Source: Alphaproteobacteria bacterium
GTDB taxonomy: Bacteria; Pseudomonadota; Alphaproteobacteria; UBA828
Assembly (NCBI GenBank): GCA_965237415.1
Contig: CBDEFM010000002.1
Coordinates: 640,001-704,000, forward strand
Reading direction: 5' to 3'
DNA: 64,000 bases
Shown here: positions 1 to 64,000 of the stretch, piece by piece
Layout of the letters: every line of letters begins with the position of its first letter
Numbering within the stretch: position 1 is the stretch's first letter
Made by a program: the position numbers and the translations under genes
The notes under the pieces: model-generated
Databases searched by the model: none
What the model saw: only the letters and a program-made list of their open reading frames with translations
Told to the model about the DNA's origin: nothing

Positions 1-724
1 AGAACGCGATCGGCCCCCGCGCACGACGCCTGGCTCTGGCGCGGTCGCGGTCCACGGAGCAGACCTTGAGCGAGCAGAGCTCGATATCGGCGCGCGCCCG
101 GCCGGCCTTGCTGAGCCCCTTGTCGATGTTCGGGAGCACGATGTCGGTGAAGTAGCGCGGCGTGTTGAGGAGGTTCGCGAGCAGGCCGTCGGCGATCTCG
201 CCGCTCAGCTGCAGCATCGCCGGCTGCACGGCGGCGAGGTAGATCGGCGGGGGCGCGCAGGGCGGCGCGAGGACGCGGCGGTAGTCGCGGATCGTGATGA
301 TCTCGCCCTCGTACTCGACGGGCGACTCGGGGCTCGCGGTCCACATCAGGCGGATCGCCTCGACATACTCCCGCATGCGCCGCACCGGCCGGCGGTAAGG
401 GAGGCCGTGCCAGTTCTCGTTCCACGCCGGCGGCGCGGTGCCGAGGCCCAGCACGAATCGTCCGTCGGTGAGCTCCGCCATGGACATGGCGCTGATCTCT
501 GTGAGCGCCGGCGGCCGGGCGAAGATGGCGACACCGGTGCCGAGCCGGGCGCGCTTGCACACGGCCGCCATGCCGGCGAGCGGCACGAAGGCATCCCGGC
601 CGAGCTCCGTGGTCCAGAGGCTCTCCGCGCCCGCATCTTCGGCCTTGGCCGCGAAGTCGATGGTCTCTTGCAGCGTCAGGTTGTCGCCGCTGAAGAGAAC
701 GCCCCATTTCCACTTGCGGCTCAT
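1..724 (-). CDS. LLM-class (luciferase-like) flavin/F420-dependent oxidoreductase, 3' end truncated by window edge
   Basis: Manual translation from ATG at 724: MSRKWKWGVLFSGDNLTLQETIDFAAKAEDAGAESLWTTELGRDAFVPLAGMAA...RLGTGVA...DGRFVLGLG, typical LLM motifs; RBS GGAGGA upstream. Confidence 0.8.
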   Translation of the reverse strand, partial: MSRKWKWGVLFSGDNLTLQETIDFAAKAEDAGAESLWTTELGRDAFVPLAGMAAVCKRARLGTGVAIFARPPALTEISAMSMAELTDGRFVLGLGTAPPAWNENWHGLPYRRPVRRMREYVEAIRLMWTASPESPVEYEGEIITIRDYRRVLAPPCAPPPIYLAAVQPAMLQLSGEIADGLLANLLNTPRYFTDIVLPNIDKGLSKAGRARADIELCSLKVCSVDRDRARARRRARGPIAF

Positions 725-739
725 CGGCTATTCCTCCGG

Positions 740-2482
740 TCAGCGCAGCCGGGCGCGGAGCGCGGCGGTGGCGGCCTCGTCCACGGCACCGTCGGTGGCG
801 ATGACGACGCCATAGTCGCTGCACGCCCGCTCCGCCGAGAGATAGTCATCGGCGACATCGGCAGCGACGTCGTCCGTCGGCCGGGTGAGGGGATCGCCGA
901 AGCCGCCGCCGCCGCCGGTCACCACGGCGACGCGGTCGCCCTCCGCGAGCGCCTGGTAGGGGATGCGCGCCACCCGCTTGACGCTGCCGCCCGACTCGAT
1001 CCGCATGTAGTTGTTGGAGCCCTCGCCGCCGCCCTCCAGGCCCCAGGGGCGCTCGATGGAGCGGCCGATGCTGCAATAGGTGTGGGCGTCTGGGCCCGCG
1101 ATCTCGAATTCGCGGACCACGCCGAAGCCGCCCCGGTGGCGGCCCGCGCCGGCGCCGTCCTCCACATTGAGGGCGTAGCGGCGGATGGCGAGGGGGAACT
1201 TCGCCTCGAACAGCTCGACCGAGTAGTTGTAGGTGTCGCCGTCGGTGGTCGCGATGAGCGCGCTGGTGCCGTCGCATGATGCAGTGGCGCCCCAGCCGCC
1301 GATGGCGGGCTCGATATGGACGTAGACCTCGCCGCTCTCCGGATCGCGGCCATAGAAATAGGTGCCGGCGAGGCTCATATAGGAGCCCGCGCTGAAGCGC
1401 TCGGGCGCGACGTGGGCCAGGGCCTTCCAGGCGAGCTCGGAGGCGTGGGCAGAGCCCTCGTAGTACCAGCCGGTGGGGGCCGGCTTTTGGGCCGTGAACA
1501 CGGTGCCCGGCGGGCAGACCAGGCTAACCGGGCGGAACCAGCCTTCGTTCGACGGCGCCTGCGGGTCCACCAGAGATTTGAAGACGGTCTTGACTGCCGA
1601 ATCGAGGGCGCCGAAGGCGCAGTTGATCGGCCCCTTGACCATGGGGCTGGTGCCGGTGAAGTCGAAGGTGACCGTGTCGCCGCGGATGCGCACGACGACC
1701 GCGACGCGGAAGCGCTCTTCGGAGATGCCGTCGCCGTCGATCCAGTCCTCCGCCTCGTAGTCGCCGTCGGGAAGTGCTGCCACCGCGGCCCGGCTCAGGC
1801 GCTCGCTGGCCTCCAGGATGTGGCCGAAGGTGCCCTTCACCGAGGCTTCGCCGTAGCGGGCGATGATCTCGCGGAGCCGCGTCTCGGCGATGCGCACGGC
1901 CGCGAGGCCTGCGTTTAAGTCGCCGAGGGATTGCACAGGCAGGCGCACGTTCTCGCGGATCAGCGCGATCACGTCGTCGATGGTCTCGTCGTCCCGGCAG
2001 ACGCGGATGCCGGGGAAGCGCACGCCCTCCTGATAGATTTCGGTCGCGGTCGGCGAGATGCTGCCCGGCACCGCGCCGCCCACCTCGCTCCAATGCGCGA
2101 CCGAGATGGCGAAGGCGAAGAGGCTGCCCTCCACGAAAATTGGCTTGATGAGCGCGATGTCGCAGCTGTGGGTGCCGCCCTCGAAGGGATCGTTGGTCAT
2201 GAAGACGTCGCCCGGCCGCATGGTCTCGCCGTGCCGGCGCACGATGGAGCGCACCTGCGGTGCGAAGGTGCCGGTGAAGAGCGTAATGCCGTTGGTCTGC
2301 ACGATGAGCTCGCCGCCGGCATCGCAGAGGCCGCAGGCGAAGTCGAGGACCTCGTAGATCACGGGGCTCATCGAGGTCTTGGCGATGACGATCCCCATCT
2401 CGTCGGCAAGCGCCAAGAGCTTGCCGCGGATGATCTCGCGGGTGACGGGGTCGGCGCCGGTCTTTGTCTCGATAGCAGCCAT
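740..2482 (-). CDS. Hydantoinase B / oxoprolinase family protein
   Basis: DPVTREII...EMG...SMSPVIYE.LDF, NDPFEGGTH..D, HWSEVGG..PGS, GAGRHRGG.G, GGGGGFGDP motifs; start moved to MAAIETK with RBS AGGAGG. Confidence 0.9.
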   Translation of the reverse strand: MAAIETKTGADPVTREIIRGKLLALADEMGIVIAKTSMSPVIYEVLDFACGLCDAGGELIVQTNGITLFTGTFAPQVRSIVRRHGETMRPGDVFMTNDPFEGGTHSCDIALIKPIFVEGSLFAFAISVAHWSEVGGAVPGSISPTATEIYQEGVRFPGIRVCRDDETIDDVIALIRENVRLPVQSLGDLNAGLAAVRIAETRLREIIARYGEASVKGTFGHILEASERLSRAAVAALPDGDYEAEDWIDGDGISEERFRVAVVVRIRGDTVTFDFTGTSPMVKGPINCAFGALDSAVKTVFKSLVDPQAPSNEGWFRPVSLVCPPGTVFTAQKPAPTGWYYEGSAHASELAWKALAHVAPERFSAGSYMSLAGTYFYGRDPESGEVYVHIEPAIGGWGATASCDGTSALIATTDGDTYNYSVELFEAKFPLAIRRYALNVEDGAGAGRHRGGFGVVREFEIAGPDAHTYCSIGRSIERPWGLEGGGEGSNNYMRIESGGSVKRVARIPYQALAEGDRVAVVTGGGGGFGDPLTRPTDDVAADVADDYLSAERACSDYGVVIATDGAVDEAATAALRARLR

Positions 2483-2608
2483 TGAGCCTCCTGGCGCGCG
2501 ATTGTTCCCGAGGCTTCGGCGCTGCGCAAGCGGGCGGGTCCGTTCGCGCCACGCGTGAAGACCCCGCACCATGGTGCGGTTACCGGCCGCGTCGCCGCGG
2601 ACGATGAT

Positions 2609-2623
2609 GCTCCGTTTTCGTTC
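2609..2623 (+). promoter_or_regulatory. Possible alphaproteobacterial LexA (SOS) box, 1 mismatch
   Basis: GCTC-cgttttc-GTTC versus consensus GTTC-N7-GTTC, T-rich spacer, about 20 bp upstream of ATG 2643. Confidence 0.35.
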
Positions 2624-2642
2624 GAACGCGGAGGGAGCCGTC

Positions 2643-3497
2643 ATGGCGACGCAAAGACAGACCGAGGCCAACCGTCAGAATTGCCGCTTGAGCACAGGAC
2701 CGAGGACCGAAGCCGGCAAGGCCGCGTCATCGGCCAACGCGCTCAGCCACGGCCTTACAGCCGCCAGCACCGTGGTGCTGCCGGAGGAGGACGCCGACGC
2801 GTTCGAGCGGCTCAGGCAGGGCGTGATCGCCGACCTCGACCCGGCGGGCGTGCTGCAGGAGGCGCTGGCGCAGCGCGTCGCCGTGCTGCTTTGGCGCCTC
2901 GATCGCGCCGCCCGGCTCGAAGCCGAGCTCTTCGTCCACGGCCAGCTCGCCATGCTGCGCAGCAGGGCGGACCAGGCGTTGGATCCCGGCGCCCGCCTGC
3001 GCCGCCTCGCCGAGCTGCCGGGAGAATCGACGGAGGCACGGGAAAAGCTCAAGCAGTTCAGAGACCAAATCGACGTGGACATGTGTGCTCAGGCGCCCTT
3101 CGCCCAGATACTGGTAGAGCGGCCTGAGAGCGCGCGCACCTACGACCAGCTTGCGCGCCACGAGGCGACGCTGCAGCGGTCGCTGAACCGGACGCTCGAT
3201 GAGTTCCGCCGCCTGCGCGACGCGGCGGGCGCGGCACCCAAGTCGAACACGCCGGCGCCTCCCGAGCCCGACCCGGCTCCAGTCGCAACAGCCGATTCCG
3301 ACCCGGCGCCGTCCTGCGGCGCACGCCCGCCTGCAACTCAGGGCCCGCGCACGTCCGCCGCCGGGGCCCATGCCGGGGCCGGGCGCGACGGCGAAAAAGC
3401 GTTTTTGCAAAACGAAGCCAATTCCGAACAAACTTTTGAAGAGACGGACGATTCAGACGCCGGAACGGATCCGCCGGTGGCTCCGCCCGTCCCCTGA
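2643..3497 (+). CDS. Hypothetical protein of the 'ANRxN..STGPRT..GK..SS.NA..HGL' family
   Basis: N-terminus MATQRQTEANRQNCRLSTGPRTEAGKAASSANALSHGL, helical core, Pro/Ala-rich linker, C-terminal FLQNEAN motif; RBS GGAGGGAG. Confidence 0.75.
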   Translation: MATQRQTEANRQNCRLSTGPRTEAGKAASSANALSHGLTAASTVVLPEEDADAFERLRQGVIADLDPAGVLQEALAQRVAVLLWRLDRAARLEAELFVHGQLAMLRSRADQALDPGARLRRLAELPGESTEAREKLKQFRDQIDVDMCAQAPFAQILVERPESARTYDQLARHEATLQRSLNRTLDEFRRLRDAAGAAPKSNTPAPPEPDPAPVATADSDPAPSCGARPPATQGPRTSAAGAHAGAGRDGEKAFLQNEANSEQTFEETDDSDAGTDPPVAPPVP

Positions 3498-3606
3498 CGC
3501 GCCGTTCTCCGGCCCCGACCCTGCCGAGCGGCGCTTGCGGCGGGTCCTGCGGCGACATAGCTTCGGCGCGGCGGCATCGCAGCCGGCGGCATAAGGGGGG
3601 AAAGCG

Positions 3607-4761
3607 ATGGCCAAGATCGTCGAGGTTCGCGCGAGCGCTCATTCGTGTCCGTTCCAGACCAACCACGTGCGCTTGGGCCTCGGCACCAACACCAAGCGCG
3701 ATATCGTGCTTGTGCGGATCACGGACGAGAGCGGCGCGGTCGGCCTCGGCGAGGCGCATCACGGCCAGAACCCCACGGCGATGGCCACGGTCATCCAGGA
3801 CGGGCTCGGCTCGCTCATCATCGGCGCCGACCCGCTCGACAGCGAGGGCATCTGGCATCGGCTGGAGCGCCAGCAGATCGTCACCCACGGGCTGGGCGCG
3901 GGCAGCATCACGGCGCTCGCCGGCATCGACAACGCGCTCTGGGACCTCAAGGGCAAGCTGTTGGACCTGCCCATTTATCGGCTGCTGGGCGGGTCGAAGA
4001 AGCGCATCCGCGCCTATGCCGGCGGGTTAAGTCTAGGCTTCAAACCCCCGGAAGAGCTTGAGAAAGAAGTCGCTGACCTGGTCGCCGACGGCTACACGGC
4101 GATCAAGATGCGCGTCGGCGATCACCCGGCGCGGGACGCGATGCGCGTCGGCCACATCCGCAAGACCTTCGGCGACGATCTCGACATCGCGGTCGATGCC
4201 GCGACCCGCTACGACCTGCTCGATATCCCGGACGTGCTGCGCTACTGCGAGGATAACCGGGTGTACTGGCTGGAGGAGCCGTTCACGCCGGACAACATCC
4301 CGGCCTACGCCGAGCTTCGCACGCGCACCGCGATCCCCATCGCCGCCGGCGAGAACCACTATGCGAGGCCGGCTTTCCGCGCGCTCTTCGAGGCGCGGGC
4401 GATCTCCATCTGCCAGGCCGATTTCTGCAAGTCGGGCGGCCTCAGCGAGCTCAAGAAGATTTCGGACATGGCCGCCGCCTGGCACATCCCGATGGCGCCG
4501 CACACAAGTCACAGCATCCTGAGCGCCGCCGGCAACGCGCATCTTCTCTCGGCAATTCCGAACGGGCTCATCTACGAGGCCGATGTGGCCGCGGTGAACC
4601 CCTTCCGCACCGACCTCGCCAAGGGTTATACCGGGGTCGTGGACGGCCATATCGAGCCGCCCGACGGACCCGGCCTCGGGATCGAGATCGACGAGGCGGT
4701 GCTGGAGCGCTATCCGGCAATCCCGGGGCCTTGCTACATTCCAGGCTGGGCCGGGGGATAA
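3607..4761 (+). CDS. Mandelate racemase/muconate lactonizing enzyme family (enolase superfamily)
   Basis: AGIDNALWDLKGK, PIYRLLGG, AVDA, WLEEP, AAGEN motifs; KMR in place of KxK. Confidence 0.9.
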   Translation: MAKIVEVRASAHSCPFQTNHVRLGLGTNTKRDIVLVRITDESGAVGLGEAHHGQNPTAMATVIQDGLGSLIIGADPLDSEGIWHRLERQQIVTHGLGAGSITALAGIDNALWDLKGKLLDLPIYRLLGGSKKRIRAYAGGLSLGFKPPEELEKEVADLVADGYTAIKMRVGDHPARDAMRVGHIRKTFGDDLDIAVDAATRYDLLDIPDVLRYCEDNRVYWLEEPFTPDNIPAYAELRTRTAIPIAAGENHYARPAFRALFEARAISICQADFCKSGGLSELKKISDMAAAWHIPMAPHTSHSILSAAGNAHLLSAIPNGLIYEADVAAVNPFRTDLAKGYTGVVDGHIEPPDGPGLGIEIDEAVLERYPAIPGPCYIPGWAGG

Positions 4762-4793
4762 GAGAGGGTACGCCGACGCGAGGGGAGGGGGTT

Positions 4794-5663
4794 ATGACAC
4801 CAGAGATCACGCCGGCCGACGCCACCCTCGGCGCGGTAGTCGGCAACGTCCGGCTGAACGCGCTCGACGACGATGCCTTCGCGGCCATCGAGGCGGCGTG
4901 GCACGCCCACGCCGTCCTGATCTTCCCCGGCCAGCACCTCTCGGACGACGAGCAGGTCGCGTTCAGCCGCCGCTTCGGCCCGTTGGAGCGCAGCCTCACC
5001 AAGACCCACACCCAAGGCGACCCGGCGATCATCCACCTCTCCAACGTCAAGAAGGACGGCACGCTCTGGGGGACCGACAGCGATACGGGGAGGCTGCTCA
5101 AGGGCAACAACTACTGGCATACCGACAGCTCCTATAAGCGCATCCCCGCCAAGGCCTCGCTGCTGGCGGCCAAGATCGTGCCCAAGACCGGGGGCGAGAC
5201 CGTCTTCGCCGACATGCGGGCGGCCTACGACTCCCTCGAGCCCGCGATGCGGGACTGGCTCGCCGACAAGATTGCCGTGCACAGCTACGCGTACAGCCAG
5301 GGCAAGGTCGGCGGCAGGGGCGGCATCACCCAGGACGAGTGGGACGCGCTGCCGCCGGTGGAGCAGCCCGTGATCCGCACCCATCCGGCGACGGGACGCC
5401 GCAACCTCTATATCGGCCGCCATGCAAGCCACATCGTGGGCGAGGACACCGACGAGAGCCGCGGCCTGCTGGAGCGGCTCTGCGCCGAAGCCTGCCGGCC
5501 GCCCCGCATCTGCATCCACAAATGGCAAGCGGGCGATTTGGCGATCTGGGACAATCGCTGCGTCCTGCACCGCGGCCTGGGCCATCCCCCGGATCAGCCG
5601 CGCCGCATGGTTCGAACTACAGTGGCCGGCGACAGCGACGACGCCAACGAATGGGTCGACTGA
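4794..5663 (+). CDS. TauD/TfdA family Fe(II)/2-oxoglutarate dioxygenase
   Basis: WHTDSSY (HxD), GGETVFADM..AY, WDNRCVLHR. Confidence 0.9.
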   Translation: MTPEITPADATLGAVVGNVRLNALDDDAFAAIEAAWHAHAVLIFPGQHLSDDEQVAFSRRFGPLERSLTKTHTQGDPAIIHLSNVKKDGTLWGTDSDTGRLLKGNNYWHTDSSYKRIPAKASLLAAKIVPKTGGETVFADMRAAYDSLEPAMRDWLADKIAVHSYAYSQGKVGGRGGITQDEWDALPPVEQPVIRTHPATGRRNLYIGRHASHIVGEDTDESRGLLERLCAEACRPPRICIHKWQAGDLAIWDNRCVLHRGLGHPPDQPRRMVRTTVAGDSDDANEWVD

Positions 5664-5883
5664 GCCGTTGGGGCACGGGACGGCGACCGTTTGGCCAAGC
5701 TTGCTGTTTCATTGTTGAAAATCGTACGCCAGACGTTCGATAAGCAACAAAGCATCGCGCACAGCGAACTGACGGCCGCACGCTGCCAATTCGCCGTTAC
5801 CGAGGCGAGCGGTGGGGTGTGCTATCGTCCGGCACCGCCTGTATGGTGGCGCCGCGACGGCGGGACCGAGAAGGAGGATCGAG

Positions 5884-6279
5884 ATGGTGGAGTTGCCGGA
5901 TCTGGCCAGGAGGCTGCTCGACGGCAAGAACTTCGCGACAGTGGCCACCCTGATGGGCGACGGCCGGCCCCAGGCGTCGGTCGTCTGGATCCATACCGAT
6001 GGGCCGCATATCGTCTTCAACACGGCGGAAGGGCGGGTGAAGCCCCGCAACACGCGCCGCGACGCGCGGGTCGCGATCGCCGTGTTCGACCAGGAGAACC
6101 CCTATCAGCAGGCCATGATCCAGGGCCGCGTCGTCGCGATGGAGCATGAGGGCGCCGAGGAGCACATCGACGCGATGGCCAAGAAGTACATGGATCTCGA
6201 CAGCTATCCCTACCGCAAGGAGGGCGAGCAGCGCGTAATCGTCAAGATCGCGCCCGAAAAAGTCGCACTCATGGAATAG
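5884..6279 (+). CDS. PPOX-class (pyridoxamine 5'-phosphate oxidase-like) F420-dependent oxidoreductase
   Basis: FATVATLMGDGRPQASVVW...FNT..GR.K.RN..RD.RV, HIDAMAKKY...YP...RV; RBS AAGGAGG. Confidence 0.85.
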   Translation: MVELPDLARRLLDGKNFATVATLMGDGRPQASVVWIHTDGPHIVFNTAEGRVKPRNTRRDARVAIAVFDQENPYQQAMIQGRVVAMEHEGAEEHIDAMAKKYMDLDSYPYRKEGEQRVIVKIAPEKVALME

Positions 6280-6313
6280 ACGCCGGCAACGGCAGAACGA
6301 GGGACGGCGAGCA

Positions 6314-7060
6314 ATGAGGCTAGAGGGAAAACGGGTACTGATCACGGGCGGGCTAGGCGGCATCGGCAGCAAGGTCGCCGAGCGCTTCGCCGCGGAAGGC
6401 GCGCAACTGGTGCTGGCCGACGAGGCCTCAGGCGAGAGCCCGGTCGCGGATGCGCGGTGCTACAAGGCCGACCTCAGCCGCGTCTCGGAATGCCGGCGCC
6501 TCGCCGCCGAGGTCGAGGCCGATCTCGGCCCGATCGACCTCTTGGTCAACTGCGTCGGTGTCTTCGAGCAGATGCCCTTCGACGAGACCACCGAGGAGAA
6601 TTGGGACCGCAACGTCGACATCAACCTGAAGGGCGTGTTCTTCCTGATTCAGGCGGTGGCACCGCAGATGCGCAAGCGCGGCGGCGGGCGCGTGGTCAAC
6701 ATCACCTCGATCGCCGCCAGCCAGGGCTTCGCCTCCGCGCAGGCCTATTGCGCGTCGAAGGGGGGGCTCCTCAACCTCACACAGGCGTTGGCCATGGCGC
6801 TCGCGCCCGACGGCATCAACGTCAATTCGGTGGGACCCGGCTTCACCCGCACGCAGATGACCGAGCACCAGTGGACCAACGACGCCTTCAACGCCGGCCT
6901 CGCCCGCATGCTGGCCACCCGCAAGGGCTACATGGAGCCCGACAACATCGCTGCGGCCGTGCTCTTCCTCTGCTCCGACGATGCCGCCCATATCCACGGC
7001 ACCAATCTGCGCGTGGACGACGGCTGGCTCTCCGGCATCTCAGGCGCCGCGTTCTCCTGA
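6314..7060 (+). CDS. Short-chain dehydrogenase/reductase (SDR)
   Basis: TGGLGGIG, YCASK (YxxxK), VNSVGPG, VDDG. Confidence 0.9.
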   Translation: MRLEGKRVLITGGLGGIGSKVAERFAAEGAQLVLADEASGESPVADARCYKADLSRVSECRRLAAEVEADLGPIDLLVNCVGVFEQMPFDETTEENWDRNVDINLKGVFFLIQAVAPQMRKRGGGRVVNITSIAASQGFASAQAYCASKGGLLNLTQALAMALAPDGINVNSVGPGFTRTQMTEHQWTNDAFNAGLARMLATRKGYMEPDNIAAAVLFLCSDDAAHIHGTNLRVDDGWLSGISGAAFS

Positions 7061-7094
7061 AGCCGCAGGCGGCCGGGACGACGGGGACGGCGCG

Positions 7095-8126
7095 ATGAAG
7101 TTCGGTCTTCTCTTCGCACACCAAGTGCCGCCGGAGAGCGGCATCGCCAGCAGCGAGACCTATCGGGACATGCTGCGCTGCCTGCCGCGTGCCGAGGAGC
7201 TGGGCTATGTCTCCGCCTTCCAATGCTCCCACCATGTCCAGAAAGACGGCTTCTGCCCCAGCCCGCTGGTGGCGATGGCGGGGGCCGCGGCGGTCACCGA
7301 GCGGATGCAGATCGGCACGGCTGTCCTGCTGGTGCCGCTCTACGCGCCGCTCAAGCTCGCGGAAGACGTCGCGGTCATCGACAACCTTTCGGGCGGGCGC
7401 TTCGTCTTCGGTGTGGCGCCGGGCTACGTGTCGCAGGAATTCACTGCCCACGGTGTGCCGCGGGAGGAGCGCGTCGGGCGCTTCGAGGAGGCGCTCGACC
7501 TGATGATCCGCGCCTGGAGCGGGGAGCTGTTCTCCTTCGAGGGGCGCTATTACCAGGTGCCGGAGGGGCGGGTGACGCCGAAGCCGGTTCAAAGCCCCCA
7601 TCCGCCCATCTGGTACGGGGTTTCGGCTCCCGGCTCGCTGCGCCGGGCGGCGGCGCGCCGCTCTGTACAAATCATGTCGCCGCGTCACGGGCTCGCCGAG
7701 CTGGAGGCCCATTACGAACCTTACGAAGCGGCTGCCAAGGCTGCCGGCTGGGAGATTCCGGAACGGCCGATCATCCGCCAGGTGTTTGTCGCGCCGACGA
7801 TGGCAGAAGCGGAGGCGAAGGCTGCGCCGGCGGTGGATTACCTCTACCGCGAGCTCTACGGCGCCGCTTCTGCGGCGGGCGACCGGGTGCTCAAGCGGGA
7901 CGACGGGAGCGTGATCGAGGACCCCACCGAGGTCGCATTCACGACCTTCAAGGACCGTTACATCATCGGCGACCCGGAATTCGCGATACATCGCATCCGC
8001 GACTATCAGGCGGCAGTGAGCCCAAGCGAGATGATCTGCTGGATGCATATGCCCGGCGTTTCCGGCACCGACGCGCTGGCCTCGCTCGAACTGTTCGCCA
8101 GCGAGGTCATGCCCCAATTCCGATAG
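7095..8126 (+). CDS. LLM-class flavin-dependent oxidoreductase
   Basis: MKFGL...AEELGY...HH...PSP...IGTAVLLVPL..P..LAED..VIDNLSGGR; PKPVQ.PHPPIW. Confidence 0.9.
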   Translation: MKFGLLFAHQVPPESGIASSETYRDMLRCLPRAEELGYVSAFQCSHHVQKDGFCPSPLVAMAGAAAVTERMQIGTAVLLVPLYAPLKLAEDVAVIDNLSGGRFVFGVAPGYVSQEFTAHGVPREERVGRFEEALDLMIRAWSGELFSFEGRYYQVPEGRVTPKPVQSPHPPIWYGVSAPGSLRRAAARRSVQIMSPRHGLAELEAHYEPYEAAAKAAGWEIPERPIIRQVFVAPTMAEAEAKAAPAVDYLYRELYGAASAAGDRVLKRDDGSVIEDPTEVAFTTFKDRYIIGDPEFAIHRIRDYQAAVSPSEMICWMHMPGVSGTDALASLELFASEVMPQFR

Positions 8127-8160
8127 CGCCTCGTTTCCCGACCCACCAGGCACGGACGGA

Positions 8161-8181
8161 CAGTGTGGTCACACTGTGGTC
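8161..8181. promoter_or_regulatory. Putative toxin-antitoxin operator (inverted repeat plus direct repeat)
   Basis: CAGTGTG-GT-CACACTG perfect inverted repeat (8161-8176); TGTGGTC direct repeat at 8164 and 8175; about 65 bp upstream of the antitoxin. Confidence 0.55.
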
Positions 8182-8244
8182 TTGCGCGCGGGCACCCGGC
8201 GGCGTAGGGTCTGGCGATCACCCAGGCACTTGAAGGCTCCGGTC

Positions 8245-8520
8245 ATGGAATACGCCTTACGTGATGCGAAAGCTCACCTTTCCAAGCTCGTCAGGGACGC
8301 CCAAAATGGCGAGCGAGTCGTCATCACCAAGCACGGCGAGCCGGTCGTCGAGCTCGTACGCTGCTTCGAACGCGGTGGAATCGACTTCGACAAGCTGGAA
8401 GCGGACCGCCGGCGCCTTGGGATCGAGGACGCCTCCCCGGAAGAAGCCGAGGCGATGATCGCCGCCTTTCACGATCCGGCGCTGAGCCGTCGGGTGCTCG
8501 GCCTCGAAGGCGACGAATAG
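8245..8520 (+). CDS. Phd/YefM-family antitoxin
   Basis: MEYALRDAKAHLSKLVRDAQNGERVVITKHGEPVVELV is the classic Phd/YefM N-terminus. Confidence 0.88.
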   Translation: MEYALRDAKAHLSKLVRDAQNGERVVITKHGEPVVELVRCFERGGIDFDKLEADRRRLGIEDASPEEAEAMIAAFHDPALSRRVLGLEGDE

Positions 8521-8533
8521 TGGGCAAACTGCG

Positions 8534-8929
8534 GTGCGCATCCTTCTCGATACGTCCTACCTCTACAAACTCATGCGGGCACACGGCCGGATTTCGGAGT
8601 TGGAGCGTCGCTTCTTCGCCGGGTGGGAGGCACAGCTCTACGTGAGCGCCGTATCGATCTGGGAGATGCGGCTCAAGCATCGCGCTCTCTATCCGTCCGG
8701 CGAGCGCAAGAACCCGTACGATCCGAACGATGTGGTCGCCGCGCTCGAACGGCAGGGTGTGACGTTCCTGACGATGACCACGCGACACGCCGCGTGCGAA
8801 CTCGAGACGCCAATCGCTCACAAGGACCCGTTCGACGAGCTGCTTCTCGTACAAGCCCAGGAAGAGGGGCTCAGGCTCCTCACCGCCGATCGACGACTCA
8901 TCGGGCACCCCTTGGCCATCACGGCGTAA
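8534..8929 (+). CDS. PIN-domain VapC-type toxin
   Basis: RILLDT, SAVSIWE, HKDPFD.LL..QA..EG..LLT.D PIN motifs; follows the antitoxin. Confidence 0.88.
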
Positions 8930-8930
8930 C

Positions 8931-10610
8931 ATGAGCGCCGGCGACGACTTCATCCGGGCGGTGGTCCGCGCCGACCTCGCGGCCGGACGGCATGACGAGG
9001 TGGTCACGCGCTTCCCGCCCGAGCCCAACGGCTATCTGCACATCGGGCACGCCAAGTCGATCTGTCTCAACTTCGGCGTGCCGCAGGAGTTCGGCGGGCG
9101 CTGCCACATGCGCTTCGACGACACCAACCCCACCAAGGAGGAGCACGAGTTCATCGAGGCGATCCAGCAAGACGTGCGCTGGCTCGGCTTCGACTGGGGC
9201 AAACACCTCTATTTCGCCTCCGACCACTTCGAGCGCCTCTACGACTGGGCCGAGCACCTGATTCAAGCCGGCGACGCCTACGTGGACGACCTCTCGGCGG
9301 ACGAGATCCGCGCCCACCGCGGCACACTGACCGAGCCAGGCCGCGACAGCCCCTACCGGACCCGCCCGGCTGCGGAGAGCCTCGACCTCTTCCGGCGCAT
9401 GCGTGCCGGCGAGTTCCCCGAAGGCGCGCGGGTGCTCCGGGCGAAGATCGACATGGCGTCGCCCAACATCAACATGCGCGACCCGGTGCTCTACCGCATC
9501 CTCCACGCCGCCCATCCGCGCACTGGGGAGGACTGGTGCATCTACCCCACCTACGACTTCGCCCACGGGCAGTCGGACGCGATCGAGGGCGTGACGCACT
9601 CGCTCTGCACCCTGGAGTTCGAGGACCACCGCCCGCTTTACGACTGGCTGATCGAGCGGCTGCCGGTGCCGATGGTCCCCCGGCAGTACGAGTTTTCGCG
9701 CCTCAACTTGAGCCACACGGTGCTCTCCAAGCGCCGCCTCACGCAGCTCGTGGAAGAGGGCAGGGTGGAGGGCTGGGACGACCCCCGGATGCCGACGATA
9801 TGCGGGCTGCGCCGGCGCGGCGTGCCGGCCGCGGCGATCCGCGACTTCGTGGGCATGCTCGCCATCTCCAAGACCAGCGACAACCTGGTGGAAGCGGCGA
9901 TGCTCGACCATGCGGTGCGCGAGCGGCTGAACAAGACCGCGCCGCGCCGTTTCGGGGTGCTGCGCCCGTTGAAGCTCACGATCGAGAACTACCCCGCGGG
10001 CGAGAGCGAGTTCGTCGACGCCCTCAACAACCCCGAGGATCCGGACTCCGGCACCCGATCAATCCCCTTCGGCCGCACTCTCTACGTCGAAGCGGACGAT
10101 TTCTTGGAGGATCCGCCCAAGAAATTCTTCCGGCTTGCGCCGGGCCGCGAGGCGCGGCTGCGCTACGCCTACCTCGTGACCTGCCGGGAGGCGGTGAAGG
10201 ACTCGTCCGGCGCCGTCACCGAGCTCCGCTGCACCTACGACCCCGCTACCCGGGGCGGCCAGGCGCCCGACGGGCGCAAGGTGAGAGGGGCATTGCACTG
10301 GGTCTCTGCGGCGGATTCGGTCGCGGCCGAGGTGCGGCTCTACGAGTCCCTCTTTACGAAGCCGATTCCGGGTTCGGACGGCGGTGCGCTCTGGGACGAC
10401 CTCAATCCAGAGTCCCGCACCGTGCTGACCGGCTGCCGCCTCGAGCCGAGCCTCGCCGACACGCCACCTGGCGAGACGGTGCAGTTCGAGCGGCAGGGCT
10501 ATTTCTGCCCCGATCCGGTTTCCACGCCCGAGCGGCCCGTCTTTAACCGCACCGTCGGCCTGCGCGATTCCTGGGCGCGGCAACAGGCTCGAGCAGGGCG
10601 CCAGGGCTAA
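8931..10610 (+). CDS. glnS: Glutamine--tRNA ligase
   Basis: [85 protein letters not shown]. Confidence 0.96.
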
Positions 10611-10685
10611 GCCGCGTTTCTCGCCGGGGCCGCTGCCTGCGTCGCGCGGGGCACGCGGTGCGGGCGTGCGCGATACCATATGCCG

Positions 10686-10792
10686 CGCGCACGACCCTGC
10701 GGGCGTGCGAGACTATTCTCTCGCGCGCGAGACCTTTCAGGCTCGCGCGACCTCGGACCATGGTGCGCTGCACGGCGTTCGCCGCTTGCGCC
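10686..10792 (-). repeat. Dispersed non-coding repeat, copy A
   Basis: Reverse complement reads ggcgcaagcg..cgccgtgcagcgcaccatggtccg..cgcgcgagcctgaaaggtctcgcgcg..acgcccgcagggtcgtgcgcgc, matching 27621-27695 and 28649-28736. Confidence 0.85.
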
Positions 10793-10854
10793 AGTATCGC
10801 GACATGCAGCGCAAGAGCACACGGGCTGCGGCAGTCAAGGGCAAAAAATCCGGA

Positions 10855-12120
10855 TTAAGACGGAGGAAGCACGTCCTCGGGCGAGTGGGTGAGGGCGACG
10901 GCGCCGAAGAGTTGTGCGGTCGCGGCCGGGTCCGGCTGGATCGCACGGTAGAACGCCGCAAGCGTCTCGGTCGGCTTGGCGAAGCGGGCGAGCTGAGCGG
11001 TGAAACGGTAGTAGGGCAGCAGCCAGTCGTCGCGCGCCCTCCGGTAGTCGGCGAGCGCCTCGTCGAGCGGGCGTCGGCCGCTGAGACCGTCGTCGGCGGC
11101 CTCGGCTACCATCTCGGCGCAGCGGAACGCGGTCGAGATGCCCTGCGCGGTGACCGGGTCCTTCTTCATCCCCGCATCGCCCACCAGCGCCCAGCCGGGG
11201 CCCATTGCCTCGCGCACGAAGGCTCGCGTGCAGCCGCCGTGGAAGCCCTCCGCCCGCTTGGCATCAGGCAACATTGCGCGGAGGTCGGGGGCGACCTCCT
11301 CGACTCGCGCCAGGAACGCCGACTCCCGGTCGCGCCGGGCGGCCACGAACTCATGGTGCATCAGGTTGGCGGCGACCAGGACGGTGCCGTCGCTCGCGGG
11401 AAAGGCGAAGGCGCCTTTGCGCTCACGGATGTAGAGCCGGACATGGTCGAGCGCGATGCCCTCCCAATAGCTCCATATGTTGCTCTGCACGATGGGCTCG
11501 CACAGGGATTCTCGGGCGCCGGCACAGCGCGCGACGACCGAGTTCGGCCCGTCCGCGCCGATCACGAGGCGGGCCCGTTCGACATGCCGCGCGCCGTTCT
11601 GGCCCGCGGCAACGATGCCGGCGACCCTGCCGCTATCCTCAACCAGATCGACGACGCGCACGCCGTCACGAAACTCCGCGCCGGCAGCTACCGCCGCCTC
11701 GGCGAGCACACCGTCGAGCAAGTGCCGGCGGGGCCCGTAGGACTCGTTGCGGCCATTCACCGCCGGCGGCGGACCGCTCAACACGGTGCCGTGCAGGTCG
11801 ACCCGCCAGTCGGTAAAGGGCTCGGCGCGCGCGGCGATCTGCGGCAAGACTCCCCAATCGCGCAGATGGGCGACACCGAGCGGATGGATCAGGTGCGTCG
11901 ATTGCCCCATGTCGCTGGGGAAGCGGTCGCGGTCGAGAAGCAGCACACGGTGGTCCTTGCGTGCCAGCAGCATGGCCGTGGGCGCGCCGGCGCAGCGGGC
12001 ACCGACGACGATCGCGTCGTAGATTGCGCGCCTCCCCGGGGCGTCAACCCCGCTGGATCGGTGTGACCCAGCCGATGAATGCGCCGGCGCTGTCTTTGAC
12101 CACGGCGAAGCGGCCGGCAT
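10855..12120 (-). CDS. FAD/NAD(P)-dependent oxidoreductase (geranylgeranyl-reductase/halogenase-like); start codon uncertain
   Basis: YDAIVVGARCAGAPTA, FPSD..STH, IGADG..S.VA, GWALVGDAG..KDP.TAQG. Confidence 0.82.
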   Translation of the reverse strand: MPAASPWSKTAPAHSSAGSHRSSGVDAPGRRAIYDAIVVGARCAGAPTAMLLARKDHRVLLLDRDRFPSDMGQSTHLIHPLGVAHLRDWGVLPQIAARAEPFTDWRVDLHGTVLSGPPPAVNGRNESYGPRRHLLDGVLAEAAVAAGAEFRDGVRVVDLVEDSGRVAGIVAAGQNGARHVERARLVIGADGPNSVVARCAGARESLCEPIVQSNIWSYWEGIALDHVRLYIRERKGAFAFPASDGTVLVAANLMHHEFVAARRDRESAFLARVEEVAPDLRAMLPDAKRAEGFHGGCTRAFVREAMGPGWALVGDAGMKKDPVTAQGISTAFRCAEMVAEAADDGLSGRRPLDEALADYRRARDDWLLPYYRFTAQLARFAKPTETLAAFYRAIQPDPAATAQLFGAVALTHSPEDVLPPS

Positions 12121-12436
12121 CCGGCACGTCGAAGGCCGGGCGGCAGACCTCGCCGCCTGCCTCCGCGACGCCTGCGAGCCGGGCGTCGATATCGTCCACC
12201 GTGATGTAGGAGAACCAATGGTCCGGCACGCCGTCGAAGCCCGTGCCCGGCTTCATCTCGAAGATGCCGGCGGCCATGGCGTCCCCGGCCTTGCAGAGCG
12301 TGTAGGTGCCACCGTCGGCCATCGGGTGCGACTCAAATTGCCAGCCCAGGGTCTCCTGGTAGAACGCCTTGGCCTTGTCGACGCTCCAGGTCATCAGCTC
12401 GTTCCAGAAGAATGTGCCGTGCGGCGTCATCGGCAT
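12044..12436 (-). CDS. VOC (glyoxalase/bleomycin resistance) family protein
   Basis: HGTFFWNEL...AKAFY...GW, W..Y..VDD.D, GRFAVVKD..GA. Confidence 0.88.
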   Translation of the reverse strand: MPMTPHGTFFWNELMTWSVDKAKAFYQETLGWQFESHPMADGGTYTLCKAGDAMAAGIFEMKPGTGFDGVPDHWFSYITVDDIDARLAGVAEAGGEVCRPAFDVPDAGRFAVVKDSAGAFIGWVTPIQRG

Positions 12437-12511
12437 TGCTTACGCCCTCCATCACTCATGCTTCCGGAGTACCGCCCGGCGACGCTCGCTCTTCGCGACG
12501 CCCGCGTGGGA

Positions 12512-13924
12512 TTATAGGCTCGGAGCCCGCGTGTGCCAGTCGGTCGCGCCCTGATAGGCGTGGCCGAGGCGGAAGAGCGTCGCCTCCGAGAAGGGGCGCC
12601 CCATCAGCTGAAAGGCGCTGGGCAGACCGCTCTCGGTAAAGCCGCAGGGCACGATCAGTGCGGGACCGCCGAGATAGTTGGCGGCGCGGGTGCACCAGCT
12701 CAGGCCGGCGACCATGCTCGCCATGCGCTCGCCCCCACCCACGTTCGTCTCTTCCCGCGTCGGTATGGGGAAGGGGATGCCCGGTGTGTGCAGGGCGTCG
12801 ACGTTGCTGAGCGTAGTATCCACGAATTCCCGTAGCAGCCCGGCGCGGGCGGCGAGGGCTTGGATGTACTTCACCGCCGGCACATGAAGGCCGGGCTCGT
12901 AACGGTTGCGCACCTGAGCCTGATAGTCGTCGGGCCGGTTTGCGATCCAGGGCTCGTGGATCGACGACGCCTCGCACGAGAGGATGATGTTGGAGAGGTG
13001 GTTGATGCGCTCGATGTCGGGCACCGCGACCTCGACGACCTTGGCACCAGCGGCGCGGAAGACGTCGAGGCTCTGTTCCATCAGCGTGCGCACTTCGTCG
13101 GTGGCGAGGTCGTAAAAGTAATCCGTCGGCACGCCGATCCTGAGGCCCTCGGCACCCTCGGTCAGCGCCGCCTCGTAGTCGGGCACGGGGCGCTCGCTGG
13201 AGGTCGGGTCGTGCGGGTCATGGCCGGCGATCGCACTCAAGATCCGCGCGGCATCGCGCACGGTCCGGGTGAGCGGGCCAACCGTGTCCAGCGTGTGGGA
13301 GAGCGGCATAATCCCGTAGCGGCTGACCAAGCCGGCGGTCGTCTTGAGACCGACCACACCATTGCAGGTCGACGGCAGCCGCACCGAGCCGCCGGTATCG
13401 GAGCCAAGCGCGCCGTAAACCACCCGGCCCGCGACCGACGCGCCGGAACCGCTCGACGAGCCGCCGGAGATGTGCGCTGGGTTCCACGGGTTGCGGCTGT
13501 CGCCCCAATGCTCGTTGTGGCCGGTCGGGCCGGTGGCGAACTCCGCCATGTTGAGCCCGCCGAGATAGATCGCTCCGGCTCCATGAAGGCGGGCGAGGGC
13601 GGTGCTGTCGTGGTCCGGCACGAAGTCCTTGCGGATGCGCGAGCCGCAGGTGGTGACGTGGCCCGCACGGTAGAACATGTCCTTATGGGCGAGCGGCACG
13701 CCGTGCAAAGGGCCTGGCGCATCGCCGCGTGCGAGCGCGGCATCGGCCGCCGCGGCGCTTTCCAGCGCCGCCTCCGCCTGCAGGGAAATGAAGCAGTTGA
13801 GGACCGGCTGAAGCCGCTCGGCGCGGGCGACGGTGGCGGTCATCACCTCGACCGCGGAGAGCTGCCGCGCGGCAATCGCGTCGGCCAGTTCGACCAGGCT
13901 CAGAAGGTGGATGTCGTCGCTCAT
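12512..13924 (-). CDS. Amidase signature family enzyme (AtzE/GatA-like)
   Basis: [31 protein letters not shown] (Lys-cisSer-Ser triad). Confidence 0.92.
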
Positions 13925-13925
13925 A

Positions 13926-14126
13926 TCAGCGCGCCGCGGCCTCATCCATGGCGAACAGGATGTGCGCGGGTTCGGATTCAAAATTGAGATCGGCTGCCGC
14001 TTCGTCCGCCGCTTGCACCATCAGTTCGACCGCCTCGGCGAGGGCCTCGGCCCTCTCATCGGTGGGCGGCCGTCGGCCTGCCGCCACGGCCTGGGCGGCG
14101 ATAAGATCCTTTGTAATCCCGGCCAT
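13926..14126 (-). CDS. Small (66 aa) acidic helical protein, probable GatC/AtzG-like amidase partner
   Basis: MAGITKDLIAAQAVAAGRR...LNFESEPAH; stop lies 1 nt before the amidase ATG. Confidence 0.6.
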   Translation of the reverse strand: MAGITKDLIAAQAVAAGRRPPTDERAEALAEAVELMVQAADEAAADLNFESEPAHILFAMDEAAAR

Positions 14127-14255
14127 TCGGGGCACTCCGGCGGCGCGGCGGTGGCGGACGGCCCTGTATACAGCACTCGGGCAGGGGTGCAATATGGGTA
14201 GGCGTAACCATATGGCCGGTGAGATCAGGAGAGCCCGCATCGAACCGGGAGCGCG

Positions 14256-15668
14256 ATGATGGAGCCTGCGGCGGCCGATCGCGACCGCACACGCCTGTTG
14301 GCGGAAGAGATGTCCGGCCTTGCCTACGAGGCGCTCGCGCCCGAGGACGTGGAGCAGGTCAAGCGTCTGCTATTGGACCACGTCGGCGTCGCCTGGCGTG
14401 GCTCGGACATGCCCTGGTCCCGGGCACTGGCCAGCTGGGCAGCGACGCTCACCAACGGCAATGGCAACGGTAGCGGGAGCGCGATCGTCGGCACGACCGT
14501 GCACGCGGCGCCGAGCATCGCGGCCCTTGTCAATGCCGCCGCCGCCCACGGAATGGAACTTGACGACACCCACGACGAATCGTTGAGCCATCCCGGCGCT
14601 CCGGTCATCGCCACGGCGCTCGCCGTGGGCACCGCTACCGGGGCCACCGGCGAAGCGGTGATCGCGGCGATCGTCGCCGGTTACGAGGTGATGGCGCGGG
14701 CCGGCATGGCAGCAGGCGCGGCGGACATCATCGCGCACGGCTTTCACCCGACGGCGCTCTTCGGTGGCTTCGGTGCGGCAACCGCCGCGGCCAAGCTCTA
14801 CGGACTGGATGCGGCCGGGATGGCGCAGGCGTGGGGACTGGTGTTGTCGGCTGCAGGAGGCTCAATGCAGTTCTCGCAGGACGCGAGCGGGACCACGGTC
14901 AAGCGGCTTCACGCCGGCTATGGCGCGCAGCACGGCACGATGGCCGCCGAGCACGCCCGGCTCGGCATCGCCGGTCCGGCGCAGGCCTTCGATGGCCGCT
15001 ATGGCCTCTGTGCGCTGTTCGGCCTCAATCCGCAGCCCGAGCGCCTGGAGCGTGAGGCCGGAGCGCCGTTCCAGATCCACCGCATCAGCCTGAAGCCCTA
15101 CCCCTGTTGCCGGTTGTTCCATTCGACCATCGATGCGCTGCGCGACGTGACGGAGGACTTCACCACGCCGCAGGATGCTATCGCCGGGATCAAGGTCGGC
15201 GGGCCGGAGATCATGGTAACCCAGCACATGCTGCGCCGGCCGCAATCGGTCATGGCCGCCCAGTACAGCCTGCCCTTCGCGCTGGGCGCGAGCATTGTTT
15301 GTGGCCCAAGCCGCTACGAGGGCTATGAGGAGGAGAGGCTCGCCGATCCGCGCATCCTCTCGCTCGCCGACCGTGTCGATGCGGTTGCCGACGACGCGAT
15401 GCAGGCGGCGTTCCCGGCTCATTTCGGCAGTTGGGTCGAGCTTGCCTCACCCGACGGCAAGCGCCGCCGCATCGAGGTATTGGACAGCCTTGGGACCCCC
15501 GCGCGCCCCCTGGCGGCTGATGCGATCGCCGACAAGATCGGGGGGCTCTTGGCCTCAATGGACGATGCGCCGGAGGTTGCCGATCTCGTCGATGCGGCAT
15601 GGTCTCTCGATGAACGGGGCGGTCTTACCCGCCTCACCGCGCTGCTTTGCGCTCGGGCGAACGCCTGA
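14256..15668 (+). CDS. MmgE/PrpD family protein
   Basis: AALVN...HGMELDDTH...HPG, GFHPT, KRLHAG, LKPYPCC...H, AQYSLPF. Confidence 0.92.
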   Translation: MMEPAAADRDRTRLLAEEMSGLAYEALAPEDVEQVKRLLLDHVGVAWRGSDMPWSRALASWAATLTNGNGNGSGSAIVGTTVHAAPSIAALVNAAAAHGMELDDTHDESLSHPGAPVIATALAVGTATGATGEAVIAAIVAGYEVMARAGMAAGAADIIAHGFHPTALFGGFGAATAAAKLYGLDAAGMAQAWGLVLSAAGGSMQFSQDASGTTVKRLHAGYGAQHGTMAAEHARLGIAGPAQAFDGRYGLCALFGLNPQPERLEREAGAPFQIHRISLKPYPCCRLFHSTIDALRDVTEDFTTPQDAIAGIKVGGPEIMVTQHMLRRPQSVMAAQYSLPFALGASIVCGPSRYEGYEEERLADPRILSLADRVDAVADDAMQAAFPAHFGSWVELASPDGKRRRIEVLDSLGTPARPLAADAIADKIGGLLASMDDAPEVADLVDAAWSLDERGGLTRLTALLCARANA

Positions 15669-15720
15669 ATCCGACGAATCGAGTATCGGACGGGCAGACA
15701 CGGCAGGAAGGCAGATAACG

Positions 15721-16128
15721 ATGGCTAATAGCGAACCCAAGGAGGTTGTCCGGCAGTTCTTGGCCGCCATCAAGGGCGGCGATGGCCAGACCATGATGAG
15801 TTTGCTGGCCGAAGACGCGGTGGTCGTCCTGCCGGGCTCGTTCAAGGTTGCCTGGGCCGGCCGCTGGCAGGGACGGGAGCCAATCAAGCAGTGCTTCCAC
15901 GCAATCGGAGCACTGCTCGACATCCGTGACCACACGGTGCAGCTGATGTTCGGCGAGGGCGAGCACGTGATAGTGCTGATCGACGAGACATCGGCCGCCA
16001 AGAACACCGGCCGTCTCCTCCACCAGGAGACGGCCTGGTATTTCCGTATCGAGGACGGGGCCATTGCTCATTGGCAGGCATTCGAGGACACCGAACAAAT
16101 CGCATGGGTGTGGGACGAGGGTGGATGA
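15721..16128 (+). CDS. NTF2-like / SnoaL-like protein
   Basis: EVVRQF..AI..GD.....LLAEDA, WAG.W.GRE, FRIEDG.I...FEDT. Confidence 0.78.
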   Translation: MANSEPKEVVRQFLAAIKGGDGQTMMSLLAEDAVVVLPGSFKVAWAGRWQGREPIKQCFHAIGALLDIRDHTVQLMFGEGEHVIVLIDETSAAKNTGRLLHQETAWYFRIEDGAIAHWQAFEDTEQIAWVWDEGG

Positions 16129-16173
16129 TCGGCTGCCCGCCCGCAGAAAGCGCAAGAAGAGGAAGAAGACAGA

Positions 16174-16533
16174 ATGAGCGAGCCCCCGGCCGACGCGCCC
16201 GGCCAGATCACGCTGGCCCGAGCCGTGGCGGCCCTCGCCGAGACTCCCGCGGGCGGCAGGCCCTACGCCGAGCTGATCGCTCGAGGGACTCTCCGGGTCG
16301 GTCTCTACGCGCCACGCGGTTCGGACACTCAGCAGCCTCACGATCAGGACGAGGTCTATGTGGTCATGAGCGGCCGGGGAACCTTTCGCAATGGCCCGGT
16401 GAGCCACCCCTTTCAGCCGGGCGACGTGCTGTTCGTGCCTGCCGGCGTCCGGCACGTCTTCGAAGACTTCAGCGACGATCTGTACGTTTGGGTCGTGTTC
16501 TACGGTCCGCCGGGTGGTGAGGCGGCAAGCTGA
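16174..16533 (+). CDS. Cupin domain protein
   Basis: YAPRGSD.QQPH.QDE.YVV.SG.G, PGDVLFVPAG..H.FE.FS.D..VWV.FYGP. Confidence 0.85.
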   Translation: MSEPPADAPGQITLARAVAALAETPAGGRPYAELIARGTLRVGLYAPRGSDTQQPHDQDEVYVVMSGRGTFRNGPVSHPFQPGDVLFVPAGVRHVFEDFSDDLYVWVVFYGPPGGEAAS

Positions 16534-16571
16534 GCCTGCTCATGGCTCGGCGGATAATGCAGTGAGAGGCG

Positions 16572-18836
16572 ATGACTGACGAAGCGCTCATCGGAACGGA
16601 GGCCGCCGGCAGGGAGGGGCCTCGTTCGACGGGAAGCGCCCTTCGCCAGCGCTTCGCGTCGTGGGCGCGACGACGCGACCTGCCGCGTTGGCTCGCCATC
16701 TGTCTTGCCTGCGCCGCAGTGACCTCAGGCGCGATCACCTACGCCACAATGAGCGGCTCGGCACCGTTTCCACCCGATCCGCAGACCATCCTGATTCTGC
16801 TCAACGTCGACCTCGTGCTACTGCTCTCGCTCGGAGCGCTGGTCGCTTCGCAACTGGTAAAGCTCTTGATCGAGCGCCGCCGCGGGGCGGCCGGTGCTCG
16901 TCTTCACACGCGGATGGCGGCACTCTTCAGTCTTGTCGCCTTGACGCCGACTATTGTCGTTGCCGTGTTCTCGGCGCTTTTTCTCCATTTCGGGATGCAG
17001 TCCTGGTTCAGCGAGAAGGTCTCGAGCGCAATCAATCGATCGCAGGTCGTCGCGCATACTTACGTGCAGGAACAAGGCAACAACATTCGAATCAGCACTC
17101 TGGCGGCGGCCATGGAGCTTAACGGCCAGGCCGTTCACCTCGTGCGCAGGCCACAACTTATGCCCCGACTGTTGAACCAGACCGCCGCCGCACTCTCGCT
17201 CACCGAAGCGGTGATGTTTCGCCGCAACGGGGATATCTTGGCGCGCAACGACCTGGCCTTCGCCGCGGAATTCGAGCCCGTGCCCGAATGGGCCATCAAC
17301 TCGGCGACCGAAGGGAGGCTCGTGATCCTGCCGGGCGATGGCGACCGTATGCGGGCGTTGATAAAGCTCGCTGGCTTCGTCGACGTTTATCTTTATGTGG
17401 TGCGGGCCCTGCAACCGGAGGTGGTCGATCATACGCGCCAAATCCAGGCAGTCATTAGGGATTATCAACGCCTCGAGGACGAGCGATACGGCATCCAAAT
17501 CACCTTCGTGATCATCTTCATCTTGGTCGCCCTGCTGGTCCTGCTCTCGGCGGTGTGGCTCGGACTCCAATTCGCCAACCGCATCGCCCACCCGATCAGA
17601 GCACTTATCGCCGCTGCCGACCGCGTCCGCGCCGGCGAACTGGAGGCGCGGGTCGCTGAGCCCCCGCAGGATGACGAAATCGGTTCGCTCAGCCGGGCCT
17701 TTAATCGCATGACCGGCCAGATCCACACCCAGCAGCAGGCTTTGCAGGATGCCAACCTCGAGCTCGACGAGCGGCGGCGCTTCACCGAAGCGGTACTCGC
17801 TGGCGTCTCCGCTGGAGTCATCGGGCTGGATGCGGACGGGCGGATTACGCTACCCAACCCTTCAGCGCTCGCGCTGCTCGACGTGAGCAGGAACGCCCTC
17901 ACGGGCCGTGCGCTGGAGGACGCCATCCCCGAAATGGCCGACCTGCTGGCCCGGGCCCGTGATCGATCGCAGCCGCTTGCAGAGGATCAGGTCGAGCTGG
18001 TTCGCGGCGAGCACCGCCGCACTCTGCTCGTCCGTATCGTGACCGAGCGGGCCGGCCACCGGATCGACGGCTTTGTCGTGACTTTCGATGACATCACCGC
18101 GCTGCTATCGGCGCAGCGGCGGGCGGCCTGGGCCGACGTCGCGCAACGCATTGCCCACGAAATCAAGAACCCACTGACGCCGATCAAGCTTTCCGCCCAA
18201 CGGCTCAAACGCAAGTATCTCAACGAAATCAGTACTCAGCCCGACGTATTCGAAGACTGCACCGACATCATCGTCCGCCAAGTCGGCGACATTCGCCAGA
18301 TGATCGATGCATTCTCTTCCTTCGCGCGCATGCCGGCACCTGTGGTGGAACGGGCCGATTTGATCGGCGTTGTCGAGCGTGCAGTCGTTCTGCACCGGCT
18401 GGCGAGCCCGGGAATCGCCTTCGAGATCGAGCGGCCCGACGACGACGTTTATCTCGACTTCGACGCCCGACAGATCGGCCGGGCGCTCACCAATGTGCTG
18501 AAGAACGCCATCGAAGCAATCGAGAGTCGGGCTCCCGACGCCACGCCGGTCGGACGCATCGTTATCCGCGTGCGCGAGGACGACGGCCATTGGCGGGTTG
18601 AGGTCGAAGACAACGGGCCGGGCCTGCCCGACTCGTTGCGCGGCAGGTTGACGGAGCCCTACGTCACGAACCGCGCGGGCGGCACGGGGCTCGGCCTCGC
18701 CATCGTACGAAGGATTATGGAAGATCACGGCGGCCGCCTGGTCCTCGAGAACGGAACCGAAGGCGGCGCGCGCGTCACGCTCGTCTTCGTCGCGACCGGG
18801 ACGGAGCGTGCCACGCCTGCGGACGGTGAAACCTGA
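16572..18836 (+). CDS. ntrY: Sensor histidine kinase NtrY
   Basis: TM segments, HAMP (DEIGSLSRAFNRMT), PAS, AWADVAQRIAHEIKNPLTPI, TEPYVT...GTGLGL; precedes ntrX. Confidence 0.92.
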   Translation: MTDEALIGTEAAGREGPRSTGSALRQRFASWARRRDLPRWLAICLACAAVTSGAITYATMSGSAPFPPDPQTILILLNVDLVLLLSLGALVASQLVKLLIERRRGAAGARLHTRMAALFSLVALTPTIVVAVFSALFLHFGMQSWFSEKVSSAINRSQVVAHTYVQEQGNNIRISTLAAAMELNGQAVHLVRRPQLMPRLLNQTAAALSLTEAVMFRRNGDILARNDLAFAAEFEPVPEWAINSATEGRLVILPGDGDRMRALIKLAGFVDVYLYVVRALQPEVVDHTRQIQAVIRDYQRLEDERYGIQITFVIIFILVALLVLLSAVWLGLQFANRIAHPIRALIAAADRVRAGELEARVAEPPQDDEIGSLSRAFNRMTGQIHTQQQALQDANLELDERRRFTEAVLAGVSAGVIGLDADGRITLPNPSALALLDVSRNALTGRALEDAIPEMADLLARARDRSQPLAEDQVELVRGEHRRTLLVRIVTERAGHRIDGFVVTFDDITALLSAQRRAAWADVAQRIAHEIKNPLTPIKLSAQRLKRKYLNEISTQPDVFEDCTDIIVRQVGDIRQMIDAFSSFARMPAPVVERADLIGVVERAVVLHRLASPGIAFEIERPDDDVYLDFDARQIGRALTNVLKNAIEAIESRAPDATPVGRIVIRVREDDGHWRVEVEDNGPGLPDSLRGRLTEPYVTNRAGGTGLGLAIVRRIMEDHGGRLVLENGTEGGARVTLVFVATGTERATPADGET

Positions 18837-20299
18837 TGGCCCGCGATATCCTGATCGTCGACGACGAACCCCTGATCCGCAAGACGATTGCCGGAATCCT
18901 GGAGGACGGTGGCTATGCGCCCCGCGATGCTTCTGACGGCGCCACCGCAATCGAAGCGATCGATTCAGGCCCTCCGCCGGCGCTGATCATTCTCGACGTC
19001 TGGCTGGAGGGAAGCCAGTTCGATGGCATGGACGTCCTTGAGGCGGTGATGCACCGCCACCCCGAGGTGCCTGTCATCATGATCAGCGGGCACGGAACGA
19101 TCGACACCGCCGTCGCCGCCATCAAGAAAGGCGCCTACGAGTTCATCGAAAAGCCACTTGATAGCGATCGCCTCTTGCTCTCCGTTACGCGCGCGCTCGA
19201 GGCCGCAGAGCTGAGACGCGAGGTCGCCGAATTGAAGTTGCGGGCTGGCGAAACAAGCGAGCTTATCGGTACGTCGTCGGCGATCAAGCAAATCCGCGTG
19301 GCTGCCGAACGGGCCGCACCGACCGACAGACGAGTTTTCATCACTGGCCCCGCAGGGACGGGAAAGGAAATCGTCGCGCGCGTTATTCACAGCCAGTCGC
19401 GACGGTCCAGGGGGCCGTTTATCGTGGCCAACGCCGCCATGATGCGCCCCGACCACGTGGAGCTGGAGCTGTTTGGCAGCGAAGGCGACGGTCCCGTCGG
19501 CACCCGCGCGCGCAAGATCGGGACCTTCGAGCGCGCCCATGGCGGCACGCTCTTCTTCGACGAGATCGCCGACATGCCGCTCGAGACTCAAGGCAAGATC
19601 GCGCGCGCACTGCAGGCGAACACGTTCGAGCGCGAGGGTGGTACGCAACAGATCGAGGTCGACATCCGCGTCATGGCGGCGACGACGCGCGACATGGAGA
19701 ATGAAATAGAGCAAGGGCGCTTTCGCGAGGACCTTTACTACCGGTTGCAGGTCACCCCCATCGTGGTGCCGGCGCTCCGCGAGCGTCGGGAAGATGTCCC
19801 TGAATTGGCGCGCTTCTTCATCCAGAGGGCGGCCGAAAGCGCCGGCTTGCCCCCACGCGAAATCGGTACCGACGCGATGACGATGCTGCAGTCATTCGAC
19901 TGGCCCGGCAATGTGCGCCAGCTCCGCAATTTCGTGGAATGGCTCCTTATCATGGCGCCGGCATCCGCCAACGGCCGAATTGGCGCCGAGATGATTCAGT
20001 TGGCGCTCGGGTCAGCGGCCGGGCAGCCGCAAACGCTCCCCGGCCCGGCCGATCTTATGACCCTGCCGCTCCGCGATGCGCGCCGGCTGTTCGAGCGGGA
20101 CTATCTCAATGCCCAGGTTGCGCGGTTCGGCGGCAACATCTCGCGCACCGCCCAGTTCGTCGGCATGGAGCGCTCGGCGCTTCACCGCAAACTGCGCTCG
20201 CTCGGGATGCTTGAGCGCGAGCGCGATGGGCAGGGTACGGACAGTGACGCCGAGGGCGACGCGAACCCCGCCGACGGGAACAAGCTGAACGGCCCATGA
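18836..20299 (+). CDS. ntrX: Sigma54-type response regulator NtrX
   Basis: REC (DVWL, MISGHG), AAA+ domain, C-terminal FERDYL..Q..RFGGNISRTA.FVGMERSALHRKL. Confidence 0.93.
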   Translation: MARDILIVDDEPLIRKTIAGILEDGGYAPRDASDGATAIEAIDSGPPPALIILDVWLEGSQFDGMDVLEAVMHRHPEVPVIMISGHGTIDTAVAAIKKGAYEFIEKPLDSDRLLLSVTRALEAAELRREVAELKLRAGETSELIGTSSAIKQIRVAAERAAPTDRRVFITGPAGTGKEIVARVIHSQSRRSRGPFIVANAAMMRPDHVELELFGSEGDGPVGTRARKIGTFERAHGGTLFFDEIADMPLETQGKIARALQANTFEREGGTQQIEVDIRVMAATTRDMENEIEQGRFREDLYYRLQVTPIVVPALRERREDVPELARFFIQRAAESAGLPPREIGTDAMTMLQSFDWPGNVRQLRNFVEWLLIMAPASANGRIGAEMIQLALGSAAGQPQTLPGPADLMTLPLRDARRLFERDYLNAQVARFGGNISRTAQFVGMERSALHRKLRSLGMLERERDGQGTDSDAEGDANPADGNKLNGP

Positions 20300-21672
20300 A
20301 GATTATCGTCTGCGGAGCCGGACAAGTCGGCGCCAGCATCGCCCGTCAGCTCGCCAACGAGGCGAACGACGTGACGGTCATCGACAGCGACCGGGCTGTC
20401 GTGCAGCGGTTCTCCGATTCGGTTGACGCGAGGGCGATCGTCGGAAACGCATCGCTGCCCGACGTGCTTGAGGAAGCAGACGCCAAGAACGCTGAAATGA
20501 TCGTCGCCGTGACCCACTCCGACGAAGTCAACATGGTAGCGTGTCAGGTCGCGCACTCGCTGTTCAACGTGCCCGAGAAAATCGCGCGGGTGCGCCACCA
20601 GAGCTATCTCAACCCGGCTTGGGCGGACCTCTTCAACCGCGACAACATGCCGATCGACCTGATTATCTCGCCTGAAATCGAGGTCGCTCGCGCCATCGAG
20701 CGACGGCTTCAGGTGCCGGGCGCCCTCGACATGCTGCCGTTCTGCGGCGGGCGCCTGCGGGTGATCGCCGTGCGCTGCGAGGAAGGCTGCCCCATCATTA
20801 ACACGCCGCTCCGTCAGCTCACCGAGCTGTTTCCCGATCTCAACATCATGGTGGTCGCGATCAGCCGAGATTCGCGTCTCATCGTGCCGCGGGGCGACGA
20901 CCAGATGCTGATCGGCGACGAGGTCTATTTCGCCGTCGACTCCACGCATGTTGCGCGCAGCATGGCCGTCTTCGGGCACGAAGAGCCGGAGGCCCGCCGG
21001 GTCGTCATCATCGGCGGCGGCAATATCGGCTATTTCCTGACACAGGAGCTGGAGCAAAGCCATCCGGGTCTCGACATTAAGGTTGTCGAGCTAAAGCCGG
21101 AACGCGCGCGCTTTCTGGCCGAGCGGCTTACCCGCTCTACCGTGATCGGCGGCGATGCGCTGGATCCAGAGATCTTCATCGAGATCAATATCGGGCTTGC
21201 GCAAGCGGTGATTGCGGTCTCCAACGACGATGAGGTGAACATCCTGGCGGCACTGCTGGCGAAGCGTGCCGGCTGCCGGACCGCCATCTCCCTGGTCAAC
21301 AATTCGAGTTACGGGCCGCTGATGGGGAGCCTCGGTGTCGACGTCGCCGTGAGCCCTCGGGAATCGACGGTCTCGACGATCCTCCAGCGCATCAGGCGCG
21401 GCCGCATCCTGGCGGTGTATTCGATCCGCGACGGCGCCGCCGAAATCATCGAGGCCGAGGCGCTCGGAACCTCGCCCATTGTCGGCCGTCCGCTCATCGA
21501 GACCAAGCTGCCCACCGGAATCATCGTCGGCGCTGTCGTACGCGGGGACGAGGTCATCATTCCGCGCCCGCAGACGGTGATTGAGGAACATGACCGGGTC
21601 GTGATGCTGGCGGCGGCGCGTGCGGTGAAAAAGATCGAGCAGATGTTTGCCGTGAGCCCGGAGTTCTTCTGA
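20296..21672 (+). CDS. trkA: Trk potassium uptake protein TrkA
   Basis: MKIIVCGAGQVG, SDEVNMVACQ.A, ISPE, second RCK domain IIGGGNIG; 458 aa. Confidence 0.95.
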   Translation: MKIIVCGAGQVGASIARQLANEANDVTVIDSDRAVVQRFSDSVDARAIVGNASLPDVLEEADAKNAEMIVAVTHSDEVNMVACQVAHSLFNVPEKIARVRHQSYLNPAWADLFNRDNMPIDLIISPEIEVARAIERRLQVPGALDMLPFCGGRLRVIAVRCEEGCPIINTPLRQLTELFPDLNIMVVAISRDSRLIVPRGDDQMLIGDEVYFAVDSTHVARSMAVFGHEEPEARRVVIIGGGNIGYFLTQELEQSHPGLDIKVVELKPERARFLAERLTRSTVIGGDALDPEIFIEINIGLAQAVIAVSNDDEVNILAALLAKRAGCRTAISLVNNSSYGPLMGSLGVDVAVSPRESTVSTILQRIRRGRILAVYSIRDGAAEIIEAEALGTSPIVGRPLIETKLPTGIIVGAVVRGDEVIIPRPQTVIEEHDRVVMLAAARAVKKIEQMFAVSPEFF

Positions 21673-21683
21673 CCGGAGGCCAC

Positions 21684-22547
21684 ATGTCGCGCATCGCCTA
21701 CGTGAACGGCCGCTACCTGCGCCACGACCTTGCGCACGTCCATGTCGAGGACAGGGGCTACCAGTTCTCGGACGGGGTGTACGAAGTTGCCGCCGTCTTC
21801 GGCGGTCGAGTGATCGACGAAGAGCCGCACCTGGACCGGCTCGAGCGCTCGCTCCGCGAGCTGAGGATGGATCTGCCGCTTCCGCGCAGCGCGCTCAAAC
21901 TCGTGACCCACGAAGTGCTGCGCCGCAACAGGGTCCGCGACGGTATGGTCTACCTGCAGGTCACGCGCGGCGCGGCGGCGCGGGACCATCCCTTTCCCGA
22001 GGACGCCGAGGGCGCGGTGGTCCTCACCGCCCGCTCGGTCCGTTGGCCCGACAATGCGGCTGAGGACCGCGGGGCCGAGGTCGTCTCGGTTCCGGACGGG
22101 CGCTGGGGCCGCTGCGACGTCAAGTCCGTCTCCCTGCTTCCCAACGTGCTGGCTAAGCAGGACGCCCGGGAGCAGGGAGCTTACGAGGCCTGGTTCATCG
22201 ATCCCGAAGGCCGAGTCACCGAGGGCTCCTCGACCAACGCCTGGATCGTCGACGACGCCGGCCATGTGGTGACCCGTGACCTCGAATCGAACATCCTCGG
22301 CGGCATAACGCGGCAGACGGTGATCCGGCTGGCCCGCGAGGCGGGGATCGAGGTCGTCGAGCGAGCGTTCACGCTGGTTGAAGCGCAAGCCGCGCCGGAA
22401 GCGTTCCTCACCAGCACGACGTCCTTCGTCCGCGCCATCGTCCGCATCGACGGCTGCCCGGTGGGCAACGGGGAGCCGGGCCCGGTGACCCTCCGCCTGC
22501 GCGATCTTTACCTCTCCTATTGCCGCGGTGGGCGCGCCAACCGGTGA
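21684..22547 (+). CDS. dat: D-amino acid transaminase (class IV PLP)
   Basis: MSRIAYVNG, EDRGYQFSDGVYEV, RCDVKS..LLPNVLAK, TEGSSTN, ILGGITR. Confidence 0.88.
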   Translation: MSRIAYVNGRYLRHDLAHVHVEDRGYQFSDGVYEVAAVFGGRVIDEEPHLDRLERSLRELRMDLPLPRSALKLVTHEVLRRNRVRDGMVYLQVTRGAAARDHPFPEDAEGAVVLTARSVRWPDNAAEDRGAEVVSVPDGRWGRCDVKSVSLLPNVLAKQDAREQGAYEAWFIDPEGRVTEGSSTNAWIVDDAGHVVTRDLESNILGGITRQTVIRLAREAGIEVVERAFTLVEAQAAPEAFLTSTTSFVRAIVRIDGCPVGNGEPGPVTLRLRDLYLSYCRGGRANR

Positions 22548-23200
22548 GAAGGCCGCGCGCCGTCCTGTTCGACTGGGACAACACACTGGTCGTGAGCTGG
22601 GAGATTATCCACGAGAGCCTGCGGCTGACCTTTCTGGACCTGGGGCGCGAGCCCTGGAGCTTCGACCAGACCAAGACCTGGGTGCGGCGCTCGATGCGGG
22701 ACTCGTTTCCCGATCTCTTCGGAGCCGATGCCGCCCGAGCCGAGCACCTGTTCTACCGGCATTATCGGGCCCATCATCTGAGCCGGCTGGCTCCGCTCGC
22801 CGGCGCTGTGGAAACATTGAGGGCCCTCCATCGTGATGGCCTGCCCCTTGGAGTGGTCAGTAGCAAGCAGGGTGACTTGGTGCGGGCGGAAGCCGCACAC
22901 CTGGGCTGGAACGGTTTCTTCGGATGCATCGTCGGCGCCGGCGACGGGCCGGTGGACAAGCCTGCGCCGCAGGCCACGGCCCTGGCTCTGGAGGGAGTCG
23001 GAATCGTTGCCGGCCCGGACGTGTGGTATGTCGGCGACACGGGAATCGACGTCACGTGCGCCCGAAACGCTGGATGCGCTGCGGTGATCGTCAGCGTGGA
23101 CCCGCCCCGCGACGGCGACTGCCCGCGCGTACCGGATCATCAAGTTGCCGATCACGCGGGATTACACGGGTTCTTGCGGCAGCATGGAATCACCATATAG
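22544..23200 (+). CDS. HAD-family hydrolase (phosphoglycolate phosphatase-like)
   Basis: FDWDNTL, DKPAP, WYVGDT..D; GTG start overlaps dat stop (GTGA). Confidence 0.88.
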   Translation: MRRPRAVLFDWDNTLVVSWEIIHESLRLTFLDLGREPWSFDQTKTWVRRSMRDSFPDLFGADAARAEHLFYRHYRAHHLSRLAPLAGAVETLRALHRDGLPLGVVSSKQGDLVRAEAAHLGWNGFFGCIVGAGDGPVDKPAPQATALALEGVGIVAGPDVWYVGDTGIDVTCARNAGCAAVIVSVDPPRDGDCPRVPDHQVADHAGLHGFLRQHGITI

Positions 23201-23278
23201 TCGATAATGGCATGCTCGCGCGGGTGTGCCCGGCGCGCGGCTCCGGGCACGCGGGGGCAGGCAAGGATAGAGGAACAC

Positions 23279-23539
23279 ATGACTGGCAAGGGATCCCACA
23301 GTCTCCAGGACGTCTTCCTCAATCACGTGCGCAAAGGAAAGATGCCGGTCACGATCTTTCTCGTGAACGGAGTCAAGCTCCAGGGAATCATCACCTGGTT
23401 CGATAATTTCTGTGTCCTGCTCAAACGCGATGACCATTCGCAGCTTGTGTACAAGCATGCGATTTCGACGGTCATGCCGGTTCAGCCGGTTCAGTTGTTC
23501 GACCAAGACGAAGCGCCGGCAGAGGAGGACGATACGTAA
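23279..23539 (+). CDS. hfq: RNA chaperone Hfq
   Basis: LQDVFLN..RK...[13 protein letters not shown]....FDNF.VLL...[11 protein letters not shown]. Confidence 0.97.
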
Positions 23540-24898
23540 GTGGCGGGCGCGAGCGTTCCACGCGGCGCTAGTTCGCCATCGCGCACCTGTGTCCTGTATC
23601 CGGCGCTGGCGCACCAGCCGGCGGCGCACCGCGCGCGCGAGCCGGCGCGTGAGCCCGAGGGCCGCCTCGCCGAGGCGGTAAGCCTCGCCCGTGCGATCGA
23701 CCTCGATGTCGTGTTTGCGGAGGTTGTGCGCCTGCAAAAGCCGCGGCCAGCGACCCTGTTCGGTCTCGGGCGGGTGGAAGCGGTCGCGGAGACAGCATCC
23801 GCGCACGACCTGGAACTGGTCATCGTGGATGGAGTGCTCACCCCGGTTCAGCAGCGCAATCTCGAACGTGCGTGGGGCTGCAAGGTCATCGACCGCACCG
23901 CGCTCATCCTCGAAATCTTCGGCGCACGGGCGCGCACGAGGGAGGGCCGGCTCCAGGTCGAGCTCGCCGCTCTTCGCTACCAGCGCAGCCGCCTGGTGCG
24001 GTCCTGGACGCACCTTGAGCGCCAGCGCGGCGGCCTCGGTTTCGTAGGCGGGCCGGGTGAGACGCAGATCGAGGCCGACCGGCGCCAGATTCGCGCCCGC
24101 ATCGGCCGTCTCGAGCGCGCGCTGGACGCAGTCAAGCGCACCCGCAGCCTGCACCGCGCGGCGCGCCAGCGCGTCCCTTATCCGGTGATCGCCCTGGTCG
24201 GATACACGAATGCCGGCAAGACGACGCTCTTCAACCGGCTGACCGGGGCCTCCGCGGACGCGCGCGACCAGCTCTTCGCGACCCTCGATCCAACCATGCG
24301 CGGCGTCGTCCTGCCGTCGGGCCAGCGTGTCATCCTGTCCGACACCGTGGGCTTCGTCTCCGACCTGCCGCACGACCTCGTGGCGGCGTTCCGTGCGACC
24401 CTGGAGGAAGTGGTCGCCGCCGACCTCATCGTGCATGTCCGTGACTGCGCCCATGCGGACAGCGCCGAGCAACGCGCCGACGTGCTGCGGGTGCTGACCG
24501 AGCTCGGCGTCGAAGATCGCCTCCAGACCGGCGTCGTCGAGGTGCTCAACAAGCTGGATCTGCTCGATCCGCGGCAGCGCGCCTGCCTTGCGGAGCAGGG
24601 AAGGGGAGGGGGCAACGGGCCCACCGGTCACGCAAGCGTGGTCGCCGCTTCGGCGCTTACCGGCGCCGGAATCGAGGACCTGATTGGCGTGATCGACGCC
24701 CGGCTCACGGCGAATCGGCGAATCGTCGAAGTGCGGGTGCCCCATGCCGACGGTGCAACCCTCGCCTGGCTCTACCGCCACGGCGAGGTCTTGGAGCACG
24801 CCGACGACGATGGTGAGGCCTGCCTCAGGGTCGGGCTGACGCCGGCGGACGCAGGCCGCCTGGAGCGGCGGCCCGGCGTCTCGTTGGCCCTCGACTAA
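23540..24898 (+). CDS. hflX: GTPase HflX
   Basis: GPGETQIE.DRR, GYTNAGKTT, LFATLDPT, DTVGF, NKLD; follows hfq. Confidence 0.95.
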   Translation: MAGASVPRGASSPSRTCVLYPALAHQPAAHRAREPAREPEGRLAEAVSLARAIDLDVVFAEVVRLQKPRPATLFGLGRVEAVAETASAHDLELVIVDGVLTPVQQRNLERAWGCKVIDRTALILEIFGARARTREGRLQVELAALRYQRSRLVRSWTHLERQRGGLGFVGGPGETQIEADRRQIRARIGRLERALDAVKRTRSLHRAARQRVPYPVIALVGYTNAGKTTLFNRLTGASADARDQLFATLDPTMRGVVLPSGQRVILSDTVGFVSDLPHDLVAAFRATLEEVVAADLIVHVRDCAHADSAEQRADVLRVLTELGVEDRLQTGVVEVLNKLDLLDPRQRACLAEQGRGGGNGPTGHASVVAASALTGAGIEDLIGVIDARLTANRRIVEVRVPHADGATLAWLYRHGEVLEHADDDGEACLRVGLTPADAGRLERRPGVSLALD

Positions 24899-24938
24899 CC
24901 GATGCTCGCGGCCACATCCACCCCCGACTTGCGCTCGG

Positions 24939-24966
24939 ATTTTACATAATATAAAACCACAGATAT
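24939..24966 (-). other. Degenerate dif-like site (XerD-like arm only)
   Basis: Minus strand ATATCTGTGGT-TTTATA-TTATGTAAAAT; right arm resembles the XerD arm TTATGTTAAAT, left arm is not XerC-like. Confidence 0.3.
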
Positions 24967-25117
24967 AATATGCAACATACTGTATGAATGTATTCTTTTT
25001 CCCGTCTCCAACTGATCGTAGGCCAGGGAGAGGGGACGAGCCGGGGCAGCTCGAAACCAAGATGTTGCGAGCCTCCATCGGGGCCCAGGGGCCAGAGAGA
25101 GCAGCGCTTTTCAGGCG

Positions 25118-25143
25118 GAATGAACAAGGAACATTCCGAGAAC
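25118..25143. promoter_or_regulatory. Possible tandem alphaproteobacterial LexA box
   Basis: GAAT-N7-GAAC-N7-GAAC, with a perfect GAAC-attccga-GAAC at 25129-25143. Confidence 0.4.
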
Positions 25144-25185
25144 CGACACAGGGAGCCTCGGCCCGTCCGTGAGTCGGTCTCGCAG

Positions 25186-25212
25186 TTGACATCGGAGTGT
25201 GGTCTCCCTATT
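25186..25212 (+). promoter_or_regulatory. Putative groESL promoter (RpoH/RpoD-like)
   Basis: TTGACA at 25186-25191 and CCCTATT at 25206-25212, directly before CIRCE. Confidence 0.55.
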
Positions 25213-25215
25213 AAG

Positions 25216-25242
25216 TTAGCACTCGCCGCGATAGAGCGCTAA
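25216..25242 (+). promoter_or_regulatory. CIRCE element (HrcA operator)
   Basis: TTAGCACTC-gccgcgata-GAGCGCTAA versus consensus TTAGCACTC-N9-GAGTGCTAA (1 mismatch), upstream of groES. Confidence 0.92.
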
Positions 25243-25298
25243 CAAGCGCCAAATCCGGCGCATATGCGTTGGACACGTTCAAGTCTCTGGAGGGCGGC

Positions 25299-25586
25299 AT
25301 GAAGATCAGGCCTTTGCACGACCGCGTGCTGGTACGGCGGATCGAGCAGGATCAGAAAACGGCGGGTGGCATCATCATTCCCGATACCGCCCAAGAGAAA
25401 CCGCAGGAAGGCGAGGTCGTCGCAGCGGGCGCTGGCGCGCGCGAGGAGGATGGCAAGCTGTCCCCCCTCGATGTGAAGGCGGGCGACCGCATCCTGTTCG
25501 GCAAGTGGTCGGGCTCGGAGGTCAAGGTCGACGGCGAAGAGCTGTTGATCATGAAGGAGTCCGACATCATGGGTGTGATCGGGTAA
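25299..25586 (+). CDS. groES: Co-chaperonin GroES
   Basis: [42 protein letters not shown]. Confidence 0.97.
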
Positions 25587-25631
25587 CACCGCACCTGCGT
25601 GGGTTAGACAGCGAATCTGGAGCGATCGGCG

Positions 25632-27314
25632 ATGGCCAAGAAGAGAATTCATCTAGCGGAGGAGGCTCGCGCGCGCCTCCTCGAGGGTGTCGATATCCTT
25701 ACCGACGCCGTATCGGTCACGCTCGGCCCGAAGGGCCGCATGGTGATCTATCAGACGGCGGGTGGAGACGGGCGGATCACCAAGGACGGCGCGACCGTCG
25801 CCAAGGAGATCGAGCTCGAGGACCGGCTCCAGAATGTCGGCGCCCGGCTCGTCCGCGAGGCCGCCACCCACACCGAGAAGGTCGCCGGCGACGGCACCAC
25901 CACCGCGACCATCCTCGCCCGCGCGTTGGTCCGCGAGGGCTCCAAGGCGGTTGCGGCGGGCATGAACCCGATGGATTTGCGGCGTGGTATCGACCTCGCC
26001 GTCGCCGCGGTTGTCGAAGAGCTTGGCAAGCGTTCGAAGCGGGTGAAGACCCGCGAGGAGATCAGGCAGGTCGCGACCGTCGCCGCGAACAACGATCCCC
26101 AGGTGGGCGACATGATCTCGCGCGCCATGGAAGAGGTGGGCGAGCGCGGCGTCATCACGATCGAGGAAGCGGCCGGAATCGAGACCGAGCTCGATGTCGT
26201 CGAGGGCATGAATTTCGATAAGGGCTACGTCTCGCCCTATTTCGTGACCAATGCCGAGCGGATGACGGTCGAGCTCGATGACACCTACATCCTGCTGCAT
26301 CAGGACAAGCTCTCCAGCATGCAGGGTCTCCTGCCGGTGCTGGAGCAAGTCGGCCAGACCGGCAAGCCGCTGGTGATCATCGCTGAAGACGTCGACGGCG
26401 AGGCGCTGGCGACACTGGTGGTCAACCGGCTGCGCGGCGGCCTGAAGGCTGCAGCGGCCAAGGCGCCGGCCTTCGGCGATCGGCGCAAGGCCATGCTCCA
26501 GGACATTGCCGTGCTCACTGGCGGCCAGGTGATCAACAGCGAGCTCGGCGTCAAGCTGGAGAACGTCTCGCTCGACATGTTGGGGACGGCCAAACGCGTC
26601 GAGATGAGCAAGGACGAGACCGTGATCATCGGTGGCGGCGGCCGCAAGAAGGATATCGATCAACGCTGCAAGCAGCTTCGCTTCGAGATCGAGACCACCG
26701 ATTCCGAGTATGACCAGGAGCGCTTCGAGGAACGGCTCGCCAAGCTGGTCGGCGGAGTCGCCATTCTGAGGATCGGCGGCGATTCCGAGATCGAGGTCAA
26801 GGAGAAGAAAGAGCTTGTCGACGACGCCATGCGCGCCACGCGCGCGGCGGTGGAGGAGGGGGTCGTTCCCGGCGGCGGCGTGGCGTTGCTGGCGGCCTCC
26901 CGCAAGCTCGGCAAGTTGAAAGGCGCCAACTCCGACCAGGACCGTGGAATCGCCATCGTCAGGAGTGCGATCCGCGCGCCGACCCGCCACATCGCGCAGA
27001 ACGCGGGTGCAGACGGCTCGCTCGTGGTCGGAACGCTGCTCGAAAAGCGCAGCGCAAGCCAGGGCTATGACGCCCAGGAGGGCCGCTACTGCGACATGAT
27101 CGAAGCCGGCATCCTGGATCCGGCGAAGGTCGTCCGCTCCGCTCTCCAGGACGCCGCCTCCATCGCCGGCCTCCTGATTGCGACCGAGGCCGGAATCGTC
27201 GAGATTCCTGAGAAGGCGCCCCCGATGCCGCCCGGCGGCATGGACGGAATGGGTGGTATGGGCGGGATGGGTGGTATGGGCGGAATGGGTGGCATGGGCG
27301 GAATGGGCATGTAG
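25632..27314 (+). CDS. groEL: Chaperonin GroEL (divergent paralog)
   Basis: [39 protein letters not shown]-terminal GGM repeats. Confidence 0.96.
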
Positions 27315-27338
27315 CCCCGCCCGGTCATCTCGTCGTCT

Positions 27339-27364
27339 GGGAGGGGGCCACGAGGCCCCCTTCC
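27339..27364 (+). terminator. GC-rich hairpin after groEL (putative terminator)
   Basis: GGGAGGGGGCC-ACGA-GGCCCCCTTCC stem-loop 25 nt after the stop codon; weak U-tail. Confidence 0.55.
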
Positions 27365-27433
27365 TCGTATCTGACTCGGATATTCCACCGCGATCGCGGG
27401 CTGCTTCGGGCAGGCGAAGATTTAAATTTACGC

Positions 27434-27487
27434 GGGATTCGCCGGGATTAAGTGGGATTAAGTGGGATAAGTGGGATTCCGTGGGAC
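27434..27487 (+). repeat. Tandem array of about 10-bp GGGATT(A)AGT-like units (six GGGA-starting units)
   Basis: gggattcgcc gggattaagt gggattaagt gggataagt gggattccgt gggac. Confidence 0.85.
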
Positions 27488-27507
27488 AGGGTTGCGCACG
27501 CCCGAGT

Positions 27508-27535
27508 CGCCCGCGCCTGAGAAAGGTCGCGGGCG
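27508..27535 (+). repeat. Partial copy (hairpin only) of the dispersed repeat
   Basis: CGCCCGCG-cctgagaaaggt-CGCGGGCG, perfect 8-bp stem around the shared cctga(g)aaaggtc core. Confidence 0.65.
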
Positions 27536-27620
27536 CGCCAGATAGCGTCGTACGCGCGGAATCGGGTCGCTCACGCCCGCTCATCCTTTCTGCCTTGGCC
27601 CGCTCGTTCGTGCACTGCAA

Positions 27621-27695
27621 GGCGCAAGCGTGGCGCGCACGCCGTGCACCGCACCATGGTCCGGGTCGCGCGGGCCTGAAAGGTCGCGGGCGCGG
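27621..27695 (+). repeat. Dispersed non-coding repeat, copy B
   Basis: ggcgcaagcg...cgccgtgcaccgcaccatggtccgg (25 bp identical to 28649-28673)...gcctgaaaggtc. Confidence 0.88.
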
Positions 27696-27746
27696 AATCA
27701 AGAGTCGAGCGCGTGTCCGGCTGCGGCGGAGGCGGAACCCCCGGCC

Positions 27747-28550
27747 TCACCCTGGCCCGCTCCATTCCGAGGGGCAGAAGGGAGGGTCGGTCGGCCAGAG
27801 TCGGCCTTCCGCCTCCCGCCGTCTCAAGTCGGCATCCCGCGCCCTGTGCGCGTCCCATGTATCGTCTGCTTGTGCGCGTGGACGCGCGACGCGCGCCCCG
27901 GGCGCGTCCGCATCCTGCGCCCCGCCGTCAACAGGCGGCTCGGGCGTGGGGTCCGGCGGGGTGACGTGGGAGTCCTCGGCAGAGGCGGCGGCCCACTCGG
28001 AATTGGGCGGCGGCGGGTCTGTGCCCCCAGGGAAGAGGTGCCCCTCCATGGCCCGGCGGACGGTTTCGACCCGTTCGGCATGCGTCATACTGGCCGCGCG
28101 CGCGGCCGGTCCGGCGTGCGGGGCGGCGGCATCGGCTGCCGCCTGCTCGCGCTCGATGCGGAGCTTGTCGGCGCTTTCGATACGGTAGAGCGCGAGGGCA
28201 AGACGGCCGAGGTCCTCGGTCAGCACCGGCTCCTCGCGCGCGCCGAGCTCGGCCATCGTGCGGAGCGCCAGCGTTCGCAGGGTCTCGATCGCGATGAGGG
28301 CGCTGCGGCCCTCGGCGCCGGGCTCGCGGGCGCGCTTCCATTCCTCGGCAAAGCGATCGGTCTCGCGCTGCAGACAGATCAGGCCCTCCATGCGCTCGGC
28401 CCAGCAGCCCTCGTCGGAAGGCGAACTCTCGCCGTCGCGCGAACGGACGCGCGCCACGATCTCGTCCATCGTGGCACCGTCCTCAATCGCTGCGGCCACG
28501 GCGTCCTGGATTGCGGCCGGCAGCGGCTCGTCCGATGAGCCCCCGCCCAT
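27747..28550 (-). CDS. DUF3486-like (Mu gp27 / small terminase-like) protein, degenerate, with low-complexity tail
   Basis: MGGGSSDEPLPAAIQDAVAAAIEDGATMDEIVARVR...DLGRLALALYRIESADKLRIERE resembles the DUF3486 N-terminus and core (pattern recall, not searched). Confidence 0.55.
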   Translation of the reverse strand: MGGGSSDEPLPAAIQDAVAAAIEDGATMDEIVARVRSRDGESSPSDEGCWAERMEGLICLQRETDRFAEEWKRAREPGAEGRSALIAIETLRTLALRTMAELGAREEPVLTEDLGRLALALYRIESADKLRIEREQAAADAAAPHAGPAARAASMTHAERVETVRRAMEGHLFPGGTDPPPPNSEWAAASAEDSHVTPPDPTPEPPVDGGAQDADAPGARVARPRAQADDTWDAHRARDADLRRREAEGRLWPTDPPFCPSEWSGPG

Positions 28551-28648
28551 CGCACCTGTCGTGCTCCGCTCGCTCTCGCACTGCGTCGCGCGGATACGCG
28601 CGCGGGAAAATAGTCGACCCATCGCGCGATCCTGGCGCGGGCACCACG

Positions 28649-28736
28649 CGCCGTGCACCGCACCATGGTCCGGCGGCGCGCGTGCCTGAAAGGTCCCGCG
28701 CGCAGAGAGGAGTTACGCCCGCAGGGTCGTGCGCGC
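28649..28736 (+). repeat. Dispersed non-coding repeat, copy C
   Basis: cgccgtgcaccgcaccatggtccgg..gcctgaaaggtcccgcgcgc..acgcccgcagggtcgtgcgcgc; the 3' block matches the reverse complement of 10686-10706. Confidence 0.88.
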
Positions 28737-28781
28737 ATGGGCGAACAGGTACAGGGGGCTGTAGCGTCCCGCTCTTGGTAT

Positions 28782-29711
28782 CTATTGGGGTTCGTTCTTG
28801 TGCGTCACGCCTTCGGTGGGATCGGTTGTCGCCGCGCCGGCTGATGAGCGGCGCTCGGCTTGCTTGGCCTCCTCCCACAGCCGGTCCAGCTCGGCGAGGC
28901 CGACCTCTCCCGCGTCGCGACCCGATTCCGCCAGCGCCCCCTCCACATGCTGGAAACGGGCCGTGAACTTGGCGTTGGCGGCTCGGAGCGCGGCCTCGGG
29001 CTCGACGCCGAGGTGGCGCGCCAGATTGACGCACGCGAACAAGAGGTCGCCAAGCTCCTCGGAAACCGTGGAGTCCGCCGACGTCGTCGAATCTGTTTTC
29101 GCTGCAGCCTCCCGCAGCTCGGCCACCTCCTCGAGCACCTTGTCGAACACCAGGGCCGCCTCCGGCCAGTCGAAGCCCACACGCGCCGCGCGCTTCTGCA
29201 GCTTCTCGGCGCGCAGCAGGGCAGGGAGGGCCAGCGCCACACCGTCCAGCACGCTGGGCGTGCGCCCTTCCGCCAGCGCCGTGGCGTTGCGCTCGGCAGC
29301 CTTTTGGGTCTCCCAGGCCCGGGTTTGCCCCGGCGACGAGCCGCGGACATCGGTTTCTTCGCCGGCGAAGACGTGGGGATGGCGGCGAATCATCTTCTCC
29401 GCGATGCCGCGCGCGACCGCGTCGAAGTCGAAGCTGCCGTCCTCGCGCGCCATTTGCGCGTGGAAGACGACCTGGAGCAGCAGGTCGCCGAGCTCGTCGC
29501 GGAGCGCCGCCCGGTCATCCTGACGGATCGCCTCGGCAACCTCGTAGGCTTCCTCGATGGTGTAAGGCGCAATCGTCTCGAAGCTCTGTTCGAGGTCCCA
29601 CGGGCAGCCGCCGGCCGGATCGCGCAGCCGCGCCATCACGTCGAGCAGTTGATCGATGCCTGCGGGCAGCGCGTGGTCGTCCTTGCGGCTCGGCGGCGGC
29701 GTATCGCTCAT
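28782..29711 (-). CDS. mazG: Nucleoside triphosphate pyrophosphohydrolase MazG
   Basis: LRDP..GCPWD..Q...IAPYTIEEAYEV, ELGDLLLQVVFH, RRHPHVF, VGFDW, second ELGDLLF domain. Confidence 0.95.
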   Translation of the reverse strand: MSDTPPPSRKDDHALPAGIDQLLDVMARLRDPAGGCPWDLEQSFETIAPYTIEEAYEVAEAIRQDDRAALRDELGDLLLQVVFHAQMAREDGSFDFDAVARGIAEKMIRRHPHVFAGEETDVRGSSPGQTRAWETQKAAERNATALAEGRTPSVLDGVALALPALLRAEKLQKRAARVGFDWPEAALVFDKVLEEVAELREAAAKTDSTTSADSTVSEELGDLLFACVNLARHLGVEPEAALRAANAKFTARFQHVEGALAESGRDAGEVGLAELDRLWEEAKQAERRSSAGAATTDPTEGVTHKNEPQ

Positions 29712-29827
29712 CGTTCAGGTGCCGTCGTCACAATTGCGAGAAGAAGGGGACGGCTGCTCCCAGGGTCGGGGAGAACCGCAGACACCGCATTGTAGACCGG
29801 TCGGGATGCCTGCTGGGCCTGAGATGT

Positions 29828-29855
29828 AATTCGCATAAGATATATTATGGAAAAT
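29828..29855 (+). other. dif site (XerCD chromosome dimer resolution)
   Basis: AATTCGCATAA-GATATA-TTATGGAAAAT versus E. coli dif GGTGCGCATAA-TGTATA-TTATGTTAAAT; intergenic and AT-rich; KOPS appear to converge here. Confidence 0.88.
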
Positions 29856-29904
29856 ATTGTCCAGATCGCATAGTGTGTGGCGGTGCAATGGCTTACGGAA
29901 CGCA

Positions 29905-30675
29905 TCACAGCCGATCCGTCTCGATCGTGAGCCCGTCATGGCCCGGCACCACATCGGTCGGTAACGCATCCCGCAGCGTCTCGTAGTCGAACTGATGCGA
30001 CATGTGCGTCAGCACGGCGAGCCGCGGCCTTACCCGCGCGATCCATTCCAACGTGAGGTCCAAATGCGCGTGCGTCGGGTGTTCGCGGTAGCCGAGGCAA
30101 TCGACGATCCAGAGACGCACGCCGTCGAGCGCCGCGAAGGCCTCCTCCGGCAGCGCCTTCACGTCGGTCGAATAGGCCATATCCCCGATCCGGTACCCCG
30201 TGGTGATGCTGCGTCCGTGCCCCTGCGGAAATGGGGTCACGTCGATACCGCCAGCAGCGAACGGGCCGTCGATTTCGACCGCGTTGAGGCTGGGCTTGGC
30301 CCATCCGGCCGTGCCCATGGGCTCGAACGCGTAGGCGAAACGCTCCCTGATGGCCGCCAGCGTGGCAGCCGAGCCGTAGGTATCGAGCGCCCGCCCCATT
30401 TGAAAATTGATCGAGCGCAGGTCGTCGATCCCGTGCACGTGATCGGCATGACCATGGGTGTAAAGCACGGCATCGAGGCGCGAGACTTCCGCATCGACCA
30501 GCTGTGCATGCAGGTCTGGCGGTGTGTCGATCAGGAGCCGGGCGTGATCCGAATCGACCAGCACGGAGACCCGGCGCCGGCGGTTGCGGGGGTCCGACGA
30601 GCGGCAGACCGCGCAGTCGCAGCCGATCATCGGGACTCCGCTCGACGTGCCGCAGCCGAGAACGGTTATTTTCAT
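29905..30675 (-). CDS. MBL-fold metallo-hydrolase (PhnP-like)
   Basis: LGCGTS.GVP.IGC.C.VC, THGHADHVHGIDDLR, AYSTD, H.THA, LTHMSH. Confidence 0.92.
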   Translation of the reverse strand: MKITVLGCGTSSGVPMIGCDCAVCRSSDPRNRRRRVSVLVDSDHARLLIDTPPDLHAQLVDAEVSRLDAVLYTHGHADHVHGIDDLRSINFQMGRALDTYGSAATLAAIRERFAYAFEPMGTAGWAKPSLNAVEIDGPFAAGGIDVTPFPQGHGRSITTGYRIGDMAYSTDVKALPEEAFAALDGVRLWIVDCLGYREHPTHAHLDLTLEWIARVRPRLAVLTHMSHQFDYETLRDALPTDVVPGHDGLTIETDRL

Positions 30676-31472
30676 GCGATTTCAGCGGATTGAGGGATTG
30701 ATTTAGAGAACAACTTGAAGAAATTATCGGTCGTGATTTGGGCCAGCGCGGCATCGTTGAGCCCCTTGAGCTCGGCGAGCCGCGCGGCGGTATGGACCAC
30801 GTGGGCGGGCTCGTTGCGGCGGCCGCGATGGGGCACCGGCGCGAGATAGGGCGCATCGGTCTCCACCAGCAGCCGGTCTACAGGCACGTCGCGGGCGACG
30901 GCGCGCACCTCCTCGGCGTTCTTGAAGGTCAGGATGCCCGAAAACGAGACGTAGAGGCCGATCTCCAGCGCAGTCTCGGCGACCGCGCGGCCCGCGCTGA
31001 AGCAGTGGATGACGCCGGGAAAGGCCCCCTTCCCCGCCTCCTCGCGAAGGATGCGGCAGGTATCCTCGTCCGCAGACCGCGTGTGCACGATGAGCGGCAG
31101 CCCGGTCTCCCGCGCCGCCGCGATGTGCTGGCGAAAACTGGCCTCCTGCTGGGGCCTCGGGCTGTTGTCGTAGTGGAAATCCAGCCCGGTTTCGCCAATC
31201 CCGATCACCTTCGGATGCTCCGCCATCCGAACCAGGTGGTCGGCCGACACCTCCGGCTCCTCAGCGACGTGGTGCGGATGGATCCCGACCGAGCACCAAA
31301 TCGCTTCATGGGCCTCGGCCAGGCCGCGGACCGTATCGAATTGGGTCACCCGCGTGCAGATGGTCTGCAGGGTGCCGACCCCGGCTTGCGACGCGCGCGC
31401 AAGCACGCCATCGAGATCGTCGCCGAAGTCGGGGAAGTCGAGATGGCAGTGGCTGTCAACCAGCATCCGCAT
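30672..31472 (-). CDS. tatD: TatD family DNase
   Basis: DSHCHL, GIHPH, IGETGLD, IVHTR, HCFS, ETDAPYLAP.P.RG..NEP. Confidence 0.93.
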   Translation of the reverse strand: MRMLVDSHCHLDFPDFGDDLDGVLARASQAGVGTLQTICTRVTQFDTVRGLAEAHEAIWCSVGIHPHHVAEEPEVSADHLVRMAEHPKVIGIGETGLDFHYDNSPRPQQEASFRQHIAAARETGLPLIVHTRSADEDTCRILREEAGKGAFPGVIHCFSAGRAVAETALEIGLYVSFSGILTFKNAEEVRAVARDVPVDRLLVETDAPYLAPVPHRGRRNEPAHVVHTAARLAELKGLNDAALAQITTDNFFKLFSKSIPQSAEIA

Positions 31473-31486
31473 ACTCGTCCATAATC

Positions 31487-33046
31487 TCAGGAATCCGGAC
31501 TATCCTCAACGAATCGCGGGAAAATCGGCTTGGGCTTGGGCAACGGCGTGCCCGGCGCGAGGCGCCCATCGGGACCGAGCGCCGCCAGATGACGCGCGTC
31601 TTCTGCCACCCCCAGCTGATCGAGCATGCGCCCGCTCGAGGCCGGCATGAACGGCTGGGTCAGCACCGCCAGATGACGCAGGGTCTCGATCACCACATAG
31701 AGCACCGTCGCCATGCGCGCCGGGTCCTCCTTGCGCAGCACCCATGGCGCCTGCTCGTCGACGTAGCGGTTGGCCTGACCGACGACCTCCCAGATGTGGA
31801 TCAGCGCCCGGTGAAACGCCTGCTCGCTGAGGTCGGCCCGGACCGCGACCACGAGCGCCTCGGCTGCGCCCAGCAGGGCGTTGTCTGCCGCCGTGAAGGC
31901 GCCGGGCTCGGGCACGGCGGCGGCGCAGTTGCGGTTGATCATGGTCAGCACCCGCTGCGCCAGATTGCCGTAGTCGTTGGCCAGGTCGTCGTTCGTGCGG
32001 CCGACGATCGCCCGGTGCGAGAAGTCGCCGTCGCTGCCGAAGGGCAGCGCCCGCAGCAGGAAGTAGCGTACGGCGTCGATCCCGTAGCGGGCGACGATGT
32101 GGTGCGGGTCGATGGCGTTGCCGAGGGATTTCGACATCTTCTCGCCCTCGATCGTCCACCAGCCGTGGGCGAAGACCCGTGTCGGCGGCTCGACGCCTGC
32201 CGCCATCAGGAAGGCGGGCCAGTAGACGGTGTGAAAGCGCAGAATGTCCTTCCCCACCATGTGGAGATCGGCCGGCCAGTACGTGCGGTAGAGATCGCTC
32301 TGCGTATCGGGGAACCCGGCGCCGCTGATGTAGTTGGTCAGCGCGTCCAGCCACACGTACATCGTGTGGTCGGGATCGCCGGGTACGGGAATGCCCCATT
32401 TCAGGCTCGCGCGCGATACGGAGAGGTCGTTCAGCCCGCCGGAGACGAAGCTGATGACCTCGTTGCGCCGGCTCTCCGGCGCGACCGCGTGCGGGTTGTT
32501 CTCGTAGAATTCGAGCAGCGGCTCCTGCCAGGCCGAGAGGCGGAAGAAGTAGCTGGGCTCCTCCATCCATTCGACCGGCGAGCCGCCCGCCACCGTCACC
32601 TTGCCGCCGTCGGGGCCGGTCGTGACCTCCGATTCGGTGTAGAACGCCTCCTCCCTGACCGAGTACCAGCCCGAATAGTTGCTGAGGTAGATGTGACCGT
32701 TGGCCACGATTCGGCGCCACAGCTCCTGGCATGAGCGCGTGTGACGATCCTCTGTGGTACGGATGAAGTCGTCGTTGCTCAAGCCCATGACCTCGCCAAG
32801 GTCGCGAAACCGCTGCGAGACCTGGTCGACGAAGTCCTGCGGCTCCATGCCGGCGGCGACGGCGGATTTCTGGACCTTCTGGCCGTGCTCGTCGGTCCCG
32901 GTAAGGAACAGCACGTCGCGGCCGTCGAGCCGCATGAAGCGGGCCAGCACGTCGCAGGCAAGCGACGTGTAGGCGTGCCCGATATGGGGCGAATCGTTCA
33001 CATAGTAGATCGGTGTGCTCAGGTAGTAGGCCGCTCGGGGCGCCAT
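31487..33046 (-). CDS. metG: Methionine--tRNA ligase
   Basis: PIYYVN..PHIGHAY, GTDEHGQK, YVWLDAL.NY, GKDILRFH, KMSKS. Confidence 0.97.
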   Translation of the reverse strand: MAPRAAYYLSTPIYYVNDSPHIGHAYTSLACDVLARFMRLDGRDVLFLTGTDEHGQKVQKSAVAAGMEPQDFVDQVSQRFRDLGEVMGLSNDDFIRTTEDRHTRSCQELWRRIVANGHIYLSNYSGWYSVREEAFYTESEVTTGPDGGKVTVAGGSPVEWMEEPSYFFRLSAWQEPLLEFYENNPHAVAPESRRNEVISFVSGGLNDLSVSRASLKWGIPVPGDPDHTMYVWLDALTNYISGAGFPDTQSDLYRTYWPADLHMVGKDILRFHTVYWPAFLMAAGVEPPTRVFAHGWWTIEGEKMSKSLGNAIDPHHIVARYGIDAVRYFLLRALPFGSDGDFSHRAIVGRTNDDLANDYGNLAQRVLTMINRNCAAAVPEPGAFTAADNALLGAAEALVVAVRADLSEQAFHRALIHIWEVVGQANRYVDEQAPWVLRKEDPARMATVLYVVIETLRHLAVLTQPFMPASSGRMLDQLGVAEDARHLAALGPDGRLAPGTPLPKPKPIFPRFVEDSPDS

Positions 33047-33071
33047 GGGCTCTCGCCTCCGGTCCTGCCGC

Positions 33072-34151
33072 TCAGGCCCGCGCGGCCTCCTGCAGCGCCG
33101 AGAACGCGCCGATCAGGACCTGCCGGGGGTCGAGGTTGAGCCCGTCCGCGTCGGCGAACGAACGGCCGAGGTTTTCCCACACGCCGACCCAGCGATCAAG
33201 CGCCGCACCCTCCAGGAGGGCGGCGCTCGCCCTTTCGCCCGGCACGACCTCCTCCATCGTGTGGAGCTCGCTCCGGGCCGCGGCCCGGATCGAGCGGCCG
33301 AGCCACCAGAGGATCAGCTCCGCGAGCGTGCGCATCCGATCCACGCCGTCCCGGCCCGAGAGCCCGTCGGCCAGCTCGTGAAGCGGCCGCGTGTCGAGCG
33401 CTGGCAGCGTGCCGACGAGCCCGATAAGGCGCCGGTAGAGGGCGACTCCGCCCTGCTCGGCCAGCGCCGCCGCGCGGCCGGGGCTGCCTTCGGCAAGCAG
33501 CCCCAGCATGCGCCGCTCGGCCGCCGGCAGAGTGGGCATGGCCTCTGCGAGCAGCCCATCGAGCGCCGGCGCAGGCAACGGCGAGAGCGCAAGCACGCGA
33601 CAGCGCGAGCGAAGCGTCGCCGGCACGCGGCTTGGCGCATGGCTGACGAGGAGGAAGAGCACGCGGCTCGGTGGCTCCTCCAGGCGTTTGAGCAGGGCGT
33701 TGGCGGCGTTCCGGTTCATCTCCTCCGCCGCATCGACGACCACCACCCGCCAGCCGCCCTCGCCCGCCGTGAGCGAGAGGAAGGCATTGGCGACCCGCAC
33801 ATCGTCCACCACGATCTCGGCGCGGAGCCGCCCCCGGTCGCCGAGACCCCGTTCGACCACCGCGAGATCGCTGTGTCCGCCGGCCGCGATCCGTCGGAAG
33901 ACCGGATGGTCCGGTGGCATCGCCAATCCGTCGCCGCCGCCCCCTTCTCCACCGGCGAGCACGAAACGCGCGAATCGGTAGGCCAATGTCGCCTTACCGA
34001 TGCCGCGGGGACCCGCGATCAGCCAGGCGTGGGCGAGCCTGCCGCTCTGCCATGCCTCCATGAAGGTGCTGGCAGCGCTCTGGTGCCCGACGAGATGCGG
34101 GTTCTCGCGCGGTGCTAGCCAGGCAAAGGCCGAATCGGCGCCCTCACCCAT
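33072..34151 (-). CDS. holB: DNA polymerase III delta' subunit
   Basis: HAWLIAGPRGIGKAT, AANALLKRLEEPP, TLRSRC; lies between tmk and metG. Confidence 0.93.
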   Translation of the reverse strand: MGEGADSAFAWLAPRENPHLVGHQSAASTFMEAWQSGRLAHAWLIAGPRGIGKATLAYRFARFVLAGGEGGGGDGLAMPPDHPVFRRIAAGGHSDLAVVERGLGDRGRLRAEIVVDDVRVANAFLSLTAGEGGWRVVVVDAAEEMNRNAANALLKRLEEPPSRVLFLLVSHAPSRVPATLRSRCRVLALSPLPAPALDGLLAEAMPTLPAAERRMLGLLAEGSPGRAAALAEQGGVALYRRLIGLVGTLPALDTRPLHELADGLSGRDGVDRMRTLAELILWWLGRSIRAAARSELHTMEEVVPGERASAALLEGAALDRWVGVWENLGRSFADADGLNLDPRQVLIGAFSALQEAARA

Positions 34152-34782
34152 CGAACGAGACCGGGAGACGGGCCGCCACAATCTCCAGGATCGCGCGGCC
34201 GACCGTTTCGGGATCCGCTGTCGCATCCACCACCGCGAAGCGCGCCGGCTCGGCCCGGGCGCGGGCGATGAAGCCCTCTCGAACCCGCTCGTGAAAGTCC
34301 GTGCCCATGCGCTCGTAGCGGTTCGATCCCGCGCGCGCGCCGGCCCGCCTGAGCCCTTCCGCCACCGGGACATCCAGCACCACCGTGAGGTCCGGCTGGA
34401 AGCCCCCGAGAGACAGCGCGCTGAGACGTTCCAGGACGGCGAGATCGGCGCCCTGGCCGTAGCCCTGGTAAACGATCATCGAATCGACGAAGCGGTCCGA
34501 GATCATCCAGAGACCACGCTCCAGCGCCGGCTCGATCGTGTGCAGCAAGTGGTCGCGCCGTGCGGCCGCATGGAGCATGGCCTCAGCCAGCGGCTCCCAG
34601 CGTTCCACGGGGCCCGAGACGAGAAGCCGTCGTATCTCTTCGGCGCCGGGCGAGCCGCCGGGTTCGCGCGTTGCGAGGGTCTCGACACCACGCGCTTCGA
34701 GGGCGTTACGAAGGCGCGCGGTTTGCTCCGTCTTGCCGGCGCCTTCGCCGCCCTCCAGCGTGATGAAGCGTCCGCGCGTCAT
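34144..34782 (-). CDS. tmk: Thymidylate kinase
   Basis: FITLEGGEGAGKT, TREPGG, SDRF.DS..YQG, PDLT. Confidence 0.95.
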   Translation of the reverse strand: MTRGRFITLEGGEGAGKTEQTARLRNALEARGVETLATREPGGSPGAEEIRRLLVSGPVERWEPLAEAMLHAAARRDHLLHTIEPALERGLWMISDRFVDSMIVYQGYGQGADLAVLERLSALSLGGFQPDLTVVLDVPVAEGLRRAGARAGSNRYERMGTDFHERVREGFIARARAEPARFAVVDATADPETVGRAILEIVAARLPVSFDG

Positions 34783-34799
34783 GCGGCGGTGCAGTAACT

Positions 34800-36008
34800 C
34801 TAGCCGCCCCGGCCCCAGATCAGCGCGTCGATTGCGGCCCCAATTCGTCCGAAGCCGGAGAGACTGTCCACCGACGCGCCGGCTACCAGCGGCCATTGGC
34901 GCGTCTCTACCTTCGGCGCGCTGACCACCAGGGTGGCCACCCGGTCCCCCTTTTCGACTGGCGCCGCGATCGGGCCGTCGGCCAGGATTTTCACCACCAT
35001 CTCCTTGCGGGACTTGCGTGGCATCATCAGCACGACGTCGCTTTCTACGACGAGGGGCAGCGCATCGGCCTCGCCGAGCCAGACGTCGAACTGGTCGACC
35101 ACCTGGCCCGCGCGGAACAGGACGTATGTCTTGAACGAACGAAAACCGTAGTTGAGCAGGCGTTCCGATTCCCGCGCCCGGACGTCGACGCCTTTGATCC
35201 CGTTCACGACCAGCACCAGGCGCTGCTCCCCGCGTTTCGCCGATGCTGCGAGGCCGTGTCCCGAGGCCTCTGTGTAGCCGGTCTTGAGGCCATCTGCCCC
35301 GTCAAAGCGGTAGAGCAGCGGGTTGCGGTTGCCCTGCTTGATGCCGTTGTAGGTGTAGCTCTTCTCAGCAAACAGCGGGTAGTACTCAGGGAAGTCCACA
35401 ATGATACGCCGTGACAGCTCGGCCATGTCGCGAGCCGTGGTGATGTGGTCGGGATCGGGCCAGCCGGTGGAGTTGACGAAGTGACTGTCGTCGAGGCCGA
35501 GCTCGGCGCCCGTCTCGTTCATCAGGTCGGCGAAAGCGGCTTCCGACCCGGCCAGGCCTTCGGCTATCACGATGCTGGCGTCGTTGCCGGACTGCACCGC
35601 GATGCCGCGCAGCAACTCGCCTACGGTTACCTTCGAATTGACCTCAACAAACATGCGTGACCCTTTCATTCGCCACGCTTTTTTGCTCACCACAAAGGTG
35701 TCCTCCATAGAGAGCCGACCGTCTGCCAGGTGCTCGTAGGCGACATAGAGCGTCATGATCTTGCTCATGGACGCCGGGTACATGGGCTCGTCGGCATTCT
35801 TCTCGGCGAGGACCATTCCGGTCCCTGCATCCATCAGGATGAAATGCTGCGCTTCGGTATCGACCGCAACGGCCGGCCGGGGCAGCGACGCGGCGATGAC
35901 GGCGGCACCCACGCATAGGCACAGGGCACAGGCGAAAGCGGCAAGCCCGACACGTCGGCTGATTGTTGGGACTCCTGGATCGGCCATCTCGTTCCGGCTC
36001 CTCCTCAT
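34800..36008 (-). CDS. dacA: D-alanyl-D-alanine carboxypeptidase (S11, PBP5-like); start approximate
   Basis: PASMSK (SxxK), SGND (SxN), LKTG motifs; hydrophobic signal region. Confidence 0.9.
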   Translation of the reverse strand: MRRSRNEMADPGVPTISRRVGLAAFACALCLCVGAAVIAASLPRPAVAVDTEAQHFILMDAGTGMVLAEKNADEPMYPASMSKIMTLYVAYEHLADGRLSMEDTFVVSKKAWRMKGSRMFVEVNSKVTVGELLRGIAVQSGNDASIVIAEGLAGSEAAFADLMNETGAELGLDDSHFVNSTGWPDPDHITTARDMAELSRRIIVDFPEYYPLFAEKSYTYNGIKQGNRNPLLYRFDGADGLKTGYTEASGHGLAASAKRGEQRLVLVVNGIKGVDVRARESERLLNYGFRSFKTYVLFRAGQVVDQFDVWLGEADALPLVVESDVVLMMPRKSRKEMVVKILADGPIAAPVEKGDRVATLVVSAPKVETRQWPLVAGASVDSLSGFGRIGAAIDALIWGRGG

Positions 36009-36072
36009 CGCATCGGTGTCTTCGGCAAGATGTACACCGTCGCCGGGGGGCGGGCCAAGCGTCAGGGCGTCT

Positions 36073-37023
36073 TCAGCGGTACCCCGCCGCGATGATCTGC
36101 GACTCCGTGAGCCCGGCGCGATTGAGCTGGGCGAGAATGGTGGCCGCCTCGTCGTTCGAGTCGACCGGGCCGATGCGGACCGCATAGACCATACGCCCGC
36201 CGCGCCGTTCCGCCTCGACCGCGACAGAGCCAAGCGTGCGCACTATGGCGCCCAGACGGTCGGCGTCGTCGCGCCCCTCGAGGACCGCAGCTTCGACCAG
36301 GAGCCCGGGCGACCGACTGCCGCCGCTCGTACCTCTGGCCTCCACCCGAGTCGGGCGTGCGGCGGCGGTGCGTACCGGCTTGACTGGTGGCAACACCACC
36401 GTAGCGGTTGATGGCTCCGGCTGGCGAGGCTTGACGGCGACGGCAGACGCCCCGTCGGCGAAGGCGATCTTGGGCGAATCGGCGGGCCACGGCACGTCAG
36501 GCTGGACGTGGTCCAGGCCGAGATACTCGACCCTGACCTCGGCCAGGCCCTTGCGATAGAAGCCGAGCAGCTGTGCGGCACGGCGAGAGACATCGATGAG
36601 CCGCCCGTCGATGAAGGGCCCCCGGTCGTTCACGCGCATAACCACCTGCCGCCCGTTCTCGAGGTTGGTCACGCGCACGCGGCTCGGCAGCGGCAGTGTC
36701 GGATGGGCGGCCGTCACCTCGTTCATGTCGTAGCGCTCGCCGTTCGCCGTCGGCTGGCCGTGGAACGGGTGACCGTACCAGGAGGCGACGCCGGTCCGGT
36801 CGTAGTTGGAATCGTAGCTCGGAAAATACCAGACGTGCTCGATCAGGTAGGGCGTACCGAGCTTGTAACCGTCATCCTCCGCCGCTGCGGGCAGCGGCTG
36901 CGTCTCCTGCGTCTCAAGGCTTAACTTTTTGACGACATGGAGGGCGAGCTTCACCTCGCTGCAGCCGGCCAGCGCGAGCAAGCCGAGCGCAATCGAGGCG
37001 AAGAAGAGCGGTTTCCGCGTCAT
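36073..37023 (-). CDS. rlpA: Septal ring lytic transglycosylase RlpA lipoprotein
   Basis: Lipobox LAGC, GVASWYG..FHG..TANGE, TAAHPTLP, VNDRGPF, C-terminal SPOR-like region. Confidence 0.92.
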   Translation of the reverse strand: MTRKPLFFASIALGLLALAGCSEVKLALHVVKKLSLETQETQPLPAAAEDDGYKLGTPYLIEHVWYFPSYDSNYDRTGVASWYGHPFHGQPTANGERYDMNEVTAAHPTLPLPSRVRVTNLENGRQVVMRVNDRGPFIDGRLIDVSRRAAQLLGFYRKGLAEVRVEYLGLDHVQPDVPWPADSPKIAFADGASAVAVKPRQPEPSTATVVLPPVKPVRTAAARPTRVEARGTSGGSRSPGLLVEAAVLEGRDDADRLGAIVRTLGSVAVEAERRGGRMVYAVRIGPVDSNDEAATILAQLNRAGLTESQIIAAGYR

Positions 37024-37042
37024 CGGCTGGATCGGCCGGTCG

Positions 37043-38053
37043 TCACCGCCTTCCGATTCCGTCGGCAAGCAGACCGACAGATGTTGCGAAATAGAACGAC
37101 CGGTTCCACCGCATGATCGTCCGGTAGTTGTTGTAGACGAGGTAAGCAGGCCCCTCTTCCCCGCCGGGCAGGACCACCGAGCCGCTAATCGCGGCTTGCG
37201 GCAGGTCACCGCCTTCGTCGCGCCGAAGACCCAGGGCCTGCCATTCGGCGAGGGTCTTCGTCACCTCCAAACCGAAGAGTGCGTGATCGAAGCCGGCTGG
37301 CAGCGCCACACGTCGGCCCCAGGTCTCGCCGGCACGCCATCCGGCCTGGGCGAGATAGTTGGCCGCAGAGGCGAAGACATCGGTCTGTGTGCCCCAAATG
37401 TCGCGCCTGCCGTCGCCGTCATAGTCCACGGCGTAGTTCACAAAGCTCGAAGGCATGAACTGGCTCTGCCCCATGGCGCCGGCCCAGCTTCCCACCATCG
37501 CCTCAGGCGTGATGTGGCCGTCCTCCAGGATGCGAAGCGCGTGCAGCAGCTCCTGACGGAAATAGGCGCTGCGTCTGCCGTCATGGGCGAGTGTCGCGAG
37601 CGCGCCGATCACCGAGAACCCGCCGAGATATTGGCCGAAGTTCGTCTCGATGCCCCAGAGCGCGACGATGAAGCGGGGCGGCACACCGTACTTGCGCCCG
37701 ATCGGCTCGAGTATGTCGCGGTGTGCGGCGAGCAGCTCCCGACCCTTCGCCACGCGCGATTCGGGCACCACGCGCTCCACATACTGGGCGAAGGTCAGGG
37801 TGATTTCAGGCTGGGAACGGTCCAGTTCAATGATGCGCGGAATCGGCTCGACGTCTGCAAAAGCCGCGTCGAACGTCGCGGCGCTAATCCCGAGGCCGAG
37901 GGCCTCGCTGCGCACGCCTTCGCGCCATTCTGCGAATGTTTCGGCGGCGTCTTCTTGCGCCAATGCACTGCCCGCCATCAGCGCGCCGGCAAGCGCTAAT
38001 ATTGCTGCCATGCGCGCGGATCTTAACCCGATTTGCGATTCGCGCCGTTTCAT
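37043..38053 (-). CDS. mltB: Lytic murein transglycosylase (MltB/Slt family)
   Basis: DRSQPE, ALWGIETNFG, GSWAGAMGQ.QFMPSS, VDYDGDG..DIW, WNRS..FA. Confidence 0.9.
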   Translation of the reverse strand: MKRRESQIGLRSARMAAILALAGALMAGSALAQEDAAETFAEWREGVRSEALGLGISAATFDAAFADVEPIPRIIELDRSQPEITLTFAQYVERVVPESRVAKGRELLAAHRDILEPIGRKYGVPPRFIVALWGIETNFGQYLGGFSVIGALATLAHDGRRSAYFRQELLHALRILEDGHITPEAMVGSWAGAMGQSQFMPSSFVNYAVDYDGDGRRDIWGTQTDVFASAANYLAQAGWRAGETWGRRVALPAGFDHALFGLEVTKTLAEWQALGLRRDEGGDLPQAAISGSVVLPGGEEGPAYLVYNNYRTIMRWNRSFYFATSVGLLADGIGRR

Positions 38054-38123
38054 GGGGGGCCCCTATGACACGCTTAGTATCAGCGCGCCACCCCCCCAAT
38101 TGTCGCGACGCTATTCAGATAGT

Positions 38124-38149
38124 CGTGATCGGGTTTCGACCCGGCCACG
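38124..38149. terminator. Stem-loop (TTCG/CGAA loop) downstream of the dehydrogenase gene
   Basis: CGTGATCGGGT-TTCG-ACCCGGCCACG hairpin just past the stop at 38162. Confidence 0.35.
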
Positions 38150-38161
38150 CCGAGAGGCGTC

Positions 38162-39127
38162 TTATTCCAGGGCTTTGGGATTGATTACAAAGGAAGAATC
38201 GAGCCGGCCGTCGAGCGCATCGAGCACGTTCTGCGCACATCGTGTTGCCATGCGGATAAATGCACCGCGGGACGAACCCCCCATATGCGGCATGAGTACG
38301 GTGGCCGGATGATGCAATAACGGATCGTCGAGTCGCGGCGGTTCTTCATCGAAAACGTCGAGGCCCGCGCCGGCCAGATGCCCCGATTCGAGCGCCTCAT
38401 GGAGGGCCGTGCCGTCGACGATGGGCCCCCTGGCAGCGTTGACGAGGATCGCACCCGGTTTCATCAATCCGAGTGCTGTCCGGTCGATCAAATGGCGCGT
38501 TTCGTCGTTCAGCGGCACGTGCACGCTGACATAGTCCGCCCTCGGCAACGCCTCGGCGAGACTCGCGACGGGCGTGCAGCCGGCATCGACGATGACCTGT
38601 TGCGGAATGTAAGGGTCGCAGCATTCGACCGTCATCTCGAAGGCACGGCAGCGCGCCGCGACTCGCCGCCCGATGCGCCCGAAGCCGATAATCAGCACGG
38701 TGCGCCCGTAGAGTTCGAGATGATCGGCGGCTTCGCGCACGAGAAAGTCGCCGCGTCGCACCGATTCGTCGTAGTGGCGGCTCTTCTTTGCCGCCGCAAG
38801 CATGAAGAAGAGAGTGAGCTCGGCGACCGTGACGGCGTTGGCATCGCCGACCGTAGCGACGGGGATCTTCAACGCAGTCGCCCTTTCAAGGTCGATATTG
38901 TCGCAGCCGACGCCGTGCCGCGCGATCACCTTGAGCCGGGTCGATGCCGCGAGAGCCTCGGCGCCGAGCGGCAGATAGCGCAAGATGAGGCCGTCGGCGT
39001 CCGCAATCTCGCGGCGCAGGCTCTCCTCGTCATCCCGCGCCACCGCGCAGATGTCCAGGTCGGTGCGGCGTGCAAGAAGATCGAGTCCCGCCTCGTCGAT
39101 CGCATCGTGTATGATTACCTTCGGCAT
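38162..39127 (-). CDS. D-isomer-specific 2-hydroxyacid dehydrogenase (SerA-like, no ACT domain)
   Basis: RHGVG.DNID, GFGRIG, HVPL..ET, NAARG, GLDVF..EP, PHMGG. Confidence 0.9.
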   Translation of the reverse strand: MPKVIIHDAIDEAGLDLLARRTDLDICAVARDDEESLRREIADADGLILRYLPLGAEALAASTRLKVIARHGVGCDNIDLERATALKIPVATVGDANAVTVAELTLFFMLAAAKKSRHYDESVRRGDFLVREAADHLELYGRTVLIIGFGRIGRRVAARCRAFEMTVECCDPYIPQQVIVDAGCTPVASLAEALPRADYVSVHVPLNDETRHLIDRTALGLMKPGAILVNAARGPIVDGTALHEALESGHLAGAGLDVFDEEPPRLDDPLLHHPATVLMPHMGGSSRGAFIRMATRCAQNVLDALDGRLDSSFVINPKALE

Positions 39128-39207
39128 GGTGGTCCCGCTGCTCGCGATCGAACGCGGCGGCCGGCGGAGCTTGCCGTCACCAACCGAACGGTACGAGGTC
39201 CCGAGCG

Positions 39208-40611
39208 ATGGCGCTTAACTCCCCCGAGGCGCGCGATCTCGCGCATCATCTTCATTCCTTCACCCATCTTCCCAGCCTGGAGCGGGATGGTCCGCTCGTG
39301 CTGGAGCGAGGCGAAGGTATCTATGTCCACGATATCCATGGCAAGCGCTATCTCGAAAGCGTGTCCGGCCTGTGGAACATCGTCGCAGGCTTCAGCGAGC
39401 CTCGGCTGGTGCGGGCAGCCCATGAGGCGATGCAGCAGATGCCGGCCTATCACACCTTCTTCGGGCGCACCGCCCTACCCCCGATCGCGCTCGCCGAAAA
39501 GCTGGTCGAAATCGCGCCGATGGAGGTGTCGCGGGTCTATTTCGTCAATTCGGGGTCGGAGGCCAACGACAGCACGATCAAGATGCTGTGGATGATGGCG
39601 AGAGGCGCCGGCGAGCCTGAGCGGCGCAAGCTCATCTCGCGCCACATGGCCTATCACGGCACGACCGTCGCCTCGTGCAGCCTCAACGGCAAGCCCTATA
39701 TCGGCGCCTTCGGGCTGCCAATGCCGGAGGTGCGCTTTGTCGAGGCGCCTCACTACTGGCGCAACGCCCATCCCGGCGAGAGCGAGGAGGCCTACGCCAA
39801 CCGCCTCGCGGGCGAGCTGGAGCGGCTGATCGAGGCCGAAGGCGCCGAGACATTCGCCGGTTTCTTCGCCGAGCCTGTAATGGGCGCCGGCGGTGCGGTG
39901 CCGCCGCCAGCCGGTTACTTCCCGAAGATTCAGGCGGTGCTCAACCGCCACGGGATCCCCATGGTCGCCGACGAGGTGGTCACCGGTCTCGGCCGCACCG
40001 GGAACCTGTGGGGCGCCGAGACCTATGACTTCACGCCCGACATCGTGGTGACATCGAAGGCGCTCACTTCCGGCTACCAAGCGATGGCGGCGGTGCTGCT
40101 TTCGCCGGAGATGGATCGGAGGCTGCACCGGGCGGCGGAGGAATTCGACGAGTTTCCCCACGGCTTCACGACCGGCGGCAGTCCGGTCGCGGCAGCGGTC
40201 GCACTGGAAACCATCGCGCTGATAACCGAGCCCGGTGGCCTGCTCGACAACGTCAGGGCAGTGGCGCCCACCCTTGAATCGGCGCTGCAGGACTTCGAGG
40301 ACCACCCCCTCGTCGGCGAGGTGCGGCACGTGGGCCTCCTTGGCGCGCTCGAAATCGTGGCAGACAGGGCCGGCAAGCAACCCTTCGCGCCGGAGCATGA
40401 GATCGGCGAGCGTATCGTGCAGGCGGCCTCCGCGCGCGGGCTCATCACGAGGCCGATCGGCGATGCCGTCATCGTCGCCCCGCCCTTCATGATCACCCGC
40501 GAGCAAATCGGCGAGCTGATGGCGACCCTCCGGGAAGTGCTGGACGAGATTGCCGACACCGCCGCACGCGAGGGCATGGGTCCGGTCCCCCTCGCCGCTT
40601 CGGCGGAGTAG
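39208..40611 (+). CDS. Class III PLP aminotransferase (omega-amino acid/amine:pyruvate type)
   Basis: SGLWN..AG, SGSEAND, AYHG.T, EPVMGAGG, DEVVTG.GRTG, SKALT, HGFT. Confidence 0.9.
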   Translation: MALNSPEARDLAHHLHSFTHLPSLERDGPLVLERGEGIYVHDIHGKRYLESVSGLWNIVAGFSEPRLVRAAHEAMQQMPAYHTFFGRTALPPIALAEKLVEIAPMEVSRVYFVNSGSEANDSTIKMLWMMARGAGEPERRKLISRHMAYHGTTVASCSLNGKPYIGAFGLPMPEVRFVEAPHYWRNAHPGESEEAYANRLAGELERLIEAEGAETFAGFFAEPVMGAGGAVPPPAGYFPKIQAVLNRHGIPMVADEVVTGLGRTGNLWGAETYDFTPDIVVTSKALTSGYQAMAAVLLSPEMDRRLHRAAEEFDEFPHGFTTGGSPVAAAVALETIALITEPGGLLDNVRAVAPTLESALQDFEDHPLVGEVRHVGLLGALEIVADRAGKQPFAPEHEIGERIVQAASARGLITRPIGDAVIVAPPFMITREQIGELMATLREVLDEIADTAAREGMGPVPLAASAE

Positions 40612-40777
40612 GGATCCGGCGCCGGCGGAGCGACCGTCGGGTGCCGCCGAGAGCCTTTCGAGTAGAAGATAAAGATAGGGTAATAACTATCTGATAATAA
40701 TCCAATAATACCGCGCATCGGGGGCAGCGTGGAGTGACTCATCCTGCGTCCCCCGGCGCCTCATCGGCATCCTAAAC

Positions 40778-42415
40778 TCAGAGCGCACGGGCACGCTCGC
40801 GCAGTTCGAACTTCTTGATCTTGCCTGTCGCCGTCTTCGGCAAGTCGCCGAAGACGACCGTGCGTGGCGCCTTGAATCGGGCCAGCCGCTCACGGCAATG
40901 GTCGATCAGCGCCGCCTCCGAGACCGCCTGCGCGTCAGGCTTCAGCGCGACGAAGGCGCAGGGCGATTCCCCCCACCTCTCATCGGGGCGCGCAACGACC
41001 GCCGCTTCGAGCACGGCCTCGTGGCCGTAGAGCGCGTTCTCGACCTCGATGCTCGAAATATTCTCGCCGCCGGAGATGATGATGTCCTTGGCGCGGTCGG
41101 TGATCTGGATGTAGCCGTCGGGGTGCGTCACGGCGAGGTCGCCGCTGTGGAACCAGCCGCCCCTGAAGGCGTCGTCCGTGGCGCGGGCGTCGTCGAGATA
41201 ACCCTTCATCACCGTGTTCCCGCGCAGCATGATCTCGCCCACCGTGGCGCCATCGGCCGGCACCGGCGCCAGCGTCTCCGAATCCGCCACCATTGCGCCC
41301 CGGATCGCGTGATGGCGCACGCCCTGGCGCGCCATCAGCGCAGCGCGGTCGTCGAGCGGGAGGTCCTGCCAGTCCTCCTGCGGTGCCGCCACCAAGGCCG
41401 GCCCGTAAACCTCCGTCAGGCCGTAAAGATGGGTAACGTTGAAGCCCATGGCCTCCATGGCCGCAATCACCGGCGCTGGAGGCGCCGCGCCCCCGGTGAC
41501 CACCTCGACCACATGATCGAAGCGCCGCTTATCGCTCTCGGGCGCGTTGATTAGCATGCCAAGCACAATCGGTGCGCCTGCGATGTGCGTCACCCTCTCC
41601 TCGTCGATCAGGCGAAAGACCTCCGCCGGCTCCAGCTTGCGCAGGCATACATGGGTGCCGGCCGCAGCAGTCACGGCCCAGGTGTGGGTCCAGCCGTTGC
41701 AGTGGAACATCGGAAGTGTCCAGAGATAGATCGACTCGCGGTTGAACCCGTTCATGAGCACGTTGCTGAGCGCGTTCAGGTAGGCGCCGCGGTGGTGATA
41801 CACGACCCCCTTCGGCCGGCCCGTCGTGCCTGATGTGTAGTTGAGCGAGATCGCCTGCCACTCGTCATCGGGCCAGGGCCACTCGAAATCCGACGCGCCG
41901 GCGGCGAGCAGCGCCTCGTAGCTCTCGTCGCCGAAGCCCCTCCCCTCCCCGTCGGCCTCCGCAGGATCGTCGATCGTCACCACGTGCGGCCGGCAGTCGA
42001 GCTGCGCCAACGCCTCCTCCACGACGCTCGCGAACGCGGAGTCGGCGATGAGGACGCGGGAGCGCGCGTGGTTCAGCATCCAGGCGATGGAGGCAGAGTC
42101 GAGGCGGATATTGAGCGCGTTGAGCACGGCGCCCGCCATCGGCACGCCGAAATGGGCTTCCAGCATGGCCGGCACGTTGGGTGCCATGACCGAGACCGTG
42201 TCGCCGAGGCCGACACCGCGCTCGAGGAGCGCGCTGGCCAGCCGGCGGCAACGATCGTAGGTCTCCGCGTAGCTTCGCCGCAGCGCGCCGTGCACCACGG
42301 CCGTCCGCGCCGGATAGATCTCGGCCGCCCGGGCCATGAAATCGCACGGTGTCAGCGCGGTATGGTTGGCTGGGCCCCGTTCGAGCCCGTTCTCGTAGCG
42401 GTTGCTGTCCGGCAC
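40778..42415 (-). CDS. Acyl-CoA synthetase (AMP-forming, DmdB-like)
   Basis: YTSGTTGRPKG, LPMFHCNGW, YGLTE, FHSGD, DR.KDIIISGGENISS, PKTATGK. Confidence 0.92.
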   Translation of the reverse strand: MPDSNRYENGLERGPANHTALTPCDFMARAAEIYPARTAVVHGALRRSYAETYDRCRRLASALLERGVGLGDTVSVMAPNVPAMLEAHFGVPMAGAVLNALNIRLDSASIAWMLNHARSRVLIADSAFASVVEEALAQLDCRPHVVTIDDPAEADGEGRGFGDESYEALLAAGASDFEWPWPDDEWQAISLNYTSGTTGRPKGVVYHHRGAYLNALSNVLMNGFNRESIYLWTLPMFHCNGWTHTWAVTAAAGTHVCLRKLEPAEVFRLIDEERVTHIAGAPIVLGMLINAPESDKRRFDHVVEVVTGGAAPPAPVIAAMEAMGFNVTHLYGLTEVYGPALVAAPQEDWQDLPLDDRAALMARQGVRHHAIRGAMVADSETLAPVPADGATVGEIMLRGNTVMKGYLDDARATDDAFRGGWFHSGDLAVTHPDGYIQITDRAKDIIISGGENISSIEVENALYGHEAVLEAAVVARPDERWGESPCAFVALKPDAQAVSEAALIDHCRERLARFKAPRTVVFGDLPKTATGKIKKFELRERARAL

Positions 42416-42557
42416 TTATCGATTCCCTCGGTGACGACACAGGCATGGTCGGCGCTCGCCCGACGCGGCGTCAAGAACCAGCCCGGAATTCCCGCCGCGG
42501 TCACGGTCTGCGCGGCATGCGGTCGCGCGACAGGTGGCCCGCGGCTATACTTGCACG

Positions 42558-43217
42558 ATGCAGGTCGCCATTGTCTCCGACACCATTTGTCCTTGGTGCT
42601 ATATCGGCAAGCGGCGCTTCGAGCGTGCTCGTGCTGGTCGGCCCGCCGAGCTCGCGGTCGAGTGGCGGCCGTTTCAGCTCAACCCCGACATGCCGGCCGA
42701 CGGCGTGGATCGGCAGCGCTACATGGTGGCCAAATTCGGCTCCGAAGAGCGGGTTGCCGAGATTTTCGGCGCCATCGAACAGGCCGGCGGGTCCGAGGGC
42801 ATCCAATTCGTCTTCGATCGTATCGCGCGCACACCGAATACCGTGGATTCGCACCGGCTGATTGAGTTCGCCGGGCAGCGCGGCGCGCAGGACCAGGTGG
42901 TCGAGGCGCTGTTTCGGCGGTATTTCGAGCAGGGCGAGGACATCGGCGACCGCGCCGTTCTTGAGGCTGCCGCTGTGGATGGCGGCCTCGATGAGGGCGA
43001 AGTGCGGCGCTTCCTGGCTGGCTCTGACGGGACCGAGCACGTGCGCAGGGAAAGCGAGGCCGCGAGCCGCATGGGCATATCGGGCGTGCCCTGCTTCATT
43101 TTCGAGGGCCGCTACGCAGTCTCGGGCGCGCAGCCGCCGGACGTGTTCGAGCGGGTGTTCGAGCTTGCCGCCGCTGCCGCTGAGAATTCCGCCGATTCCC
43201 CGCCCCCGGCGACGTAG
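42558..43217 (+). CDS. DsbA-family oxidoreductase (FrnE-like)
   Basis: SD.ICPWCYIG, WRPFQLNP, PNT.D.HRL, GVP.F, SGAQ. Confidence 0.92.
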   Translation: MQVAIVSDTICPWCYIGKRRFERARAGRPAELAVEWRPFQLNPDMPADGVDRQRYMVAKFGSEERVAEIFGAIEQAGGSEGIQFVFDRIARTPNTVDSHRLIEFAGQRGAQDQVVEALFRRYFEQGEDIGDRAVLEAAAVDGGLDEGEVRRFLAGSDGTEHVRRESEAASRMGISGVPCFIFEGRYAVSGAQPPDVFERVFELAAAAAENSADSPPPAT

Positions 43218-43252
43218 CCCCTTCCTCAACGCCCATCACCGCTCAGGCGCGT

Positions 43253-46200
43253 TCATTCGGCGTTCGCTTCGCCCGCCCCGAGGAACGGGAACAAGCCTCG
43301 GAGGAAGCCGGGTGCCAGGACGGAAAGCGGATTCACTGAAATATCCGGCTCCGCGGTCGTCCCGCCCACCCGGTAGGACGCCGCGAACAGCCCCTCGCCT
43401 TCGCCGCCGGTCAGCAAATTCCCCAGAATGGGTATGGCGTCGATGAGGGTATTCAGCGTGTAGGCTGGCACGATTGTGCCGCTCATGTCGACTCGGCCCG
43501 TTTCGAGATCGACGGTCCCTTCGGCATTGACGCCGAGCGCGAAGCCCGATGTCCGCCCGTCCCGGATGGTGAGAATGCCCTCTGCGATGGAGAACGGCAT
43601 GTCGAAGCGCGAGAAGGCGATACCCTTGTCTCCCTTCAGCTCGTTGAGGATGCCGGTCAGCGTCGCGATTGTAAGCAACTTCGCCAGAGTCGGCGCGTTG
43701 ATCACGCGGTAGTCTTCAATCCTGACCCTACCGGTGACGGGAGCGCCCGGCCGGTCGTCGTGCACCACCGCCTCCATCAAGAGGTCGCCGCCGCCGGCGT
43801 TGTCGTAGATGCCGAAGGTGCGGGCCACGGCGCCTGCGTCGCGCGAGCGCACGGTCACCAGCCGTTCGCCCTCGTGTGGTTCGAGGGAGACGTACATGGG
43901 CACTCCGGTGGCCAGCGTTCCCTCCATGAACCCGGCGTGTCGGCCCTTGGAGTCGGACTCGAAATGAGCGCGGAATTCCGTTAGCTGCTGATCCTCGCTC
44001 GTCAGGAGGCGCTCGACTTCGAGATCGAGCACGAGCTTGCCGAATTCCGGAGCGCCCTCGGTCGTGAGCCGACTGAGATAGGGCCGCGCATCGAGACTGG
44101 CGCCCCGGATTGAGACGTTGGTCGTGTCGGCATCGGTCTCGATCCTGCCGGAGATGTCCGTGGCTCCCTGGCGAAATTCTTCGATTGTGATCTGGCGAAC
44201 CCCTCCGGTCCCACGCGCAAGGGTGGCCTGACCGAGGCCGTAGAGTGTCTCCGTTTCGATCTCGACCCGGCTGAGCTCGACGGCGCCCTCCGGAGGAAGG
44301 CTAGCGAGAACGCGCACCGCCCCCGGCGATCCGGCGGGCTTGGCCCAGTGCAGCTCCGGGATCTCTAGCCTCGCCTGGGTCGTATCGAGCGCAAACGTCG
44401 CGCGCGGCGGCTCGCCGCCCCCCGGATCGGTGTATTCCCCGTCGACGGCGAGGCTGCCCTCAACGTAGGGCGCGAGTTCCAGGCCCAGTGCGGTCTGGCC
44501 CTCAGGCGTCACCGTCGTCGCCACGTCGAACCGCCGCGCGAATGGAGCGCCATCGCTGAAATGCTCTTGCCACGCGATCGTCGCGGGCATGCCCTCAAGC
44601 TTGGCCGTGCCGCGCAGATCCATGCTCGAATTGTTGGCGCCGAGGCGCAGTGTTCCCTCGGTCATGTCGACGACGCCGGCAATCTCCTCGATCCGGGCAT
44701 CCCGTACCCGCGCGACGGCGGTCACGTCGATCCGCCGTGTCCCGGCCGCTCCGAGCAACGCAAGATCGAGTGCGAACAGGGTGTGCACCGTGCCACCAGC
44801 CCGCGCCAGAGGCAGGTCGATCTTTTTCACCAGCCCGAGCCTCGGATGGTCCAGCAGGGCGAGGGCGTCCGACATGGGCCCCTCGGCCTCGATCATCACC
44901 GACATTCGGGGCTGCACCGTGTGAATTTCGCTCAGCATGGCGGTCCCATAAGGCGCAGCGATTCCTTCGATGCGGCCACCGCTCATCGTGATGTCGAGCG
45001 AATCGCCGGTGAAGTGTGCGATCCCGTCCACCCCCGCCACTGAGGGCATCGGCCGCAGGTAATGGATGCTGGCATCCTCGAACGCGAACGAGCCAACCGC
45101 CGACGCTTCGCTGAAGCGTTTGAATTCATAGTCGCCCGGCTCGATATCGAGAACGGCGTTGAAGTGCGTGATCACGCCGTCGGCGACATTCTGCACGATC
45201 CATTCGCGGCCGTTCGCGATGAACGTCTTCGGCCAGTACGTGCCGAGCGAATCGAACGGCATATCGCTCGCCTGGAATCGCCCCTTGAAACCGACACCGA
45301 CACTCGACCGCCAGAGTTCGCCGTCCAGGTAAAAGCTGGGGCGGTCGGTATCGACGACGAAGGACTCGAGAACGATCCGCGACAGCTCGCCGTCGATCGA
45401 GCCTGCGGCGGTGAGCCCGCGGACAGGAACCGGGGCGGGAAAGACCCCGGGCAGGGCGACCTCCCCCTCCCCGCCCGCGATGTCGAAGACGACACCACCG
45501 AGAATGCCGCCCGGAGCCACGTCGAACCCGAGCGTGCCTGAGAGTGGAACGCGGAGTCCGGCCAAATCCTCCAGGTCGGGGGCGATGAAGGCCAGTTCTG
45601 CCAGGTTCAGCCCGGCGAAGCCGATGGCGGCGCTGCCCATCTTGCTCTCCCGGTGATGGAACAGCTCGACTTCGAGATGGGTCTCCAGTTCCTGCACCTG
45701 CAATTCCATCGACAGATGACCGAGGATCGCAGCGTCGTCCAGATCGAGGGTGAGGTCGGCGTCGGGTGCCGTCCAGGTGAGATCGGCCACCTCGTCGCGC
45801 AGGACGAGGGCGGCATCGCGGAGACTGACCCGCTTTAGCTGCGACAACGGGTGATCTTCGCGCGGCGGGTCGAGCAGGTCGGCGACCAGGGCGTCGCTGG
45901 CGGCATCGTCCGTGCTGACGCCCTCTCCGCCTCCGGCGAGGTGCACGCTCCCGTCAGGCCTGCGGACGAGGCCGAAGCGCGGCTCGATCAGCTCGATCGA
46001 CGTGGGGGCGATGGTGCCGCGCAACAGGGCTGCGCCGCTCAATCCCAGCGACGCCGCGGGCACCGCCGCCAGGGTATCGCCGTTCGTGTCGGCGATACGA
46101 AGTTCGGTCAATCGGATTTCGAGTGCCTCGCCCCAGCCGACCCAGACGAGGTCGGTGTCCTCGAACTCGAAGAGATAGGGAAGATCGTCGCCTTCCAGAG

Positions 46201-46339
46201 CCTCTTGGATATAGGGAGACAGAAAGCCGAGCGAGAGGGGACCGCTCGACAACCGCCACGCGCCCAGGACGAAGAGGACGGCGAGCACGCCGAACAGAGC
46301 GCCGAGTACCTGGAGAGCGATGCGGGCCGTCGATCTCAT
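43253..46339 (-). CDS. AsmA-like / YhdP (DUF3971) envelope-bridging protein
   Basis: N-terminal TM then WRLSSGP; about 1030 aa, beta-rich; C-terminal GT.VPAY.LN..IP.LG.LL.GG.GEGLFA..Y...VNPLS.LAPG.LR; divergent from glnE. Confidence 0.85.
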   Translation of the reverse strand: MRSTARIALQVLGALFGVLAVLFVLGAWRLSSGPLSLGFLSPYIQEALEGDDLPYLFEFEDTDLVWVGWGEALEIRLTELRIADTNGDTLAAVPAASLGLSGAALLRGTIAPTSIELIEPRFGLVRRPDGSVHLAGGGEGVSTDDAASDALVADLLDPPREDHPLSQLKRVSLRDAALVLRDEVADLTWTAPDADLTLDLDDAAILGHLSMELQVQELETHLEVELFHHRESKMGSAAIGFAGLNLAELAFIAPDLEDLAGLRVPLSGTLGFDVAPGGILGGVVFDIAGGEGEVALPGVFPAPVPVRGLTAAGSIDGELSRIVLESFVVDTDRPSFYLDGELWRSSVGVGFKGRFQASDMPFDSLGTYWPKTFIANGREWIVQNVADGVITHFNAVLDIEPGDYEFKRFSEASAVGSFAFEDASIHYLRPMPSVAGVDGIAHFTGDSLDITMSGGRIEGIAAPYGTAMLSEIHTVQPRMSVMIEAEGPMSDALALLDHPRLGLVKKIDLPLARAGGTVHTLFALDLALLGAAGTRRIDVTAVARVRDARIEEIAGVVDMTEGTLRLGANNSSMDLRGTAKLEGMPATIAWQEHFSDGAPFARRFDVATTVTPEGQTALGLELAPYVEGSLAVDGEYTDPGGGEPPRATFALDTTQARLEIPELHWAKPAGSPGAVRVLASLPPEGAVELSRVEIETETLYGLGQATLARGTGGVRQITIEEFRQGATDISGRIETDADTTNVSIRGASLDARPYLSRLTTEGAPEFGKLVLDLEVERLLTSEDQQLTEFRAHFESDSKGRHAGFMEGTLATGVPMYVSLEPHEGERLVTVRSRDAGAVARTFGIYDNAGGGDLLMEAVVHDDRPGAPVTGRVRIEDYRVINAPTLAKLLTIATLTGILNELKGDKGIAFSRFDMPFSIAEGILTIRDGRTSGFALGVNAEGTVDLETGRVDMSGTIVPAYTLNTLIDAIPILGNLLTGGEGEGLFAASYRVGGTTAEPDISVNPLSVLAPGFLRGLFPFLGAGEANAE

Positions 46340-46419
46340 GTCGATCAACCGGAGACGGCTCCCCCTCCGCTCCCTTTGCCTATTCTTCGCGTCAATCCTT
46401 GTAATACAATCGGCGCGCG

Positions 46420-49389
46420 GTGTCGCTTCTGTCTTTCCTGCAAGACGATAAGATTTGTCCCGAGCCGGCCTCGGGCGAGCGCGCGCGCGCTGGGCGAGAC
46501 GCCTGGCTGGCGGCGGCGGTTGCACTCGGCGGCGCGGAAGAGTCGTTCGCCAGCGCGCTCGTGGGCGACCGACGCGCCTGCGGCTTCCTCGACGGCATAT
46601 TCGGCAACGCCCCCGCTCTCGGTCGAGCACTGACGCGCGAGCCGGCCCAGCTTCGCGTGGTGGCCGAGCGTGGCCCCGACGACGCGTTCGAGCGCGAGCT
46701 CGACGGGATATCGAGCACGGCCTGCCGCGCCAGTGACCGTCGTGCCCTCACCCAACGGCTCCGGGCGGCCAAGCGGCGGGCATTGCTCACCGTCGCGCTT
46801 GCCGACATCGCCGGCGCCTGGCCGCTGGATAAGGTGGCGGAGTCCCTCACCAGGTTTGCCGATGCCGCAATTGCCGGAGCGCTCGATCATCTGCTTCGGG
46901 ATGCAGCCACGCGGGTCACCCTTGCTCGGGCCGACCGCGATCGGCCCGTATCTGCCTGCGGGTTGACAGTACTCGGTGTCGGCGGGCTCGGCGCTGGCGA
47001 GCTTACCTATTCGAGCGCGCTCAGTCTGTTCGTGCTGTTCGACCCTGAGCGGGCGCAACACCGGGGGCGGGGCGAGCCCACGGAAACCTTGCACCGCCTC
47101 GTTCGCGACCTCGTCTCCCTGCTTGGGGACGGGACCGGCGAGAGCTGCGTGTATCAGACCGATCTGAAATTCAGGCCCAACATGGGCGGGACACCGCTCG
47201 CGCTCTCCACCGCGGCTGCGGAACAGTACTACGAGAGTCACGGGCAGAATTGGGAACGCGCCGCAATGATCAAGGCCCGCCCGGTCGCCGGCGATGCGAC
47301 GGTCGGCGCCGACATGATGGAGCGGCTGCGGCCCTTCATCTGGCGCAAGTATCTCGATTTTGCGGCCATCCAGGATATCCAGTCGATCAAGCGGCAGATC
47401 GCCGCCGAGCCCGGTAGCAGCCGGATCGAAATCGCCGGCCACGACATCGAGCGGGGCCGTGGCGGTATTCGCCAGATCGAACTGTACGCGCAAACGCAGC
47501 AGTTGATCTGGGGCGGCCGGGATGCGTCATTGCGCTCGGGTGTGACCTGCGACGCCCTCCGCGCGCTCGCCGCCGCCGGGCTCACGAACGAAAAGGCGGT
47601 GGATGAGCTGATCGAATCGTACCGCTTCCTCCGCAGGCTCGAGCACCGTCTGGAGATGGTCGACGACCAACCTTCTCTGAAAGTCCCCGACGACGCGGAC
47701 GACCGCACTGCAATCGCCCACCTCATGGGCTTCCGCGACGAGGCCGATTTCGCCGAGGCGCTCCGCGCACACGTGCGATCCGTCGAGGAGCACTACGCCG
47801 CCCTCTTCGAGGATGAGCCGGCGCTCGGCGGCGAGGGCGGCAATCTGGTGTTTACCGGTACCGCCGATGATCCCGACACACTGGCCAGCCTCCTGCGGAT
47901 GGGGTTCGGCGATGCCGCCGCCGTCTCGGCGACGGTGCGCCACTGGCACCATGGCCGAATCATGGCGACCCGCAGCACCCGCGCCAGGGAGCTCCTGACC
48001 GAACTGATGCCGGCGCTCCTTCGCGCGCTGACCAGCACCGCCGACCCCGACTCGGCGTTCCGCAAGCTCAATGAGTTTCTCGGCGGATTGCCCTCCGGTG
48101 TTCAGCCCTTCCTGCTGCTTCACGACAATCCCGGACTTCTCGCCCGGCTGGCCGAGATTCTGGGCAGCGCGCCCCGCATCGCCGAGCATCTGAGCCGCAA
48201 CCCCGATCTACTCGAAGGGCTCATCAGCGGTGATCTTCACCAGCGCCTGCCGAATCGGGACGAGCTCGACGATGACCTTCACCGAGCCCTCGCGCCTGCT
48301 GACGAATTTCAAGCCATCCTCGACGGGGTGAGGCGTTGGCAGCACGTGCGCGAGTTCCAGGTCGGCATGCAGATCCTCCGGGGCGATGTGGCCGCCGACC
48401 AATTGTCCGGCGCTCTGTCGGACATCGCCGATTCGGTGATCGCGGCGTTGCTGCCCCGGATGCAACGGGAATTCGCGAGACGGCACGGCACGGTGCCGGG
48501 CGCGACCTTCGCGGTCCTCGGCTTGGGCAAGCTCGGCAGCCGCGAGATGACCTTCGACAGCGACCTCGATGTGGTCTTCGTCTATGGCGCCCAGGGCGGG
48601 GTGGATGTGCAGTCCGACGGTGCCCAGGGACTTGCGGCGAGCCACTTCTACGCACGCTTCAGCCAACGCCTGACGAATGCCCTCAGCGCGCACACCGCCG
48701 AGGGTCGGCTCTACGAGATCGATACCAGGCTGCGCCCCTCCGGCAGCTCGGGGCCGATTGCCACCGAAGCCGCCGCCTTCCGCCGCTACCACGAAGAGAA
48801 CGCTTGGACCTGGGAGCACATGGCGCTGACACGCGCCAGGCCGGTGGCCGGCGACCGTGAGCTCAGCGCGACGGTGATGGACGGGATTCGGGCGGTCCTC
48901 TGCGCGCCGCGCGATACCGATACGCTGCTCGCCGACGTCGCCTCGATGCGCGAACGGGTCGACAACGAACGCCGGACCGAGAACAGGTGGCGCCTCAAGC
49001 ATGTGCGGGGCGGCGTTCTCGATCTCGAGTTCATCGCCCAGTACCACCTGCTGCGCCACGCCGCGCGGCACCCGTCGATTCTCGTTCAGTCGACGCAGTC
49101 GGTCTATCGGCGGCTGGGAGAAGCCGGCATTCTCGATGCCGACGACGCGGGCGAGCTCGCCGACACGGCTGCCTTTCTCCAACGTCTCCAGGGCCTGCTC
49201 AGGCTCACCGTCGGCACCAACCGGGACGTGGACCGCTTCACGGCGGGTGTGCGGGAGACACTGGCGCGGGCGATGGGAGTCGAAGACTTCGCCGCCCTTG
49301 AGACCAGGGTCCATGCCGTCCAGGATCGCATCCGCGCCGCCTATCATCGCCTTATCGCGGCGCCTGCCGCAAAGCTTAACAGAGAGTGA
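46420..49389 (+). CDS. glnE: Bifunctional glutamine synthetase adenylyltransferase/removase (N-terminal domain degenerate)
   Basis: YYESHGQNWERAAMIKARP, PFIWRKYLDF, GLGKLGSREM...SDLD, LYEIDTRLRPSG, AWTWEHMAL; followed by bcp. Confidence 0.93.
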   Translation: MSLLSFLQDDKICPEPASGERARAGRDAWLAAAVALGGAEESFASALVGDRRACGFLDGIFGNAPALGRALTREPAQLRVVAERGPDDAFERELDGISSTACRASDRRALTQRLRAAKRRALLTVALADIAGAWPLDKVAESLTRFADAAIAGALDHLLRDAATRVTLARADRDRPVSACGLTVLGVGGLGAGELTYSSALSLFVLFDPERAQHRGRGEPTETLHRLVRDLVSLLGDGTGESCVYQTDLKFRPNMGGTPLALSTAAAEQYYESHGQNWERAAMIKARPVAGDATVGADMMERLRPFIWRKYLDFAAIQDIQSIKRQIAAEPGSSRIEIAGHDIERGRGGIRQIELYAQTQQLIWGGRDASLRSGVTCDALRALAAAGLTNEKAVDELIESYRFLRRLEHRLEMVDDQPSLKVPDDADDRTAIAHLMGFRDEADFAEALRAHVRSVEEHYAALFEDEPALGGEGGNLVFTGTADDPDTLASLLRMGFGDAAAVSATVRHWHHGRIMATRSTRARELLTELMPALLRALTSTADPDSAFRKLNEFLGGLPSGVQPFLLLHDNPGLLARLAEILGSAPRIAEHLSRNPDLLEGLISGDLHQRLPNRDELDDDLHRALAPADEFQAILDGVRRWQHVREFQVGMQILRGDVAADQLSGALSDIADSVIAALLPRMQREFARRHGTVPGATFAVLGLGKLGSREMTFDSDLDVVFVYGAQGGVDVQSDGAQGLAASHFYARFSQRLTNALSAHTAEGRLYEIDTRLRPSGSSGPIATEAAAFRRYHEENAWTWEHMALTRARPVAGDRELSATVMDGIRAVLCAPRDTDTLLADVASMRERVDNERRTENRWRLKHVRGGVLDLEFIAQYHLLRHAARHPSILVQSTQSVYRRLGEAGILDADDAGELADTAAFLQRLQGLLRLTVGTNRDVDRFTAGVRETLARAMGVEDFAALETRVHAVQDRIRAAYHRLIAAPAAKLNRE

Positions 49390-49402
49390 GGGGAGACCCA
49401 GT

Positions 49403-49887
49403 ATGACGACGGTATCGACGCCGGCAGCCCGGCGCCGGGGTTCACGGCGCCCACCAACGACGGCGGCTCGCTGAACCTCGACCGCCTGCGCGGCAAGGCG
49501 GTGGTGCTCTATTTCTACCCGCGCGACGACACCCCCGGCTGCACGCGGGAAGCGCAGGAGTTCACCGAAGCTCTGGCCGAGTTCGCGAGGGCCGGTGCGG
49601 AGATCGTCGGCGTCTCCAAGGACTCCGCCGCCAAGCACGACAAGTTCCGTGCGAAGTACGGCCTCCCCTTCACCCTCGTCTCGGATGCCGAGGGCGACAT
49701 CTGCGAGCGTTACGGCGTCTGGGTCGAGAAGAAGAACTACGGCAAGACCTACATGGGCATCGAGCGTTCGACCTTTTTGATCGACGCGGACGGGAGCGTC
49801 AGCAAGGTCTGGCGCAAGGTGAAGGTCGCGGGCCATGTCGATGCGGTGTTAGGGGCGGTAAAGGACTTGAATGCCGGTGATGGCTGA
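49403..49887 (+). pseudogene. bcp: Peroxiredoxin Bcp with an apparent 1-nt frameshift just after the start codon
   Basis: Frame from 49411: GIDAGSPAPGFT...GKAVVLYFYPRDDTPGCTREA...GIERSTFLID; the RBS-preceded ATG at 49403 is in another frame. Confidence 0.75.
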
Positions 49888-49900
49888 CCGTCAGCGTTAG

Positions 49901-50182
49901 CGGTACCGTCGAACACGAAAGGAAACCCCTGCCGTATCTGAAGCAATCAAGAGCAAGTGGGCCACCATCGGCACCGTTGCATGCGGCTATAGCGCGATCG
50001 GCCTCGTGTCGGCGGGGTTCTGGAACTCCATCGGGCTCGTCGCCGTCAGCCTCTTCAACGCCATGGGTCTGGTCTGCATCGCCCCCGGCAACGCCATGGG
50101 GATCGTCGCATTGGCCGGCGGCACCGCCACAGGCGTCATCGCTGTCGCCGGCGGCAGCAGCCGAAGCGCGATACCGATCTAG
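49901..50182 (+). CDS. Putative small Gly/Ala-rich hydrophobic repeat peptide (start unclear)
   Basis: Open frame ...KWATIGTVACGYSAIGLVSAGFWNSIGLVAVSLFNAMGLVCIAPGNAMGIVALAGGTATGVIAVAGG...; typical GC3 codons; stop TAG at 50180-50182. Confidence 0.4.
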   Translation, partial: RYRRTRKETPAVSEAIKSKWATIGTVACGYSAIGLVSAGFWNSIGLVAVSLFNAMGLVCIAPGNAMGIVALAGGTATGVIAVAGGSSRSAIPI

Positions 50183-50330
50183 TCACCTGACACTGAAGTT
50201 GAGATCATTTTCAATTGGCAGTGTCGTCACACTAAGTCGCTCTATTGTCGAAGAATGTGGTCGTGCAATATAGTTGTCTTTATGTGGCGAACTTCAGATT
50301 CAGGTGACTAGCCCGGTCACTCCCCCACGC

Positions 50331-50426
50331 CGTCATGCCCGGACTTGTTCCGGGCATCTCCCTCCGCCGGGCCCAGTCGGTCGCTGAGCGAGTGCGTGGA
50401 TGGCCGGAACGAGTCCGGCCATGACG
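50331..50426. repeat. Alphaproteobacterial REP-like palindromic element
   Basis: CGTCATGCCCGGACTTGTTCCGGGCATC ... GATGGCCGGAACGAGTCCGGCCATGACG; two self-palindromic arms in inverted orientation. Confidence 0.8.
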
Positions 50427-50461
50427 CGGCGGGGGTACCCCGCGACGTCGGATGCGCCGAG

Positions 50462-50704
50462 TCAGCCCCCCTTGAAAGGGCGAAAAAGGCTGATCGTGTC
50501 GTCGGTCGAGAGCGGCGATTCGGGCCACTGATCGCGGGGGACGGCCTCGCCGTTCACCATGGCGAGCAGGGCGGGGTCGCCGTCCACGCCGAGCCCGGAG
50601 AGCGCGTCCGCGACGTTGGTTCCCGCCTCCAGATCGAGGCTGCGGCTCTTTGCGCTACCGAATTGGGGGAGCTCGATTGCGATGAGCTCCACCGTCACCT
50701 TCAT
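50462..50704 (-). CDS. MoaD/ThiS sulfur carrier protein
   Basis: 80 aa ubiquitin-like fold, MVNG, ends in KGG; ATG overlaps the AOR stop. Confidence 0.88.
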   Translation of the reverse strand: MKVTVELIAIELPQFGSAKSRSLDLEAGTNVADALSGLGVDGDPALLAMVNGEAVPRDQWPESPLSTDDTISLFRPFKGG

Positions 50705-52530
50705 GCGAGGCCGAGCCGCTGCCTTGTCTCCGCCGTCGGCCGTCCGTCCGTCGTCCAGCCGCGCAGCGCGTAATACTGCGGCAGCATCGTGTCGAGCTCG
50801 CAGACCTTGCCCTTGCCCGAGCCGCTCTTCGCCGCCTCCTTGAGGATGCGCTGAGGCAGCGTGTCGTCGGCGGCGGTCATGCCGGCGTCGAGGTTGAACT
50901 GGCGCTCCATGTTCCAGATGCGCTCGCCGGTCTCGTTCAGCCGGTCCACGGTCCAGCTGCCCTCGCAGGCGGCATCGACCAGGTTGGCGACTTCGTCGAG
51001 ACCCCAGATCATCATCGGGAAGGCGCAGATGCCGACGGAATCGATGGCCGCGTTCGAATCCTGGCTGTCCTTCACGATCTTGGCCTTGCCGTCAAGCTTG
51101 CCGCCGGAGAAGTCGTCCTCATAAGGGTCGGCGCGCAGGTGGCAGGCGCCCCGGTTGCTGGTGGCGTAGGCGAGGCCCATCCCCTGCATCGAGCGGCCGT
51201 CGTAGCCGGGGAACTCCTGCCCCTTGGCGACCATGGCGAACTCGGGGCGGCCGTACTTCTCGCAGAGCCGCTTGGCGCCGAGCCCGAGATCCTTGCCGAA
51301 GCCTGTGCCCGTGCCGGCCTCCTCCGCCGCCCTGCAGAGCGCCTCGGCCGAGCCGAAGGTGTAGGCGATGCCGCCGGTCTCGGCGTCGCTAATGGCGCCG
51401 GTCTCGTAGAGCTCCATCGCGGCTGCAACGGTGGCCCCGAAGGAGATCGGGTCCATCCCGTCCTCGTTGCAGACGAAGTTGGCGAAGGTCGCGGCCTCGA
51501 TGTCGTCGACGCCCACCATGGGGCCGAGGGAGTAGGCCGATTCGTATTCCAGCCCGCCGCTGACCTTCTTGTAGCGATCCCGATCGCGGATCGCGAAATG
51601 CGAGGGGTCCATCTTGGAGGCGCGCTGGCAGCCGATGGTGCAGGCGAAACAGGCGCGGTTCGCGACCAGATTGGCGGCGCCGTCGGAGCGGCGCACCTTC
51701 ATCATCGCGTCGGGACCGAGATTGCCGGTACCCTCGAACTGCACGTCCTGGTTGTTGCGGGTCGGCAGGCTGCCGAAGGCCTGGGTGACGTCGATCATCG
51801 AGAGCGTGCCGGTGCGCGCGAGGTCGGCGCGGGTCTGGCTCTCGGAGAGCGCGGCGGCGGCGTGCTCTACGGCCTCGGCGAAGGCGTCAGTGTCGTCCAC
51901 CGCGACGCCCCGCGTGCCGCGCACGGCAATCGCCTTGAGGTTCTTGGACCCCATCACGGCGCCGACGCCGGAGCGCCCGGCGGCCCGGTCGAGGTCGTTC
52001 ATCACGCAGGCGTAGCGGTTGAGGGTCTCGCCGGCCCGGCCGATCGAGGCGATCTTGATCGCGCCGTCCTGATGGCGCGCCTTGATCATCGGCTCGGTAT
52101 CCCAGACCGACTTGCCCCAGACGAAGCCCTCCGCGTCGATGAGCTCGGCGTGGTCGTCCTTGATGTAGAGGTAGACGGGGCGCGGCGAGCGGCCTTCGCA
52201 GATCACCATGTCCCAGCCCGCGAGCTTCAACTCGGCGCCGAAGTAGCCGCCCGAGTTCGAGCAGGCGACGGCGTTGGTCAGCGCTCCCTTGGTGACGACC
52301 GTGTAGCGGCCTCCGGTCGGCGCCGTGGTCCCGGTCAGCGGGCCGGTCGCGAAGATCAGCTTGTTCTCGGGCGAGAGCGGATCCGCCTTCGGGTCCATCT
52401 CCTCCGCCAGGTACTTGGTGGCAAGGCCCCTGCTGCCCAGATAGGTCTGCGCCCACTCCATGTTGAGCGCCTCTTCCGTGCAGGTGCCGGCGGTGAGGTC
52501 AGCCCGTAACAGTCTGCCTTGCCAAGCCAT
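50701..52530 (-). CDS. aor: Aldehyde:ferredoxin oxidoreductase (W/Mo-pterin AOR family)
   Basis: YLGSRGLA, GPLTGT, SNSGG, RAAGRSGVGAVMGSKNLKA, CFACTIGC, EYE, GMDPIS, KGQE.PGYD.R, RGACH, YY.LRGW. Confidence 0.92.
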   Translation of the reverse strand: MAWQGRLLRADLTAGTCTEEALNMEWAQTYLGSRGLATKYLAEEMDPKADPLSPENKLIFATGPLTGTTAPTGGRYTVVTKGALTNAVACSNSGGYFGAELKLAGWDMVICEGRSPRPVYLYIKDDHAELIDAEGFVWGKSVWDTEPMIKARHQDGAIKIASIGRAGETLNRYACVMNDLDRAAGRSGVGAVMGSKNLKAIAVRGTRGVAVDDTDAFAEAVEHAAAALSESQTRADLARTGTLSMIDVTQAFGSLPTRNNQDVQFEGTGNLGPDAMMKVRRSDGAANLVANRACFACTIGCQRASKMDPSHFAIRDRDRYKKVSGGLEYESAYSLGPMVGVDDIEAATFANFVCNEDGMDPISFGATVAAAMELYETGAISDAETGGIAYTFGSAEALCRAAEEAGTGTGFGKDLGLGAKRLCEKYGRPEFAMVAKGQEFPGYDGRSMQGMGLAYATSNRGACHLRADPYEDDFSGGKLDGKAKIVKDSQDSNAAIDSVGICAFPMMIWGLDEVANLVDAACEGSWTVDRLNETGERIWNMERQFNLDAGMTAADDTLPQRILKEAAKSGSGKGKVCELDTMLPQYYALRGWTTDGRPTAETRQRLGLA

Positions 52531-52648
52531 AACGTCCTCCGCGCTGTCGATCGGCCGAGCCGGGCCGCGTGATGGGAAACGTACTCTTGGATTCGCCGTT
52601 CGCCAAGGGGTGGGCAGGCTTGAGAGCCCGGAGAGGCGGTAGCGGGGA

Positions 52649-53935
52649 TTACGCAGCCGGGCGGTGGACGGGCACCACGTAGGGGCCTTCGGGGATCACG
52701 GCAACCCGTCGGTCGCCATGCCGGGCAGTGCTTTCCGCCACCGATCCTGCGAGCGACTCGGTCATGCGGACTCCGGTGAGCGCCCGGTCCTCGGGCGCGA
52801 GACCCTCGGTGAAGAGATGGACCGTCCCGGCCCGCATGGGGCGGAGTTGCATCTCGGTCTGCCATTCGTCGATCGCGGCGTGGGTCTTGCCGTTGATCTC
52901 GTCGAGGAAATGCTCTGGTCCATTCTCCACCAGGCGGCGCTGGGCATCGGCGTAGTGAGCCGAGCCCAGACCTTCGGAGCATGCCGACGCAACGATGAGA
53001 TCGCCGCCCGGCACCAGAATTTCCAGCGGGCCGACCATGCCCTTGACGGTCTGATAGTAGGTCGCATCCAGCGGATGGCCCGCGGCGCTGGTCAGCACGG
53101 TCTTGAACCGTTCGCCCACGGGAACGGTGGCGAACCCCTCGGCGAAGCGGACCGCCTCCTCGTGGCTCGCCACGACCTCGCCGTAGTTGAGGAAGGCGAC
53201 GCGGCGCTCGTCGTCGATGACGCTGTTGACGGCGCGGGCTCCGCCGATCATCGCCATAATCTCCAGCTGCTCCTCGTGCAGCGGATTTCCCTCCAGCACG
53301 CAGTTGGTGCAGTTGGGATGCTCCATGAAGCGGGCGCTGTGGAAGGTGGTGACGGTCTCGGCATGGGCGACGCCGGGCGCGATCACCTTGCGCCCGCCCG
53401 ACCAGCCGGCCATGAAGTGCGGCTCCACCAGGCCAGTGGCGATGCGCAGATCGGCTTCGACGAAGCGCCGGTCGAGCCGTACCACCGTGCCCCGCCGGGT
53501 CGTTCCGATCAGCACGTGGTCTGCGTCCTCCCGGGCAAAATGGTTCGCGACGTCCACCGTCTCCAGCACCCAGGGATCGCCGACCAGAGCGGCAAGCTCT
53601 TCGCCCTCGTTGGGCCGGTGCAGCCCGGTCGCGATCAGCACCGTGATCTGCTCAGGCGCCAGCCCGGCGCCGAGCAGAGTGCGGATGAGCGGCGGCAGGA
53701 TCACGCCGTTGGGCACCGGGCGCGTGAAGTCGCAGATAAGGATGCAGACGCGCTTGGCACGCGCGGCCTCCTCCGCAAGCAGCGGGCAAGCCACGGGCCG
53801 GGCGAGAGCCTCTTCCATGGCCTGCGCCGGATCGGCGAGCAGCGGCATCGCCTTCTTGGCAATCACGGTGACGTCGAGCTCGTCGGGCAGATCGACCGCC
53901 CGCAGGCCCCGGCCGTAGTTCAGATGAACGCGCAT
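52649..53935 (-). CDS. larA: Nickel-pincer (NPN) dependent lactate racemase family protein
   Basis: D.TRP.P, IATGLHRP, EPHFMAG.SGGRK...PG, H..D..YYQTVKG, C.EG.G, DEWQ, PEGPY. Confidence 0.88.
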   Translation of the reverse strand: MRVHLNYGRGLRAVDLPDELDVTVIAKKAMPLLADPAQAMEEALARPVACPLLAEEAARAKRVCILICDFTRPVPNGVILPPLIRTLLGAGLAPEQITVLIATGLHRPNEGEELAALVGDPWVLETVDVANHFAREDADHVLIGTTRRGTVVRLDRRFVEADLRIATGLVEPHFMAGWSGGRKVIAPGVAHAETVTTFHSARFMEHPNCTNCVLEGNPLHEEQLEIMAMIGGARAVNSVIDDERRVAFLNYGEVVASHEEAVRFAEGFATVPVGERFKTVLTSAAGHPLDATYYQTVKGMVGPLEILVPGGDLIVASACSEGLGSAHYADAQRRLVENGPEHFLDEINGKTHAAIDEWQTEMQLRPMRAGTVHLFTEGLAPEDRALTGVRMTESLAGSVAESTARHGDRRVAVIPEGPYVVPVHRPAA

Positions 53936-53984
53936 GCGATCGGCCTAAGGCGCAAGAGATGCAACGGCAGTCTTCATCGTCACC

Positions 53985-56504
53985 TCACCGCGTCCCGGCG
54001 AGGGGAATTCCGGTTGCGTGCGCAGTTGCAATAGTCAGCGCGCGGAGGTCTTCGGGCTCGACGTTCTGAAGGTTTGTCTTGCCGGTGCAGCGCGCCATCA
54101 TCGACGCCTCGGACGCGGTCGCCTTGATGATGTTGACGGTGCCTGTCGTGCGGTCCTCGTCGCTGCGGTCTGCCGAGAACGCGAGCTCGTGGGCGCCGGT
54201 GATGGCACCGCCTGCAGCAAGCCCCACGGCGACACCCAGCACCACCGCGACCGTGCCGAGCGCGATCACCTTGGCCGCATCGGTGCCCGAGCGTACGCCG
54301 CCGAAGTAGACGAGGTCGATCTCCTCCTCGCGGTTGAGACGGCGCAGGATCGCCACCGCATCCCGCAGGATCGTGAGATCGGGCGCACCCCTGAGCTCCG
54401 CCCAGGGTGCGCCGAGCCCGGCGCTGCCGTCCAGCAGCAGCATGCCGAAGCCCGCATCGAGCGTATGGGGGATCGCCTCTTCCAGAACCTCTGGCGAGGA
54501 GACCGAAAGCCCCAGCACCTGGCCTTCGGCCGCGGCGGTCGCGTCGACGGGCGTGAAGCGGTGGCCGAGAGCGTAGATCAGCCCCGCCGCGTCCGCGCTC
54601 GGCGCGATCTGCCCCGGCAGCACGAGCTGGAACCAGCGCGCGCCTTCACCCACGGGCTGCACCCCGAGATAGCTCGCATCCGCCTCCGCGATGCCGCGCC
54701 CGACCGCAGCCCGCACCTCCGCCGGCGCGTCGTCGAAGCCCGTCACCATGAAGGGCAGCGCGAGATCGGTGCCGCCCACCGTGGTGCCGATCCGGCAGGC
54801 CTCGCGGTAGGGATCGATCACAAGGCGCGAGAGGTTCGCGGGCAGGAAGGCGAGATCGTCCAGAACGCCGGGGAGCTCTTCCGGGAAGGGGTCGTCCCGC
54901 TCGCCCATGCGCTTCTCCAGCATCGCCTTCTGACCCGCCGTATCGCCCGGCGTGGTGCGGGCCATCACGAAGATGTCCTCACGGTGCCCCACTGCATAGT
55001 CGGCGGAGCCGGTCTCGGCATCGCAGCGGTAGCACCGTGCCGCCTCCTTGCGCGCGGACTCCCAGCCGTAGGTGGTCTCGATCTCGGGGAACGTCACAGG
55101 GTCCTTGCCGAGGCCGAGGAAATCGGGGTGCTGAACCGGCAGAAGCTCCCACTCCAGGTCCTGCGCCACCGGCACCCGCTGCGTGCGGTAAGGTGTCTTG
55201 TAAGGCAGCGGGTCGGCGCGGCCCTCCAGATACGCCTTCACGTAGTAGGCAACCCGCTGGCCGTGGTTCATCGCCATCACGATGGTCGACCCGCCGAAGG
55301 CCCCGTCGCCCGCCGCGAACACCATGGGATCGTTCGTGCGCATGCCTTCCCACGCGGTCCGCACTCGGTCCGTCTGCATCAATCCCCGCCGGTGGAGGTC
55401 GTCGCAGAGACCCTCCTGCCCCACCGAGGCGATCACCATGCCGCACGCGATGTCGTGCTCCGTGCCCGGCACGTTCACCGGCGCGCGCCGGCCGGACTCG
55501 TCCGGGTCTCCCAGCGTGGTCTCAACGCAGCGCACGGCGAGCCCGTTGCCCTGCGGCACGATGGCGGTCTGCTGGGTGTGATAGATGAACTCGATCCCCT
55601 CCTCGATCGCGCCCTCGAGCTCGATCTTGCGCGCCGGGATCTCCGCCGGGCCCCGCCGGTAGATCACCTTGACGTGCTTGCAGCCCGGCAGGCGCCTCGC
55701 GACCCGGCAGGCGTCCATCGCCACGTCGCCGCCGCCGATCACCACAACCGTCTCCGGCATCTCGGGCCGGGCGCCCTCGTTCACGTCGCGCAGGAACTGC
55801 ACGCCGTCGATCACACTGGTGCGGTCCTCGCCCGGAATGCCCATCTTCTTGCCCCACCACGCACCGATGGCGAGGACTACCGCGTCGTGCCGCTCCTTGA
55901 GATCGTCCAGCGTCACGTCCCGCCCGAGCGCGGTGTCGAGGTGAACCTCCATCCCGGGGCAGCGGCGAGCCATGCGGTCGATATCCTCCTGGATGATCCC
56001 GGGCGGCAGCCGAAACGCAGGAATGCCCCAGATCATCATGCCGCCCAAGCGGTCGGTCATCTCGTAGACGTGCACCTTGTAGCCCGCGACCGAGAGGTCT
56101 TGCGCCGCCGTCAGGCCCGCAGGGCCCGAGCCCACCACCGCAACGCTCTGCTCATGGCGCACCGGCACCGGCGGCGGGTCGTAGTCGTGACCCACCTCGT
56201 CCATGACGAAGCGCTTCAGGTTGCGGATCTGCACAGGGCCGTCGGAATCCGTCCGCCGGCACGCCGGCTCGCACGGCGCATCGCACACCCGCCCGCAGAT
56301 CGAACTGAATGGATTGGTCGCCGTGATCGCCTCGAACGCCTCCTCGAAGCGCCGCTCCCAGATATAGGCGATATAGGACGGCGCATCCGTCCCCACCGGG
56401 CAGGCGATCTGGCAGGGCGCCGGCACGAAGTGCGCGTCGTCCGTGTCGTCCGGCAGCTCCGCGAGCAGCTGACCGCCCGCCTCCATCTCCTCCAATATCG
56501 CCAT
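53985..56504 (-). CDS. GltD-like FAD/FeS NAD(P)H oxidoreductase fused to a degenerate glutamate-synthase FMN barrel
   Basis: PCQIACP, CGRVCDAPCE..C, GSGPAG, GIPAFRL, IGGGDVAMD, YRRG, RCYRC; then LDDLAFLPANL...GGVRSGTDAAK.IALG. Confidence 0.85.
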   Translation of the reverse strand: MAILEEMEAGGQLLAELPDDTDDAHFVPAPCQIACPVGTDAPSYIAYIWERRFEEAFEAITATNPFSSICGRVCDAPCEPACRRTDSDGPVQIRNLKRFVMDEVGHDYDPPPVPVRHEQSVAVVGSGPAGLTAAQDLSVAGYKVHVYEMTDRLGGMMIWGIPAFRLPPGIIQEDIDRMARRCPGMEVHLDTALGRDVTLDDLKERHDAVVLAIGAWWGKKMGIPGEDRTSVIDGVQFLRDVNEGARPEMPETVVVIGGGDVAMDACRVARRLPGCKHVKVIYRRGPAEIPARKIELEGAIEEGIEFIYHTQQTAIVPQGNGLAVRCVETTLGDPDESGRRAPVNVPGTEHDIACGMVIASVGQEGLCDDLHRRGLMQTDRVRTAWEGMRTNDPMVFAAGDGAFGGSTIVMAMNHGQRVAYYVKAYLEGRADPLPYKTPYRTQRVPVAQDLEWELLPVQHPDFLGLGKDPVTFPEIETTYGWESARKEAARCYRCDAETGSADYAVGHREDIFVMARTTPGDTAGQKAMLEKRMGERDDPFPEELPGVLDDLAFLPANLSRLVIDPYREACRIGTTVGGTDLALPFMVTGFDDAPAEVRAAVGRGIAEADASYLGVQPVGEGARWFQLVLPGQIAPSADAAGLIYALGHRFTPVDATAAAEGQVLGLSVSSPEVLEEAIPHTLDAGFGMLLLDGSAGLGAPWAELRGAPDLTILRDAVAILRRLNREEEIDLVYFGGVRSGTDAAKVIALGTVAVVLGVAVGLAAGGAITGAHELAFSADRSDEDRTTGTVNIIKATASEASMMARCTGKTNLQNVEPEDLRALTIATAHATGIPLAGTR

Positions 56505-56507
56505 CGC

Positions 56508-58466
56508 TCAGCCCATCCTGCTGAGGAGCGCCTGCTCGCGCTCGCGGTATTCCGGCGCATAGGGCAGGCCCGTCATCTCCGCCGCGTCCCGGGTCACCGC
56601 AACCAGGTCGTTCCGGTTCAGCCCGGTCGTGCTCCCATAACCCAGCGCCTGGGTCAGTGCCGCGATCTGCCAGCGCACGCCTTCCAGGTAGCGGTGGATG
56701 TTGCGGGCCTCCGCCACCGGGTTGTAGCGGCGCTCGTGCTCGGGGTCCTGGGTCGCGATCCCCGTCACGCACTGCCCCACGTGGCATTGCATGCAGGCGA
56801 TGCAGCCGCCGGCGATGATCACCGCCGTTCCCATCGCCACCGCATCGGCGCCGAGGCAGAGCCCCTTCACCGCGTCGATCCCGTCCCGGATGCCGCCCAT
56901 GAGCACGAGCTGCATCTTGCCGAGGCCGTCGACCTCCCCCAGCGCCTCGATCGCCTGGGTGATGGCGGCAAGCGTGGGCACCCCCACGTGCTCCATCACC
57001 TCCGCACCGCCCGCACCCGTCGAGCCCTGCATCCCGTCGAGCTCAACGAAGTCGAAGCCGTCCTTGTAGGCGATCTTGATATCGTCGCGCACCCGGCCCG
57101 CGCCGAGCTTCACGCTCACCGGGATGCGGTAGCCTGTCGCCTCCCGGAACTCCTCCACCTTGATGACCAGATCGTCGGCGCCGAGGATGTCCGGGTGGCG
57201 GGAGGGCGAGCGCAGGTCGATGCCCTCCGGGATCCCCCGGATGGTGGCAAGCTCCTTAGTCACCTTCTTCGCCATGAGCTGGCCGCCGAAGCCCGGCTTC
57301 GCCCCCTGGCTGATATAGATTTCGAGCCCGTCCGCCCGGTTCATGTCGTGGATGTTCCAGCCGAGCCGGCCGCCCAGACACTGGAAGACAAGCTGCTCCG
57401 CCGCACCCCGCTGGGCGTCGCTCATGCCGCCTTCGCCGGTATTCTCGGCGATCCCCGCCATGCTCGACGCCATGCCCACCGCCTGCTTGGTCGAGCGCGA
57501 GAGCGCGCCGTAGCTCATCGGCGCGACCATCACCGGCATGGAGAGCTTGAGCGCCTTCGCTCCGTTCAGACCCCCGATCTCGGTCCGCATTTCCACCGCC
57601 GTCACCGGGTCGCCTGCCGTGCCCGCGCCCGAGAGGTCGCGCTTGAAGGCGAGGTCCGAGAGGTGCGGCAACGTGCGCGCGCCGCCATAGCCCCGCACCC
57701 GGTAGCGGCCGATCTGGGCCTTGACGTAGACGTCCTCCTGCACTTTCGGGTTCCAGTAATCCGACGCGCCCGAGAAGGTGAAGAAGGGAATGCTGCGCAC
57801 CTGCTGCTCGCTGGTCGCGTAGCGCAGACGCTTTCCGGCGTTCACGATCTTCTGGAAGCCGCCCTTGTAGGCGATCTCGTGACGGTCCAGGAACGCGCGG
57901 ATGTCGTCGACCTCGGCCTCCTCGATATCGGTCAGCTGCGCGTCGGAGCCGAGAGAGCGCACCGCGCCGCCGACATAAATGTCACCGGCCGCCATATCCT
58001 CGCCCACACGCTCGCCGGATTCGCCCAGGATGATGATGCGCCCGCCGTACATCATGTAACCGGCCATGAAGTTGGCGTTGCCGACGCAGCAGAGCGTCCC
58101 CGCCTTCATCACCTGGCCCGCACGCGAGCCCACGTTGCCGTGCACCACGATCTCCACGCCACGGATCGCAACGCCCGCGATCGCGCCCGCGTTGCCGCGC
58201 ACCGTCACCGTTCCGGCGTACATGTTGTCGCCGAGACCCCAGCCGGCATTGTTGTCGATCTCGAAGCGTGCCTTGTCCGCAAGTCCTGCGCAGAAGTAGC
58301 CCGCAGAGCCCCGGACATGCACCCGCACCGGGTGGATCAGTCCGACGCCGATATGATGGCGCGCGTCGGGGTTGAGGACCTCGATGTCCTCTCCCTTCGC
58401 TCCCCAGTCGCGGATTTGCTCGTTGGCGTGGCGGACGGAAACCTGTCCTAGGTCAATCTGGACCAT
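56508..58466 (-). CDS. Glutamate synthase-related protein: GXGXG domain fused to FMN/[3Fe-4S] domain (MgsB+MgsC-like)
   Basis: N-terminal NPDARH.IGVG plus GXGXG repeats; C-terminal MSYGALS, NTGEGG, SQGAKPG.GG, RSPSRHPD, DGMQGSTG, GCIACMQCHVGQC.TGIATQDP. Confidence 0.88.
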   Translation of the reverse strand: MVQIDLGQVSVRHANEQIRDWGAKGEDIEVLNPDARHHIGVGLIHPVRVHVRGSAGYFCAGLADKARFEIDNNAGWGLGDNMYAGTVTVRGNAGAIAGVAIRGVEIVVHGNVGSRAGQVMKAGTLCCVGNANFMAGYMMYGGRIIILGESGERVGEDMAAGDIYVGGAVRSLGSDAQLTDIEEAEVDDIRAFLDRHEIAYKGGFQKIVNAGKRLRYATSEQQVRSIPFFTFSGASDYWNPKVQEDVYVKAQIGRYRVRGYGGARTLPHLSDLAFKRDLSGAGTAGDPVTAVEMRTEIGGLNGAKALKLSMPVMVAPMSYGALSRSTKQAVGMASSMAGIAENTGEGGMSDAQRGAAEQLVFQCLGGRLGWNIHDMNRADGLEIYISQGAKPGFGGQLMAKKVTKELATIRGIPEGIDLRSPSRHPDILGADDLVIKVEEFREATGYRIPVSVKLGAGRVRDDIKIAYKDGFDFVELDGMQGSTGAGGAEVMEHVGVPTLAAITQAIEALGEVDGLGKMQLVLMGGIRDGIDAVKGLCLGADAVAMGTAVIIAGGCIACMQCHVGQCVTGIATQDPEHERRYNPVAEARNIHRYLEGVRWQIAALTQALGYGSTTGLNRNDLVAVTRDAAEMTGLPYAPEYREREQALLSRMG

Positions 58467-59389
58467 GTGCCATAGCTCCCCGGCGGCGGTTCCCTCGTGT
58501 CAAGCGCGCGGCCCGGGAAGAGGCGGTTCAGCGAAACCTCCTCCGAGGCGATCGCGATCAGGTCGTCGTTCTCGTACATGATCATCGGCTTCGCCGCGAG
58601 ATTGTCCTTGGCGTAGCCGATCTCATCCTTGGTCGAGACCAGGAACGAGAACGTGCCGTCGAGATCGTCGATCGAGGTCTTCAGCGCATCCTCGAGAAGA
58701 ATCGCGTTGGCGAGCTTGTCTGCCAGATAGACCGCGATCAGCTCGCTGTCGTTGTCTGTATGGAACCCGAACCCGCGCCGCTCCAGCCGCCGGCGCATCT
58801 TCCAGTAGTTCGTAATCTGGCCGTTGTGCACGATCGCGATGTCGGTGAACCCCGTTGCCCAGAAGGGATGCGCCGCCTCGGGCTTCACCTCGGACTCGGT
58901 CGCAAGCCGCACATGGCCGAGCCCGTGGGTGCCCTGAACCTCGCGCACGTGGAAGATCTCGTCCACATCGTGGGCGCTGCCCACGTCCTTGCGGATATCC
59001 AGGCTCTCCCCGATCGAGATCAGCGTCGCCGCGTGCTCCATGTCGTAGGTCAGCTTCTGCACGTCGCCGGCGAAGCGCACAACGACCCGGTAGCTGTTGC
59101 CCACATGTTCGCCGTCCACGATCTCCGCACCGTGCTCCTCAAGGGTGCTGCGAATATCCGCGATCGCGCCCTCGACGCCACTGTTATGGCCGACGCCATC
59201 GCCCGCGCCGTTCCCCTCCCCCACCAGGAAGCGCAGCCGGAGCTGGCCCGGCTCGGCGTCCTCATAGAGCGCGAACCCGGTCGAATCAGGGCCCCGGTGC
59301 TGGCAGCCGTCCAGCATGTCGATCAGCGCCTGACCCGCCGACAGACCCGTGTCACCGTGCTTGAACATCACGCCCGCTATCCCGCACAT
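58448..59389 (-). CDS. Class II (Ntn) glutamine amidotransferase (GlxB/MgsA-like)
   Basis: MCGIAG, HRGPDSTG, GHVRLATES, AHPF, VHNGQITNY, TDNDSE, LDG.F. Confidence 0.9.
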   Translation of the reverse strand: MCGIAGVMFKHGDTGLSAGQALIDMLDGCQHRGPDSTGFALYEDAEPGQLRLRFLVGEGNGAGDGVGHNSGVEGAIADIRSTLEEHGAEIVDGEHVGNSYRVVVRFAGDVQKLTYDMEHAATLISIGESLDIRKDVGSAHDVDEIFHVREVQGTHGLGHVRLATESEVKPEAAHPFWATGFTDIAIVHNGQITNYWKMRRRLERRGFGFHTDNDSELIAVYLADKLANAILLEDALKTSIDDLDGTFSFLVSTKDEIGYAKDNLAAKPMIMYENDDLIAIASEEVSLNRLFPGRALDTREPPPGSYGTWSRLT

Positions 59390-59496
59390 GCGCGTCGTCC
59401 CGTTCTGTCGTCCCGAAAGTGCCCGATCATACCATGAATCAAGGACTCGCAAGCCGAACCTCCGCTATCATGCCCCCAGCCTGAGGAAGATCAGCC

Positions 59497-60396
59497 ATGC
59501 CCCACGCGCAGGCGCCGGACGGGATCAAGCTCTACTACGAGGAGGCCGGGACCGGCCATCCAATGCTCTTCATCCACGAATTCGCTGGCGATCTCCTGAG
59601 TTGGGAGCCGCAGCTCTGCCACTTCGCGCGGCGCTACCGCTGCATCGCCTACAACGCCCGCGGCTATCCCCCCTCGGACGTGCCGGAGGACGCCGACGCC
59701 TACAGCCAGGCCCATGCGGTGGCGGATGCGATCGCCGTCCTCGACCACTTGGGCGTCGAGCGCGCCCATGTGGTGGGCTTGAGCATGGGCGGCTTCGCGA
59801 CCATCCATATCGGCCTGAAACACCCGGACCGCGCCTCGGCACTGGTGGTCGCCGGCTGCGGCTACGGCGCGCCGAAGGATGCCCGCACCGGGTTCCAGCG
59901 CGAGACCCATGCGGTGGCCGACCGCCTGGAGCGCGAGGGAGCAGGCCCGGTGGGTGCCGACTACGCGCTCGGGCCCACGCGGGTGCAGTTCCAGACCAAG
60001 GACCCGCGCGGCTGGGCGACCTTCCGCGACCGCGTGGCGGATCATTCGGCGAAGGGCACGGCCAACACGCTGCGCGGCGTGCAGGCCCGCCGCCCCTCGC
60101 TCTACGATCTGGAGGACGGCCTCGCCGCGCTCACCGTGCCGACGCTGCTGATCACCGGGGACGAAGACGAGCCCTGCCTCGACGCGAACCTCTACCTCAA
60201 GCGCACGATGCCCACGGCCGGCCTGTTGGTGATCCCGAAGTCGGGCCACACCATCAACTTGGAGGAGCCGGACGCCTTCAACCAGGCCTGCGCGGATTTC
60301 TTCGCCCAGGTCGAGAACGGCCGTTGGGAGGCGCGCGATCCGCGCTCGCTCAGCGCCACGTCGATCATCCGGGCCGACGCGGACGAGCGGTCATGA
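59497..60396 (+). CDS. Alpha/beta fold hydrolase
   Basis: FIHEFAGD..SWEPQ, YNARGYPPSDVP, GLSMGG nucleophile elbow, GDED, GHTINLEEP. Confidence 0.9.
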   Translation: MPHAQAPDGIKLYYEEAGTGHPMLFIHEFAGDLLSWEPQLCHFARRYRCIAYNARGYPPSDVPEDADAYSQAHAVADAIAVLDHLGVERAHVVGLSMGGFATIHIGLKHPDRASALVVAGCGYGAPKDARTGFQRETHAVADRLEREGAGPVGADYALGPTRVQFQTKDPRGWATFRDRVADHSAKGTANTLRGVQARRPSLYDLEDGLAALTVPTLLITGDEDEPCLDANLYLKRTMPTAGLLVIPKSGHTINLEEPDAFNQACADFFAQVENGRWEARDPRSLSATSIIRADADERS

Positions 60397-61559
60397 CAGG
60401 CGAGGAACGCGCACTCGCCCAGGCGCTTCACAGCCTCCTCGCCGAGCTGATCGCGATCCCCTCCGCCACTCCGCCGGGCGACACCAGAGCGATCTGCGAA
60501 GCCGCCGGCGAGCATCTCAAGGCGGCCGGCTATGAGGTCTCCATGCCGACGCGGACCCCGCCGTTCGCTAACCTGGTCGCGCGGCTCGGCGAGGGCTCGC
60601 CCTGCGTGGTGTTCAACGCCCACATCGACACGGTCGGCACCGGCGACCGTGCTGCCTGGCGCACCGACCCCTTCGCCGCAACGATGGAGAAGGGCCGCAT
60701 CTACGGCCTCGGCGCCAACAACTGCAAGGGATCGGCAGCGGTGCATCTCTGGCTCGCGGGCGAAGTCGCGCGCCTGGGCGGGCCTGCGCGGGGGAGCCTG
60801 ATCTTCGTGCTCGCCGGCGACGAGGAACGCCTCGGCCCGGAGGGAACCGCCTTCCTGCGCGAGGAAGGGATCATCGAGCCCGATGCGCTGGTGCTCGGCG
60901 CGCCCACCGAGAACCAGATCATCATCGAGGAACGCGGCGTCCTCTGGCTCGAGATCGAAACCACCGGCCGCGCCGCTCACGGCGGCGATCCACCGGCAGG
61001 CGACAATGCCATCCTCCGCATGGTGCGCCTGCTGGAGAGCCTGCGCACCGAACTGGGGCCGGCACTCGCCACGCGGCGACGGGGCGAAAAGGTCTCGACC
61101 ATGAATTTCGGCACCATCCACGGCGGCGAGAACCCCAACGTGGTCCCCGACCGCTGCACGGCCCGCATCGACCGCCGCTTGCTGCCCGACGAACCGGTCG
61201 AGGAAGCCCAGGCCGAGATGGAGGCTGTGCTGGCCGCCTCGGGCGAGCCTGCGGGGTCCTACTCCGTTCGCCGTCTTGCAGGCACCGACGGCTTCTCCGC
61301 GCCCCTCGACGGTCCCTATGTCTCGGCTCTGACGGCGGCCATCGAGGAGCGTCTGGGAAGGCCGCCAGAGGTGCTCAACGCGCTCGCCGTGAGCGACGGG
61401 CGCTTCTTCGCCCGCGACGGCATCGAGATCGTCAATTTCGGCCCCGGCGACGGCGCCGTGAGCCACGCCGCCAACGAGCACGTGCCGCTCGTCGAGATGG
61501 TGGACGCGGCACTGATCCTCCGCGCCTTCGTGGAGCGTACCCTCGGCTTCGCCGGGTGA
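60393..61559 (+). CDS. M20 (ArgE/DapE-like) metallohydrolase with atypical metal ligands
   Basis: FNAHIDTV, W..DPF, GLGANNCKG, GDEE, GRAAHG, NVVPD, SDGRF, FGPG..SH..NE; ATG overlaps the upstream stop (ATGA). Confidence 0.88.
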   Translation: MTGEERALAQALHSLLAELIAIPSATPPGDTRAICEAAGEHLKAAGYEVSMPTRTPPFANLVARLGEGSPCVVFNAHIDTVGTGDRAAWRTDPFAATMEKGRIYGLGANNCKGSAAVHLWLAGEVARLGGPARGSLIFVLAGDEERLGPEGTAFLREEGIIEPDALVLGAPTENQIIIEERGVLWLEIETTGRAAHGGDPPAGDNAILRMVRLLESLRTELGPALATRRRGEKVSTMNFGTIHGGENPNVVPDRCTARIDRRLLPDEPVEEAQAEMEAVLAASGEPAGSYSVRRLAGTDGFSAPLDGPYVSALTAAIEERLGRPPEVLNALAVSDGRFFARDGIEIVNFGPGDGAVSHAANEHVPLVEMVDAALILRAFVERTLGFAG

Positions 61560-61658
61560 GACCTCGGCGGCGCGCCGTTGCGCCGGCGGCAGCCTGCGCC
61601 TAACCTTTCGCGGCGCGCGGCGGGCGCGCTCGACGAACAGCGAGAGAGGCTTGGATCC

Positions 61659-62906
61659 ATGTTCGACAGCACTCGGAGAGGATTTCTCAAGGGCACGGCG
61701 GGCACCGCCGCAACGCTTGTGGCGGCGGGCCTCGCGGCATCGCCCAAGGCTTATGCGGACGACGACGAGATCGTCATCGCCAGCATCTTCGACCAGTCCG
61801 GCGGTCTCGACATCTACGGCACGCCGATGACCCAGACCTGCGAGCTCGCGGTCGAGGAGATCAACGCGGCCGGCGGACTGGTCGGCAAGAAGGTACGGCT
61901 GATCAAGTACGACCCGCAGTCCAACATGGAGCTCTATGCCCAGTACGCCCAGGAAGCGGCGCTCAAGGAGCGCGTCGACCTGGTGCACGGCGGCATCACC
62001 AGCGCCTCGCGCGAGGTCATCCGGCCGATCCTCCGGCGCTTCAAGACCCTCCTCTGGTACAGCGTGATCTACGAGGGCGGCGTCTGCGACATCAACAACT
62101 TCGTCAGCGGCGTGACCGCCGTGCAGTGGGTGAAGCCGATGGCCGACTACGGCTTCAGGACCCACGGCAAGCGCTGCTACTACATCGGCGCCGACTACAA
62201 TGCGCCCCAGATCATCGGCAAGTGGACCGAGTTCTTCTCGCGCGACCATGGCGCCGAGGTCCTCACCAAGGACTTCTTCCCGCTCGACGTGGCGGAGTTC
62301 GGCACGGCCATCGCCAAGATTCAGGAAGCCAAGCCGGACTGGCTCTCCACCTGCCTCGTGGGCGCGGCGCATACCGGCTTCTACCGCCAGTGGTACGCGG
62401 CGGGCATGCTGAACGAGATCCCGATCGTCTCGGTGACCTTCGGCGTCGGCAACGAGCACAAGCAGCTCAGCGCGGAGGAAGGCAACGGCATCGTCAGCGC
62501 CCAGCCCTACTTCGAGGAGCTGCAGCTCCCCGCCAACCTGGAATTCGTGAAGCGCTATCAGGCGCGCTTCGGCGACGACGCCCAGTATCTGAATTCGGTG
62601 GGCGTCGGCGGCTATCTCGGCACCATGCTCTGGTCCCTCGGCGTCAAGGCCGCCGGCAGCCACGCGCGCGAGGACGTGATGGCAGCGCTGCGCAGCGGCG
62701 ACATCGCCTGGGACGGCCCGGCCGGGCACATGGTGGTCGATCCGGTCACCAACCACGTCGTCCAGGACATGCACATGGCGGAGTGCCAGAACCAGACCTG
62801 GAACATCTTCGAGAGCTTCTCGCAGCTCTATCCGAGCGACGTGATCGACCGCTGCGATCTGACCAAGACGCCCGACATGAACGCCCATCTGGAGCCGATC
62901 CTCTAG
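61659..62906 (+). CDS. Urea/short-chain amide ABC transporter substrate-binding protein (UrtA/AmiC-like), Tat signal
   Basis: TRRGFLK twin-arginine signal; DQSGG...YG, YDPQS, HGGITSASRE.IRP, YEGGVCD, ADYN. Confidence 0.88.
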   Translation: MFDSTRRGFLKGTAGTAATLVAAGLAASPKAYADDDEIVIASIFDQSGGLDIYGTPMTQTCELAVEEINAAGGLVGKKVRLIKYDPQSNMELYAQYAQEAALKERVDLVHGGITSASREVIRPILRRFKTLLWYSVIYEGGVCDINNFVSGVTAVQWVKPMADYGFRTHGKRCYYIGADYNAPQIIGKWTEFFSRDHGAEVLTKDFFPLDVAEFGTAIAKIQEAKPDWLSTCLVGAAHTGFYRQWYAAGMLNEIPIVSVTFGVGNEHKQLSAEEGNGIVSAQPYFEELQLPANLEFVKRYQARFGDDAQYLNSVGVGGYLGTMLWSLGVKAAGSHAREDVMAALRSGDIAWDGPAGHMVVDPVTNHVVQDMHMAECQNQTWNIFESFSQLYPSDVIDRCDLTKTPDMNAHLEPIL

Positions 62907-62963
62907 GCGTTCGGCAAGCCGCAGCGAAGCGAGAGCGACAACGCGCTTCACGACGGGCGCGCC

Positions 62964-63833
62964 GTGGATACCGCCGCGCTCCTGATCATCGAAGTGCTGA
63001 ACGGTATCGCCAGCCTGGCGCTCGCCTGCGCCGGGCTGGCGATCATCTTCGGCATGATGCGGGTGATCAATTTCGCCCACGGCGAGTTCATGATGCTGGG
63101 CGCCTACACCACGGTCGTCTGCACCAAGACGCTCGGCATCAACATCTGGATCTCGATGCTGCTCATCTCGCCGATCGTGGTGGGGATCATCGGCATCATC
63201 GTCGAGCGGGCCTTCATCCGCTTCTTCTACGGCCGGATGATCGACACCCTGATCGCGACCTGGGGCCTCAGCCTGCTGTTGATCGGCATCGTCACGGCGA
63301 TCTTCGGCAACATCATCGAAGGCGTCTCGGCGCCCATGGGCAGCTTCAAAGTGGGCATCTACAGCGTCGCCCAGTACCGCATGGTCCTGATCGGCATCGT
63401 GATCCTGCTGTTCATCCTCATCTTCCTGGTGCTGACCCGCACCAGGCTCGGCCTCATCGCGCGCGGCACCATGCAGAATCCGGCCCAAGCCTCGGTGCTC
63501 GGCATCAGCCCGCAGCGCGTCTACATGGTGACCTTCGCGGTCGGCGCAGGGTTGACGGGGCTCGCGGGCGGTCTGCTGGCGCCGATCTCCCAGGTCATCC
63601 CGACGGCGGGCGCGGCCTACGTCGCGCAGACCTTCATCACCGTCATCACCGGCGGCACGGGCGCCGTGACCGGCACGCTGGTCGCCTCGGGCGTGTTCGG
63701 CACCGTGCGCCAGCTCCTGAGCTACGAGTTCACGCCGGTCCTCGGCGGCGTGGGACTGCTCATCGTCGCCGTGGTGATGCTACGGCTCCTGCCCCAGGGC
63801 ATCACCGGCAAGATCTTCAGGCGCTCGCTGTGA
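62964..63833 (+). CDS. Branched-chain/urea ABC transporter permease (UrtB/LivH-like)
   Basis: GLAIIFGMM.VINFAHGEF.M.GAY, TR.GL..R...QN, GLAG.L.AP, LPQG. Confidence 0.9.
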   Translation: MDTAALLIIEVLNGIASLALACAGLAIIFGMMRVINFAHGEFMMLGAYTTVVCTKTLGINIWISMLLISPIVVGIIGIIVERAFIRFFYGRMIDTLIATWGLSLLLIGIVTAIFGNIIEGVSAPMGSFKVGIYSVAQYRMVLIGIVILLFILIFLVLTRTRLGLIARGTMQNPAQASVLGISPQRVYMVTFAVGAGLTGLAGGLLAPISQVIPTAGAAYVAQTFITVITGGTGAVTGTLVASGVFGTVRQLLSYEFTPVLGGVGLLIVAVVMLRLLPQGITGKIFRRSL

Positions 63834-64000
63834 CGGTCCTCGGCGTCAACCTGCGAAGCTGGGAGACATGCGGCACGATCCTGATCGTGCTGGTGCTGCT
63901 GGTGCTGCTGTTCGCCGGCCCGCAGATTTTCGACCTCTTCATGCTCTTCAAGGTGACTCTTTTTGTCGCCATGGCGATCCTGGCGCTCTCCATGGGCTTC
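63830..64000 (+). CDS. Probable second ABC permease (UrtC/LivM-like), truncated by window end
   Basis: GTG overlapping the previous stop; hydrophobic ...ILIVLVLLVLLFAGP...MAILALSMGF. Confidence 0.6.
   Translation, partial: MTVLGVNLRSWETCGTILIVLVLLVLLFAGPQIFDLFMLFKVTLFVAMAILALSMGF

Follow-up and report, generated by a model that had tools for sequence, protein, structure and literature searches.

Gene content of the locus

The window, i.e., the whole stretch of 64 000 nucleotides that was analysed, contains six contiguous ORFs on its minus strand, at 50462..59452 (Table 1). The six co-oriented genes proposed in the initial annotation of this DNA were thus recovered by the ORF listing of the window, along with the Pfam domains of their products. 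The coordinates place the genes close together: those for A and B overlap by 19 nt, B and C are separated by 3 nt, C and LarA by 49 nt, and LarA and AOR by 118 nt, and the AOR and ThiS-type genes overlap by 4 nt. GC3 was 0.85–0.92 across all six genes. The divergent neighbours upstream of the first three genes (the trio) are kept within the genus, and partly in the loci L068, L069, L074 and L090 of the clade in which LarA follows the trio.

Table 1. Features of the locus (positions in the window)
Feature	Position	Strand	Basis
Subunit A, GlxB-like class-II (Ntn) glutamine amidotransferase, 313 aa	58448..59389	-	Pfam GATase_6/7
Subunit B, GXGXG beta-helix + GlxD-type FMN/[3Fe-4S] barrel, 652 aa	56508..58466	-	Pfam GXGXG, Glu_synthase
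Subunit C, whole, GltD + second FMN-type barrel, 839 aa	53985..56504	-	Pfam, structure comparison
Subunit C, N-terminal half, GltD/NfnB-type reductase	55188..56504	-	Pfam Fer4_20 + Pyr_redox_2
Subunit C, C-terminal part, linker + X barrel (FMN-type TIM barrel, no cluster cysteines)	53985..55187	-	
LarA homologue, nickel-pincer 2-hydroxyacid racemase family, 428 aa	52649..53935	-	Pfam Lar_N + LarA_C
Tungsten-type aldehyde:ferredoxin oxidoreductase (AOR), catalytic subunit only, 609 aa	50701..52530	-	Pfam AFOR_N + AFOR_C
MoaD/ThiS-type sulfur carrier, 80 aa, C-terminal GG	50462..50704	-	Pfam ThiS
Divergent neighbours: alpha/beta hydrolase, M20 peptidase, Peripla_BP_6 binding protein, permease	59497..63833	+	Pfam

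Subunits A and B

The ORF for A extends from 58448 to 59452, and the ATG at 59389 is its likely start. The protein then begins with MCGI, so that the N-terminal nucleophile of the amidotransferase, Cys1, is present. A is 37% identical to R. etli GlxB over the full length, and the ORFs of its orthologues contain MCG[IV] in 48 of 53 cases and HNGxIxN in 51 of 53.

Pfam scores for B were 49.4 bits for GXGXG and 297.8 bits for Glu_synthase. Across 31 orthologues from Alpha- and Gammaproteobacteria the mean column identity of B is 82%, and four Cys residues are invariant (31/31). C555, C561 and C566, invariant in 31/31, align to the [3Fe-4S] cluster cysteines of GltB. The FMN domain of B is 44–45% identical to R. 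etli GlxD and to the Aminobacter NMG-cluster protein, and 29–30% identical to GltB. When a tree of this domain was built with GltB and MgsC-type proteins, as the initial annotation had suggested, the trio was monophyletic (100/100) and joined the GlxD-type proteins (92/92), far from GltB. On its sequence, therefore, the FMN domain of B is a member of the GlxD/MgsC (N-methylglutamate synthase) branch.

B reads PGFGGQ and RSPSRHPD where GltB reads PGEGGQ and SPPPHHD, and the alignment to solved GltB chains agrees with this assignment. These motifs had been taken as a pointer to a different substrate. That reading did not hold, because GlxD-type proteins, too, have RSPxRHPD and replace the GltB Glu by a hydrophobic residue; both motifs are signatures of the GlxD/MgsC branch. 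At the position of the GltB Glu, the 31 orthologues of B have F (22) or L (9), which may mean a chemistry at the imine unlike that of GOGAT. Residues Q387, K390, Q396 and R410 of B are invariant and align to the QGAKPGxGGQ...R segment of GltB, whose residues we take, from the structural literature on GltS, to be the 2-oxoglutarate binders.

Subunit C and its second barrel

The PDB matches of C by sequence were GltD (2vdc_G/6s6s_G) and NfnB (4ylf_B). Its reductase half is predicted to hold two [4Fe-4S] clusters and FAD and NAD(P)H sites of the GltD/NfnB type. All NCBIfam models for GltD (TIGR01317, TIGR01318, PRK12814) and for GltB scored under their cut-offs, e.g., 380 compared with 916.

The C-terminal third of C gave a weak Pfam match to FMN_dh (21.5 bits, below the cut-off of 24.9). 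This X barrel and the second half of the FMN barrel of B share 29% identity, and the AF2 model of the X barrel has a pLDDT of 82. When the model was compared with solved structures by VIA-align, Z was 22.4 for flavocytochrome b2 and 20.0 for residues 819–1189 of A. brasilense GltB (273 residues aligned). Together, the identity to B, the model and the structural matches bear out the suggestion of a second FMN-type barrel behind GltD, and the C-terminal part of C, as modelled, really is an FMN-type TIM barrel fold. It has neither the [3Fe-4S] cysteines nor the QGAKPG/SPxxHxD substrate loops. It aligns to the FMN domain of GltB (819–1189) and not to the central domain; Pfam Glu_syn_central had no match at E ≤ 1e-3 in any of the three subunits, and none at E ≤ 10 in the last 400 aa of C. 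The X-barrel family has 438 representatives at E ≤ 1e-3 among 1.84 billion, and its relatives are encoded in 487 genome stretches.

A complex model of B (residues 230–652) with the X barrel scored 0.80, the best control being 0.00. Among solved complexes 58 of 80 reach this score mark, among mismatched pairs 2 of 110. At least 88% of the contacts agreed between runs, with a partner pLDDT of at least 88. The X barrel is thus predicted to dock on B, with F393 of B, the residue at the GltB-Glu position, at the modelled interface. Two natural fusions were also found: P0128 (1486 aa), which joins B and C, and P0138 (1031 aa), which joins B to the X barrel without GltD.

Distribution and neighbourhood of the trio

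The trio occurs in hundreds of uncultured, mostly marine bacterial genomes. Wherever a related locus includes enough upstream sequence, the genes run in the order A-B-C, and the GltD-barrel subunit is always present at trio loci. Full-length C was found in 25 of 41 relatives; in three more, C is truncated by the end of the contig. The Mgs-type gene order with the last two parts fused and a GltD-like reductase attached, as described at the outset, was therefore confirmed. In present annotations the trio genes are named only 'FAD-dependent oxidoreductase' or 'glutamate synthase'. Literature searches found no published description of the trio, in agreement with the view that the system is undescribed.

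The same genome has a canonical gltB (1513 aa) and gltD elsewhere, so the trio is not the housekeeping GOGAT. Nor is it the standard NMG synthase set, as a classical glxBCD set with a GS-like gene is located separately on contig C1.

The initial annotation had stressed the lack of adjacent gmaS and mgd genes. This was true of the present lineage: no gmaS- or mgd-like gene was detected by Pfam in the scanned neighbourhood of the window, where neither GlnT nor Amt adjoins the trio. It was not true elsewhere, since a type III glutamine synthetase (GlnT/GmaS-type) lies directly downstream of the trio in 14 of 72 evaluable loci. An ammonium transporter (Amt) is near the trio in 15 of the 80 related loci. 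In other lineages the trio is flanked by an XRE-cupin regulator on one side and by GlnT on the other. Their identity to the R. etli counterparts, the glx regulator and GlnT, is 63% in each case, and the flanking GlnT scores 674.7 bits with TIGR03105 (cut-off 469.6). This GlnT is of the type found in NMG clusters with sox/mgd genes; the gene families that recur near the trio in the 80 loci included no sox/mgd-like cluster.

LarA, AOR and the sulfur carrier

The best solved relative of the LarA homologue is LarA of Isosphaera pallida (9eid/9eia, 319 bits). In the alignment with 9eid, TRPVPN, GLHRP and EPHFMAG...GGRK are conserved and the Arg and both catalytic His positions are kept; PMC11851776 gives the roles of these residues and describes the I. 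pallida enzyme (LarAH2/SAR) as a broad-spectrum short-chain 2-hydroxyacid racemase. According to the same paper, the second catalytic His is followed by L-M in this aliphatic-acid racemase; the window LarA has F-M. Being close to L-M, this pair makes a poor fit to a dicarboxylate such as 2-hydroxyglutarate. The window LarA scored under all NCBIfam equivalog cut-offs (lactate racemase, 329.7 vs 460; malate racemases, 279 vs 500 and 267 vs 462; LarAH10, 229 vs 540) and was assigned to no substrate-defined NCBIfam LarA subfamily. Genes for its cofactor are present in the genome, on contig C2 at ~1.775–1.778 Mb: LarC (314.9 bits), LarE (235 bits, cut-off 150) and LarB (250.3 bits, cut-off 175).

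LarA is located behind the trio in 22 of 80 related loci (22 of 72 evaluable), all belonging to one clade, and is absent from that place in 50 of 72. It follows C in 17 of the 19 trio-bearing genomes of the genus, the linkage reaches eight loci beyond the near relatives, and within the clade LarA stays directly after C even where C is only 58–72% identical. Of the 22 genomes with a LarA orthologue in a class sample of 401 genomes, 15 lack the trio, and the same subfamily is unlinked to the trio in five genomes that carry both. In genomes without the linkage, LarA adjoins larC/larB, TRAP transporters or Rieske oxygenases. In sister lineages, an MFS transporter and a GlpD-like FAD dehydrogenase come after LarA (seven loci). 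The best reading of these gene neighbourhoods is that LarA is an independent 2-hydroxyacid racemase module, added to the trio in one alphaproteobacterial clade.

AOR matched 8c0z_A, presumably from Aromatoleum aromaticum, over its full length with 784 bits. Beside it no AorA-like polyferredoxin or AorC-like FAD subunit was found, and only the ThiS-like gene follows. This small protein (Pfam ThiS, 38.8 bits; TIGR01683 below cut-off) ends in FKGG. A second AOR locus of the genome is a complete AorABC-type operon with both subunits. AOR lies behind the trio in 12 of 80 loci, all of them near relatives with a C at least 85% identical, and in 16 of the 19 trio-bearing genomes of the genus. AOR with MoaD is best read from this pattern as a genus-level addition to the trio, made later than that of LarA.

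Contigs from RNA libraries (three studies), which may include DNA, bridged the C-LarA junction in two of four runs and the LarA-AOR junction in all four; each of the five junctions was bridged in at least one run. LarA, AOR and MoaD are probably co-transcribed with the trio here, and the bridging contigs fit a functional six-gene operon in the genus. The six genes are nevertheless not one conserved system, because the linkage of LarA is limited to one clade and that of AOR to near relatives. Of the co-occurrence suggested for the six genes, the order of the trio was recovered generally, larA was linked to it within the clade only, and aor was unlinked beyond the near relatives. The refuting condition named in the initial annotation, a lack of linkage to larA/aor in other genomes, thus applies to aor and by half to larA.

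Interpretation

We consider it fairly likely that A, B and C constitute one GlxBCD/MgsABC-type amidotransferase/flavin enzyme with a GltD-type NAD(P)H reductase, to which LarA and AOR with MoaD would be accessory. The kept order, the tight spacing, the natural fusions and the complex model argue for one unit. Glx-type ancestry is indicated by the FMN-domain identity, the tree, the similarity of A to GlxB and the XRE-cupin regulator/GlnT context, and a redox input by the Fer4_20 and Pyr_redox_2 domains of C, its GltD/NfnB matches and the invariant cluster cysteines of B. In such an enzyme, Cys1 of A would hydrolyse an amide donor, either glutamine or a gamma-glutamyl-alkylamide. At the FMN site of B, the freed ammonia or amine would condense to an imine with a 2-oxo acid, of which 2-oxoglutarate is the likeliest. 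Electrons would pass from NAD(P)H to FAD and the two [4Fe-4S] clusters of C, then to the [3Fe-4S] cluster and FMN of B, and on to the imine, giving glutamate or an N-alkylglutamate. The X barrel, placed on B, may be a scaffold or a second flavin site.

Two narrower readings concern the substrate of the trio. It might be a second glutamate synthase of different build that, together with GS and Amt, assimilates ammonium (Gln + 2-oxoglutarate + NAD(P)H -> 2 Glu). Every catalytic module of NADPH-GOGAT is present, the four invariant residues of B align to the QGAKPGxGGQ...R segment, and GlnT and Amt recur in the neighbourhood. Yet the FMN domain is on the GlxD/NMG branch, the Glu of GltB is replaced, the neighbouring GlnT is of the NMG-cluster type and gltBD is already in the genome, which leave this reading doubtful. 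If, instead, NAD(P)H served to reduce the adduct of 2-oxoglutarate with the amine from a gamma-glutamyl-alkylamide, the trio would be a reductive N-methylglutamate (N-alkylglutamate) synthase replacing the redox-neutral MgsABC. The place of B in the tree and its L/F at the GltB-Glu position, as in GlxD, agree with this, and elsewhere the trio fills the glxBCD slot between a glx-type regulator and GlnT/GmaS. Considering that the recurrent neighbours of the 80 loci include no sox/mgd-like cluster, that the window has no GlnT, and that F393 is modelled at a subunit interface and not obviously in the substrate pocket, we hold it to be rather unlikely.

The remaining readings bring in the other genes. 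The initial annotation had envisaged one six-gene pathway whose hydroxy/oxo-acid and aldehyde intermediates are handled by LarA and AOR. Co-orientation, short gaps, the high linkage within the genus, the eight LarA loci beyond the near relatives and the RNA-library contigs are in its favour, and the GlpD-like dehydrogenase of sister lineages could oxidise a 2-hydroxy acid, once racemised, to the 2-oxo acid. It is an unlikely account, however, given the small number of AOR-linked loci, the many trios lacking LarA, the LarA genes that occur without or apart from the trio in other company, and the separate AorABC-type operon; moreover, the F-M of LarA does not fit a dicarboxylate like 2-hydroxyglutarate (PMC11851776). 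For the LarA clade we entertain, as a distinctly improbable case, that the trio is the last step of an undescribed route from racemic aliphatic 2-hydroxy acids to amino or N-alkyl amino acids. LarA would equalise the enantiomers, a dehydrogenase (GlpD-like in sister lineages, possibly the X barrel here) would form the 2-oxo acid, and the trio would aminate it, drawing on amide nitrogen and NAD(P)H; the orphan tungsten AOR of this genus might pass electrons to, and take them from, the Fe-S chain in subunit C. Very improbable, finally, is an X barrel that is itself a catalytic FMN 2-hydroxyacid dehydrogenase, in a complex that aminates 2-hydroxy acids through 'hydrogen borrowing' and receives the right enantiomer from LarA. 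FMN 2-hydroxyacid oxidases/dehydrogenases are the top structural matches (Foldseek E 1e-10; VIA Z 21–22) and LarA accompanies the trio in one clade, but IPP isomerase and the GltB FMN domain tie at Z 20–22, so the scores show a common fold only. In addition, sequence similarity is confined to the phosphate-binding end of the barrel, LLLDGSAGLG stands, as in GltB, at the site of the His-x-x-Arg motif of the FMN 2-hydroxyacid dehydrogenase family, and most trios are without LarA.

On the favoured reading of a Glx/Mgs-type enzyme with its own reductase, the trio is a highly constrained and apparently unstudied enzyme family, and a natural experiment in recombining glutamate-synthase modules. It may represent an overlooked way of bringing nitrogen from ammonium or methylamine into glutamate. 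Its LarA and AOR neighbours are accessory modules accreting onto it and, on present evidence, define no new pathway.

Comparison with known systems

MgsABC/GlxBCD (R. etli pRetIE4803a glxB-glxC-glxD-glnT; Aminobacter niigataensis p2) has the same gene order GATase, GXGXG, FMN, and has in common with the trio the FMN-domain identity of 44–45%, RSPxRHPD, the hydrophobic residue and the tree branch. The XRE-cupin regulator and GlnT flank both (for the trio, in other lineages). MgsABC/GlxBCD, however, consists of three separate subunits, whereas the trio has the fusion and the added 839-aa subunit; NMG clusters occur with sox/mgd, which were not seen beside the trio, and GlnT is missing from the window. 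MgsABC is understood as redox-neutral, and the trio, unlike it, has a GltD-type NAD(P)H module.

GltB/GltD (A. brasilense 2vdc/6s6s; B. subtilis 7mfm) resembles the trio in its Ntn amidotransferase, FMN barrel with [3Fe-4S] cysteines, GXGXG domain and GltD-type subunit with two [4Fe-4S] clusters and FAD/NAD(P)H sites, as predicted for C. GltB is one chain in the order amidotransferase-central-FMN-GXGXG; the trio consists of three proteins (GATase, GXGXG-FMN, GltD-barrel) and reverses the order of FMN region and GXGXG. PGEGGQ is changed to PGF/LGGQ and SPPPHHD to RSPSRHPD, and an extra barrel is fused to the reductase. Dihydropyrimidine dehydrogenase (pig DPD 1gt8; PreT/PreA) is, like C, built as a single chain with a GltD-like half ahead of an FMN TIM barrel; the match is 101.7 bits in the GltD half and Z 15.2 in the barrel. 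The likeness is one of layout only: the DPD barrel is of the DHODH type with a C-terminal ferredoxin domain, while that of C is of the Glu_synthase type and has no ferredoxin domain. The window AOR shares the catalytic subunit with AorABC (8c0z), but not the AorA-like polyferredoxin and AorC-like flavoprotein, and is followed by a MoaD/ThiS-like gene. The window LarA resembles LarA of Isosphaera pallida over the full length, with H-F-M instead of H-L-M at the second His.

Gene cluster in the window

Six minus-strand genes had been described in the initial annotation of the window (G+C about 0.67), and this description was found to be correct when the ORF listing was compared with Pfam and NCBIfam matches. 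The first three genes are referred to as A (GlxB-like amidotransferase), B (GXGXG plus FMN/[3Fe-4S] fusion) and C (GltD plus a second FMN-type barrel), and together as the trio. The ORFs overlap by 19 nt (A/B) and 4 nt (AOR/ThiS) or are separated by 3 nt (B-C), 49 nt (C-LarA) and 118 nt (LarA-AOR). Scanning the window for tRNAs and Rfam families found nothing. Two scans of 49800-59700 were uninformative: the promoter scan gave one plus-strand promoter-like site, the same number as in shuffled sequences, and the terminator scan gave no terminator-like site against 2.8 expected. The genes upstream of the cluster are kept upstream of the trio genus-wide, and partly in other loci of the clade with LarA linkage; those at its downstream end likewise occur in genus relatives.

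Features of the window and of related loci (G000, genome of the window; C1 and C2, its contigs; L-numbers, individual loci in G000 or its relatives; bare positions refer to the window)
Feature	Location	Strand	Length (aa)	Description
Six co-oriented ORFs	50462-59452	minus		GC3 0.85-0.92 in all
A, class-II amidotransferase	sensible start ATG at 59389	minus	313	begins MCGI...; Pfam/NCBIfam
B		minus	652	GXGXG (49.4 bits), then Glu_synthase (297.8 bits); Pfam
C		minus	839	Fer4_20 and Pyr_redox_2; C-terminal third with sub-threshold FMN_dh and Glu_synthase matches; Pfam
LarA homologue		minus		fourth in transcription order, after C; Pfam/NCBIfam
Aldehyde oxidoreductase AOR		minus		AFOR_N and AFOR_C; fifth in order; Pfam/NCBIfam
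ThiS/MoaD protein		minus	80	Gly-Gly at C-terminus; last in order; Pfam/NCBIfam
Upstream genes	59497-63833			divergent alpha/beta hydrolase, M20 peptidase, branched-chain-type ABC binding protein and permease
Downstream genes	46420-49887			GlnE (glutamine synthetase adenylyltransferase), AhpC/TSA peroxiredoxin
Canonical GltB	G000		1513	adjoins canonical GltD
Classical set	G000:C1:98450-103144 (L033)			GS-like gene, then separate GATase, GXGXG and FMN genes
Rieske-Glu_synthase fusion	G000:C2:2668277-2672055 (L032)		536	non-canonical Glu_synthase member
Trio	G000			fourth Glu_synthase-family locus
Truncated copy of C	G000:C2:3048962-3050173 (L024:8987-10177)			covers the C-terminal ~400 residues of C, 97% identical
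Second AOR operon, AorABC type	G000:C2:3462743-3466807 (L134:5743-9807)			4Fe-4S polyferredoxin, AOR, Pyr_redox_2 flavoprotein, ThiS-like
ORFs between AOR and ThiS-like gene (relatives)	L041:4812-5538; L042:11933-12652; L043:4138-5052			absent from the window

Ancestry of A and B

G000 has four separate Glu_synthase-family loci, and its canonical gltBD and glx-type sets stand apart from the trio. On TIGR03105 the GS-like protein of the classical set falls short of the 469.6 cut-off, with 325 bits; the set lies between a DAO-family gene and genes for an amidase and a gamma-glutamyltranspeptidase. A Rieske/ferric-reductase membrane protein is encoded next to the Rieske fusion gene, and a cytochrome P450 gene in the opposite orientation lies ~1.3 kb upstream. 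The truncated copy of C lies directly behind two Mutator-family transposase ORFs and looks like the remnant of an IS-mediated duplication.

A and B are of Glx-type ancestry. The FMN domain of the window protein was 44-45% identical to GlxD of R. etli and Aminobacter niigataensis and 29-30% identical to GltB, and A was 37% identical to R. etli GlxB. In a maximum-likelihood tree of 31 rows, with long branches between groups, the trio proteins were monophyletic (100/100) and grouped with the GlxD-type rows (92/92), with GltB and two further paralogue types placed separately. Solved GltB chains matched B over the FMN region only, with 128 bits at best, and none of the solved structures covers the arrangement of the trio.

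In the alignment of B with GltB, PGFGGQ stands opposite PGEGGQ and SPSRHPD opposite SPPPHHD, and the three cluster cysteines are conserved. The motifs PGFGGQ and RSPSRHPD had been taken to point to a different substrate. At the position of the GltB Glu, however, the joint alignment has L in the GlxD-like protein of contig C1, which also reads RSPARHPD, and T in the Rieske fusion, while the trio orthologues have F (22/31) or L (9/31). Since a hydrophobic residue and RSPxRHPD occur in the GlxD-like protein too, the motifs mark the GlxD branch and not a special substrate, and the earlier interpretation was rejected. Q387, K390, Q396, R410, RSPSRHPD and four Cys were invariant across the 31 trio orthologues of B; the Gln, Lys and Arg residues would bind 2-oxoglutarate, as in GltS.

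The additional barrel of C

The GltD-type module of C carries an extra FMN-type barrel (the X barrel). The final 400 residues of C were 29% identical to the second half of the FMN barrel of B (E 1e-9), and this part was predicted to fold as a TIM barrel (mean pLDDT 82, from an alignment of 40 relatives). By VIA-align it matched flavocytochrome b2 and type II IPP isomerase (Z 22.4 each), and A. brasilense GltB residues 819-1189 with Z 20.0 and the most residues aligned (273); the best Foldseek rows were FMN 2-hydroxyacid oxidases (E about 1e-10). The sequence likeness to the barrel of B, the fold and these matches together place the X barrel in the FMN-domain kind. It retains the GGxRxGxD phosphate-binding end, but neither the cluster cysteines nor the QGAKPG and SPxxHxD loops are present.

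We also considered whether the X barrel is the missing central domain of GltB. This was rejected as homology, as the GltB residues aligned by VIA are those of the FMN domain, and Pfam yielded only weak FMN_dh and Glu_synthase matches. A scaffolding role like that of the central domain is possible.

Clustering at 50% gave 438 representatives of the X-barrel family (E<=1e-3) among 1.84 billion proteins. Natural fusions occur among them: one of 1486 aa has B and C in a single chain, and another of 1031 aa joins B to the barrel but has no GltD half. When B residues 230-652 were modelled in complex with the X barrel, the model passed its controls, scoring 0.80 against 0.00 for the best control; among solved complexes 58 of 80 attained that mark, and among mismatched pairs 2 of 110. 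Between runs at least 88% of contacts were shared, with partner pLDDT of at least 88. The modelled interface takes in B residues 391-393, i.e., the Phe of PGFGGQ. The model thus supports binding of the X barrel to B.

Distribution of the trio and its neighbours

The gene content of the trio is kept as a unit, and its context varies by lineage. Among G000 and 40 relatives, full-length C was found in 25 genomes, and in 3 more C is truncated at a contig end; within the genus it was present in 19 of 21, the two genomes without it being just 62% and 67% complete. An evenly drawn sample of the class had the barrel in 18 of 401 genomes. In a scan of species-representative genomes, 487 stretches encoded a relative of the X barrel. 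The best 80 of these loci, some from the same genomes as in the 41-genome set, were all from metagenome-assembled genomes, most of them assigned to Alpha- or Gammaproteobacteria by their labels. In these loci and in those of the relatives, the order A-B-C was kept wherever upstream sequence is available.

Eight of these 80 loci end less than 900 nt past C, leaving 72 evaluable for what follows it. LarA was the first or second co-oriented gene after C in 22 of the 72 (in L054 by tblastn only). A 435-aa glutamine synthetase came directly after C in 14 of the 72, with an incomplete copy in L080; Amt-family transporters were found within 15 of the 80. On TIGR03105 'type III glutamate--ammonia ligase' (cut-off 469.6) this synthetase reached 674.7 bits, and it was 63% identical to R. 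etli GlnT. In locus L124 the trio is immediately followed by a complete classical set of GATase, GXGXG, FMN and GlnT, and part of a third set lies upstream in the opposite orientation; the GlnT there belongs to the classical set, so L124 was not counted among the 14. Other lineages had DAO, Rieske oxygenase, nucleoside hydrolase, amidase or TauD beside the trio. No single theme besides GlnT, Amt and LarA recurred among the neighbours of the best 80 loci, nor did any sox/mgd-like family.

LarA and AOR

LarA lay behind C in 17 of the 19 trio-bearing genomes of the genus (absent in G015 and G016), and AOR was present in 16 (absent in G002, G015 and G016). One relative, G018, has two full copies of the trio, only one of which carries the LarA/AOR/ThiS tail. 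In locus L022 (G003) both the LarA match and the B match run over two frames, which could reflect frameshifts or assembly errors. Beyond the near relatives, LarA followed C in L067, L068, L069, L074, L081, L090, L100 and L104; in 7 of these 8 an MFS transporter and a GlpD-like FAD dehydrogenase came after LarA in place of AOR. In a tree of 50 B proteins, from which 31 of the 80 loci were excluded (B cut, or ORF outside 645-660 aa), all 19 LarA-labelled rows fell inside one 23-row clade (SH-aLRT 93). Of the other four rows, one is the second G018 copy and three are loci whose sequence stops too early for a judgement. This pattern suggests that the linkage was gained once and lost a few times.

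Members of this LarA subfamily (55-79% identity) were found in 22 of the 401 class genomes, of which just 7 have the trio; the two are adjacent in G000 and G076 only. At ten loci with LarA away from the trio, no MFS, GlpD-like, AOR or trio homologue was found; the neighbours were larC (4), AIRC/larB-like (1), TRAP transporter parts (2) and Rieske oxygenases (2). The closest solved relative of the window LarA is the Isosphaera pallida racemase (319 bits), described in PMC11851776 as a broad-spectrum aliphatic 2-hydroxyacid racemase. Compared with the residues given there, the Arg and both catalytic His are conserved, and F-M replaces the Isosphaera L-M. As larC, larE and larB lie elsewhere in G000, LarA can be matured.

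The window AOR matched 8c0z_A with 784 bits. It has no polyferredoxin and flavoprotein partners, whereas the other AOR of G000, 59% identical, has both. A HigB/HTH toxin-antitoxin pair lies immediately upstream of that second operon. Seven relatives in the genus carry two short ORFs (about 100-110 aa) on the opposite strand between AOR and the ThiS-like gene. The LarA-AOR-MoaD tail, whose LarA and AOR had been thought to handle pathway intermediates, is real in the window but lineage-bound: LarA is confined to one clade, and AOR to 12 of the 80 loci, every one with a C at least 85% identical to that of the window.

Expression

Twenty public runs contained part of the stretch, 7 of them recorded as RNA. 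Contigs from four metatranscriptome runs (three studies), with at least 92% likeness to the stretch, covered all six genes. The junctions were bridged in 4 (A-B), 3 (B-C), 2 (C-LarA), 4 (LarA-AOR) and 1 (AOR-ThiS) of the four runs, which is compatible with the six genes lying on one transcript; such RNA libraries may contain DNA, and a contig spanning two genes is no proof of a single RNA.

Discussion

With moderate confidence, we favour the trio being a reductase-coupled Glx-type amide-nitrogen transferase and imine reductase, to which LarA and AOR would be accretions. By analogy with GOGAT, electrons would pass from NAD(P)H through FAD, two [4Fe-4S] clusters and [3Fe-4S] to FMN. The trio would presumably draw on an amide donor and a 2-oxo acid, and its product is likewise putative. 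Within this general reading, plain glutamate synthesis and reductive N-alkylglutamate synthesis may each be entertained tentatively, the former slightly more than the latter.

Databases name the trio proteins only 'FAD-dependent oxidoreductase', 'glutamate synthase' or similar. The literature searched on glxBCD, mgsABC, GXGXG/glnT and LarA describes neither a GltD-coupled Glx-type enzyme nor a link between LarA and glutamate synthase. The term 'glutamate synthase' is absent from the main text of PMC11770544. For SAR11, the excerpts of PMC3160333 and PMC3870248 have the classical glxBCD-glnT set only. SAR11_1305-1310, with glnT, gltB2 and amt (PMC3870248, Table 2), may be a trio.

The plasmid records of R. 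etli (pRetIE4803a) and Aminobacter niigataensis (p2) offer the nearest comparison. In the former, glxA, an XRE regulator, glxB, glxC, glxD and glnT lie beside soxBDA; the latter has the same glx set with soxBDAG. An XRE-cupin regulator upstream of the trio in locus L103 is 63% identical to the R. etli glx-cluster regulator, and in GlnT-bearing lineages the trio holds the exact slot of glxBCD in N-methylglutamate clusters. The trio arrangement is a variant of the known glutamate-synthase/Glx kind, not previously described in the literature searched, and the part specific to the window is its LarA-AOR-MoaD tail.
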